From Chiloscyllium plagiosum (taxonomy: Eukaryota): a DNA stretch of 64,000 nucleotides. Below, piece after piece: positions 1 to 64,000 of the stretch. A program made the position numbers and the translations under genes. Each line of letters begins with the position of its first letter. Positions within the stretch are counted from its first letter, which is position 1. The notes beneath the pieces were generated by a model that saw only the letters and a program-made list of their open reading frames with translations, was not told the DNA's origin and searched no databases. The DNA is taken from the NCBI RefSeq assembly GCF_004010195.1, contig NC_057755.1, positions 7,089,653 to 7,153,652 on the forward strand, given 5' to 3'.

Positions 1-59
1 TCATTCCTAAGTATCTGGGTTCACTCCAAATCCCCGATTCCTTAAGGATGGAAATGGTT

Positions 60-1290
60 GCCTGGCTCAGCCTTAAACATTCTCTTATCCGATAGTCCAC
101 ACTTCTGCAGGTTTACAGTAATTCACAATCCAGTCAATGATTCATGTGAGGCTTTTGTTTCTAATGTCAAGCGTGAATGATTGAACCCATATCCTCTGAC
201 CATGATCCCAGATAATAAACTCCCCAGCTTAAGATTCAGCTTCTCAGTGTCTACCCTTTAAATCTCTGTGGAACTAATGCGTTTCATTTTGACCAACTTC
301 CAGCCTTCTACATCCCAGGGAGTTGTTGGGCAATGTGTGCAATTTTCTATTATTCCAGAATCGAACTCAACTCTCTTTTGTCATGCACTCTGCAGCACAA
401 GGTCATCATTCCTTTGAATGCAATCTAGGACTGAACACGTAGAATCATAGATGAAACAATTTAACCCATTCTGTACAGGCTCCTGAAAAGGCTACCCAGC
501 TCAGTCCCATTCTCCAGTTCTATCTAGGTAGCCCTTGCATTCATCATTTTCAACCATATATCACTCACGTTTGAAACCTCGTATCTAATCTGCCTCCAGC
601 ACTCTCCCAGGTAGCACATTCCAAATTCCTGAATGAAGGCATTTCTTCTCATCTGAAGGAGTGTCAATGGACCAGGAACATGCTTCCTCTCCACAGGTAC
701 TGGTAGATCTGCTGCGTTGTTCCAGAAATTTCAGTTTTTGTTTCCGATTTCCAGCATCTGCAGTTATTTCGGTTTTTGTCATTATCTTACTCCTCGCTCT
801 CTTGCTGACAATAATGAAATCCTGACACTTACTACTGACACATGAAATATTGGGAATGGAATCTCTGTTTTTACCCAGTCAAAATTGTTCAAATTTTGAA
901 CAATTCAATAAAACAACTTCTCAAACTTTTCTTCTGCGAGGAAATTAAACCCAATCTCTCTAACATTTCATTTTATCTATAATCCCTTGTTCCGAGGATC
1001 ATTCTCGTACATCTACTTTGCACTCTGTCCGGAACTCCAACATTCTTCATTATATAATGTGCCCAGAACAGAATGTAATACTCCAAATGTGATTGGACCA
1101 ATGATTTGTAGAAGCATAGCATCACTTCCTCGCTTTTAAATTCTCTACCTGTATGAACCCAAAATTCCTATAAGACTTCTTAACAAGTGTGTCAAGCTGC
1201 CTGGCCATCACCAGAGAATCATGGGCATGAAATCGGAGGTCTCTCTGCTCCTTTACGCCCTCCCCCAAAGTTGTATCATTCATTCTGTTT
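60..1290 (-). mobile_element. Old CR1 LINE 3' fragments with an inserted short repeat (~650-780)
   Basis: Degenerate reverse-strand matches to the CR1 RT C-terminus seen elsewhere in the window (cccagaacagaatgtaatactcc; ccagcatctgcag insert). Confidence 0.55.
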
Positions 1291-2410
1291 TAAGATTGAT
1301 TTTAATAAAGTCTTATGTCATGTATGAAACCATCACCTTACCCATCCTATAAATTGTAATAACAAACGATGTGCCTTCTGTGCAAGAGTAGGGCATTCAA
1401 TCCCTCGAGTCTGTTATGCCATTCAAGGGAATCGTGGTTGATCATGGACTCTTAAATTATTAAAAGGTGTGCTGTTATACTTCACTTGTGTCTTTTGCAT
1501 TGGTGTGCCCAAGGATTCATGTGCAGCAATATCTTAAAAGCTTATGTTTACAAGCAGCTATTTAGTTCTTCTCTTATGATCAATTTTAATAAAGGAAACT
1601 GACAATATTTTAATCTATTGCTGCTATATTGCATATTTAACGCTATAAATGAACTTATATAGAAGAAATTTGTTCATGCTTTCAAAATAATTCATTTAGC
1701 AAATGACATGATAAAGTGGAGAAATGTGAATGTGATGATAATGCAATTACAAATTGGTCAAATTGGAGTTAAATTTACAGATGTAGGAACATAACTTAGA
1801 GCCTAGTATACTTCTAATTCAAGAGAAAGAGACAGAGAGAGCCACAGAGAGAGAGAGCGAGAGAGATAGACAGAGTGCTGGAGAAAACCATTAAATCAAT
1901 GGGGCGTCACGTTTTGTCTCATTGCCCGAGCTACAAGTCGCATTCAAGCGTTAAGAGAATGAGATGTAGCAGAAATGAATGCCTCCTTTTACTAAGGAAG
2001 CAATTGTAATTCTGTGATTAAGTTTCATAATTGCAGAATCTCTATTCTTCTGTCGGGTCATATCCAATGCATTGAAAACTCGGCCTTGGTGTTCAGCAAC
2101 AAATGTCACTGGATATGATCATCACTCAAGTGCTCTTATATATTTCCTTAATTTTGGTATTAAAACAGATGAATAAGGAACAGATATATATTCTCTGTTT
2201 AATTGAGCTATTTTATTTATCAAGCGACACCCTATACTGTAGCTGCAAAGTGAAATGGATGCAATGTGAGTGAGTTGCCTCTGATGTCGAAGGGAAACCA
2301 ATCAACTAGTTTCTAGCGGAGGTAATCACATTCACGCCATTCATCCACAAGTAAACTTTTATGGGCATAACACCAAATTTCTGATTTAAAAAAAAATCTG
2401 CTCTCGATAG

Positions 2411-2522
2411 GACTGGTGGGAATCGCCAAGCAGCTGGGCCTCAGACTCTTGGCTCCAAGAAAGAAGATCACGGTGATGCTGATGGGCAATCATTCAGCTG
2501 GCAAGAGCTCCTTCATCAATTG
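2411..2522 (+). CDS. NTPase gene exon A (P-loop)
   Basis: gatag|GACTGG...AATTG|gtaagc; (G)LVGIAKQLGLRLLAPRKKITVMLMGNHSAGKSSFIN(W); phase 1 to 2. Confidence 0.93.
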
Positions 2523-5500
2523 GTAAGCAGGCCAGTTTCACTGTTGTATTTGGGAAGGCTGGGCTGGGTACATTTATGAGAAATGCTCGAAGAATATTGA
2601 CTGGATCTGAACATCCAACTTAGCCAGGAGGGGCATTCTCCAGCAGATAGTGCGGATTCATAAAACGTTGGCATGACTTGACTGATTTACTCTGAACGAT
2701 ACTCTTAAGTAGGGACGGTCTGTATAAAATGGAACAGGATGTCAATTTTGTAAATAAAACACAGCAAAAAGTTAAAACACGATCAACAATCTGATTTGAT
2801 AAATTATGCAAGATCAGGCGATTGTGGTCAGAAAATTAAAACAACTCAGACGTCAGTCAGTGTATCCAGTCAATGTAGTGATTGTGGATTCAGGAGTGTT
2901 GCTGGATACAGAATGGAAATTTCATCTTTTAGTTCCAAATCGATGGTCCATACTTTGCTGGAATGGATCGGCTATGGGTCCCTTTGGCAGCGCCCTCGGC
3001 TACGTGTTCCAGCACAATCATTTGCCTTCCCACCTATTTTTATGTTATTCGCAAATTTGGCAAAAGTTTGTTCAAATTTCATTGCAGGTTCCTGCTGATT
3101 CCAATAGTAATAACTAGTTTGTGGAGAGAGGCAATGAAAGGGCAGAAGGGCCGAGTGGAGTTTGTACACTATAATATGAATGAATTCTTGGTCATTTCGA
3201 GTCTCCCAGATAATCACACCTGCAGCACTCTCACCATTTGCAAAAGTCCGGATTCTGGATTCAAAGCGAAGTTTCGAGTCACTGATGTACGCTCAGTAAA
3301 CAGTACCTACCTGGAGATCACGTGTAGGAACTGTTTACCTGCAGATTTCCAGTGTTAGGGCAGAAGGGGAACGAATGATCATGAGGTTACCTAATGATTT
3401 CGAGATGCCAGTGTTGGACTTGGGTGTACAAAGTTAAAAATCACACACCAGGTTATAGTCCAACAGGTTTAACTGGAAGCACACTAGCTTTCGGATGAAG
3501 GCAGATTATGGTGCTGGAAGACGTAGCCGAGGGCGCTGCCAAGGGACCCACAGCCGATCCATTCCAGCCAAGTATGGACCACCGAATTTGGAACTCAAAG
3601 ATGAAACTTCCATTCTGTAACCAGCAACACTCCTGAATCCACAATCACTACATTGACTGGATACACTGACTGATGTTTTAGTTGTTTTAATTTTCTGACC
3701 ACAATCACCTGATGAAGGAGTGTCGCTACGAAAGCTAGTGTGCTTCCAATTAAACCTGTTAGACTATAACCTGGTGTTGTGTGATTTTTAACTTTGAGGT
3801 TATCTAAGAACAGCATGCAAGCAGTGCACGAGCCACCCCCCCCCCCCCGCCCCCCCCCGCCCTTGGTCTACCTTGCTAATCCATAATCAAGTTGGAAATC
3901 GATGGAAGCAATGGCTCTCCTTTTAAGTGCAGACAGAGTCCAGTCTGTGACAGCACCGTCAATTGAGATGTACAGGCGAGGAAGTGGAGGAAGTCAGGAT
4001 GAGGAATAGTTATTGGCGATTCCACCATCACAGCAAGAGATAGGCGTTTTAACAGTAATGTGATGTGCTGTCTCCCTGGTGCCAAGGTCAAGGGCATCAC
4101 GGCTGCAGGACTTCTCCCGAATGGGATGGCGATCATCCAGCAGTCATGTTCCGTATTTCTGTCAATGTCACTGGGGGTAAGGTTGGGAAAGAAAAGAATC
4201 AGGGAGTTCTGAAGGAAATTAGAAAAAAAATACAGTCCATCAAGATCAGTAATCTCAGGAGTGTCGCCAGTTTCATGTTTGAATGATTGTCAGGACTATC
4301 GGATTGCTGGATTCAGTTTGAGGCTGGAGATCTGCTGTGGGAGATGCACATTTCCGTGTTACACTTCCAGTAGGCCGGGTCTGGTATTTTTGCTGGGAGA
4401 TTTGTAAATGCTGGTAGGATTCCTTGCAACTCGATCCCAATCGAGGTTGAACCAAAGTCAAGCTGGGAATAGGAAGTCGGAACAATTGCATGAGGGCTAT
4501 AAATATAAAGTCGCTATAGTCTCATCAGACCACAGGGCTATTCCCTTATTACAGAGAGATGACTAGTGGTGGTTTTACTTGAGGGTCACCAAGCCTCAGG
4601 CAAGCAAAGATGTTGAGAACGTCATGACCACATCAGGCAGTGTGGGTGTATATCCACAGTGTTGGCATGACTGTCCAGCCAACAGTGCAAGAGAAACGGA
4701 AGGAGGCTGAGTGTCAGTTTCCCTTCACAAGCAGAATGATGACGAGAAGATAAAGTTAAGGGCACGAGTCCCATCGGTTCCTTTCCTTGTCTGTTCCTCT
4801 CAGTGTTGCTCTACAGTGGTCCTGAAATGCTCTGCCGTCCAGTTGATGCTGACTGCCTGAGTGAGAACACTCACAATGTCCATTCATGAATGATATTTAC
4901 CGCCTGGCACATGCTCTCCATTACCTCTGCTCCGCTTAGTGATGTTGACTGTTTATCACAGAGTCCATACTGCCTATATTCCTCTCAGTAATGCTGACTG
5001 AGTCTCTCGGTACCCTCACCTTATCCACTCTTGTAACCGTAGAAATAGGAAGAACACAACCTACCCTCCAGAACAACCTTCACTATGATCAGTCAAAAGG
5101 GACTGAGTACACATTGTGTACAACTCAACAGAAGACAACTTTTCCCATGACAGCTGTTCATTAGTCAGTCCACTTGTCAACTCCTGACCCGTCTCTCTTG
5201 GTGAGGTGTTGTTCTCCCTTTACTTTGATGTGTGTTGCTAATTATCCTGATGGCAGCAGGTCAAACATTTTCAGCAAAATGTGCCTTTCCTTAGCAATAA
5301 TCAAATATTGTATTATCCACGGGACTTTGAGTGTTATATTTGCGTCTCTAACCATTGAAACTTGTAGGTACATTGAAGAACATATACTGAAAACAGGAGT
5401 TGCAACCGAGACACAGGGATTTACGTTTGTCACCAGTGGAAAGAAAAGGGAGTCACTTCTGGTGAGTAATGGCTTGGATCGTCGTCGAGCTTTCACTCAT

Positions 5501-8500
5501 CCGAGATCCCTGAAAGATAGTGGCTTACGTCAAAAAGCTGGAAGCCTCTTTCAAGTGCACTTCACTGGAATTCTTAGTCATCATCACATTCGATGTCATT
5601 CTCTTCTTCATGTACATCTGGCGGGTTTGACCCGCTTTCTCACTCCCAATGCCACTGAACGGAAATCACAGATGACTAATAATAATTTACTCTGTATTTA
5701 AACTGTTTGAATTGTGCAATGCTCGACCATTGACCATTCCTGTAATAATAGAAACCAGACCCAGCTTCCAGCTGTGTGTGCCAAAGGCAAATCATAATGC
5801 TGTTGCAATCACCGGACAATTGAAGAGAAACATGTATAGCACTTGTACAGTTTACTTTGCTCTTTGATAAGTTGTGGGGAGTTGCTGACAATACCAGAAT
5901 TTGCTGACCAACCCAAACTCCCCTTAAACCGTAACATAAAACTAACAACTGGGAATGCTGGAAATTTGAAACAGAAGTAGAAACTACTTGAGAAACACAG
6001 AAGGTCTGGCAGCATATGTGCATTGCGAAACAGAGTAAGCGTTTCGGGTGCACGGATCTTTCTTCAAAACTGATGGTAGCTCAGGAAAGGGGGTACATAT
6101 GACAGGGATGTGGGGCAAAGGAGTAGGTAATCTCGCCGCATTTTCATTTTCCTCTTGGGTACACTGCAGCTTTCAAGGTTGAGTTCAGCAATTTTAGAGC
6201 CTGACCACCTTCTCCCATGTACTTTATCCTCTCACACACTCCAGGGCCTGTCATGACATGGTCTGCTTTCAACATAGACTTCCCACTATGAACCAGCAAT
6301 GGTCCCCATTAGGAGATTTGCTTCCCTATCTCCTGGCTCACTATTATCCATCACTTTGCCTACCTGGCTGCCTTCCTGCTCCTCTAGACTCCTTCTTCAC
6401 CTATCAGTCACAATCTCCCCCCCCCCCCCGACCACCAACTTTTTCTCTCCACAGGTGCTGTCAGGGGTTGGTGACAATTTGCCACGACAGAGTCGCTGCC
6501 GATGATTAGCCACTGCCAGTTCTCCACCAGCATTTCTCCACTGGGGTCGTTGACCTCTGGAGATTATTCACCACCGGAAATATATATACGTACCGATTGT
6601 TTTCCCTCCCACCTGTTCTTTCATACTTCTCATTCCCCTTTATTTAGTCACCGACATTCTACATACTGATTTTAAAAAAGAGGTAAAATAAATATAATTT
6701 TATTGGTTTATATATTAAAATGAGTTACAAACTTTAACCCCCAAAAGAAAATATATTTTAAAAATCTTTATAATGACAGTAAAATCTCACATTAATATTA
6801 AACAATGAAATTTTAGTTCATTTGATAGTTATGCTCTATTCCTCTAAGATATTCCGAAACAATCTCTTTCACCGTATTCAAGAACAATATTTTGTATTCT
6901 ATCGTCTGCGTCTCCTATCATTCCTTTTTTGCCGAATTATTTTCTTCATGTTGTCGGTAAAGATGCTGGGACTGACTGCAGGACATCGGCTACACATTCG
7001 TTAATAAGAACACAATAAGAATGTTCACATCGCCAAAACTTAATACTTGAATCACTCTTGGACAGTTTATCAAAACTTTTTTGCCGAATTATTTTCTTCA
7101 TGTTGTCGGTAAAGATGCTGGGACTGACTGCAGGACATCGGCTACACATTCGTTAATAAGAATACAATAAGAATGTTCACATCGCCAAAATACTTGAATA
7201 CTTGAATCACTCTTGGACAGTTTATCAAAAACATATATAAAACCATCGTGGTAAAACTTCTTATATCCACGTTTACTAATAATTTGTGTTTCCATTTTGA
7301 AGACTTGAGGGTAAATGGAAAAAAAAACACAAGCTTAAAAAAAATCTCTCCTGTAACGAAAATAAATTGTTACTGAAAGAACGCAAACACTACCTTAACC
7401 AATATAACGACAATTTTATATAGTTTAGATATGCTTGTTCTCTAACATTTTAAACTTATTTGCAGTGGCGAATCGTCTTCAGTGGCCAATGGGCGGTGGC
7501 TAATCGTCAGCGGCGAATCTGCTGTGGCAAATGGTCTTGTCCCGGCTGTCGGACGTGCTGAGTTTCTTGAGAGATGTCTGTGTGTGTTGTCACTGAACTG
7601 GTCAGTTTGCTAGGCTACTCCGCAGGTCTGTAGGCGTCAACCATATTGCTGTGGGACTGGAGACATATGGAGGACCAGACGACATATGGACATAAGAATT
7701 GTTTGCCTAAATGGCTTTAGTAATTAGGTGTCCTGCTGTTGGATGGGAGTCACATGTCGGCAAGATAAGACAAGGTCAACCTATTTCCTTCCTTAAATAG
7801 TCTCAGTGGGTCAAACGTTTCCTTCTTGTTTCATAAATGAGGAATTTTGACGATTATTATTTTGTCAGTTAAGTCTAGTTTCATTATGTACACAGTAACT
7901 CCATTAGTTGTTCTGGTAATCTTTGAACCATGTTCCCAAAATGTTGCAATTATTCATATGGTTACAAACATCCCCTCTGGACTGGTTCAGGATTTGCATT
8001 CTTTTGAACAGTACTCCGTGAATACTCCTATATCAAATTCTAAAGACCCTATCAACCTACTCTCTCATTGTAGAGAGAGATCTCAGTCACCATGTCTCAG
8101 GTGAGGGGAGAGTTTAAGAAGCGAGTCTTTCATGGTAACCTCAACTTGCATGGGAATTGAAGACATCATGTTGGTGTTATTCTGTCGTGTAAAACGTCTC
8201 TCGAGGCAACTGAGGTAACTGAAACCCCGACACCACCATAAATTGTTTGCAGGACTTTTCGTCTGTAACCTGTATTCATTTTCTTTGTTTTCACAGGGTA
8301 ATGCTACATTACATGTCTACCCGCAATTCCAAGGTCTCGAACAGGTCAAAGGTACATTCACGTGAATGTAAATTTTGGAAAGAATAGGAGGACAAATAGT
8401 AGTTATGACTGTCACATCAAATAAATAAAGCTTCACAACGTTAACTTTTTATCTTTCAATGTAATAATGTCCTAATACTAATCAGGTACAGTCAACATTA

Positions 8501-11500
8501 ATTTGTCAAGGGAATGTGGTGCTACATAAATGCGCCAAAACGATTTGTTAAAGTAACCAGAAGTGTCGATGATGGTCATGCATTTGATGTTTTGCTATGG
8601 ATTTAGCAAGGCTTTTGAGAAGGACACTCATGGCAGATTGGTGAAGAAGGTAAGAAAGTCCATTGAGACAGGACTAAGTAGTGCATTGGACTTTAAATTA
8701 GCTGAGGGTCAAGAGGCACAGTTTGATGGTGGACCGATGTTTCTGGAAGCAGAGTAGTTTCGAGTAGTGTTCAGTGGACTTTGACTTTGGGGCACCTTCT
8801 CTTTGTGGTGTACATTAATGTTTTCGACTGAAATGTATAGATATAGTCAAGAAGTTTCTGGATGTCATAATATTTGCTAAGGTAATTAATAGGAGGACTG
8901 AAGGAGGCCTGGACACATCGGTAGAGCAGTGTCAAATGGATGTAACCCAGAAATGTGTGAGGTTTGGCCCTGCTCGAACAAGGCAAGGAATTGTTCTCTG
9001 AATGGTAAGACCCTGGAAAGTACTGAAGAGCAGACATACGTTAATGTGCAGATTCACAGATCCTTGGTGTCATCAAGCCAGTTCCTTTTTTTTCAAAAAA
9101 ACTATTCCTTGGCTCAAGGATACTGTGTTTTGATTGTTTTCAGAGGGATAATGAACCAGACTGGGCTCCGATCAGTCTGATTTCGTGCCAAGGTGAAAAG
9201 GGTATTGAGAGGCTTTTTGTTTATATGTAAACAGACGAGACTTCAGGCCAAAGTGGTCATGTTTTAGAAACGGCCTGGAAAATAAAAGGGGACTGATCAG
9301 TTCTCGAGCTGAGCGCAGCAGTTTAGTTCAGTTTTGAACTGATGAGGAGTTCAACAGTGAGCTGTGTGGAAACTCTGTCTCTCTTTCCTCCTGCCCTTCA
9401 ACTTCAACCCGTCAGCATGTGTTCCATTTGTACTGGGTTTTAAAGGGCGTTTGCACATTGGGGCTGTTGTGCATATTCGGAACAGCATAATTAAGACATG
9501 TTTGGATCGACTGATTTCTGTAGGGGTTCTTTATTCTGTTCTTTGTGTTTCATTGTGAATTTTTGTGAATAAAGTTTTGTCTGTTTTAAAATCTAGTAGT
9601 CAACCTAGCTGACATTCTCCGGGTTATTCTCAGTGTACACTTACCGAAGCAAATTGCATAGTTATGGTCTGGGCTGCCTGATTAAGAAAGTTTTGAGTGG
9701 TCTGGCCTATTCCATAACACTGGAATTGGAAGGAGCATTTGTATAAGATGATTCAGACGGTGTATGGATGACTTCTATGTATTTGGCAAGACAGATTGTC
9801 GAGGAGCATGGAGGTTATGTTGGAATTGACTTTAAACGGAAAAAAGGATGTAAAATGATTTGAATTTATTATTGTGGACACACGAAGGAAAGGTCTGTGG
9901 GGGTAACAAAGCGGAAATTACGTTCAGTCGATTGCTATTTCAGGGAGAATGCGTAGTCACTGTGAAGAGTTGGAGTTCCTTCCGCATTGCAAATCCTGTT
10001 TCTCTGTCTGCTTTTACAATCTAATGCCATTCTGCACAAAATTGAAGATACTTTGCGTTCGATGTGTCTCTCTTATATATTGAAGGCGAAAGTATAATGC
10101 ATATATTTTGATTTAACTTGGTGACCTTTGATGTAGACTGAACATAACTTTGCAAACAAAAAGGTATGCGATGGAAAGTCACTTTTGACCTTTGACATTC
10201 CTGGTTTCTGTGTTTCTGCAGGAGTGACAGACTACCTGACGACCGAGATCAGCACCTCAAAGCAGAAAATGTTTTTCTTGGTGACTTTCATAGATACTCC
10301 AGGTCTTGTGGATGGAGACATGTTGTACGAATTTGATGTGGATAAGGCGCTGATCTGGCTGGGTAACCCTTTTTGGTATTTGTATTTTATCGCCTTTCTG
10401 CTAATCAAACTGTTTTCAGACCTTCTTCAGGGTTAATGATTGAAACTCGAGAGCTGATCAAGGGAAAGGTAAAGTCACGGCGGCACTACTCAACCACAGG
10501 GCTGCTCTCTCCTCAGAGAGAGATAACTGTGGTTTAACCTGAGGTTCACAACTCCTCAGGCGAGGGGAAAGGTTGAGAAGGCGAGTGCTTCATAGTAACT
10601 TCAGCCAGTGCAGGAATTTAAAAAAAAAAGCAAAGAACAAAGAAAGTTTACAGCCCAGGAACAGGCCCTTCGGCTGTCCAAGCCTGAGCCGATCGAAATC
10701 CACTGTCTAAACCTGTTACCCGATTCTTAAGCATCTGTCTCCCTCTGCTCCCCACCTACTCATGCATTTGTTTAGATGCATCTTAAATGAATCTACCGTG
10801 CCTACCGCTATGACCTGTGCTGTGAACGCGTTACCGGCACCTACCACCCTCTGTGTGAAGTACTTGCCACGTGTATCACCTTAAACTTTTCACCTCTCAG
10901 CTTCAAAACGTGACCTCTCGTTATTGAATCCTTCACCCTGGGAAGAAGGTTATCTCTATCTACCTTGTGTATATCTTTCATGATTTCATAGACCTCAATC
11001 AGATCCCCCCTCAACCCCCTTTTTTCTAATGAAAACAATCCTACTCAACCTCTCTTCATAACTGGCACCTTCCACACCAGGCAACATCCTTGTAAACCTT
11101 CTCTACACCCTCTCCAAAGCGTCCACATACTTTTGGTAATGTGGCGACCAGCAATGTACAGACTATTCTAAATGCGGCTGAACCAATGTCGTGTACAATT
11201 TTAACATGACCTGCCAGCTCTTATACTCAATATCCCGTCTGATGATACCATGTGCCTTCTTGACCACTCTATCCACCTGTGCAGCAACCTTCAGGGTACA
11301 ATGGAACTGGACTCCCAGATCTCTCTGCCCATGAACTTGTCCCAAGGCTTTTCCATTCACTGCATATTTAGTTCTCGAATTAGACTTCCCAAAATGCATC
11401 ACCTCACATTTGCCTGGATTGAACTCCATTTACCATTTCTCCGCCAAATTCTCCAGTATATCTCTCTTCTGCATTCTTTGACAGTTCCCTATGCTTTCTG

Positions 11501-14500
11501 CTACTCCACCAACCTTCGTGCCACATGCAAACTTGCTGATCATACCCTCTTCCAGATCATTTATGTATTTCACAAACAACAGTGGCCCCAGCACTGATCC
11601 CTGTGGAACGCCACTGGTCCATTTTAAGGAACTCCCTTCAACTACTGCTCTCTGTTTCCTGTTGCTCAACCAGTTCTTTATTCACCTAACCAGAACACCC
11701 TGCATACTATGTGACTTCACTTTCTCCATTAGTTTAGCATGGGGAACTTTATTAAATGCCTGACTAAAGTCCATGTATATGCCATCTACAGCCCTTCCCT
11801 CATCTATCAATTTGGTCACTTCCTATACTAAGTTGGTAAGGCATTATCTACTCCGCACAAAACCATATTGCCTATCACTGATGAGCCCATTTTTTCCTAA
11901 TATAAAGATTTTATCACTCAATACCTTCTCTAGCAACATTCCCAGCACTGACGTCATGCTCACTCATCCACAGTTACCCGGAATATTCCTACTACTCTCC
12001 ATTTACAGGGGGACAACATGAGCAGTAATCAAGTCCTCCGGCACCTCACCTGTGTTTATGGATGTTACAAAGATATCTGTCAGAGCTCCAGCTATTTCCT
12101 CTCTCGCCTCCCTCAGTAACCTGGGATAGATCCTATTTGGTCCTGGGGATTTGTCCACCTTAATAACCTCTAACTCATCTAACACATCTTTCTTACTTAT
12201 GTCAACGAGGTACAGAGTAATCAAGCTTCTATCTCTAATCTCAACATTCATCATGTCCCTCTACTCAGTGAACACTGATGCAAAGTAATCGTTCAGAACC
12301 CCACGCATTTTCTCATGTTCGACACACAGCTTTCCTTCCTTCCTTATCCTTTAGTGGTCCAACCCTTTCTCTACTCAGTCGCTTACTTATATAAAAAAGG
12401 CTTTGGGATCCTCCTTAATTCTGCTCGCTAAAACTATTTCATGACACCTTTTAGACCGCTTGATTCCTCGTTTAAGACTGGTCTTACTCTCCCTATATTC
12501 CTCCAGGGTCCATTCTGTTCTTAGCTGCCTGGAACTTATGTACACTTCCCTTTTCCTCTTGGCTAGTCATACGATTTATCCTGTCATCCACGGTTCATGA
12601 ATCTTGCCTTTCCAATCTTTTGCTTTCAACGGGACATGCTTATCCTGCACTATCTTCAACTGATCTTTGAAAGCCTCCCACATATCAAATGTGGACTTCC
12701 CTTCAAATAGCTGTGGCCAATCCACATTTCCCAGCCCCTGCATACTTTTGATATAATGGGTCTTGGCCCAGTTTAGTACTCGTCCCTTAAGACCACTCTC
12801 ATCTTTATCTACGAGTATTCTAAAACTTACAGAATTGTGGTCAATGTTCCCAAAGAAATCCCCCACCGCATCTTCTCCCCCCGGCCTGGCTCATTCCCCA
12901 ACACCAGGTCAAATATAAACCCTTCACTCGTCGGACTATTGACATACTGCTCTAGAAAACTCTCCTGGACTCTTCTTATAAATTATGCCCTGTCCAGACC
13001 TCTGACACTTAGTGTATTCCAGACAACGTTGGCAAAATTAAAATCTCCCATCACCATCACCCTGTTGCCTCTACATCTTTCTATAATCTGTTTTCCGATT
13101 GGTTCTTCTAGCTCATGCTCACTGTTGGGAGGCCTGTAATATAAACGTCTATACCCTGGAACATTTAGTTGCCAATCATGACCTTCCTTCAACCAACTCT
13201 CTGCGATTGCAACAACGTCATACTCCCAGGCACCAATCCAAGCTCTAAGTTCATCTGCCTTACACACGATAGTCCTTGCATTAAAGTAGATACACTTCAG
13301 GCCACCAGTTCTTTTGCGTTCATCTGCACTTTGCCTACTCTTCCACTTATTAATGCTAACTTCATGATCCTTACAGTCTCCAGTTTCCACCTCGTTGTCT
13401 ACTAGCCTTCTCTTCTTGTTCCCAGTCCCCTGCCACATTAGGTTAAAACCTCCCCAACAGCAGTAGCAAAAACTCCCCCAAGGACATCAGTTCCAGTCCG
13501 TTTCAGGTGTAGACCGTCTAATTTGTAATAGTCCCACCTTCGCCAGAACTGGTCCCAATGTCCAACAAATCTGGACCTCCTACACCATCCCTCAAGCCAC
13601 GTGTTCACCCTGCCTATTCTTTCATTTCTATGCTGGCCAGCACGTGGCACTTGTAGTAATCCGAGATCACTACATTTGAGGTCCTCCTATTTATCTTCTC
13701 TCCTAGGTCCCTGAATTCTGCTTTCAGCACCTCATCTCGTTTTTTTTATTTATATCATTGGTGCCTATATGCACCATGACAACTGGCTGTTCATCCTCCC
13801 CTTTTAGAATGCCCTGTAGCCGATCAGTGACATCCCTGACCCGAGCACCTTGGGAGGCAACATACCATCTGGTAGCCCCGTTTTCGGCCACAGAACCTCC
13901 TTTCTACTCCCCTCACAATAGAATTCCCTATTTCTATGGCTATACCAGTTTTTTCCCGCCATTCGAAACAGCAAAACCCGCCACGGTGCCATGATCTTGG
14001 CAACTGCTGCCCTCCCCCGGTGAGCCATCTCCCCCAACAATATCCAAAACGGTATACTTGTTTTGGAGGGAGGTGACTGCTTTTCCATTCTTTTTCTGCC
14101 TTTTGGTCACCCATTAACTGTCTCCCTCAGCAATCCTAAACTGCAGTGTGACCAGTTCACTAACCGTGCTATCCACGACCTCTTCAACATTGCAGAAGCT
14201 CCACAGTGAGCCCATCTGCAGCTCCAGAGCCGTCATGCGGTCAAACAAGAGCTGCAGCTGGACACACTTCTTGCAAGTGGAAGAGTCAGGAACGTCAGCC
14301 ACGTCCCTGAGCTCCAACATCAAGCAAGAGGCACATGCCATGGCTCTGAGGTCCCCTGCAATTGTAGGCCTTAGCTTTATATCAACTAACTAAAACCAAA
14401 CAATGCACTTCAATATATGAAGAAAACCCACATGGTTAGCATCACTCACTAGCCGTTCAGCCAATGGAACTGCCGACATTACATTTGGTAACCATATACA

Positions 14501-17500
14501 TTGGCTGACATGAATGTTAAAATGGAGTAAACAGATGCCTTCACCTCCCACTGAAGTACTTGATCACTCCAGTTTGAGTTTAGATGACCTCCCTGTAAAT
14601 TTAGTTGATATTTGGCAAGATCAATACTATATACTGTTTGTAATTGTAAATTACCTCAGCGACAAATGTCTTCAAAACAGCCACGTACGTCAGCGACAGA
14701 ATGAAATGATGGGTGAGATTTCATGCTTTTTGACATTAAATTTAATAATACAAAATGCACAAATGAAAATTCATGAACAGACAACAAAGACCTCGATGTA
14801 CACAGGAAACAAAAATCATGTTTGCATTAGCTAACATTTTATATTTTGGGTCATACTGTAAACATTCCTGCAATAATATCTGAATGACTCCATTGGAAGC
14901 TTCCTTTGTTGGAATTGCTGCTGTCCTTTGTAAATCCTTGCATTCAGCCAGATTGAGAATAATAGAACCCACATCATGTGGATACAGGCCATTAGGCCCA
15001 ACAACCAACCCTCCAAAGAGCAACCCACCCAGACCTATTCCTGCACCCTATTATTCTAAATTTACCCCTGACTAATACACCTGCACATCCCTGAACACTA
15101 TGGCAATTTAACATGGTCCATTCACCTAATCTGCACATGTTTGGACTGTGGGAGGAAACCGGAGCACATGGAGGAAACCCGCGCAGACACAGGGAGAATG
15201 TACAAACTCCACACAGGCAGTCGTTCGAGGCGAGAATCGGAGCTGGGTCCCTTCTGCTGTGAGGCAGCAGTGCTAATCACTGATCCACTGTGATTTCTGA
15301 TCAAACAAAAAGAGAACTCCCAAAAGCACCTCTCTCAGTTGATCCCAGAAAACAGAGCCCCCATATCACCTTTTACTCTCTGCTGCTAAATCAAAAACGT
15401 TTGCCCCCCCTCTTTGAGACTCTGTGCAATCCTACTGCAGTCACTTGATATTTCATTGTCTGAGACTCTGTGAGTTTCCAACAAACTCATAAAATGGAAA
15501 AGATTCCGAACTTAAATATTCCAATTTCTAAAGAACTTCCTCTTTGCAAATTTCTGTGCCTTTGGAAATTAATGTATAATTTTAAAACGCAACGGTTATG
15601 TAGCGTCAAGCGCACATCACGCAATTTAATCTTTCTCTGGCGTGTTGATTTCATGATTGATAATCTATCTTGCAAGATTTTTGAATAAGTAATTCACCAG
15701 TTACCAGCACAAGCCAAACCAAATGTCAGAGAGTCGTGGAGATGTACAGCACGGAAACAGACCCTTTGGTCTAACTCGTCCACACAGACCAGATATCCCA
15801 ATCTAATCTATTCCCACCTGACAGCACCCAGCCCATATCCCTCCAAACCCTTCCTATTCATATACACATCCAGATGCCTTTTAATGCTATCATTGTAGCA
15901 GCCTCCACCACTTCTTCTGGCAGCTTATATCATGCATATACCACCCTCTGTGTGAAAAAGTTGCCCCTTAGATCTGTTTTATATCTTTCCCCTCTCACCC
16001 TAACAGACCAGATATCCCAATCTAATCTATTCCCACCTGACAGCACCCAGCCCATATCCCTCCAAACCCTTCCTATTCATATACACATCCAGATGCCTTT
16101 TAATGCTTTAATTATATCATGCATGTACCACTCTCTGTGTGAAAAAGTTGCCCCTTAGATCTGTTTTATATCTTTCCCCTCTCACCCTAAACCCATGTCC
16201 TCTGGTTCTGGACTCCCTCACCCCAGGGAAGAGACTTTTTCTGTTTTTCCTATCCATGCCCCTCATGGTTTTTTGATATTCTGCAAGTTCACCCCTCAGC
16301 CTCCGATGCTCCAGGGAAAACAGCCCCAGCCTGTTCAGCCTCTCCCTATAGCTCAGACCCTCCAACCTGGCAACATCCTTGTAAATCTTTTCTGAACCCT
16401 TTCATGTTTCACAATATCTTTCCGATAGGAAGGAGACCAGAATTGCACGCAGTATTCCAACAGTGGTCTAACCAATGTCCTGTCCAGTTGCAACATGACC
16501 TCCCAACTCCTGTACTCAATACTCTGACCAATAAAGGAAAGCATAACTAACGTCTTCTTCACTATCCTATCTACCTGCGACTCTACTTTCAAGGAGCTAT
16601 GAACCTGCACTTCAAGTTCTCTTTGTTCAGCAACACTCCTTAGGACCTTATCATAAAGTGTATAAGTCATGCTAAGATTTACTTTCCCAAAATGCAGAAC
16701 CTCGAATTAATCTAAATTAAACTCCAGCTGCCATTTGTCAGCCCATTGGCTAATCTGATCAAGATCCCATTGTAATCTGAGGTAACCCTCTTCGCTGTCC
16801 ACTACACCTCCAATTAACGTCTTCTTCACTATTCTATCTACGTGCGACTCTACTTTCAAGGAGCTATGAACCTGCACTTCAAGTTCTCTTTGTTCAGCAA
16901 CACTCCTTAGGACCTTATCATAAAGTGTATAAGTCCTGCTAAGATTTGCTTTCCCAAAATGCAGAACCTCGCATTAATCTAAATTAAACTCCAGCTGCCA
17001 TTTGTCAGCCCATTGGCTAATCTGATCAAGATCCCATTGTAATCTGAGGTAACCCTCTTCGCTGTCCACTACACCTCCAATTTTGGTGTTATCTGCAAAC
17101 TTACTAACGATAAATCCTATGCTCACATCCAAATCATTGCCATTAATGACGCAAGGTACTGGACCCTGCACAGATCCTTATGGCAATCCACTGGTCACAG
17201 GCCTCCAATAGGAATAACAACCCTCCACCACCACCCTCTGCCTTATAACTTTGAACCAGTTCTGTATCCAAATGGCTATTTCTCTCTCTATTCCACGAGA
17301 TCTAACCTTGCAAACCAGTCTCCCTGGAGAAATTAGTTGGCCATGGAAAGAAGAATAGCCTGACAATATAACTTGTGTTGTGAGTGCAATTCACCATGAA
17401 CGGCAATAAAGTATGAAATCATTAACTAACAAGTTGCATTCCGAAGTTAACAATTATGCATTCTGTAATGTTAGGAATTTGTAGTTTTGGCAAGGGTTTA

Positions 17501-20500
17501 TACGATCATATCAAATATAACCCATATGCAATGTCAAAGTGACACGCAAACTATACACACTTCCCATGACTTGAAACCAAGCTGACAAATCACTCAGTTT
17601 TTATCAACACCACAATCTTGTCAAGTCAACCGGGAACGGATATAAATCCCCGAGAAGGTGGTGGTGAACATGAGATCAGATCAACCACGATCGTATTTAA
17701 CTGCACACAGGCTCAAGGGGCTGATTAGAATCCTACTGCTCCTAATTTCTATGGCTGTCTTGAAAATCCAGATATATTCCTAAAAATTGACGTTCTGCCA
17801 CAGGAAAACATGAACCCACGCAAAATCTTTCATTTGCAATCATTGATGAGAAGGTAAAAAAATGCTTTCTTTTCAATCCCTTCTCCATTCTGGATAACGA
17901 CCGAGATGTGAAATGTGAGTACTAGTGAAATGCCACCAGCTAATCGGTCCAGGAAGGTTTTCTAGGAGAAAGTGAGGCCTGCAGAGTCGAGAGTGTGGCG
18001 GGTGAAAAGCACAACATTTCAGGCAGCATCTGAGGAGCAGGAGAATCGATGTTTCGGGCATAAGCCGTTCATCAGGAAACTGATGAAGGTCTTGTGCGGG
18101 AAACATCGATTCTCCTGTGCCTCGGATGCTGCCTGACGGGCGGTGCTTTTCCACCACCCCACACTCTCGACTCGGAACGTTTTCTACAGGTTTCAGGCAG
18201 ATCACTTCACCAACTGGAAGTACATTGCTGTGCTCAGGCATAAGAGACACAAAGACTTCATCTGGGAGAACACACTTGCAAGCACATTGAAAGGACAGTC
18301 ATGAAGAATTTGAATTGGACCTTGATCAGATGCTCTATTGAATTGTTCAACGTTGTAGGAGCCAGGACTTTTTGGTGGAGAACTGTTAAACCCATACATC
18401 TCTTGGTGTGAAAATTGAAACCATCAACTTGACAACTTCCAGGAGATCTTACTTCATCGAAGATCTTGAGTGACATTTGGAAAATGCAACTTAAACACTG
18501 GAGGACCTCCGAGCACGGTGTGGTAATCTAACGTTATACTCGCTTATTTGCTGCAGGTGAACAGGCCGATCTGATCCTTGTCTTCTTTGACCCAATGGGA
18601 CAAGCCTTGTGCAAACGGACGCTGAATGTTGTAGAAAAGATAAACGAGATGCACGGCGAGAAACTGAGATTCTATCTTAGCAAAGCTGATGAGGCTGGGC
18701 ACGAAAGTGACAGACAGGTATGTATTTCATTTCATGTAATTGAAGCTTCCCTTCATGGGGAATTGAATCCCTGACCCCTATGACTGTTGCATTCCAACAG
18801 AATGTAAAGCAAAAAAAACAGAAGTACGATCACGTGGTTTTCTACTGTCTAGGAATAATGTCTAAAGGTTATCATTTTATACTCACGTGCTTTAGCTAAA
18901 TAAGATGAATTATTGACAGTAAAGGAGTATTGCAAAATTAAATCATGAGGACTGAACCCCCTGCACAGTCATGTTTGTCTTGATGAGAAAATCATTTTCA
19001 GGTCCGACAGTCTAATCCCTAAAGAAGAAGCAGAAAGTGATGGAGAAATTCAACAGTTCTGGCAGCATCTGTGGAGAGAGAAAAACCGAGTCAATATTGC
19101 CATTCCAGTAGCCATACCTCAGTCTAAGACTTGATGGTTGTTGGAGACTTTACTCATTGCGTTTTTATTTTGACATCAAAGATATATTCACTGTGGGTTA
19201 AATGCAAAGTCGACTACTAAAACTGTGAGTCTAGATTAGAGTGGTGCTGGAAAAGCTCAGCAGGTCAGGCAGGATCCGAGGAGCAGGACAATCGACGTTT
19301 CGGGCAAAAGCCCTTCATCAGGAATAGAGCCTGTGGGTGATGTCGTCATCGAGCAACAGTTGCACTAAACCTCCCTGTTTGGAAGGGTGGGTGACACAGA
19401 AATCCTGATAGCATTTAAGGTGTATTTAGGGACACATTTGCAACTCCAAGGCTGACAGGGCTATGGGCTAAGTGCTGGAAAATGGGATTAAAATAGTTAT
19501 TCGGTAGATTTCTTTACAGCACAGACCCGATGGACCACAGAACTGTTTTCTGTCGTGTAGACCTATCGAAAAATGACAAGCCACATTAGAAACCAGGTCA
19601 GAGAAGGCGATATTAGAATAGGTGATGCATGATTGGTTAATGTTTTTGGGATGAAAATGAGACAGAGAGGTTAAGCAGGACATTCTGGAGCTCAGAAGAA
19701 GAAGAAGAGAAAAATAAAAGCTCTGTTCCTGAAACATCGATTTTCCTGCTCCTCGGATGCTGCTTCACCTGCTGAGCTTTTCCAGCACCACTCTAATCTA
19801 GACTCAGGTTTCCAGCATCTGCAGTCCTTGGTTTTACCTAATAAAACTGTGACACTAGTTTAGCAAGGTGTTTCTATAACAGAAATGCCACAGCTCAGGA
19901 ATGCATCTGTCAACATCCTCGTTCCATTATTGAGAATGGCGCCTTTAATTGAAAGCTTTTGAGTAAATAATGAAGTTTTTAGGAACCAATGTTGAGGTTC
20001 GATTGTGGTTCCTTCTGACACTTTCTTTCCCAGAACATGCAATGTAACAGATGAAATCCTTTGCACAGTTGTACATGAATATGCACTGCCAACGGAAATG
20101 ATTGGTATGATAAAACAGTTTACTCGATGTGTCATCCATATGTTCACATTCATAAATACTCGCGCTTCAATTGTCTATCCCCATTTCCTACTTCCCATTC
20201 TTATTTTCCCCACAACGTGACTCCACTCATTCTACTGAATGTTTTTTTGTTGGGTTGTGGATTCTTTCCGTTTTCATTTTTTTGTGACAGATCATCGTAT
20301 ACCGCACAGATTTCGGTTCTGATGGTTTGACAGACTATCGGCATGGTTTGTCTCAATGATGCTTTCAGAGTTGAAACGGAAATGAGGGACAAATCCTTCT
20401 CTCACCACGTTGTGAGTCCGTTATGTTCCCTTTCTCACCGAGCAGAGGAGGTTGGACTATTCAAGTATACAAGACTGAGTTAGATCGAGGCTTGTATGCA

Positions 20501-23500
20501 GAAGTGAATGGAATATTATGAATCGTAGAGAGGCAAGGGGAGCTAAGAGCACAGTCAGAACTGCCATAGACTTGTCTTACCTGTTCACCAGGCGACTCGT
20601 GCTGATGTGTTAATGTTATTCATCCTCAGTTTAATATTTCGGGTGGCAAATTTGCGTTGCTGCCTAGTTCTTGCTCATAATAATTGTACGTGCGAGTTGT
20701 CACAAATTTGTTTGGAACAACAAAGAGAAATTTAAACTCTTTATTTTAATTTTAAAAACAAACATGAAAACTACACAGGCTGATGCTGCTTATAAAATAA
20801 ATAGTCATCACACATTTAAATTTTAATAGACCCTGGAATTAAGCAGACGAGTTGTTTATTTATCTCATTTTTGCCTGAAGGGCCAACAAGTGTTCATAAC
20901 TGCACTTGTATTTTCTGCAAGACAGTTTTGAGCTGCTCTGAATTGACAGCCATTTATTAGTGGTGAAATTCTTTGAGAAATTCTGAGAGTTTGCGCACCT
21001 CCAATATGGTATAACCCGTTACTTTCTGATGGTATGTTCGATACTAAAGTGGGAAACGTGCTTATATTTGTCGGATAATATATTTGTTTTCATCTCTAGC
21101 GCGTAATGATGCAAATAGTGCAAGAACTGTGCAAAAGACCCGGACTCAACAAGTGTGGCTTTGATATGCCAACAATTTACATCCCAGAACCAAACAAGGT
21201 AGGGTTGCCAGTCTCAGCCGTTCACAAAATTATACAGATAACTGTAAATATATGCATGATTTATGATTTCTTAAATGTGAATATATGTATGTGTGTGTGT
21301 ATATATAAACACTTTATTTATAATACCATTATACATACATATTTATATATACATAGATAGGTTTGTTATATATGCAAAGAGTGAGCACGAGACAGAGAGA
21401 GGTGCTAGACCTAACTTAGTCCAGTATTGAAACCAAATCAACAGGTTTCATAGTGTTATATCCATGACCAATCTATTACAAACACAGCACTGATATGCAA
21501 ATCTATATCAGGATGGAGACATGCTTTGGTTCAAGCTTTGGCCGTGCAGCTGTTGTAATGTGTAAACACAACCTCTTGACAACGGGGAGTGTTCATGCCT
21601 TGGTCCGAATTTCTTGGTACCTGGATGTTTTCTTTCTGGACCCAACACGCTTCGTCTGAACTTTTCTCTAACAATGCTCCTCATACGATAAAGGGACTTT
21701 TTCGTTTTTCATTCGTGCCAACCAAACTTTAATGAGAAGGTTTTTAGTGAAAAAGGCAGAAGATAAATAATTTGTTCCATTCAGTATGTTTTCTCAGACT
21801 CTCTGTCAGACTGGGTTCAAAATTCAGCACCTTTAACTGCCATAGTTATGTGGATGAACAGAAACAGACCCTTTGATCAATGCTGACCGATATTCTACAT
21901 TAATCTAGTTCGATTTTCCAAGATTTGGCTACATCTCTTCGAATCTTCTATTCATTTCCCCCCTGCCCTTACACAGTTCTAGGGATTCACTCAATCACTA
22001 TTGGCTGGACGTGACAAATTTCCTTAATGTGACCCCACCACCTCACATTACTTGTTTAAATCTTTCCGAGTAGCTCCAACAAATCTCCCTGCCAGCATTT
22101 TTGTGCCTTTCCAACTCAGGTGCAACACATCCTTCTTAGACAGGTCACGTCTACCCCAGGAGAGATTCTAATGATCTAAAAATGTACCTGCACCCCTTTT
22201 CACCAGCTTCTCAGCCACGTATTCATCTGTTCTATCCTCCTATTCCTACTCTAACTAGCTCGTGGCATCGAGAGTAATCCGTCGAGGACCTATCTTTTAA
22301 CCTCTTGCCTATTTTCTTATATTATCTCCTCAGAATATCGTCCCTTTCTCTCCTTATATCGTATTAATGTGAGCAATGGCCTTTTGCTTGTCACTCTCCC
22401 CTATGAGAATATTCCGCATCGTTTCTAAGACATTCTTGACCCCGGCATACGAAAATGCTGTCTCTCTCTGTCTGCCCCAGAAACATCCGTTTATGCCTCT
22501 GACTAGAAATTCCCCTATTAATAATTGATTGCTTGGAATCTGACGCTGCACTCGTTACAGTTGAGCCAGTCTCTATACTTCAAACCTACTTGTCAGTGTT
22601 GCATTCCCCTAACAATCAATCCCCCTTCCACATCTTGTGACAGAACACACTTCCTGAGTTTGGGATATCCCCAAGATACTCCTACTGTGCTTGCTTATTT
22701 ACCCCCACCCCTCCCTACATCACCTTTACTACAGGCAACCCATCTACCTGACTCGATCTGCGGGCTTGGTACCTTCCTGATACATCCATCACCGAGCTTA
22801 GCTTCTGTTAATTCTGCTGTGCCAATCGATCCATGCAGTTTGATAGGATTTACAATCAACATACTCCTTGTGGGCATAATCATCAGGAACACTGACATTC
22901 TCCCTAAAATCCCACATGCGACTGGAAGAGCACATCATCTAGTAAAGTTCGTATTTGAACTCTAACAATCTACAGACCGAGGAAAAAGCACAGCTTGCCT
23001 GCTCAAAATACCTGCTGCTACAAGACAACTTAATCCCTATGCTACAATTCTTAAAAAAGTTCCATTATGAGACAGATCCCAGCAGATCGAATATAAAAAA
23101 ATCCTTACTCACTATTGTCGATTTGCTCAAATAAATAGATTAAGATTTAGGAATCTTAAAAAGAACACTGAACTGATCGCCAGCTGTGAGCAGTATCCAG
23201 TAATGAAGTCTCTCTAATGTCAGCTGTGAATTTCACAACTTGTTTGTTTTACTTGGACAGAACACCGATCTCCAAAGATGCTTGTAACTTCACAGTCAGT
23301 GAATTGTTTACTGCTCTGCCTATTTCTGGACCCTTCAGAAACAATCTGCCACGTGGTCTGCTGCACTGTCTCTTTACTCCGGTTTTAAAGTACTGTTGGT
23401 TTGATTTTTGAAGAAAGAGCTGATAAAACAGTAATTAGCGAGTTTTGAGAAGATTTGTAGCTCAGGTTGAGGTTCTGGATGTAGGTTCGCTAGCTGAGCT

Positions 23501-26500
23501 GGAAGGTTAATTTTCAGAGGTTTCATCAACCACAGGAAATGACATCACCAATCCAAGGAAACCCAAACCTATAAATAGAAAGCAGAAAACACCTAATCCG
23601 GAGGCTCACTGATGACATTACCTCGTCTGGTGACGAAATGTCTGAAAATGAACCTTCCAGCTCAGCGAGCAAAGCCTGCATCTGAAACAATAATCGCCGT
23701 TTCATGAAAGGGAACAAATGACCTCCAGCATTGAAATAAAAACTTTAAAAAAGAAGCAGCTCTTCGAGCCCCATGATTTTCTCCGATCCAGCATCTAGAA
23801 TTCAAAACAGTTAGTTTTGGGAGGCACAGAATGGTGAAACATAACAACGAGTTTTCAGAATCAGGAACATGCTCAAAGTGACACAGGTAGGACTTATACT
23901 TCCTTGTTATAGAAATTGGAAGAATACATTGACAAATTTCTTGACGGAACTGTCAGGTTTGTGGATATTGAACACAGAATTCTAAAGCCGACTTGCAACC
24001 TACAAAGTTAGGTTTCAAAGAACCTTTGGTTTATATTTCCTGAGCAAAGTTCTCTGGAATCAAATATTTTCAGAGGTCTTGGGCTCATGGAGGGTTCGTG
24101 GGAGAGGAGAGCATGTAATAGAAATGCCCATTGATTCCTTGATGTGAAGATAAGCATGGTCAACATGTTCCCTGGATAAAGCCAGCATTAACTTATCACT
24201 GTGCGTTTCCCATCTCTGTTCATATTGTTTGTATCGGCAGCCGGCTCCTTGTATGAATCGAATCCAAGAGGTCTGTACAACAATCGAAAAAACTATCAAC
24301 AGATCCGTCCAGAATACTTTGAACCAACTCGGGAAAGACTGTGAATTGATCATCTACACAGCGGAGTGTAAACTGCAGGAGAGCAGGTGAGGCTTTGGCC
24401 TGTATTATCATTCTGGTTCCGAATTTCAAGCTTCAGGCTTTGTACAGAAAGTTGGCACTGTCATTTAAAGAGCACACTGGGGCAGGGACTTAACAAGGAA
24501 AGTTTGAGTTAATGGAGACAATGTTTCTCGCTGTCATTTCAGTGAGCATGCTTCCAGGAACAGGAGGGCATGGATCAAATATATGTTTTTCAGCGCCCTG
24601 GTTTACTTGGCTCCATTATCACTGCTGACATGTTTCATCATCTCAGAAACATCAAGAGAAAATCTCGCAGATATCATCGGCGATGACTCGGCAAAAATCT
24701 TACTCATCTGGGCGGTATGGCTCTTTTGTTTGAAAAGGCATTGTCATGGCAGTGTTGGATCTCTGATACAAATCCCGTGGGGTGCCTGAGTAAATTGGGA
24801 TTGAACATATGGAGTTTAGAAGAATGAGACATGATCAAAATAAGCCACTTACAATTGTGATATACGTTGATAAGAGAAACTGCAGGAGCCTGTTTACCCC
24901 TTGTGGGTTAACAGAAATTTGGTCTAAAGCCACATAATACGGTTGTTGATCACGTAAGACTGAAATGAATCGAAATTTGTTCACTCAGATGTTGTGTAAA
25001 ATCTCTTGGTACAGCCTGCTCAGTGTTGTTAGATTAGATTAGATTAGATTACAGTGTGGAAACAGGCCCTTCGGCCCAACAAGTCCACACCGACCCGCCG
25101 AAGCGAAACCCACCCATACCCCTACATTTACCCCTTACCTAACACTACGGGCAATTTAGCATGGCCAATTCACCTGACCCTGCACATCTTTTGGACTGTG
25201 GGAGGAAACCGGAGCACCCGGAGGAAACCCACGCAGACACGGGGAGAATGTGTAAACTCCACACAGTCAGTCGCCTGAGGCGGGAATTGAACCCGGGTCT
25301 CAGGCGCTGTGAGGCAGCAGTGCTAACCACTGTGCCACCGTGCCGCCCACAGATGTAGATGTAGTCCTGCTTAAAACTGATCGATTTTTTTACATTATTT
25401 AAATGAAAACAAGGCAGATGTTAATAGGTAGGAGTGTGGAATGAGGTTCAAAGGTCAGCAATGTTTGTGCTGAACGGTGGAATATGCGTAAGTGGCTAAA
25501 ATGTAGATTTGTGCTCTATATCCTTATCGAAAATGGATTGCAAAATAAGGGGGACAGCTGCAAATGCTGGAAATCTGAAAAGAATGAACAAACAGAATAT
25601 TCCCAATGTGCCCAGTAGGTCAACCATGCTCCTGGGTAAAGACATGGAGGTTACTTCTTTGATAGAAGGTTTTTCATCCACATGACCTGCTTCTGACTAT
25701 ACACTTCACTTTTGGTAATGTTGGTGTGTCTCTTTACGGGGAACGGTTCCCGAATAGTACACAGGACAATGTCAGAGGCGTCTCGGCTCCCTCAACCGTC
25801 ATTTGACACGTCCCGTTCGTCATTAAAATATTTTTATCTTCTCTTTTTTCGAGTCATTTTTCCGGGCCATCCTGCCACACGTGCAAGTTATTGTATTTAG
25901 TTTTATGTTTCATTTAGAGAAAAGGAAGAATCTCTCTGACGTGTTTTTAAAAATATTTCGGCGGTGAATCTCAGATTCATTTTTCTCTCTGCCCAATACA
26001 TTCACATTTTTCTGAAGGTGTGGTGCTGACAACTGTCCACAATACCCCAGCTGAGGTCTAAGCTTCAATAGCTTCTATAGCTTCAACATCACCTCCTTGC
26101 TCTTGTTCTATATGCTCCTATGAATTAAAATGAAGGAAATATCTGCTTTATTTACTTTTCTCTCCCACTGTCCTGCCAACTTCGACGATCTGTGCAGATA
26201 CACCCTCACATCTCTCTGTCTCTGCACCCCCTTTAGAATTGTACCCCTATGTCTTAATTGTTCTTCCAATGTTCTTCTGACCAAAAAGCTTCACCTCACA
26301 CATCTCGACATTGAGCATCATCTGCCATCTATCTGCCCACTCCACCAACCAATCAATGCACTTTTGGAGTTACAGGCTGCCCTGCTCCACAGTTGACAAT
26401 TCTTCCAAGTTCAGTGTCTTCTGCAATACTTCTCTCTTATGATGATCCAACGTGTTATTTTGTTAAGAAACGTCCAGAATGAACGACAGTGTATCATGAT

Positions 26501-26933
26501 AGACGAAATGTGAGTTACACAAATAAGAAAATGTACGAGATGTGTCCGTCTTTTTGCTGCTCTCTTTCTCACTGTGATATTTTGGTCCTTCTTTTCTTAT
26601 CCGCAGTGGTGTGTTTCTACGATCTGGAACTGGTTAACTGGAGGCAGTTACCTCCTGGCTGCCATCATGATGATCGGGTTCATGCTCGTCTCAATGTTGC
26701 TTGCAAAGTGTTGCAACTGGTAACTATTACGTTTTCGATTTTGGGAGGTGGCAAACTGAAAATAAACAGACACGTTCTTAGGATTTATTTTGACATCCAA
26801 AGCATTTCTGACAAGATATTTAGGAAACATTCCATCAATCAGTGACAGGAATCTGGAGGGTTATGAAAGTACATTGATAAAGTGTGCAAGAGAGACTTCA
26901 TTAACAGAATTTCAGATAGGGAAGAAAGAGATC

Positions 26934-26968
<35 letters not shown>

Positions 26969-29610
26969 CTAATGATCCAATCCTGTTATGAGTACATGTC
27001 TAAGACGATGTATATTTACTGACATTTTGCCACGGCCAACACTTATTGCAAGTCCATAACTACACTGAAAACGTTAGAGGGAGCTAAATTCTAGGCTGCT
27101 TCTCACTGTGGCGTGTTGCTCCATCCACAGTGCAGACAGAAACTGAGTTTGGTTCAAACACACCAATATTCAGGATATAGTGTACGTTGGAGAGGAACAT
27201 GCATGTAATGGTGCTCCCATGTATCTTCCTTCCTCGTCTTTGAGCTGGCAATTATGATGACTTTGGGAAGTATTGCTAAGTAGCTGTGATGATTTGCAAC
27301 ATGGAAGTTTTATTTAATTAGATTATATGCACAGTGGTCCATTTATTATGCTGGCTGTGATAGCTCATGTTTTTTGGATCAGTGGGGGAAGCAATGAAGA
27401 GTACCATTTCGAGAACCATCGAATTTATCGTTTATACAGTCATAAAATAAATAAGAGCCAGGCAATATGATTCTACACATTATGAAATACAATGGTCTTA
27501 CAAGATGCTAACTACTTGCTAAATCTTTAAAAGAAAATTAGTTGCATTCTGTTTATTTTCTTTGTGCACTTCCATTCTCAAGTTTTGAAGCAACCAAAAG
27601 GAATGGCCCTTCTTTTGAGCAGCAGATCAGCTTCCAACGCCATTCAGATTTAACTCGCCTAGTAACATCAGTATCTTATTCATACCAGTTTGTGAACTCA
27701 TTGACAAGTCCCTCAATCCTGGCTGTCGGTTTTTTTCAAATCGATTGTAAACCTTTAAAACTTATTGGTCGAATTCAAAGGTAGCTGCATAGTCTCAAAA
27801 CGTCTGTATCTATCTGTTATATTCCTTTTCTCACTGCTATTTTGAGACCCATTCTGTTTTCCCCCGTTTTGAATGGTAGTAGTCTCACTCTGCAACCACT
27901 ATTACTGCTGTCAAATTCCAACATATTGTGAATATTTGTCATGCTACACAGCAAAGGATGTCCTCTATCTTTATATTTACAGCCACACGGCTTTCCGAAT
28001 TTAATGTATAAGACAACATAATATTTGTTGTTTCACTCATCTGATATCTTATATCAACACAGAGAAGTGTCTGGATGTTCTGATCCTGGAGGGAGTTTAA
28101 GGCAAGTTTACAAGGATGGTACCTGGATTTCAGTAGTTATGTTATGAGGCGAGATTAGACAAAATTATTCCTTTAATCTCTAGAATTTAGAAGGTGAAGA
28201 GGGATGTAATTGGGGTCTTCAGGATATTGATAGGGAAAGACAGAGTGGGTAAAGATAAACTTATTCCACTTGCTTGGAGATTCTTGAATCGGGGATGTAG
28301 TCGAAGAATTACGGCCAGTCCATTCATGAGAGATATTAAAAAAAAACAGGTTGAAACAGAAAGTGTTGGGGAGGTTTGGAACTCTCTTCCTCAAATAACG
28401 TTTATGCTAATTAAATGAGAGGTCACCAATCAGTCGTGATTTTACTGAATGGCAGAGCAAACGGAAGGGGCTGAATGGTCTACTCCTTGTCTTCTGTGTT
28501 TCCTATGTTTTCACGCAAACTCACTCTCTCACTCTGCGAACCCCTCACTCACTTTCTCACGCACTCACTTTCACAAACTTACGCTTTCAAGGAATCACCC
28601 ACTTACTCACTCACGGACTCACACAATCATTCACTCACTCGATCATCCCCTCACACACACCCTCGCTCACTCTCGCAAAACAAAACTTACTTTTACACAC
28701 TCCCTCACTCACGCACTCACTTTCACTCACTCATTCACTCATTAACTCACTCATTCACTCAGACAAGCATCTACAACTGCAAGCCTGTTTTAGAAATTAT
28801 TTTGAAACAGTGACATGGCAGGTACTTCCTCGGGAAATGTTCTGCAGTAGCCAGCTTGTGGGTGTTCAATAATGTTAGATTATGTCCGAGGTCAATAGGA
28901 AATGTCTGATCCACGGAGGTTATCCTGCTCATTTTCAACTTCCATCTCTCTAACTTCAGCACAAAACTGACCCTATCGAGGAAGGAGAGAAAGCAACTTC
29001 GAGCAAAATGCAATTATGTTCAACATGTTGTGGTTGAGAGAAAGGTAACTTTTGCCTTTTATTGTTTTACTTCAGTGATTCTAAAATTACCTCCATCAAA
29101 TCCCAAAGCAGTAGATGTGCACTTATATGTCTCTCAACAATCGATGTCACCGTATTTTCCATATACATCATATTACTTAAAGAAGGATGAAATTTATGAC
29201 CGAGATGAGGTGGAATTTGTTCTGTTGGGGTCGTGAGTATTTGGAACTCCTTTGCCACACAGAGCTGTTGAGGGAGGGGGGTGCGGGTGGTGGGGGTGGG
29301 GGTGGGGGGTGGTTGGAGGAGATGGGGGATTTGGACGCAGACTCCTAGTGCATTTTAAGGTTGAGAAAGTGAGATTCTTGATCAGTTAGGGAAAGCAAGT
29401 GTTGTGGGGAAAAGGCCAGGAATTTCAGATCACCCAACGTCATCCTGTTGAATGGCAGAGCAGACTCAAGTGGCTGAATGTCGTCCTACATTTGCTATTT
29501 CTTATTGTCTTGTGGTCTTATATCATTACTTTTATCAATCTCTATGTTTTCAGGAACGTCTTTATGAGATGTATCTCCAACAGTGCATATCGGAACAGGA
29601 GATATGTTAA
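2411..29610 (+). CDS. Multi-exon gene (11 exons in window, 5' exon(s) missing) for an uncharacterised EHD/dynamin-superfamily P-loop NTPase with a C-terminal transmembrane region, ~411 aa in window
   Basis: Exons 2411-2522, 5368-5461, 8297-8351, 10222-10362, 18557-18717, 21100-21198, 24241-24386, 24543-24714, 26607-26719, 28960-29044 and 29554-29610 all have AG/GT boundaries and matching phases. They join to 1235 nt with no internal stop, ending at TAA 29608-29610. Motifs: GNHSAGKS (G1), GVATET (G2), DTPG (G3), SKAD (G4). Confidence 0.93.
3395..3794. mobile_element. Penelope pLTR-derived composite insertion: two inverted arms, a minimal hammerhead and captured local DNA
   Basis: 3395-3495 is the reverse complement of the arm at 3706-3796. 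Flanked by tgaggttacctaa (3382-3394) and tgaggttatctaa (3795-3807). Confidence 0.8.
3706..3740 (+). ncRNA. Minimal type I hammerhead ribozyme motif
   Basis: CAC-CTGATGA-A-GGAG-tgtcg-CTAC-GAAA-GCTA-GTG. Core is intact, helix I is CAC/GTG, helix II has one mismatch, and the AGCT palindrome replaces helix III. Confidence 0.7.
3900..4500 (+). mobile_element. Degenerate CR1 ORF1 (SGNH esterase) fragment
   Basis: gttattggcgattcc (VIGDS) followed by tgctgtctccctggtgccaaggtc (CCLPGAKV). Confidence 0.6.
4505..4690 (-). mobile_element. tRNA-derived SINE (second family; other copies ~8040-8225, 10470-10620, 51640-51850)
   Basis: Shared block ggtttaacctgagggtcacc...cctcaggcgaggggagaggttgagaagg and a reverse tRNA-like head (gggaattgagccc...ccagccaactgaactaa). 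Confidence 0.65.
5368..5461 (+). CDS. NTPase gene exon B (switch I / G2)
   Basis: tgtag|GTACATT...CTTCTG|gtgagt; YIEEHILKTGVATETQGFTFVTSGKKRESLL; phase 2 to 0. Confidence 0.93.
6465..7544 (-). mobile_element. Internally deleted Mutator-like (MULE) DNA transposon with a FLYWCH-domain remnant
   Basis: Imperfect TIRs (gacaatttgccacgacagagtcgctgccgatgattagccactgcc versus the reverse complement of 7490-7537). Flanks gctgtcag/gctgtcgg. Minus-strand ORF METQIISKRGYKKFYHDGFIYVFDKLSKSDSSIQVFWRCEH resembles a FLYWCH zinc finger. AT-rich interior. Confidence 0.75.
8297..8351 (+). CDS. NTPase gene exon C
   Basis: polypyrimidine tract + cacag|GGTAAT...AAAG|gtacat; GNATLHVYPQFQGLEQVK(G); phase 0 to 1. 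Confidence 0.9.
8560..9067 (+). mobile_element. Degenerate CR1 RT fragment interrupted by a solo LTR
   Basis: Residual F-S-K-A-F and EMCEV motifs; the CR1 sequence resumes after 9720. Confidence 0.65.
9068..9719 (+). mobile_element. Solo LTR
   Basis: Starts TGTCAT and ends ATAACA (TG...CA short inverted termini). TATA-like aataaaaggg near 9280, AATAAA at 9568-9573. Interrupts a CR1; flanks ttgg/ctgg. Confidence 0.65.
10222..10362 (+). CDS. NTPase gene exon D (G3 DTPG)
   Basis: ctgcag|GAGTG...CTGG|gtaacc; VTDYLTTEISTSKQKMFFLVTFIDTPGLVDGDMLYEFDVDKALIWL; phase 1 to 1. Confidence 0.93.
10632..14390 (-). mobile_element. Near-full-length degenerate CR1 LINE
   Basis: ORF1 zinc finger (CASC...CKKC) and SGNH esterase (GNSIVRG, DGLHL). 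ORF2 APE endonuclease (YFNARTI, IAESWL, MGDFN, DHNSV) and RT (SGVPQGSVLGPLLF). 3' (aagaac)n tail near 10632. Many frameshifts. Confidence 0.92.
14960..15295 (-). mobile_element. HE1-type tRNA-derived SINE
   Basis: tggactgtgggaggaaaccggagcac...gcagacacagggagaatgtacaaactccacaca...gaggcagcagtgctaa. Confidence 0.85.
15728..17325 (-). mobile_element. 5'-truncated CR1 LINE with two internal tandem duplications
   Basis: RT C-terminal peptides (KFADNTKIGG, RPLLEYCVQFWSP). Duplicated blocks ~15785-16000/16003-16185 and ~16547-16813/16815-17080. Confidence 0.88.
17965..18173. mobile_element. Palindromic hammerhead-bearing Penelope-derived element
   Basis: Inverted arms around ...ttcatcaggaaactgatgaagg...; 13-bp TSD ggaaggttttcta (17952-17964) / ggaacgttttcta (18174-18186). 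Confidence 0.8.
18557..18717 (+). CDS. NTPase gene exon E (G4 SKAD)
   Basis: ctgcag|GTGAA...GACAG|gtatgt; EQADLILVFFDPMGQALCKRTLNVVEKINEMHGEKLRFYLSKADEAGHESDRQ; phase 1 to 0. Confidence 0.93.
19229..19837. mobile_element. Inverted-arm hammerhead element enclosing ~400 bp of captured DNA
   Basis: Arms ~19229-19325 and ~19725-19837 are inverted. 15-bp TSD ctactaaaactgtga (19214-19228) / ctaataaaactgtga (19838-19852). Confidence 0.8.
21100..21198 (+). CDS. NTPase gene exon F
   Basis: ctctag|CGCGTA...AACAAG|gtaggg; RVMMQIVQELCKRPGLNKCGFDMPTIYIPEPNK; phase 0 to 0. Confidence 0.92.
21840..23435 (-). mobile_element. Degenerate CR1 fragments (3' tip, ORF1 esterase region and probable 5' UTR)
   Basis: Minus-strand remnant LLIGEFLVRGINGCFWGRQRE...AHINT resembles CR1 ORF1; ctcaggtgcaac matches the LHL motif. 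Confidence 0.6.
23440..23684. mobile_element. Penelope pLTR remnant with inverted arms and a hammerhead core (23606-23645)
   Basis: TCA-CTGATGA-C-ATTACC-tcgtct-GGTGAC-GAAA-TGTC-TGA. Same family as the pLTRs at 32820-33000 and 38260-38434. Imperfect flanking repeat aaacagtaat/aaacaataat. Confidence 0.75.
24241..24386 (+). CDS. NTPase gene exon G (helical/stalk-like)
   Basis: ggcag|CCGGCT...GAGCAG|gtgagg; PAPCMNRIQEVCTTIEKTINRSVQNTLNQLGKDCELIIYTAECKLQES; phase 0 to 2. Confidence 0.9.
24543..24714 (+). CDS. NTPase gene exon H (first predicted TM segment)
   Basis: tttcag|TGAGCAT...TGGGCG|gtatgg; EHASRNRRAWIKYMFFSALVYLAPLSLLTCFIISETSRENLADIIGDDSAKILLIWA. An alternative in-frame acceptor would start the exon at 24558. 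Confidence 0.85.
25030..25348 (-). mobile_element. Full-length, young-looking HE1-type SINE
   Basis: Complete from the reverse-complemented tRNA head (gggcggcacggtggcacagtggttagc...ggttcaattcc) to an (agatt)4 tail. Confidence 0.92.
26010..26430 (-). mobile_element. CR1 RT fragment
   Basis: Reverse-strand match to the CR1 C-terminus (cacaataccccagctgaggtcta; gtgtcttctgcaa). Confidence 0.65.
26607..26719 (+). CDS. NTPase gene exon I (second predicted TM segment)
   Basis: strong polypyrimidine tract + ccgcag|TGGTGT...AACTG|gtaact; WCVSTIWNWLTGGSYLLAAIMMIGFMLVSMLLAKCCN; phase 0 to 2. Confidence 0.88.
26935..26967. repeat. (AG)n microsatellite
   Basis: Perfect GA dinucleotide run. Confidence 0.95.
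28070..28510 (+). mobile_element. Old CR1 3' fragment
   Basis: Residual RT C-terminal sequence and a ggggctgaatggtctactcc 3' stem. Confidence 0.65.
28517..28762. repeat. Degenerate (ACTC)n low-complexity tract
   Basis: Repeated actc/cact units. Confidence 0.85.
28960..29044 (+). CDS. NTPase gene exon J (basic tail helix)
   Basis: ttcag|CACAAAA...AGAAAG|gtaact; (C)TKLTLSRKERKQLRAKCNYVQHVVVERK; phase 2 to 0. Confidence 0.87.
29554..29610 (+). CDS. NTPase gene terminal coding exon K
   Basis: ttttcag|GAACGT...TGTTAA; ERLYEMYLQQCISEQEIC*. Confidence 0.87.
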   Translation, partial: ERLYEMYLQQCISEQEIC

Positions 29611-30051
29611 AACAGCAACGGACTTATGCTGGAACAGGCATAACATGATGCAAGTTCTAACTCCATACTTTAGTGCAAATATGCTGCAAATGCAAATATA
29701 AACTTGTTGCCATTGGACAGAAACCAAACATACAGGCCAGTCACATCGACTTGACTGTTCCATCCACTATTGCCAGATTTACCTTACAGTGTGCAGAAGG
29801 ATCATAACATTTGACCCTTCTCTGTCTGCATTATCAAGCATTTCCACATATTTCATCATTCTGTTTGAATGATGTCATAGCTGGACATCACTTTACCCTT
29901 CACCTCTGAAAGATAACCCTCGCCTACCACAGCTTCTAAAGACTCAATCACAAATTTTAGAAAATGCAATTCTTTCGCACCATTTTGTGACTTAATAGCC
30001 CCCTCCATGACATAGATGTGGACTGCAATCACCGGCTCGATGTATTGTATT

Positions 30052-30057
30052 AATAAA
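30052..30057 (+). terminator. Probable polyadenylation signal of the NTPase gene
   Basis: AATAAA about 440 nt after the stop codon, followed by a T/GT-rich stretch (tcgttctttgtgctctatgtctc). Confidence 0.6.
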
Positions 30058-30599
30058 CCTTATAAATCGTTCTTTGTGCTCTATGTCTCAAGGATTTTGA
30101 AACATATGGATTTGTCTTACATTTCTGGTAGAATGGCGTTGATTCATTCTGGTGACAGTGCAAGGTTATTTTTCTGCTCATGTGTTCTTATTCACTTCAG
30201 GGGAAAATGGACTGCTCCTTTGAGGGACTGTGTGCAGAACATTTCTGGTAGTAGGACAAAGTGGGATCTGTTACAGTTCTATGGAACCATGTTTGCTCAA
30301 TATGGCTGTTCTTAAAGAGTGTATTCTGACGCCAGATTTAGCTTCAGTGATAAGGTTATTTCAATCTATAGTGACTGGGACAGCGTGTCCTGTGATTTGT
30401 CATCTCATGGGATAGTACACCGGAACGAATTATTTCATCAGACTCGGCATCCCTTATCCATCAGTCAAAATGCATGTACCTCATTATCGACATCCAGATT
30501 ACTTTGGAAGTTCGATTATGAATGTTTTCGGGACATAAATTGACATATTTATGAATATAATGGCATCAAGGAAACTGAAATGGTCTGAATCGAGATAGA

Positions 30600-31650
30600 G
30601 GCTATAATGGCCTCAATTATGGGAGGATATAGACACACTGGTCATTTAGAGCGATTAGTGGCAAATGGAATTCAATCTGGATAAATGTGAGTTGACGCGC
30701 TTAGGCAGAAAAAAAACATTAAGGTAATACAAGATGATCAGTAGGATCCTCGGAATATTGATGAGCAGAGAGATATTTTTATGGAAGGACGCTAGACCCT
30801 GAAGGTATCAGGAAATGCGGATAAAGTGTATAAGAAGGCATTTGGTATACTCTTGTTTATTAGAGTTTAGGTTTATGCTGAAACTGTATAAAAAAACTGG
30901 TTAGCCAACAGCCAGTGTGTTGTATTCAGTCTGGAATTCGCATTACAGGCGGAATCTGATCACATTGGAGAGCATGCAGAGGTGGTTTACCTAGATGCTG
31001 CCCGGGTTATAGACTTACAGTTATTATGAAAGATGGGACAGACTGGAATTATTTCCATCAGAGCAGAGACGTTTGAGAGGAAATATGATTGTGATGGATA
31101 AACTTAGGAGGGGCACAGATCGGGTAGACAAGAACCAAGTTCACCCCTGATGGAGGCTCAATGAGCAGGTGGCATCAATTTAATTTAAAGGGCAGGGGTT
31201 TTAGAGGAGATAGAACATGGAACATGGAACATGGAACATGGAACATGGAACAGTACAGCAGAGTACGGACCCTCGATGTTGTATCGACCTTTTATCCTAC
31301 TCTAAGATCGAACTAATCTACATTCCCTTCATTTTAGTATCATCAATGTGACCAGCCAAGAGTCGTTATGCCTATTCAAGAGTCACTGAGCCTAACCAAG
31401 AGATGTGAGGAAACAAATCTGACCCAGATGGTAGTGAGAGTCTGGATTTCACTGCTTGTAAAGGTGGAAAAGGGAGAAATGCTCATTACATTAAATAATT
31501 GTTTAGGTGCACACTTGTGATGCTAAGGTATACAAGGCTTATGGCCAAGTGCTGGATGGGGGTGGATTAAGATAGTGAGATGGTTGTTTTTGCTGGTGCA
31601 GACACAATGGGCTGAAGATCGTTCTTCAGTGTTTCTCTATGACTCCATGA
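30600..31650 (+). mobile_element. Degenerate CR1 3' portion with a nested opposite-strand CR1 3' tip and (GGAACAT)n run at ~31212-31251
   Basis: WQMEFNLDKCE-like remnant at 30658 and a ctatgact tail at ~31640. Confidence 0.75.
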
Positions 31651-32045
31651 CATACACCCAGACACGCAGGCACCTACAAACACACAAACACAAACACACA
31701 CACTCTCTCTCTCACACACACACACCCTCTACACACACAGACACACACATACACCCATCCACCCATATACACACACTCTACACACACATATCCTACACCC
31801 ACACACACACATACACATACACACACACTCACATATACACACGCACCTACACACAAACACATACCCACCCACACACATCTACACGCACACACCTATACAC
31901 AAAAACCCACATACACCCGCACACACACACACAAACCCCTACGCACACACCTGCACACACTAACCTACATACATCCACACACACCTACACACAACCTACA
32001 CAGACACCCCTACACACAGCTACACCTACACACACACACACACAA
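31650..32045. repeat. (AC)-rich low-complexity tract
   Basis: Imperfect CA repeats. Confidence 0.95.
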
Positions 32046-33931
32046 GTTCATGACATCGCGTTACATCATAGCAGATTGGGAATTCTGAATTCATTACAAT
32101 CTGTAGTAAAGATCTAAACTCCCTGTGACTTCTGGGAAACTCTGTTCAATGGAAATTCCAGCTTGGTCACTCAGTTCTACTTTAGGGAAAGGAAATCTGC
32201 CGTCATTTACACGGTCTGGCTCACTCCAGACTGTGGCTGACCTCTGAGTATTCGAGCTGCGAAGTAAATGCTTTCTTTTCTTCCTCTTTCATTTTATTCT
32301 CGCTTTGTTCTTTCTTCATTTTAGTTCTTTAGATTTTTCTTTCTCTACTTACCTTCTGGAGGGAGCTCGGTCAAGGCAACATTAGCAGCTGGGGAGCATT
32401 GACAGTCAGCCATGAGGCAGCTGGTGTGCTGGGTAGAATTCTGGTGCTTAGCAGCATCATGGCTTCATCAATGCCCAGAGTACCAGAGCAGGACTCTGAA
32501 AGGAGACAGCTAACACAACAGATTGTAATACTGAACTTTTTAACGTATTTCTTTATTCTTCCACTTTTGTAACTAAGATTTTGTAGCGAAGTGGGCACCG
32601 TGTGTGGCAACTTTATATACTTTTCACTAAGCCGTTTTCTTAAACTGTACTTGAGTACGCGTGACAACAAAATCTAAATCTAAATGCTGGTTTAGACCAG
32701 CAGCGCATTGCAACACATGAACAAACAGAAAATACACAGATAATCATACTCGCATACACTTAGATTTAAAGATCCAAAGTCAAACACATGGATTGTATTG
32801 CGATTTGTCAATAAGCTGTAGGGTCTGAATGTAGGTTTGCTCACTGAACGGAAAGGTTCATTTTCAGACGTTTCATCACCATACTAGATAACATCTTTAG
32901 TGAGCCTCCGGATGAAGAACTGGTGGTGCAGCCCATTTTCTATTTATATGTTTGGATTTCCTTGGGTTGGTGATGTCATTTCCTGCGGTCACGCCATTTC
33001 CTATGGTGATGTCATTTCCTGCTCTTTTTCTCAGGTGGTGGTAAATGGGATCCAAGTCAATGTGTTTGTTGATAGCATTCTGGTTGGAATATCATGCTTC
33101 TAGGAATTCTCATGAGTGCCTCTGTTTGGCTTGTCCTAGGATGGATGTATTGTCTCAGTCGAAGAGGTATACTTCCTCATCTGTGTGTAAGGATAATAGT
33201 GAGAGAGGATCATGTCGTTTTGTGTCTAGTTGATGTTCATGTATCCTGGTGGCTGTTTGTCCAATGTAGTGTTTGTTACAGTACTTGCAAGGTATTTTGT
33301 AAATGACATTAGTTTTTCTTGTTGCTTGTAGAGGATCGTTCTAGTTCATTAGCTGCTATTTTAGTGTGTCGGTGTGTTTGTGGGCTACCATGATGCCTTG
33401 GGGTTTGTGTAGTCTGGCAGTCATTTCCGAGATGTCTCTGATGTAGGGGAGAGTGGCTAGGGTTTCTGGACGTGTCTTGTCTGTTTGTTTGGGTTTGTTG
33501 CTGAGAAATCGGCGGGCTGTGTTCATTGGGTACCCGTTCTTTTTGAATACACTGTATAGGTGATTTTCCTCTGCTCGGTGTAGTTTCTCTGTGCTGCAGT
33601 GTGTGTTGGCTCATTGAAATAATGTTCTAATGCAGCTTCGTTTGTGGATGTTGGGATGATTGCTTCTGTAGTTCACTGTTTGGTCCATATGTGTTGTTTT
33701 CCTGTAGACGCTGGTGTGAAGTCTGACATTGACTGTTTGCTCTACTGTGACATCTAGGAATGGCAGTTTGTTGTTGTTTTCCTCCTCTTTATTGAATTTA
33801 ATGCCAGTAAGGGTATTATTGATGGTCTTGAAATTTCTCCTATTTTATTTTATTTAGTGATGACAAAGGTGTAATCCACGTAGCAGACCCAAAGTTTGGG
33901 TTAGATGGTTGGCAGAGCTGTTTGTTCGAGT

Positions 33932-36900
33932 CAATAGACAATAGGTGCAGGAGTAGGCCATTCTGCCCTTTGAGCCTGCACCACCATTCAATATGATCAT
34001 GGCTGATCATCCTTAATCAGTATCCTGTTCCTGCCATATCTCATTAACCCTGGATTCCACTATCCTTGAGAGCTCTATACAACTCTTTCTTAAATGATTC
34101 CACACAGCCACCACTCTCTGGATGAAGACGTTTCTCCTCATCTCTGTCCTATAAGGTATTTTAAGCTGTGTCCTCTGGTTCGGCACTCACCCATCAGCAG
34201 AAACATGTTTCCTGCCTCCAGAGTGTCTAATCATTTAATAATCTTATATGTCTCAATCAGATCCCCTCTCAGTCTTCTAAACTCAAGGGTATACAAGCCC
34301 AGTCGCTCCAGTCTTTCAGCGTAAGGTAGTCCTGCCATTCCAGGAATTGACCTGGAGACCAGAACTGCACACAATATTCCAGGTGTGGTCTCACCAGGGC
34401 CCTGTATAGTTGCAGAAGAACCTCTTTGCTTCTATACTCAGTCCCTCTTGTTATGAAGGCCAGCATGTTATTAGCCTTCTTCACTACCTGCTGTACCTGC
34501 ATGCTTACCTTCATTGACTGGTGTACAAGAACACCCAGATCTCTCTGTACTGCCCCTTTACCTAAATTGATTCCATTTAGGTAGTAATCTGCCTTCCTGT
34601 TCTTGCCACCAAAGTGGATAACCATACATTTATCCACATTAAACTGCATCTGCCATGCATCTGACCACTCACCCAACCTGTCCAGGTCACCCTGTAATCT
34701 CCGAACATCTTCCTCACATTTCACCCTGCCACCTAGCTTAGTATCATCGCAAATTTGCTAATGTTATTACTAATATCATCTTCTATATCATTAATATATA
34801 TTGTAAAAAGCTGTGGTCCCAGCACTGATCCCCGCGGTACCCCACTGGCCACTGCCTGCCATTCTGAAATGGAGCCGTTTATCACTACTCTTTGTTTCCT
34901 ATCAGCCAACCAACTTTCAATCCAAGTTATTACTTTGCCCCCATTACCATGCGCCCTAATGTTGCTCAGTAACCTCCTATGTGGGACTTTATCAAAAGCT
35001 TTCTGAAAGTCCAGCTACATTACATTCACTGGATCTCCCTCGTCCATCTTCAGAGTTACATCCTGAAAAAATTCCAGAAGATTAGTCAAGCATGATTTCC
35101 CCTTCATAAATCCATGCTGACTCTGACCTATCCTGTTACCACTATCCAGATGTGTCGTAATTTTTTCATTTATAATAGACTCCAGCATCTTTCCCACCAC
35201 TGAGGTCACACTAACTGGTCTATAATTTCTTGCTTACTCTCTCCCACCTTTCTTAAAAAGTGGTACATTAGCCACCCTCCATTCCACAGGAACTGATCCC
35301 GAATCTATCGAACTCCGGAAAATAATCATCAACGCATTCACGATTTCTCGAGCCACCCCCTTCAGTACCCTGGGTTGTAGACCATCAGGCCCCAGGGACT
35401 TGTCAACCTTCAGACCTAACAGTCTCTCCAACACCAATTTTTGGCAAATATAAATTCCCTTGTGTTCAGGCCCGTCAGCCACTGTTACCTCGGGGAGATT
35501 GCTTGTGTCTTCCCCAGTGAACACAGATCTGAAGTACCAATTCAATTCTTCTGCCATATCTTTGTTCCCCGTAATATATTCCCCTGTTTCTGTCTTCAAG
35601 GGTCCAATTTTAGTCTTAACCATTTTTTCCCTTTCACATACCTAAAAAAGCTTTTACTATCCTCCTTTATATTTTTGGCCAGTTTACCTTCGTACCTCAT
35701 TTTTTCTCTGCGTATTTCCTTCATATTAATCCTTTGTTGTTCTTTAAAAGCTTTCCAGTCCTCCGTTTTCCCACTTATCTTTGCTATGTTATACTTTTTC
35801 TCTTTTAACTTTATATGTTGTATAGGTCTGCAGATGCTGGAGATCAGAGCTGAAAATGTGTTGCTGGAAAAGCGCAGCAGGTCAGGCAGCATCCAGGGAA
35901 CAGGACAATCGACGTTTCGGGCATAAGCCCTTCTTCAGGAATCCTAAAGAAAGGCTTATGCCCGAAACGTCGATTCTCCTGTTCCCTGGATGCTGCCTGA
36001 CCTGCTACGCTTTTCCAGCAACACATTTTCAGCTCTGCTAAGGTATTTCACTATTGAACTTTGGCCAGCTCCTTCCTCATAGCTCCATAGTTCCTTTTAT
36101 TCAACTGAAATATTGTCATTTCCGATTGTACCCTCTCCCTCTCAAATTGCAGATTGAAGCTTATTGTATTATGGTCACTACTTCCCAATGGCTCCTTCAC
36201 TTCGAGGTCCCTGATCAATTCTGGTTCGTTGCACAATACCAGATCCAGAATTGCCTTCTCCCTGGTAGGCTCCAGCACCAGCTGTTCTAAGAATCCATCT
36301 CGGAGGCACTCCACAAAGTCTCTTTCTTGAGGTCCAATACCATCCTGATTCTCCCATTCTACCGGCATGTTGAAATTCCCCATAACAACTGTAGTAACAT
36401 CTTTGTGACAGGCCAATTTCAGCTCCTGATTCAGCTTACATCCGACATCCAGACTACTGTTTCGGGGCCTGTAGATAACTCCCAAGAGGGTCTTTTCACC
36501 CTTAGAATTTCTCAGCTCTATCCATACTGACTCTGCAACCTCTGATTCTAGGTCCTCCCGCGCAAGGGACTGAATATCATCCCTTACCAATATGGCCACC
36601 CCACCCCCTCTGCCCCTCAGTCAGTCCTTACGATAGCATGTGTAGACTTGAATATACATTTCCCAGGCACTGTCCACTTGAAGCCACGTCTCAGTTATCC
36701 CCACACTATATTATCTGCCAGTTTCCAAAAGAGCCTCAAGTTCATCCATCTTATGTCTAATGCTTCGTGCATTGATATATAGTATTTTTAATTTGTTACT
36801 GCCCTCACCCTTCCCATCAACTCCTATTTCACTCAACCTTACAGCATTATTCCTTTTTGAGTTTTCTGCTTCATTGATACAGTTGTCTTTCTTGACTTCC

Positions 36901-37475
36901 CTTGTTCTAACTTTCCCTTCAATTTCCTTCTTAAACATCCAGTTTGTCCCCTCCCCCCCCTCCATAGTTTAAACGCAGCTGTGTTGCGGTAGCAAACCTA
37001 CCTGCCAGAATGCTGGTGTAAACCGTCTCTCTTGTGTAATTTGTGCTTACCACAAAACATGCCCCAGTGATCCAAGAATTTAAATCCTTCCTTCCTGCAC
37101 CAGTCCCCAGTCACATGTTCAAGTCCATTATCTCCCTGTTTCTGGCCTCACCAGCCCGAGGAACTTGAAGCAAACTGGAGATAACCACCTTGGACGTCCT
37201 GCTTTTCAGCCTTCTTCCTAGTTCTCCGAATCCCACTGTAGTATGTTCCTCCTCTTCTTCCCGACACTGGAACACACCCATTCAAATAACAATCACTTAC
37301 CTTCCCGACCGGCTTTGCGCTCCGACCTCACTTCCGCCCAGCACCCGCCGTTCTCAGCTGCAAGAAGACCGCTGGCGTCGAGGTAAGTACTTAAATAACA
37401 ATCACTTACCTTCCCGACCGGCTTTGCGCTCCAACCTCACTTCCGCCCAGCACCCACCGTTCTCTGCTGCCACTC
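33932..37475 (-). mobile_element. CR1 LINE inserted in the Penelope element
   Basis: Endonuclease (YINARSI, GVIYRP, MGNFN, SSDHN) and RT (QHGFMKGKSCLTNLLEFF, RPHLEYCVQFWSP). caataga tail at 33932. 5' UTR carries a ~75-bp direct repeat (37284-37361, 37393-37470). ORF1 is largely deleted. Confidence 0.92.
35827..36037. mobile_element. Palindromic hammerhead-bearing element nested in the CR1
   Basis: ~95-bp near-perfect inverted arms. Minus-strand core CTGAAGA-A-GGGC-TTAT-GCCC-GAAA-CGTC is intact; plus-strand core is mutated to CTAAAGA. Confidence 0.85.
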
Positions 37476-38342
37476 TGCATTACTGCCTCTGCTAAGAACC
37501 CTGATATCGGAGATCCCATGGTGTTCCGTTCGTTTGTCTGTAAGTTTTGTTGTTGAATGCGTAGTTATTGGTAAGGCATAGGTTCTACTACCTCGACACT
37601 ATTCTCCTTGGGGATGAAGTTGGTGGTGTTTGGTGGATGTGTCTTTGGTGCATCTAATAGTGTAGTCACTGTTTCTTGGCCAGGTTGATGCTGATGGATG
37701 TGAACAGGACTGTTACGTCAAAGTACACCATTATTTCATCGTCTTCTAGCTTGGTGTCTTTGACGGTCTTCAGGAATTCTTGGGTGGAGTGGATGGAGTG
37801 GCGTGAGTCTTCTACTAAGTATTTTAGTCTTTGGTGTAGCGCCTTGGCCAATCTATAAGTTGGTGTTCCAGGTAGCGAGACTATGGTTTTGAGTGGGGCT
37901 CCTGGTTTGTTAATTTGGGCAATCCATCGAAGTGTGGTGTGTTAGATCCATCTGATTTCACTAATGTTTAACAAAATGCCTTGCAAGAACTGTAACAAAC
38001 ACTACATTGGACAAACAAGCAGAAAACTACCCACCAGGATACACGAACATCAACTAGGCACAAAACGATATGATCCTCTCTCACTAGTATCCTTCCATAC
38101 AGGTGAGGAAGGATACCACTTCGACTGGGACAACACATCCATCCTAGGATAAGTCAAAGAGAGGCACGCACGAGAATTCCTAGAAGCATGATATTCCAAC
38201 GAAACTCAATCAACAAACACATTGACTTGGATCTGTTTTATCACCCTCTGAGAAAACAACCGGAAATGATATCGCCGACTCAAGGCAGCCGAAACACATA
38301 AAAAGAAAGCCGGCTACATCACCAGTGCTCCCTTCAGAGGTT

Positions 38343-38379
38343 CACTGAAGATGTTACCTGTATGGTGACGAAACGTCTG
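38343..38379 (+). ncRNA. Minimal hammerhead ribozyme in a Penelope pLTR
   Basis: CA-CTGAAGA-T-GTTACC-tgtat-GGTGAC-GAAA-CGTC-TG; all core positions present, GUC cleavage triplet. Confidence 0.75.
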
Positions 38380-38714
38380 TAAACAAACCTCCATTCAGAA
38401 CCTCAACCTGAGCTGCAAATCTTCTCAAAGCTCTATAAGCTGTCGGATGCTAAAGGATGGGTGGAATGCATTCGCCATGACAATGTGGATGGATATAGGT
38501 GATACTATGTTGAGTAGAGCACTCTGTAATTAGTTGGAGTTGAACTATCAATGTCTTTGTTCCTGGACTTTTCAGGTTCGAAACGAATATTAGATTGCAT
38601 GAGACAGCTGTCACTCAGAGACCGCATTCAGTTGGACAGCGGATAGGTGAGTCACCCTTAATACCCTCTCCAATGGTTATGACGGCTACTGGTCACAGTT
38701 AGAGGCAAAAAAAA

Positions 38715-38915
38715 AGCCTTTGGATGCTGGAATCCAAAGTAGGCTAACAGGAGGCTAGAAAAGCACAGCAAGGCAGGCAGCATCAACAGGTGGAGAAGTC
38801 AACGTTTCAGGTGGAACCATTATTTTAGACTGGAGAAGTGTTATTCACGAAACGTTGCTTTCACCTCCTGATGCTGCCTGGCTTGCTGTGTTCTTTCAGT
38901 CTCCTATTTGTCTAC
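38715..38915. mobile_element. Degenerate inverted-arm element of the same Penelope-derived class
   Basis: aggcagcatcaacaggtggagaagtcaacgtttc ... gaaacgttgctttcacctcctgatgctgcct. Confidence 0.65.
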
Positions 38916-39299
38916 TGGGGGTCACAGCTCAGCCTTTCTTGTATTTACCAGCATGTCTCCGTGATGGCAGGTACCACAGGTCAGCTTCTTGTTTTTCCAG
39001 TGCTCTTTGTCTAAGGGTGGGCATTGGTTTAGCTGTTGTGTCAGCCTGTGACGTCGGTGGTCTGATTGGCTGATTCAGGTTTCAATCACTGCGTAGAGCT
39101 CTCTGATTGGCTGTCCCGCCCTTGGGCAGGTGTCAGTTTCTTTACCTTTTTATTAATTGAACTATTTGCTGCAATCAGGGGCTTCAATATTTTCTCGATC
39201 TGTTCTCAAAACTTGGACGGAGTCAATCCATAAATGAGGGTGTTTATGCCACAATTTAGGCTGAGCAACATCTATCCAATTTGTTGAAATATAAATTCA

Positions 39300-39960
39300 G
39301 AAAGTGCGTTGTTTCCTGTAATTTTAGTGTGCAGTGACCACATCTGCAGCAAAGTGTTGATTGCTCGAGGAACTTCGGCTCAGATTTGATGATTTGGAAT
39401 CTGAGTTTCGAGCACTCTGGCACATGTGGAAGGGGGTGAAGTACCTGGACGCATTGTTTCAGATGGTGGTCACATCTGGTAGATTAAGTGTTTCAAATTC
39501 AGTCATTAATCAGGGACAGCAGGGTGAGATTGGAAACGAGGTACGTGTGGGGCTTCTTAATTCAGGAATGGAGAAGATTGAGCTCTTGCCCTTGTCCAAC
39601 AGGAACTTGCTCCCTCTAAGATTGAGGAGAAGAGCTGTAGGGAGGATCAGCCCATTGACTACTGTACCATGCTATAGGAGGCCATTCAGGAGGTGGAGCA
39701 AAAAGACAAGTGGCAGTTGTCGGGGACTCAATACTTAGGGGGATTGATAGCATCTTTTCTCAGCAGTAACGATGAAATAGCAGAGGAATTGAATAAATAC
39801 TTTGCATCAGACTCCATGCTACCGGACACATTTAACAATACGAAATGATCACGAGAGAAAGGTGAAGAGGAAATACAGGCAATACCTGTCTCTAGAAAAG
39901 AATTACTCAGAAATCTCATGAATTTCGATATTGTCATGTCCCTTGGATCTGATGAGTCGT
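39300..39960 (+). mobile_element. Degenerate CR1 ORF1/ORF2 fragments
   Basis: CSKVxLLEELRLRFDDLESE coiled-coil remnant and EIAEELNKYFAS remnant. Confidence 0.65.
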
Positions 39961-40174
39961 TTTCAATGATCCGAGGTATCAGTCTAATATGAGCTTGTCA
40001 ACGGGTCAGTGCTGCTTCAGGTATCTGGAGGAGTGCCCAGCAATGTCAGAAGAATGTCAAAGGCCTTCTGCCTTCCATCAGTCAGTGTTCCATCATCATC
40101 ACTTTGATCCTCACACTGACTCTATCGCAACTAGGGCACCCACTTTCCACCAAGGCGCTCAATATTTTATTTTT

Positions 40175-40470
40175 CAGTGCGGAAACAGGCTGTACAGCCC
40201 AACCAGTCCACACCGACCCTCCGAAGAGTAACCCACCCAGACACATTTCCCTCTGATAATGCACCTAGCACGATGGGCTATTTAGCATGACCAATTCACC
40301 TCATCTGCACATCTTTGTGACTGTGGGAGGAAACTGGAGCAGCCAGAGAAAACCCACGCAGACACGGGGAGAATGTGCAAAACCCACACAGACAGTTACC
40401 CCGAGACTGGAATCGAACGTGGGACTATGCTGCAATGAGGCAGCAGCGCTAACCACTGAGCCACCGTAAC
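40175..40470 (-). mobile_element. HE1-type SINE
   Basis: Same consensus blocks as 25030-25348. Confidence 0.85.
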
Positions 40471-40724
40471 GCTCTAACATCTTCCCTACTTACTGTCAGA
40501 TATCCCACCCCAGACCCAACTCAACCTGCTGCCCACTCACTGATAGGTCAGAACGCTTCTTAAATTGTGACTGCACTGAATGGCACATCAAAACACAATG
40601 GTTCAGTTCCATTCTCCATTGACTGATAATACAAGTGGAACGTGATCAAAGGGATCAGGCATCTAACTCCACTCAACGATTCATGCTCAATGCAATGTTA
40701 TGTAGAATTGCATTAAAACTTCAA

Positions 40725-40756
40725 TTAGGTTGCCGGTTCAATTCCGGCTCGAAGGA
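40725..40756 (+). pseudogene. 3' half of tRNA-Tyr (fragment)
   Basis: ttaggttgccggttcaattccggctcgaagga closely matches the vertebrate tRNA-Tyr 3' end TTAGGTCGCTGGTTCGATTCCGGCTCGAAGGA. No CCA; followed by a short trailer and TTTT runs. Confidence 0.7.
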
Positions 40757-40779
40757 GCCGGAGCCGCTTTTACTTTTGT

Positions 40780-41075
40780 GGGCGGCACAGTGGTTAGCAC
40801 TGCTGCCTCACAGCGCCAGAGACCCAGGTTCAATTCCTGCCTCAGGCGACTCTCTGTGCGGAGTTTGCACATACTCCCCGTGTCTGCGTGCTCCGGTTTC
40901 CTCCTGCAATCTAAAAATGTGCAGGTTAGGTGAATTGGTCAGGCTAAATTGCCTGTAGTGTTAGGTGAAGGGGTAAATGTAGGGGAATGGGTCTAGGTGG
41001 GTTGCACTTCAGTGGGTTGGTGAGGACTTGTTGGGCCGAAGGGCCTATTTCCATACTGTAAGTAATCTTATCTAA
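40780..41075 (+). mobile_element. HE1-type SINE
   Basis: tRNA head with B box ggttcaattcc and a taatc tail. Confidence 0.9.
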
Positions 41076-42094
41076 TCATTTAACACAATGACGTTAATTT
41101 GATTAATCTCTGATACAACATGGCATGACCCTTCACCAATATTATAACATGACCATTCTGTAAGCCTGCACGTTGGAAGTCGTGGTTTATTAGCAGTTAC
41201 AGATATCAGATAAAAACACAAATGCAATTCAAATCCATAGACTTAATCATGCGATGTTATTAATTGTGTGCACTTGTAATGGTGACAACTAGATTAGTAG
41301 AAAACATTGTGAATCACAGAAGAAAAGTAGAGAGCAGCTGCCATAGGTTCACACAACTTCACTGGTTATCGTGACTTACAAGGCATTCCAATATCAGCAC
41401 GAATCATGTGACATATTTTCAATTGATCAAGACATTACCAATGTGAAAGGCCGAATTACACTGAGCTACAGACAACCTCTCCCTGTTTTCAGTGGTGAAG
41501 AGTACAACTCCCCAAGCCTTTCACTTATAGCCTATGAGACTCCTCCTGTAAAATGGGGAATAATGCCCCTGTGCCTCTTCCATTCTTTCTCTTCTCCTTT
41601 CTTATGCTGTCTCTCCCCAAATTAGACTCATTCCTTCTGCAATATGGCGAATAATCTACCCTTACCTCTGTCTCTCTCCATCTCTCCATTTTCCTGCACC
41701 CATGGTACCTTTTGTTTGTGTCTATCTGTCTGTTTATGTGTCAAGATCTTTAAGAAGGTGTCGAGTTTACGTTAGAGAAGTCTATGTTCTTATTTCACGC
41801 TATATTTGACTGGGGTTAAGGCTGTTTTATCTGTGGTTGCTTGTTAAATGCCAAAGCCTGTTTTCTGTTAGTCCATGTTAATCAGATCGAAGAGTTTGGG
41901 CCATTGAATAAGTTGATTCTTATGCGTTTAAGCAATGTGTGAAGTAATGGGCCCTATGTATTAGCATCCTTTCCTACAAGGGATTCTGGGTTGTTTGTGC
42001 CATTCACGGCGTTGATATTGGGGAATATATTAACTTGGATGGAGTGCCATTTGGTGGCTCCTTCTTCCTGGAGTGAATCTAGTGGAATTGTAGC

Positions 42095-42295
42095 CAAGGT
42101 TAGAGTGGTGCTAGAAAAGCATAGCAGGTCAGGCAGAATCTGAGGAGCAAGAAAATCGACGTTTCGGGCAAAAGCCCTTGCTGATGAAAAGTCGATTTTC
42201 GTATTCGTCGGATGCGGCCTGACCTGCAGTGCTTTTCCAGCACCGCTCTAATCTTGACTCTGATCTCCAGCATCTGCAGTATCCAGTTCTGTCTC
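42095..42295. mobile_element. Inverted-arm hammerhead-class element with a damaged core
   Basis: Arms are inverted around gcccttgctgatgaaaagtcg; imperfect flanking repeat gtggaattg/gtggagttg. Confidence 0.75.
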
Positions 42296-42539
42296 GTGGA
42301 GTTGAGGTCCATTTCTCAGGTTTATTCGTGAAAATGGGGCGGCATGGCTGGGGGCGGGGTGTGGTTTCTGTGGCCATATTGTTGGCTGTTCCTGCATGGA
42401 ACTAAATCCTGAGACCAAAATATGGCACCCCAAAGTTTGACAGACCCAGGTTTAGTGAGACAGAGAGAGGGAAAAGATGCGAGAGGACAAGGAGAGCGAT
42501 AGTGAGTGAAAGAGAAAGAAAAACAAACAAGCAAGAGAT

Positions 42540-43226
42540 TTGACTTGATTTGATTTGATATTATTCATTACTGTAACATGTACCTAAGTATAGTGAAAAG
42601 ATTTGTTTTGCATGCAGATCATAACATATGAAGGCACAAGATCATAAGGTGATTGCAAAGAGCAAGGAAATAAAAGTTCTGGCTGCAAAGAAGGTGCACA
42701 AAAAGCAAGATCAACTTTAGACTTGAAATTTGAGAGGTCTATTCAGCAAACTAAATACAGCAGGCGAGAGGTTGTCCTTGAATCTGTTGGACTGTGTATT
42801 TAAGCTTCTGTATTTTCTGCCTGATAAAGACGGTGGAAGACATTGTTACAGGGTTGGGAAGGGCTTTTGATGATGTTGCCATGCCTCTTTTTGGTAATGA
42901 GAAGTGTAAATGGAGTCGATGGATGGAAGGTTGGCTTACGTGGAAGCATCAGCTATGTTCAGAACTTTCTATGGTGTCTTGCGCTCCTGGTCAGAGCAAT
43001 TGCTGTACCAAGCCATGATACATTCAAATAGAATGGTGAATCTGTAGAAGTCGATGAGAGTGCTTAGGCACATGTCAAATTTACTTAGCGGCTTCAGAAG
43101 AAGAGGCGTTATTGTACTTTCTTGAATGCTGCATCAACATGGGTAGTTCAGGACAGATTGCTGGTGATCGCCACTCCTGGGAATTTGACTCTGTAGAACA
43201 TCTGCACCTCAGCTCCGTTGATGTAA
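42540..43226 (-). mobile_element. Degenerate non-LTR retroelement 3' fragment (Rex1/L2-like, clade uncertain)
   Basis: (ttgat)n tail at ~42540 and a reverse-strand FPG/KFLG-like RT remnant near 43175. Confidence 0.45.
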
Positions 43227-43900
43227 AAGGTGGATGGAGTGGTCAAGAAGGCATATGGTATGCTTGCCATCATCGGATGGGGTATTGAGTATAAGAGCTG
43301 GCAGGTCATGTTAAAATTATACAAGACATTGGTTCGGCCGTATTTAAAATATTGTGTACAGTTCTGGTCGCCACATTACCAAAAGGATGTAGATGCTTTG
43401 GAGAGGATGCAGAGAAGGTTTATGAGGATGTTACCTGGTATGGAAGGTGCTAGCTATGAAGAGACTTTGAGTAGATAAGGTTTGTTTTCATGAGAAAAAG
43501 GATATTGGGAGGGACATGATTGAGGTTTCCAAAATTATGAAGGGTGTAGACAGGGTAGATAGAGATAAGCGTTTTCCAAGGGTGAGGGATTCAATAACGA
43601 GAGATCATGCTTTCAAGGTGAGAGGTGAAACTTTTAAGGGGGATACACGCGGCAAGTACTTTACATAGAGGGTGGTGGGTGTCTGGAACGCGTTGCCAGC
43701 AGAGGTGGTAGAGGCAGGCGTGGTAGATTCATTTAAGATGCGTCTGGACAGATGCAGGAGTAGGTGGGGAGCAGAGGTATACGGATGCTTAGGAATTGGG
43801 CGGCAGGTTCAGACAGTACATTTTGATCGGCTAAGTCTTGGAGGGCCGAAGGGCCTGTTCCGAGGCTGTTAATTTTCTTTGTTCTCTTAGTTCTTTGTAA
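43227..43900 (+). mobile_element. CR1 3' fragment, closely related to the 10632-14390 copy
   Basis: [30 protein letters not shown]; ttctttg tail. Confidence 0.9.
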
Positions 43901-43901
43901 G

Positions 43902-44250
43902 CTAGAGAGAAAAGGCAAGACAGAAAGATCGAATGTAAAAATGCGAGACAAAATAACAAGAAGGAAAAGCCAAGCAAGTGAGAATGAGAAAGAAGGGGCG
44001 AGAGAGAACAGAGTGATTGAGTGAGTGAGTGTGAGGGAGAAAGCTGGAGAGTGATAGAGAGAAAGAGTAAGCAGGAAAGTACAAATGATCAAGAGAAAAC
44101 GGGTATGGCAGAGGAAGAAAATGAAAGAGGGAGTGAAATGGTCCAAAGAGCAAGAGAGAGAACGAGAGTCGGAAAGTCAAGAGAGGAAGGATGACTGCAA
44201 GACAGAGACACAATAGTGAATGTCAATGGAAAAGAAGGGAGAATGGAATA
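43902..44250. repeat. GA-rich low-complexity tract
   Basis: Purine-rich degenerate (AG)n. Confidence 0.85.
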
Positions 44251-44689
44251 AAGTTCATAAGTCATTTGGAGATCCAGTGCAAGCACAATGATCAGCATAC
44301 CAAGTCCACCGGAACAAATCTGAAGCAGTCACTATGATGATATTGGACTCTGATATCCAAACAAGTGGATAAAAGATGGATATCAAAGTAAGGAATAACG
44401 ATTCAATTAGCATAAATTGTCCACCCTTATTTGCTGAGAGAGCATTTAAAATCAACCATATTTTTGCGAGTCTAGTCACATGTAGGTCTGGGTGGGTGGG
44501 GAATGTACTTTCCTTCTCTGAAGGACATTAGTGAACCAGATGAGTTTTTCCAACAATTAACAATGGTTTCGTGGTCATCACTGACTTCATACTTTCTGAT
44601 TTTTATTAGATCCAAAGTCCACCAAGTTCCATGACAGGATATAAAGTCCGGCACCCAGAACATTAACCGCCTGGATTCACTGTCTAGAA

Positions 44690-45940
44690 TACATCATAGA
44701 TTCACCGACATGTACAGTATAGGAACTGGCCCTTCGGTCCAACTCGTCTATGCTGACCAGATATCCTGAATAAAATTAGTCTCATTTGCCACCATTTGGC
44801 CCATATCCCTCTACACCCTTCCTATTCATGTACTCATTTAGCTGCCTTTTCAACGTTGTAATTGTACCAGCCTCCACCACTTCCTCTGGCAATTCATTAC
44901 ATACAGGTACATCCACAACATGGAAAAGCTGCCCCTTTGGCGCCTTTTAAATTTTCCCCTGTTACCTTAAACTACTGTCCTCTAGTTTTGTACTTTCTCA
45001 CCCTGAGGAAAAGACCCTGACTAGTCACTCTATCCATGACTCGCATGATATTCAAAACTTTTATTAAGTCAGCCCTGAGCCTCCGACGTTCCAAGTAAAA
45101 TAGCTTCAGCCTAATCAGGCTCTCTCTATACCTCAAACCTTCCAACCCTGGCAACACCTTGGTGAATCTTCCCTGCACCCTTTCAAGTTGCACATCTTTC
45201 CTATTGCGGGGAGAATGGAATTGAACACAGTGTTCCAAAAGTGGCCGAAACAATGCCCTGTTCAGCCTCAGCATGACATTCCAACTGCTGTAGGAAATGC
45301 ACTGACCAATAAAGGCAAGTTTACGAAGCGCCTACTTTACCACCCTGTCTACCTGCGACTCCACTTTCAAGGAACTATGAACCTGTACTGCAAAGTCTCT
45401 TGTTTGGCAGCACTCCTCAGGACTTTCCCATTAAGTGTATAAGTCCTGCCCTGATTTGACCTCCCCAAAATGCAGCACCTCACATTTATCTAAATTAAGC
45501 TCCATCTACCACTTCATGGCTTTGCCCATTTGATCAACGTCCCATTTTACTCTGAGGTATCCTCCTTTGCTGTCCATAACATCATCAATTTTTGTGTCAT
45601 CTACAAACTTATCAACTATGCCTCCTATATTCACAGACAAACCATTTACATAAATAATGATGCAAAGTAGTGGACCAAACACTGACCCTTGTGTTACACC
45701 TCTGGTTACAGGCCGCCAGTCTGAAAAGCAACCCTTCACCACCACTATCCTCTGATTCCTATCTTCGATGCAATTGTGTATCCGAATGATTAGTTTTCCC
45801 TTGATTCCGTGTGATTAACCCTGTTAACCAGTCTACCATGTGGGACATTGTTGAAAGCCTTACTGAAGTCCATATAGACAATGTCCGCTGCTCTGCCCTC
45901 ATCAATCCTCTTTGTCACTTCTTTAAAATTCTCAATCAAG
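44690..45940 (-). mobile_element. 5'-truncated CR1 LINE
   Basis: GVTQGSVFGPLL, KFVDDTKI and RPLLEHCVQF remnants. Confidence 0.88.
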
Positions 45941-46584
45941 TTAGTCCACTGCACCATCGATTCCCCTTAGTCATTGCTGTTTGCAGATTTAAGGCTCATT
46001 AGGACTTCAATCAATATCTAGAGCTGAAGGAACAAGTCTAGTTAAGTTGTCAAAATTATACTTTGTTTATCCTTTGAAAATGAGTGAGTTGATCCCCAGG
46101 CCTTTGTCAGCAGTGGTTCAAACACTGGCTAGAGCAGGTAGGATCCCATTGAATATAAGAACTGTTCATTGATGCTGAATCCTAATGCTGTTCCTTAGTT
46201 CCTATGTTCAGTAATCCTGAAGTGAAACATATGATTCGGAGTATGCGCCGTTTGAATTGAACTTACATTCGGAGTCAACAGCAATGTTCTTCCAATACAT
46301 GGATCTGCTGTCTATTAACTTTCTGCTGGACTATCAATCTAATTCTAATGATACTTTAATGGAAGATACTGACAGAATTGTATAAAATTATGAGCGACAT
46401 GCACAGTGTGAAGAGAAAACCGTCATTTCTCTTCGTTGAAGCATCAATACCAAGCAGATATAATTTTCAGTGAAAGGTACGCAGTCTAAAGCTGATACAA
46501 GGAAATTCTTTTCAGGAAGAGAGTGGTGGGAGGATAGTTGAGAGAGTGATCTGCTTTCACACTGTTGGGATTATTTTATTCTTT

Positions 46585-46850
46585 GATTACAAGTGAGGTC
46601 AGTGATATTAAGAGTGACATTAAGGGTGAGGTCAGTGATGTATCCAGATGGATAGTGACAATAGGATTTAGGCGAATGATGTATTTGTATGGTCAGTGGC
46701 AATAAGCGTGGGGTCAGTGAAGTATCTGGATGGAGAGTGAGATTAAGAATAAGGTAAGTGATTTTTTTTCTGGATGACAATCAAAATAAGAGAGATGTCT
46801 ATGATGTGTGGGGGTGGTGAATGACAATAAAAGTGAGGCCGGTGATGTCT
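46585..46850. repeat. Degenerate ~41-bp minisatellite (~7 units)
   Basis: Recurrent AGTGACAATAAG..TGAGGTCAGTGATGTAT.TGGATGG-like unit. Confidence 0.7.
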
Positions 46851-47089
46851 TCATTGTTGAAAACCCATCGTATTCACTGAATCCCCTTCTCTCAGGAAAG
46901 GCATGATGTTCTCCTAACTTCTTCCACAAGGTGACTCCAGATACTGGGCAATGGGTGGTGGGGGATAAATGTTGACTTCCCAGAAACTCACACATCCATG
47001 TTGTGAGAAGAAATACATTTCAATCAGCGAGTGAAATCCTCTTGTTTAAAGAAGGCGGCTGCTACCCTAGAATACAGAAGAATAGCTCT

Positions 47090-47372
47090 GAGATTAGATT
47101 ACTTACAGTGTGGAAACAGGCCCTTCGGCCCAACAAATCCACACCCACCCAGACCCATTCCCCCACATTTACCCCTTCACCCAATACTATGGGCAATTTA
47201 GCTTGGCCAATTCACCTAACCTGCACATTTTTGTGATCGTGGGAAGAAACCCATACAGACGTGGGGAGAGTGCGCAAACTCCACACAGACAGTTATCTGA
47301 CAGGTGGGAATTGAACTCAGGCTCTCTGGCGCTGTGAGGTCGCAGTGCTAATCACTGAGCCACTGTGCCACC
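47090..47372 (-). mobile_element. HE1-type SINE
   Basis: agattagatt tail and HE1 body blocks. Confidence 0.85.
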
Positions 47373-47629
47373 CATATAGTGCAAATTTGGAATATGCTGC
47401 CCCAATGCAGCTTAGGTTGAAACAACTTGTGACCTTGGGATGGGGCTCACTGTTGTTTGAGAGGATAGTGTTATTGGTGGAAGATTTCAGATTCAGTTTT
47501 TATTACTTCATAATGATATACTCAGGAGCAACACTCCTGCATGATTAGGATTAAGCTTGTTTTTAAATTAGTTTATTAATTTACAGAAATTTGGAAAACA
47601 GCAACAAAGCTGAGAATTCTGCAACTTCG

Positions 47630-48070
47630 ATCTCCCAAAACATCCACATCTTTCCTATAATAGGGCGACCAGAACTGGACACAGTATTCCAAGTGTGGTC
47701 TCACCAAAGTTTTATAGAGCTGCAACAAGATCTCACTGCTCTTAAACTCAACCCCCCTGTTAATGAAAGCCAAAACACCATATGCTTTCTTAACAACCCT
47801 GTCCACTTGGGTGGCAATTTTAAGGGATCTATGTACCTGCACCCCAAGATCCCTCCGTTCCTCCACACTGCCAAGAATCCTGTACTCAACTTTCAAGTTC
47901 GACCTTCCAAAATGCATCACCCCGCATTTATCCAGGTTGAACTCTATCTGCCACCTCTCAGCCCATCTCTGCATCCTGTCAATGTCCCGTTGCAGCCTAC
48001 AACAGCCCTCTATACTGTCAACGACACCTCCAACCTTTGTGTCGTCTGCAAACTTGATAACCCAGCCTTC
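47630..48070 (-). mobile_element. CR1 RT fragment
   Basis: WAERWQIEFNLDKC...RPHLEYCVQFWSPYY. Confidence 0.9.
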
Positions 48071-49156
48071 TGTTCTGTTACCTGTTCCGGTTTTTTATGT
48101 TTTGATGGACTGAGAGCTCTTGCAAGTTAGTTATGAGGAAGGGTAGCTGGACCCAAAACGTTAACTCTGCTTTCCCTCCCACAGACATTACCAGACGGGC
48201 TGAGCTATTTCTGTTTTTGTTATACAAGTAAGGTGTATTTACACTCTAATTTTAAAGATTAAGGAGTGATCTGTTCCTCGTCTCCAAAATATGAAGAAGG
48301 CAAGACAGAGTCGATACAGATGAACTATTTCCACTGTTTAGGAATTCTAGAATGAGGGAGCATAGTCTAAGAATAAGACAGTTCCAGAGAGCTGTTAGTA
48401 AACACAACGGGTGTGAGATTTTTGGACCTCATGTCCACGAATCAGCTCATGGCAGTGAATGGTGGATGAGGTTGAATTTTAAATCTGAGATAGATGTTTT
48501 TTGTTAAGCGAAGGAATTGAGGGATATGTGTCCCTTTTTGAGATGTAAACCTTCATCTTACCATCTTTTCTGGAAATTTATTCTTCCTTACAATCTCTGG
48601 TCAGTAGATTAACAGGTTACTCTACAGGTTCCTCCAAGTCAAGGCATTTGTCATGTATAGACATATAGATGTCCAGTGTAAATACTACAACTGTCCTCCT
48701 ATGCACACAATGCCACTAATGGATCCCTGCGTGCTGTTATCCTGTACTAGTCTAGGAAACAGCGACGAGTCTTGTTTGAAATCATATACATGTTTTGATG
48801 ATCTGTTTCCTGGTTTTGTTGTGGCCCTGATCAAGATTTGGTCCAATGCTAAGAGCATGGGATGACCTTATCCAAGGTGAACGGGTGAGTTTGGCTTATT
48901 GACAGTCCAGTCGCCAGTCCTACGACTGAGATGTGAGTGAGTTTCCGAATAGGGTTGTGCCCCTGCCAAATTTGAAGATGTGAACTGCAAGAATTGATCG
49001 CAATCATTCAAATAGTTACTGTGCAAACAAACAAAATCAGAGACTTCCTTCTGCTCTCCTAGGAGGGGGCAATGAGTGCAGTCCCTGTCCAAACTCCATG
49101 ATCGGTGGAATTATTGGGCTGGAGGACAACCTGAGGGGTGTGTGAAAGTATTAAGG

Positions 49157-50142
49157 TTGACCAAACAGGTATATGAGAGTAAACCGGGTGATGTGGTGTA
49201 TATGGATTTCAGCAAGGGGTTCGATAAGGTTCCCCACAGTAGGCTATTGTACAAAATGGGGAGGAATGGGATTGTGGGAGATATAGCAGTTTGGATCAGT
49301 AATTATCTTGCTAAAAGAAGACAGAGGGTGTTGGTTGATGAGAAATGTTCATCCTGGAGTCCATTTACCAGTGGTGTACCGCAATGGTCGATCTTGGGTC
49401 CACTGCTGCTCGTCATTTTTATAAATGACCTGGATGAGGGCGTAGAAGGGTTGGTCAGTAAATTTGCAGATGACACTAAGGTCGGTGGAGCTGTGGATAG
49501 TGGCGAAGGATGTTGTAGGTTACAGAGAGACATAGATAAGCTGCAGAGCTGGGCTGAGAGGTGGCAAATGGAGTTTAATGCGGACAAGTGTGTGGTGATT
49601 CACTTTGGTCGGAGTAACAGGAATACAGAGTACTGGGCTAATGGTAAGATTCTTGGTAGTGTAGATGAGCAGAGAGATCTCGGTGTCCAGTTACATAGAT
49701 CCAGAAAAAAAAGTTGCGACCCAGGTGGACAGGGTTGTTAAGAAGGCATACAGTGTTTTAGCTTTTATTAATAGAGAGATCGAGTTCCGGAACCATGAGG
49801 TTATGCTAAGCTGTACAAAACTCTAGTGCGGGCGCACTTTGGAGCATTATAAGAAGGATGTGGAAGCTTTGGAAAGGGTGCAGAGGAGATTTACTAGGAT
49901 GTTGCCTGGTCTGGAGGGAAGGTCTTACGAGGAAAGGCTGAGGCACTTGAGACTGTTCTCGTTAGCTTTGCCTGCAACGGTAGTAGATTCGCCAAATTTA
50001 AGTACATTTAAGTCGTCATTGGACACGCATATGGACGTACATGGAATAGTGTAGGTGGGATGGGCTTCAAATTGGTATGACAGATGGGCGCAACAATGAA
50101 GGCCGAAGGGCCTGTACTGCGCTGAAATGTTCTATGTTCTAT
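49157..50142 (+). mobile_element. 5'-truncated CR1 LINE
   Basis: DVVYMDFSKGFDKVPH, SGVPQWSILGPLL, KFADDTKVGG; ttctatg tail. Confidence 0.92.
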
Positions 50143-50289
50143 AAGGTTCAAATGTACTCAACTTCAGCCCATTACACTCACACAGTGTGCCAGTTTGTGG
50201 TGGTGCAATCTTATTGTTGCTCTCTATTTAATGGGGTGGGGGTGGGGGCGGGAATAACAATGCTATTAGGCAGGAACTGGGGCACCTAA

Positions 50290-52655
50290 ATTGGGAACAG
50301 ATGCTCTCAGGAAAATATACAACAGAAATGTTGAGGCTTCATTGAGAGCACTTGCTGAATAGGTTTGTTCCACTGAGACAAGGAAGGGATGTTAGGATGA
50401 AGGAACCTTGAGTGACAAGGGATGTAGAACTTCTACTCAAGAGGAAGAAGGAAGCTTACTTAAGGCTGAGGAGACAAAGATCAGAGAGATCTCCAGAGCA
50501 TTACAAGATAGCCAGGACGGAACTGAAGAGTGGACTTCGGAGAACCAGAAGAGGGCATGAAAAATCTTTAGCTTAAAGAAAACCCTACCGCGATCTACAC
50601 TTATGTGAGGAGCAAGAGGATGGTGAGATTGAAGGTAGGGCCAGTCAGGGATAGTGGACGGACTTGTGCTTGGAGTCGGAGGAGGTAGGGGAAGTCCTTA
50701 ATGAATACTTTGCTTCAGTATTGATCACTGAGAGGGACCTTATCGTTTGTGAGGACAGCGTGAAAGAGACTGATATGCTCAATCAGGTTGATATTAAGAG
50801 AACGATGTGCTGAAAATTTTGAGAAACAGAAGGATAAGTAAGTCCCTGGGTCGGAGGGCATAGACCCTAGGTTGATATGAGAAATGAGGGAAGAGATTGC
50901 TGAGCCTTTGGCGATGATATTTGCGTTCTCACTGTCCACTGGAATAATGCTAGATGGTTGGAGGATCGCAAATTTATTCCCTTGTTGAAGGAAGGGAGTA
51001 AGAATAATACTGGGAATTACAGACCAGTCAATCTTATGTCAGTGGTGTGCAAAATATTGGAGAGGATTCTGAGAGGCAGGATTTATGATTACATGGAAAA
51101 CCATAGTTTTATTAGAGACAACCAACATGGCTTTGTGATGGACAGATCATGCCTCACAAGTTTTATTGAATTACTTGAGAATGTGGCAAAACAACCTGAT
51201 GAAGGTAGAGCAGTGGATGTGGTGTACATGGATTTAAGCAAGGCGTTTGATAAATTTCCCCATGATAGGCTCATTTAGAAAGTAAGCAGGCATGGGGTAT
51301 AGTGAAATCTGGCTAGCTCATAGAGAAACGTCGATTCTCCTGTTCCCTGGATGCTGCCTGACCTGCTGCGCTTTTCCAGCAACACATTTCCATCTCATTT
51401 AGAAAGTAAGCAGGCATGGGGTATAGTGAAATCTGGCTAGCTCATAGAAGACAGAGGATAGTCATAGATGGATAGCATTCAGCCTGGTGCTTGGTGAGCA
51501 GTTGTATCCCGCAGGGATCTGAACTGGGACCTCTGCTCTTTTTGATTTTTATAAATGACTTGGATGAAGATGTGGAAAGATGGGACAGTAAGTTTGGCAA
51601 AGACACGAGGTTTAGTGGAGTGGTGGATAGTGTGTTGTGTCGCCATTGTCTTACCAGACCAAAGGGCTGCTGCCCCATTAGAGAGAAGTAACGTGGTTAT
51701 TTAACCTGAGGGTCACCAAACCTCAGGCGAGGGAAGAGGTTGTGAAGGAGAGTCTTTCATGGTAACTTCAAACTTGTAATGGGAATTGAGCCCACGCTGT
51801 TGACGTCACACTTCTCTGTAAACCAACAATCCAGCCAACTGAACTAAACTGATTCCCCGTGGGTAGTGTGGAGGGCTGTTGTAGGTTGCTGCGAGATATT
51901 GACAGGATGCAGAACTAGGCTGATGGAGTTCAGCTTGGAAAAGTGTGAAATAATTCACTTTGGAAGGTCCAATTTGAATGCAGATTACAGGGTTAAAGGC
52001 AGTATTCTTGGCAGTATGGAGGGTTCCATGTCCATAGATCCCTCAAAGTTGCTACACAAGTTGGTTGGGTTGTTAAGAATGCGTATGGTGTGTTGTCTTT
52101 CATTAGCAGGGGGATTGCGTTTAAGAGGCGTGAGGTAATGCTGCATCTCTATAGAGTTCTGGTTAGACCACACTTGCAATATTGTGTTCAGTCCTGGTCG
52201 CCTTATTATTAAGAAGGATGTAGATGCTTTAGAGAGAGTGAGGAGGAGATTTACCAAGATTTTGCGTGGATTGGAGGGTATGTCGTATAAAGAGAGGTTG
52301 ACTGAGCTTGGGCTTTTCACACTGGAAAGAAGAAGGAAGAGAGGTGACTTGATAGAGGTGTAAAAAATACTGAGAGGCATAGATAGAGTAGATAGCCAGA
52401 GAATTTTCATAAGGGCAAAAATGGCTGTCACATGGGATCATAATTTTAAGGTGATTGGAGGAAGGTATAGGGTGATATCAGTGCACTGCCAGCGGTGGTA
52501 GTAAACTCAGAGATATTAGTGACATTTAAGCGACTGCTGCACAATCACATGAACGGCAATAAATTGAGGGTGTGTAGGTAAAGTTGATCGTAGATTAAGA
52601 TAAATGCTCGGTACAACATCGTGGGCCGAAGCTGCTGTACTGTTCTATGTTCTTG
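50290..52655 (+). mobile_element. Degenerate CR1 ORF2 with nested SINE and a hammerhead-element fragment
   Basis: GNYRPVNLMSVVCKILE, QHGF, SKAFDKFPH, PQGSELGPLLF. Confidence 0.9.
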
Positions 52656-53699
52656 TAGTCTGCTTCAGCCAGAGCTCATCGACTCCATTGATTCCAATTT
52701 TGTTTTTTTTTCATCCTTTTGTCTTTCTGTTCCTCCTCTTCTCTCTTCTTCTCCTCACAACACGCGGCCTTGGAACTTGAGGACTTTGAATTTTCTGCCT
52801 CAGAACTCTCGGCCTTCAAACTCCTGCCCTCAACACGCACCTAATTGGACGACCTCTCAGCCTGGTTTGGTGATCTTCAGCGTGGTAGTCTTTGAGCAAT
52901 ACATGGCGCTCTCTAAGCCTGGCATGGTCTCGGTGAGGATTTCAAAATTTAAGCTGCTACCAAAGGAATGTCCCGGCATTGTGAGCCCTGAGGTGAAGTC
53001 AGGCGCAATCTGAATCAAGGTTCTCTGTGAACGGGAAGGTCGGTTCGTCATGGACCCTTTCTATGTAGGTTTTTTCTTAAATATTTAGTTTATTTCTAAA
53101 TCTGCAATGCTGGATTTTTAAAAATAAACTTATCTAATTTTTCAATAAGTGTAAATCAAAAAGCGACAACTAAGGACCTTCGTACCTAAGATGGCGCCAA
53201 AAGCAACGACATGCAGAATTTTCATAAAATACATTTGAATACATGTGACAATAAAGCAATTCATTCATTTATCCATTCAAAGTCATTCTTTAAGGAATGA
53301 AGCAGACGTGCAATCTGAGAGATTCACAAACTGTGATGCGTTCTCAAAAAAAAAGCCCTTCTACAATGTCGTGGGCAGCCCAGCAAATGGTGACCTTGTA
53401 TCATTTTAAACACGAGAGAGAGAGAGAGAGAGGTAGGGGGTGGGGGCGCGGAATTGACTCCAAAACAACACAGGCCCCATTGGACAGAAACAGAAATGCA
53501 CTAAAACATACAGACACACTGATGCATTCCTAAGTTGAAGAAAACCCCAGGAGCAGGGTCTGTCCCTCTTGGAAGAGAGGGGATGCGAGAAACCGTCGAC
53601 AGATCTGGGACCAGCTGGAATAGTGACCGCCACCTATTCAGTTTCTCAATGACTTTACTCCTGGTTGTCTCTGGCTCTTTCCCTAATCTCTCATAATGG

Positions 53700-53930
53700 C
53701 TGTTCTTCTGCTGCATCTCTCTGTCCTCTTGCTGTCTTTATCTCTCTCTCTCTTTCTCTTTGTCTGTCTGTCCCTGGCATTGTTTCTTTCTCTCCCTATC
53801 TCTGTCCTTCCGTCAATTCCTCTCTATCTGTACTCTCTCTCTCTCCCTCTTTCTCCATCCCCGCTCTCTATCCCTCTCTCTGTAATTTATCCATCTCTCT
53901 CTTTCTCTCTCAGCACTCCTTTCTTCCTCC
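53700..53930. repeat. (CT)-rich low-complexity tract
   Basis: Imperfect TC repeats. Confidence 0.9.
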
Positions 53931-53942
53931 ATCATTAGTGTG

Positions 53943-54185
53943 CGGCCCGGTGGCACAGTGGTTAGCACTGCTGCCTCGCAGCGCTAGAGACCCGGGTTCA
54001 GTTCCCGCCTCAGGCAACTGACTCCCCGGGTTTGCTCCGGTTTCCTCCCACAGTCACAAAGATGTGCAGGTTTGGTGAATTGGCCATGTTAGGTACGGGG
54101 TAAATGTAAATGTATGGGTGGGTTGCGGGTCGGTGTGGACTTGTTGGGCCGAAGGGCCTGTTTCCACACTGTAATCTAATCTAAA
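53943..54185 (+). mobile_element. HE1-type SINE with internal deletions
   Basis: tRNA head ggtggcacagtggttagcactgc...gggttcagttccc; taatc tail. Confidence 0.88.
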
Positions 54186-54779
54186 TCATTTTCTCTCCTT
54201 CAGACCTGAAAGTGCCCCAAACTTATTGGGGTTATAAGTTTGCACCCCAATAATATTTTGCCCCCATTTTACCCCCTTGCAAATGTATGCCCTTCCCCAA
54301 ATGAGTTTTCCCTCCCAGACATTTACCTCAACAACTGTGTACCCCCCCACCTTAATATTTCACTGTCCCCAATATTGCCATGAGAGCAGTTCCCTGGTGT
54401 CAAGATAAATATGTATGTGTTGACTGTCTAGCATGTGACTGACTGCTTTAATGCACGGCAAGATTCAAGTCCCAAAATTACAGAAGCATAAGGTCACAGG
54501 GGAGCCTTTTGCCCCGTCATCCCTTCCATCATTAAATGATCAGGTCCAGTCTATCTCCTCAGGATTTGCCTCTCACTGGCCTTATTGACTGACCTTCGCA
54601 TGAAAACTGCTCATCCGCCCTTTCTCATATTCTGCCTTGCGTGCTCTCCCCCTCCATCTTTCTCTGTCCTACAACAACCCCTCCTTATTTCTACCTCATG
54701 CCCTTGAGCTAAGGATCAGATGATAGAGTAGGTAGTGACCAATCAGATACAGCAAAATTGGGTGGGTACATGCATTTGA

Positions 54780-56060
54780 CAACTTTCCCTATGCTAGGCT
54801 CATTCAGAAAGTAAGAAGGCTTGGGATACAGGAACATCTGGCTGCATGGGTACATAATTGCTTGGTCCATAGAAGACAATGATGGAACATATTCTGCCAG
54901 GAGCTCAGTGAGCAGTGGTGTCCTGCAGGAATCAGTTCTGGGGTCTTTGCTCTTTATGGTGTTTATAAATGGCTTGGATGAAGAAGTGGAAGGGTGGCTT
55001 AGTAAGTTTGGTGATGACACGAAGGCCGATGGAATTTTGGATAGCGTGGAGGGCTGTTGTAGGTTGCAAAGATACATTGAAAATGTGTTGCTGGAAAAGC
55101 GCAGCAGGTCAGGCAGCATCCAAGGAACAGGAGAATCGACGTTTCGGGCATAAGCCCTTCTTCAGCCCTGAAGCCCTGAAGAAGGGCTTATGCCCGAAAC
55201 GTCGATTCTCCTGTTCCTTGGATGCTGCCTGACCTGCTGCGCTTTTCCAGCAACACATTTTCAGCTCTGATCTCCAGCATCTGCAGCCCTCACTTTCTCT
55301 GCAAAGATACATTGACAGGATGCGGGACTGGGCTGATAAGTGACGGATGGAGTTCAACCTGGGAAAGTGTGATGTTATTTACTTTCGAAGGTTGAATTTG
55401 AACGCAAAATATATAGTTAAAGGCAGGATTCTTTGCAGTGTGGAGGAACAGAGGAATCTTGTGATCCATGTTCATAGATCCCTCCAATTTGCCACCCAAA
55501 GTGATAAGGTTGTTAAGAAGGCATATGGCATGTTGTCTTTCAATAGGAGGGGCATTGAGTTTAAGAACCGTGAGGTTATGCTACAGCTCTTTATATAGTC
55601 CTGGTTAGACCACACCCACTTGTAATGTTGTGATCAGTTCTGGTCGCCTCATTGTAGGAAAAGTGTGGAAACTTTTGAGAAGGTGCAGTGGAGGTTCACC
55701 AGGATGCTGCCTGGGTTGGAGTGCATGTGTTGTGAAGAAAGGTTGAAGGAGATACGGCTTTTCTCATTGGAGTGAAGAAGGATGAGAGGTGACTTGATGA
55801 GGTGTACAAGATGATGAAAGGCGTAGATAATTTGGAAAGTCAGAGACCTTTTCCCATTGTGGAAATGGTTGTAATAAATGGCATAATTTTAATGTGATTC
55901 GAGGAAGTTTTGAGGGAGATGTCAGATGTAGGTTGTTAACGCAGAGAATGGTGGGTGCATGGAATGCTCTGTCAGCAGTCGTAATAAAGTCAGTAACATT
56001 AGGGACATTTAAGCCACTCTTGGATAATCACATAGAATTTAGTACAATGACGGAGGCGGT
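54780..56060 (+). mobile_element. Degenerate CR1 3' half
   Basis: SGVLQESVLGSLLF, KFGDDTK, MEFNLGKC. Confidence 0.88.
55081..55299. mobile_element. Young perfect-palindrome hammerhead element with a 16-bp TSD
   Basis: 88-bp perfect inverted arms (55078-55165 / 55176-55263). Intact CTGAAGA-A-GGGC-TTAT-GCCC-GAAA-CGTC on both strands. TSD tgcaaagatacattga (55065-55080, 55300-55315). Confidence 0.92.
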
Positions 56061-56089
56061 GGGTTATTTAGAGATGTTACAGGGAAGTA

Positions 56090-56678
56090 GTTACTCCACT
56101 GACACGTGAATAAGGTCGATGGGTTCCTGTCAGGGAAAGGGAACCGGCAGGCAGAGCAATGATCTCCTTTGATAGTTCCCTTCAATAACAAGTATACTGT
56201 TTTGGATACTATGGGGGGTGGGGGTGGGGGGAGCGCATACCAGGGATAAGCAATGCGGCACTGGACTCTGGCACAGAGTCTGTCCCGTTGCTCAGAAAGG
56301 AACAGGGTAGAAGAGCAGAGCTTAAGTCATTGGGGACTCCATAGTTAGGGGGACAGAAAGGAGGTTTTGCGTGAATGAGGGAGACTCATGATTGGTGTGT
56401 TGCCTCGCAGGTGCCAGGGTGCATGATGTCTCTGATCGTGTTTTTGGGATCCTTGAGGAAGAAGGGAAGCAGCTCAAAGTCGTGGTCCACATAGGCACCA
56501 ACGACATAGGTAGGTAGAAAGGTGGGCATCGAAGGTAGAAATTCAGGGAGCTAGGTTGGAAGCTTAGAACTAGAACAAACAGAGGTGTTACTTTTGGTTT
56601 GTTGCCCATGCCACGTGCTGGTGAAGCACGGAGCGGGGAGAGAGCGGAGCGATGATGCGGGAGGGAGGGTTTTGGATT
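56090..56678 (+). mobile_element. CR1 ORF1 esterase fragment
   Basis: VIGDSIVRGTERRFC...VCCLAGARV...VVVHIGTNDIG. Confidence 0.85.
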
Positions 56679-57485
56679 ATAGAACATAGAACACAGCACC
56701 TTCGGTCCTTGATGTTGCACCAATATGTTGAATTAATCTGGTGCCCATCTAACCTGTACAATGCCATTATTATCCATATGTATGAAAAATGCCGATTAAA
56801 TTCCCTTAACATCAGCGAGTCTACTACTGTCACAGGCACGCCGTTCCACGCCCCTGCTACTCTCTGAGTACAGAAACGACCCCTTTTATATGTCCTAAAT
56901 CTATCGCCCCTCAGTTTAAAGCTGTGTACCCACGTATTAGCCATCATCATTCGAAGAAAAAGGGTCTCACTGTCTACCCTATCTAAACTTCTGATTATCT
57001 TATACGTCTCTATAAAGTCAACTCTCAATCTTCTTCTTTCCAACGAAAATAGCTTCAGTTCCCTCAGCCATTTCTCGTAAGACCTTCCTTCCATACCAGA
57101 CAACATCGTAGTAAATCTCCTCTGGACCCTTTACAAAGTTTCCACATCCTTCCTATAATTCGGTGACCAGAACTGTATGCAATATCCCAGGTGCGGCCTT
57201 ACCACTCTCCTGTACACTTTGTGTCTCTGAAACTCAATCGCCCTACCAATAAACGCCAACACACCATATGCCTTCCTAATAGCCCTATCGACCTGGCAAT
57301 TTTCAGGAATTTATGCACCTGGACACTGAGATCTCTCTGGTCATCTACTCTGCCAAGAATTTTACCATTAGCCCAGTACTCTACATTCCTGTTATTTCTT
57401 CTGAAGATAACTTCCTCACACGTTTCTGCATTGAGCTCTATTTGCCATGTCTCTGCCTAGCTGTGCATCTTATCTATGTCCAGCT
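56679..57485 (-). mobile_element. CR1 3' fragment
   Basis: (agaacat)n tail at 56680; LKLFSLERRRLRVDFIETYKI. Confidence 0.88.
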
Positions 57486-57636
57486 GGATGCTAGATGATT
57501 TGTTAGTTTTAAATCTGAGATAAATACGAATTTTTGTTAAGAAAAGGTATTAAGGTTTATGGGTCAGGTTTAGGCACATGGGGTTAGCTCAGCCATGATC
57601 TTATTGCATCACACAACAGGCTTGAGGGGTTGAATG

Positions 57637-57734
57637 TGGGTCAAGATTAGAGTGGTGCTGGAAAAGCACAGTAGATCAGCCAACATCCGAGGAGCAGGAA
57701 AATCTACGTTTCGGGCAGGAGCCCTTCATCAGGA
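57637..57734 (-). mobile_element. Single-arm hammerhead element with a 13-bp TSD
   Basis: Minus strand CTGATGA-A-GGGC-TCCT-GCCC-GAAA-CGTA; TSD gaggggttgaatg (57624-57636, 57735-57747). Confidence 0.85.
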
Positions 57735-58059
57735 GAGGGGTTGAATGGCCGACTCCTGTTCCTTTGTCTCCCTGAAAATCTGGTGATTGCTTTTGAGGCT
57801 GAGTTTCAGAGAAATGTCTGAATGTATTTGATTGAAGGCCAGCAGGGAATGGAAGGAGCTGAAAGGCAGTGTTGAGGAGGGGAATGGGAAGATTCTGAAA
57901 GCTGCCACAAAATCTCTGGGCACCATCTTCTTTGATGCTAGCAGTCCGTGACCCGGTTGGAATGGAAGCTGCTCCTGCCGATGATATCCTCAAATTAGCG
58001 GATATCTTTGTGCAGTCTCTCAGTGATCAAATAGTCCTCCATCACGGGCCACCTGACAG

Positions 58060-58490
58060 CAGAGATCAGGGTCCATTACTGGGGATATGGCTTCACAATA
58101 GTCAGACGCTGGGATTCATTATCGGGCATACTGTGATCACAACAGTCAGGGGGTGGGAGCTATTACTGGGGATAGGGGTTGACAACCAGCAGGGAGCAGC
58201 TCTGTTACCAGGAACACCATGTTCACAACGATCAGGGGTGGGGCCGATTACTGGTGACACCATGGTACAAGGGAACGGGGAGGGGTCTATTAGCATGGAT
58301 ACTGGTTTCACAATGGTCATCGAATTGGGCCTGTTACTGGGAACACTGGAGTCATAGAGGTCAAGGATGGGGTCTGCTACTGGGGTCACAATGGTTGGGG
58401 ATGGAGCCTGTCACCTGGGAGACCGAGGTCACAGAAGTCTATCCGATGGGCATGTTTCAGGGGACACAGCTGTCACAAAATTCAGGCGTT
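58060..58490. repeat. Degenerate ~43-bp minisatellite (~10 units)
   Basis: (A/G)TTAC-like anchor recurs at 58075, 58118, 58162, 58204, 58247, 58289, 58333, 58376, 58410 and 58454. Confidence 0.75.
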
Positions 58491-58589
58491 AGTGGTCACA
58501 AACGAGAGGGCCTGGAGGGGGGAGTGGGAGTATGCTCTATCTTTCTCCACTTAATGAGATCTATGCCCATGAAGTTGGGGGTGCAACAT

Positions 58590-59065
58590 TAACATGAACA
58601 GAGGATTGACCAACTCATAGAACAGAAAGTGGCCATAAAGGGGTGGGGGTAGTCGAAATTTCAGGATGGCAACTTATAACTAGACAAGTGTGATAGGGAT
58701 CAGTGGTGGGGCCACAGTTATTGCTAATATATACGTTAATTACTTGGATGAGGGAAATGAATGTACTATCAGCACGTTTGTGAATGACACACAAATCAGC
58801 GGAAAGGCAAGTGATTCAGGGTATCAGACTCTCCAGAGGGTTATAGAGGGATTAAATGAGTGGGTGAAAACTTGGCACCTGGAATATTATGAATGGAAAT
58901 ATGAGGTGATGCACTTTGACTGGAAGAATACGGAATTTGAATATTATCTAAACAGAGAAAGACTGCAGAAAGCTACAACACGGAAGGATTTGGGAGCGTT
59001 CATTCATGAATCAGAAAGAACCAGGATCTGTGTTCAGTGGTTAATAGGAATGCGAACGGAATACT
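58590..59065 (+). mobile_element. Degenerate CR1 RT fragment
   Basis: IYVNYLDEG...STFVNDTQISG...EWVKTWHLEY. Confidence 0.8.
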
Positions 59066-59682
59066 GGAGACAAAATTTGAATTTGCTTGAAAAACAATTT
59101 TCTAAACTTCAGATTCCCTGGTTAGAGATATGCAAACGTGGGCCCGAGGATATAGGCAGGTCACTAAAACTTTTTTTCAACAATTGCTTATGAGAGTTTA
59201 TTGTAAGATTAATTCTAAAACATGAATGACTGCTGTATATTGAAATGAGGACAATTGTAACATGATAATACGACTTAGTTTTTGAAACTTTTTAAAATCT
59301 ACCCACAGAAGCAATTTATTTAATTCAATAAGAGTGAAAGAAAACTATCTTCACCATGTCGTCTAATTTCTTTAGGACTCATTTGTCTTTAATTTTCTGA
59401 GGTGAGTTAGTGATGAAACAGCTCCACGGGTTGCACTGGAAATGAAGCATTGCTATTCTCGCAATTGTTACACAAAGTTAATAATTTCAAAATGTCCACT
59501 GCATTCCTCAACTTACCTGTCTTTTAGAACAAGGGTAACAGAAAGAATGGTCCATGCCTTTGTACCGATTGGAACATATAATTTAATAAAAGTGAATAGA
59601 CTTCAGATACAGCCAAATTAACAAGAGCCATTAGCGTATAACCAAAATAATCAAATCTCTAATCCCTTTGGGACTCATTTTT

Positions 59683-59688
59683 ACACAC

Positions 59689-59720
<32 letters not shown>

Positions 59721-59885
59721 TTCCACAGGAATGCATATGCTAACACACGCACACTGCGTCATACACACATCAACTTCTTCACCTACAGCCCACACCTACA
59801 TACATACCTGCAAATCCTATCATAAGCACACACACACAGCTGCATGTGTGCACGCACACACACACATATAAATGCACACACACAG
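59683..59885. repeat. (AC)-rich tract
   Basis: Imperfect CA repeats. Confidence 0.9.
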
Positions 59886-61304
59886 AGGAGACAAAAATAT
59901 AGGTGTTGTATATGGAGGAAGAGACGGAGAAGGGAGTTCCATGGATCCGCTTCACGTGTAAGATAAGATGGTTGCATTGGTTCTTGGGCTCGTCAGAATG
60001 CTGCTTCAATGTCTTTATTACCTGGGGACTCTCATTGATTGACAAAAGGTGCGAGGACGGATTCACACATATGATCATTCTTTAATGTGTTCATGAAACG
60101 ACAGAGCTAACAACAACTGCTGGAGCAAATACAAACCTGTTTTCTTCAGACTTCATGTAGCTTTTACTGCGGAGAAAGGAGAGAACTCCTGAGATGATTC
60201 TATGTATTTTGTTTAGAGTCCCAACTAGTCAGGGACCTAAACCACCGTCACGTGGCTGTTGGCAGGTTGAGAGCCTTTGTCATTGATAATTGGTCACTAG
60301 TTCACAGACCAATCAGCGACATAATGCATCTGGAAATAGCATAGTTCATGTGCAACCATACTTCAATCATTGGGTTGCTCTCACTGACAGGTGAATTGCT
60401 TTCAAACCATGCAGCAATTCTCCACTAATCCTTTCCTTTCAAATTAGCTCTTCTATCATTTTAGTCCACAATTAAACGCCAGATATTTTAGAAACGATCT
60501 TTAAATATGTTCGTCCTGAGAAAAAATGAAATTACATTTCTAAATGCATTGCCTTACAAAATACATGATGGTCAAAAACATAAAAGGCAAGACTCCAGTA
60601 CATTTATTATTTGTACCCTCTTACGACCTTATGCAATCTTAGCATTCCTTCAAACCTTCATTTATCCAGCATTTTGTCAATTGGAACACTACATCAGCAA
60701 TTAAATTAAGTTTTCAAACAATGCGTATGATCTTGCCATTAAATGATTGCAACAATCAGTCCGACTGAAGAGTCTTCCATTCTTCATTAGTAATATTTCA
60801 GCAAAGGCCAGTGAATTATGATCAGTGCAGTGTAGCATTTTATTGTTCTTTGTTGGATACAAACTTTAAAGTGTTGAGAAGCCATCAGCAATCCCAAAGA
60901 ATCTTTTTCTCTGGGAGAGTATTTTTACCATGACTGGTATTGTTTCTAAGAGAAGTACTCTCCGGGGTTCTCTGTTGCTGATTCAACATCCTATAGCAAT
61001 ACAGCACACAGCCCGATGTGACCACTATTAACTACGATTTGGTAACGTCTGGAAAAATCAGGGATGGCCATTTATTTAAATTGCTTCCATCCTTCCAAAT
61101 GCAGCCTTTCAGATTGCTAAACAGACAACACTTGCTTGTTTCATTTAAAATTTTGTTAAAAGCAGAGGAATACAGCTAAAATGTTGTGCAAACTTCTAGT
61201 AAACTCATACCTTCCTGAACATTTGTTAATTTTTCATTTAGTCTTAAGACCAAGGAATTGTATTAGCTGCTTCATTTTTGTTGTCTTCAGCCATATCCAT
61301 GTGG

Positions 61305-61700
61305 TTATACGTGCATGTCTGTGTGTGTTTATATACATATGTGTCCCTGCATATCTGTGTGTATGAATGTGGACATCTCTGCATGCATACAAGCATATGT
61401 TTGTGAGTGCCTGCATGTTTTTGTATGTTAATGTGTCTCTCCGCATTATATACATGTGCTTGTCTCTCTTTCTCTCTGTATGTATTTCCGTTTCTGTCTA
61501 TGTGTGCACTTTAGCCTACCTATGTGGGCTTCTGTCTCTGTATCAGTGTATCTGTGCGTTTCTATCTGTGCATCCATGTGAATGGCGATCTAACTGTGTA
61601 TATGCATCTATATATTTGTTAGCATATAAAAATGTGTGCATTACAGTGCAATTATCTGCCTGTGTGTATCTGTGTGTGTGTGTCTGTACCTGTCCCTGTG
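61305..61700. repeat. (TG/TA)-rich degenerate tract
   Basis: Imperfect TG repeats. Confidence 0.85.
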
Positions 61701-61973
61701 TAGTTGCGCCTGTTGAGTGGTTAATGTAATATTATGTATCTATGCTTCTATGTAGCTCTGTGCAATTTTGTCTTTATTGTTTTCTGGGTTTATTTACATC
61801 ACATGAATTGCAGCGGTTCAAGAGAAAGCTCTCCACCAACTGCTCAAAGGGCAACTGGGAGCGAGCAATAAACATTGACGCAACCAGCAATGCCGATGTC
61901 CCACGAGTGAATTAAAACAAAATTCCATGCTCTTGAAACATTAGAACCCGACTGTGGGCTTCACTGGGTCGTT

Positions 61974-62874
61974 TTATTTATTCAAAATGCAAGGTATTCG
62001 TGTCACCAGGTATTTTACTGCTTTGCTGATCTTTGCTCTGAACCTAGATAATGTTGCTGCATAAATAAATGTATTTGTGCAACAACTTAGCTTCCGCAGC
62101 ATATAACCAACTTTATTGAAAATAAAAACAAACGATGAGTCATTGGCAGGATTGATTTTGGGAATGACATAATATAAAAATTCGGCAACAACGATTGACC
62201 ACAGGACGATAAAGCTTCCAGATATGGTGAACAGCAAAATCACAGATTTCCTTCTGCTCACTATCTCTGGGTCTCTGCGATTCTCTCCTTTGCTGTCACC
62301 CTTCAGCCTCTTCCGGACTCGGTTGGTCACTAAAATGTATCTAACTGTCAGAGCATTGAGCAACAGAATTAAAACGAATGGCAGTAAAGGAGTCAAAACT
62401 GTATCAAGCCAATCTAATACCACCCACCCAGTCTCAGTAAAATAGCTTGACTTTGTTTTACAGTAAAATGATGCATTGTTCGTTATTACCCAAGGTTCAT
62501 ATTGAAAATAGAAGGGGATATTTTTCAAACAGAACAGGGTGCAAGTTGTGGCGAGAACCAAAGTCGCAGTTTTCTCCGTGCAATATTTCGTTCTCAGCTT
62601 CTGGCAACAAATGGTCACAAATCGGTCAAAGGAGAAAGTGACTGTGAACCAGACAGACCAGTCAGTGGCTGCACGTATTAGGACCCAGTAATGCTACACA
62701 CAGGAGTGATATCAAGGAAAGACCGCGGGTAATAATAAAAGTGAAAACTCTTCAGTATAACATCAGTGATAATGACCATCAGATCAGCAGCTGCCATCAC
62801 TACCAGGTATCGAGTAGTGCAAGGGGAAATACCACACTTTCCACGAGAGAGAATAACAATCGCCAGACAATTAA
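61974..62874 (-). pseudogene. GPR139-like class A GPCR, main coding exon with one frameshift; first exon not found in window
   Basis: Acceptor ttttccacag| then (V)NCLAIVILSRGKCGISPCTTRYLVVMAAADLMV...DITPVCSIT. The frame shifts near 62685-62690 and resumes VLIRAATDWSVWFTVTFSFDRFVTICCQKLRTKYCT...LSCCTNTFIY...ILNK*. Six TM segments plus the end of TM1, with DRF and TNTFIY motifs. Confidence 0.85.
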
Positions 62875-64000
62875 CTGTGGAAAACAAATAGGAAAAGATG
62901 CGGTGAATTACTGATCCGAAATTCCCCTTGTCTATTTCAGACAGATTTTACCAACAAAAACCAATGCATTGTTTGAGTGTAAGTGGCTGGAGTTCAGTGA
63001 GTTTGAACTTTAAGATTGTCCTCCAGCCCAATCGCCACAGAGATTATGCTCAGATGACACCCTAGTCTTGTAAATTCAAGAGAAAATTGGAGAGGCCTCA
63101 TTTGGAAAACAAAACGATCAGCACCATTGCAGCATTAGTGGCATCATCTATGGGAGAGAAAGAAAAAACGTTTTGGGATCATTGATTATTTGAGTAGAGA
63201 ATGTGAATAAGAGTGAGGTTGTAGTTGCATCAGCCTCCACCACTTCCTCTGGCAGCTCATTCCATATAGGCACCATCCTCTGTCCCTTTTAAAACTTGCA
63301 CCTCTCACATTCACATTTCGAGTCCAGTGACCCTTCGTCAGAACTAGCTTGCATGATTGCTCTTCATATCCTGAAACCCCGTGAAACTGAAACAGGTGAC
63401 AGAATACTGAGATCAGAAAAAGCTACTGTAGCAGGGAGTCTCGGTCATTGGACAATTTTACCAGGAATGTTGCTCAGTGAATTGCTATCACTGTTTCAGT
63501 GTCTGGAGAAAGCTAATCAGTCCGCGAGCTGGAGATGTTGTTGTTCGAAAGATAAAACTAGGCAGCAGATTAGCAGCTGATGAAAACAAAGTTCTAACGT
63601 CATAATGCCATACCAGGGACTCCAATAAGAGCAAGGATGGTGTAGAACACTTTCATCACGTGTTGAATTGGGTGATGCATTTTTCCATGCAAGACGATCT
63701 GTCCCTTCAGGCAGCTGACAATCTCCTTGTTTTAAACTCTGATGCATTTCCAGAGACACTGCCTTATACTGTGTCGAATCTCCATGGGGATATCAAGGTT
63801 GAAATATTGCTCAACTTTGTTGCTGTTTTTCAAAATTCTGCAAATGACGAAACTAATTACAATTACGAGTTCAATCCCATTCAGGATATTTGTTATTCAG
63901 CATGTCATAATAAAATAACAAAAAGATAATGTGGAATATTCAAGCAATAACGCTCTCCTCTCAAACACCACGACCCATTGCAGAGATCACAAATTATTTC

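Follow-up and report, generated by a model that had tools for sequence, protein, structure and literature searches.

At the locus analysed here, the RT region of a decayed LINE on the plus strand (compared over 54851-55700; ~69-76% identity to the other copies in the window, that is, in the whole 64-kb stretch of DNA analysed) is interrupted by an insert. The RT-like sequence of the host LINE, which we take to be a CR1, is related to ORFs of the window that match RVT_1. Two plus-strand 16-nt direct repeats, at 55065-55080 and 55300-55315 (16/16 identical), enclose 219 nt of inserted sequence, and two inverted arms of 88 nt each (55078-55165 and 55176-55263) are 100% complementary across a 10-nt gap. 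Excising the insert and one repeat in silico makes the site colinear with 3/3 of the window's other LINE copies that extend across it, in each of which the target site occurs once. We therefore regard the repeat as a true target-site duplication (TSD); for any two given positions, the probability of a 16-mer matching by chance is ~4e-10. The perfect 88-nt inverted arms and the 219-nt insert with its perfect 16-nt TSD, both described earlier in a sequence-only reading, are thus borne out, and the complete identity of the two arms and of the two TSD copies supports the recent insertion that it proposed.

The same reading called the insert a perfect palindromic element, which holds for the arms but not for the insert as a whole. 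From left to right, this consists of an 85-nt tail-less inverted arm on the minus strand (55081-55165), representing a pLTR end from the hammerhead core to a proximal 3′ end; a 10-nt junction spacer (55166-55175), in which an 8-nt unit made of pieces of both arms occurs twice; an 88-nt direct arm on the plus strand (55176-55263), also a pLTR end; and a plus-strand tail of 36 nt (55264-55299) that is confined to the direct arm and has no partner in the left arm. The remaining 3 nt of the left arm (55078-55080) fall within the TSD, where the last 3 nt of the left TSD copy match the element and form a microhomology at the tail-less end. In relatives, the read depth of the family stops at 55299/55300, the end of the tail. 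The tail resembles the 3′ end of an intron, with a branch-site-like motif near 55265-55271 and a pyrimidine run; an AG stands just past it in relatives, and tail-less arms stop just before it. This intron-like look may be due to chance, since the tails of two other hammerhead families differ.

Family members in the window and in relatives

A search of the window with the right half of the insert as query found 14 clear arms, arranged as six head-to-head pairs (A-F, pair A being the 55065-55315 insertion) and two solo arms (G and H), a count that leaves out three weak older matches (687-765, 5953-6065, and 19038-19084). Pair B (35824-36038) belongs to the young subfamily of A (97%) and has its tail on the left arm, as do pair C (17965-18173; TSD 12/13, at 17952/18174) and pair E (38705-38920, approximate ends), a member of an older subfamily. 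The tail is on the right arm in pair D (19229-19841; TSD of 11 nt at 19218/19842), whose arms are separated by ~400 nt of unrelated DNA, and in pair F (42097-42290, approximate ends). In that right arm of pair F (42181-42195) helix II is gone from between the core boxes while the partner arm has kept it, possibly through a skip of the RT over the hairpin. Both solos are tail-less: G (51325-51393, plus strand) lies within a 55-nt duplication (51270/51394), and H (57637-57734, minus strand) has a 13-nt TSD (57624/57735). The duplication around G (51270-51448) is perfect, unusually long for a target duplication, and located inside a LINE RT region.

Every pair in the window is head-to-head, and head-to-tail tandems with complete hammerheads are absent from it. 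A tail is present on exactly one arm in 6/6 pairs of the family, and also in 2/2 pairs of other hammerhead families (3395-3794 and 23436-23684). The centres between the arms measure 10 nt in A, 1 nt in B, 4 nt in C, and ~400 nt in D, and foreign DNA separates the arms in 2/8 pairs, counting those of the other families. TSDs were found for 5/8 insertions of the family (16, 12/13, 11, 55, and 13 nt), while none was found for pairs B and F, and the sole candidate for pair E is a doubtful 8-mer off the ends. In 11/14 arms the start lies 0-4 nt upstream of the core, and the others start within it (~6 nt inside in 1/14, ~20 nt inside in 2/14); none of the 14 starts at the hammerhead cut site. These offsets were scored against a 6-letter upstream motif taken from relatives, which may make the starts in older subfamilies read a few bases short. 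A search of the window for longer upstream flank gave chance-level matches only. The tail-less arm extends further 5′ than the tailed arm in 3/8 pairs (D, 3395-3794, and 23436-23684). Arm identity within the aged pairs is 76-96%, and the partner arm is the best match only in A, D, and E; in B it is in a tie behind G, and in C and F it is not the best, a pattern that fits one template as well as two. Because the centres differ between pairs, the hairpin probably forms afresh with every insertion and is not copied as a unit.

Other repeats of related type are also present. A pair of a second hammerhead-type family at 3382-3807 (TSD 12/13) encloses 217 nt between its arms that repeat neighbouring DNA (2813-3029) in inverted orientation, that is, local host sequence captured at insertion. 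A third family (23436-23684, 32829-33000, and 38250-38435) keeps 80-100 nt upstream of its core, with CCAAT- and TATA-like motifs ~40-50 nt before the core, from which a transcript start would be expected to fall just upstream of the hammerhead. A fourth hammerhead-like repeat lies on the minus strand at 63290-63345, with one related copy at 48118-48164. SINE-like repeats occur at 40262-40967 (an inverted pair, 40.3-41.0 kb) and at 53950-54185, the latter ending in short tandem repeats near 54180.

Among the 24 sequencing runs listed, 20 contain part of the stretch and none contains half of its words, so these 20 runs are from other organisms or at least lack the 55065-55315 locus. Four runs were compared using as reference the right arm with 121 nt of flank rather than the whole locus. 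The family is very abundant in these relatives: the arm was matched by 67,736 of 19.4 million contigs in one run and 68,114 of 36.0 million in another, and by 2,575 of 13.0 million RNA reads in a third; the fourth (X22) gave 0/8.3 million on the arm and counts as no test. Depth changes by ~80- to 500-fold at both edges, climbing at 55175 and dropping at 55299. Loose ends at 55175 (451, 443, and 448) agree upstream at 0.53, 0.36, and 0.37 over 30 letters, and this shared upstream sequence indicates that the family is longer than the copy at 55065-55315, which is therefore 5′-cut at the core; many copies in relatives nevertheless seem to end close to 55175. Past 55299 the loose ends share ~4 bases and then become AT-rich, and a second cluster of loose 3′ ends lies near 55256-55268. 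Two preferred 3′ ends are shown, as is the 5′ truncation of this copy at the front of the hammerhead core. An inversion joint at the core was found in three runs (16 reads with 14 starts, 8 contigs, and 2 contigs), and head-to-tail joints back to the core were found in seven contigs. Among the best 12 of 72 joints with intervening letters, nine return to 55175, eight of them with 1-6 letters, a count biased by 55175 also being the edge of the reference. The RNA reads map to both strands, and their ends do not accumulate at any point; they come from a single poly(A) single-cell run, whose library is unsuited to questions of cleavage or circular RNA.

State of the hammerhead cores

The hammerhead that had been claimed on each strand is present as a core, CUGAAGA-A-helix II-GAAA-C-GUC, at 55176-55203 on the plus strand (helix II at 55184-55195, palindrome at 55199-55202, putative cut after 55203) and at 55165-55138 on the minus strand (putative cut after 55138), but its helix I is damaged: disrupted on the plus strand and lacking the 5′ strand on the minus strand. 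A strict hammerhead descriptor run on the window found six sites, where 200 Markov-simulated windows gave 0.01 on average, and a looser form found nine, where 30 simulations averaged 1.7. The core boxes, helix II, and the palindrome replacing helix III, all features of the minimal type I hammerhead (min-HHR), are there, and the closing helix I of 4-5 bp that also belongs to this type is absent from the copy at 55065-55315. On the minus strand the first helix I pair is G.G, and on the plus strand the second is C.A; the bases upstream of both cores are a product of the junction rather than native helix I, and the spacer at 55166-55175 differs from the native upstream sequence. The siblings B and D retain 3-4 helix I pairs around a U.U mismatch. 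Among the variants listed for relatives, those located in the core affect N7, loop II, or CpG positions. Covariation in helix II across 14 arms is matched by 62/500 shuffles, with three rows being non-homologous in those columns. None of 18 Rfam matches up to E 10 is to a hammerhead family; the best of them suggested an miRNA, an identity we rejected given that the scores are those of generic hairpins and lie under the gathering cut-offs. A degenerate core pattern found no stretches in metagenome contigs and none in viral contigs.

In the folding model, helix II has a probability of ~5e-15 in RNA of the whole insert, on either strand, and of 0.006 in the right half alone, where, in the plus-strand RNA, the spacer base-pairs with the 5′ strand of helix II. 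The arms of B, D, and H with their own upstream bases, in contrast, are predicted to form helix II with a probability of 0.98-1.0. Even native helix I scores low in the model (0.03-0.08 for the first pair in B and D), which makes folding a blunt test of the ribozyme. Read-through RNA is predicted to fold into an 85-bp hairpin that buries both cores, and the long hairpin transcript foreseen from the sequence is supported by a folding z of -27. There is only one sense core per strand, so a dimer cannot form in cis, and cofolding of two molecules put no hammerhead-like dimer into the output of a program that is unable to model such dimers. In the available text of the published work on minimal hammerheads, monomers are inactive and dimers weak (PMC4209133). 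With helix I non-native, helix II buried, and a single sense core per strand, we expect no cleavage: self-cleavage by the copy at 55065-55315 is unlikely according to the model, its ribozyme motifs are probably crippled, and the working ribozyme of the earlier reading is accordingly improbable on folding grounds. The hammerheads would then have been carried along from the source element and would probably be inactive here.

Origin and route of insertion

The insert is very probably the stub of a Penelope-like element (PLE) insertion. It displays features of EN+ Penelope-like insertions: a head-to-head inverted and 5′-truncated copy beside a direct copy, a tail of 30-40 nt on one arm only (36 nt in A), a TSD of variable length around the unit (seen in 5/8 insertions of the family), and a hammerhead core in the terminal repeat. 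Together with the type of the hammerhead, minimal type I with a palindromic ACGU, this is the published anatomy of PLEs and lends support to the Penelope origin suggested from the sequence. Pfam searches of 233/233 window ORFs of at least 70 aa gave no GIY-YIG match; the matches were to RVT_1, AP endonuclease, FLYWCH, and 7tm_1. The 7tm_1 (GPCR) match (E 2e-13) is to a 239-aa stop-free frame at 61974-62693 on the minus strand, a gene or fragment, and the FLYWCH zinc-finger match (E 9e-7) at 7101-7334, also on the minus strand, may be what is left of a DNA transposon. When the 40-aa frame of the arm was compared with longer proteins, there was one candidate and no hit, all leads in an atlas search for a PLE protein fell under 0.9, and the 64-kb window holds no ORF with RT and GIY-YIG bounded by the arm repeat. 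With no such ORF tied to the repeat, membership of the PLEs rests on the anatomy and the hammerhead type. Literature searches for a hammerhead-bearing PLE in sharks, and for twin priming in PLEs, returned nothing on point, and the supplements of papers may list the family. Mobilisation in trans, which had also been proposed, is not needed, since the RNA of an autonomous element giving a short product would look identical. We conclude that the locus quite probably records the recent, dead-end insertion of a pLTR end that came from an abundant family of Penelope-like retroelements. Such an insertion is a known product for the PLE class and ordinary as a single locus.

Whether the inverted pair arose by priming from two ends is, in our estimate, an even question. 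By this route the PLE protein would nick the two target strands 16 nt apart, and each nicked 3′ end would prime reverse transcription of the element RNA, with starts ~36 nt apart. The bottom-strand end of the TSD would prime at the distal site, producing the tail, and the top-strand end at the proximal site, aided by the 3 nt of microhomology; both cDNAs would stop at the front edge of the hammerhead, and repair would join them head to head, leaving the 10-nt templated spacer. That the tail-less site can start an insertion follows from both solo arms ending there with TSDs of their own. Copies may stop at the core because the RNA starts there, or because the RT stops at a bound or folded hammerhead.

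It is possible, if somewhat doubtful, that the same PLE stub acquired its mirror half by self-priming, with one strand folding back on itself and the tail being the stretch left unreached by the returning copy or resolved by the endonuclease. Fold-back of this kind has been proposed for rotifer Penelope elements in the accessible part of an earlier report (PMC3846280). It explains the single tail per pair (8/8), the 100% identical arms of A follow from it by construction, and the tailed arm reaches equally far or further 5′ in 5/8 pairs. Since one tail per pair and identical arms are equally predicted by fold-back, these features count against singling out the two-primer route. Snap-back of the tailed strand, however, gives neither the longer tail-less arms (3/8) nor the foreign centres (2/8), which favour two primers, although later deletions at palindrome centres could produce the three asymmetric pairs. 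Also at odds with fold-back are the tailed arm of pair F, which is without the helix II that its partner has, the spacer of A, which is non-native instead of being upstream element sequence, and the tail-less solos with TSDs.

An unlikely source is a separate non-autonomous RNA of ~125-130 nt, SINE- or retrozyme-like, that would begin immediately upstream of the hammerhead and depend on a PLE protein, acting in trans, for its copying. Each single arm would then be a full-length copy, and pairs would arise at insertion. The arm starts agree with this (11/14 at 0-4 nt before the core, none with longer upstream flank), as do the very large number of copies, with not one ORF in the 64 kb, and the seven contigs of relatives with head-to-tail joints to the core, and animal retrozymes stem from pLTRs according to the available part of a recent preprint (bioRxiv 10.64898/2026.07.22.740005). 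On the other hand, many reads and contigs of relatives continue upstream with shared sequence (the 451, 443, and 448 loose ends), retrozymes by definition form tandem arrays whose hammerheads are intact, and the window has no such array. An autonomous element whose transcript started at this point would also leave the same picture.

The discrete palindromic mini-element of the sequence-only reading, a 219-nt palindrome that moves as a unit and has functional hammerheads on its two strands, is very unlikely. It would account for the perfect arms and TSD, the intact core letters on both strands, and one inversion joint that recurs in three runs of relatives; against it, the centres differ among all six window pairs, the family extends upstream in relatives, helix I is lost, the cores are buried in the hairpin, and the single sense core per strand allows no dimer in cis. 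Perfect palindromes can be library chimeras, and the inverted repeats here are long and look terminal, but a hairpin artefact of assembly or amplification, or a DNA-transposon MITE with the fixed termini and short fixed TSDs that the earlier reading named as its mark, can be set aside as highly improbable given the variable TSD lengths (~11, 13, 13, 16, and 55 nt), the solo arms, the one-sided tail, the aged pairs (76-96% arm identity) in the same window, the TSD bracketing the whole insert, and the inversion joints in independent runs.

As one young copy of a very common repeat, the single locus carries little weight. The large population of copies is informative about the way in which PLEs make their inverted repeats and tails, a question left open in the available parts of the literature, and about the role of the hammerhead, since copies start ahead of the core rather than at the cut site. 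We tentatively suggest that the stubs could record a step of PLE integration, in which the strands prime at two fixed sites ~36 nt apart, the cDNAs run off at the 5′ boundary of the RNA, and the ends are joined head to head; that boundary would be the front edge of the hammerhead rather than its cut site. If so, tens of thousands of stub pairs could discriminate between two-primer and self-priming routes by sequence alone and map the start of the RNA. A read-through transcript of the insert, an 85-bp perfect hairpin, could conceivably also be a source of small RNAs against the family.

Comparison with known systems

The comparisons that follow rest on the available portions of the cited reports. 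PLE insertions have an inverted 5′-truncated copy, a tail of 30-40 nt on one end, and TSDs, and unrelated DNA has been captured between their pLTRs (PMC8557442; PMC3846280). The insertions described here resemble those of EN+ PLEs (Arkhipova et al., 2013; Craig et al., 2021) in the inverted copy, the tail on one arm, the enclosing TSD, and the occasional foreign centre. In contrast to them, the insert at 55065-55315 is without an ORF and has only ~90 and 125 nt of the pLTR end, its TSD is 16 nt compared to 8-10 nt in rotifer PLE examples, and both of its arms stop at the hammerhead core.

Its likeness to published minimal hammerheads extends to the conserved core, the unpaired base before helix II, the G-C first pair of helix II, and the palindrome that replaces helix III. 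Published motifs are mostly solo motifs of truncated PLEs, with opposite-strand pairs lying 100-700 bp apart; here helix II has 4 bp, the 5′ strand of helix I is cut off, and the cores are 10 nt apart. Non-LTR retrozymes (bioRxiv 10.64898/2026.07.22.740005) are likewise non-coding, related to pLTRs, and equipped with type I hammerheads; they are head-to-tail tandems with complete hammerheads, whereas the insert is head-to-head with truncated ones.

The purified PLE protein of a lizard, Poseidon of Anolis (PAc), nicks and extends both target strands in vitro. Its reverse transcription has two start sites, one at each boundary of the tail, and proceeds on an uncut template with no need for hammerhead cleavage (Frangieh et al., 2024; PMC11167929). 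The two RT starts bounding the tail and the nicking and extension of both strands are what the stubs have in common with PAc; the formation of head-to-head pairs, by which they differ, is not among the results in the accessible text of that report.
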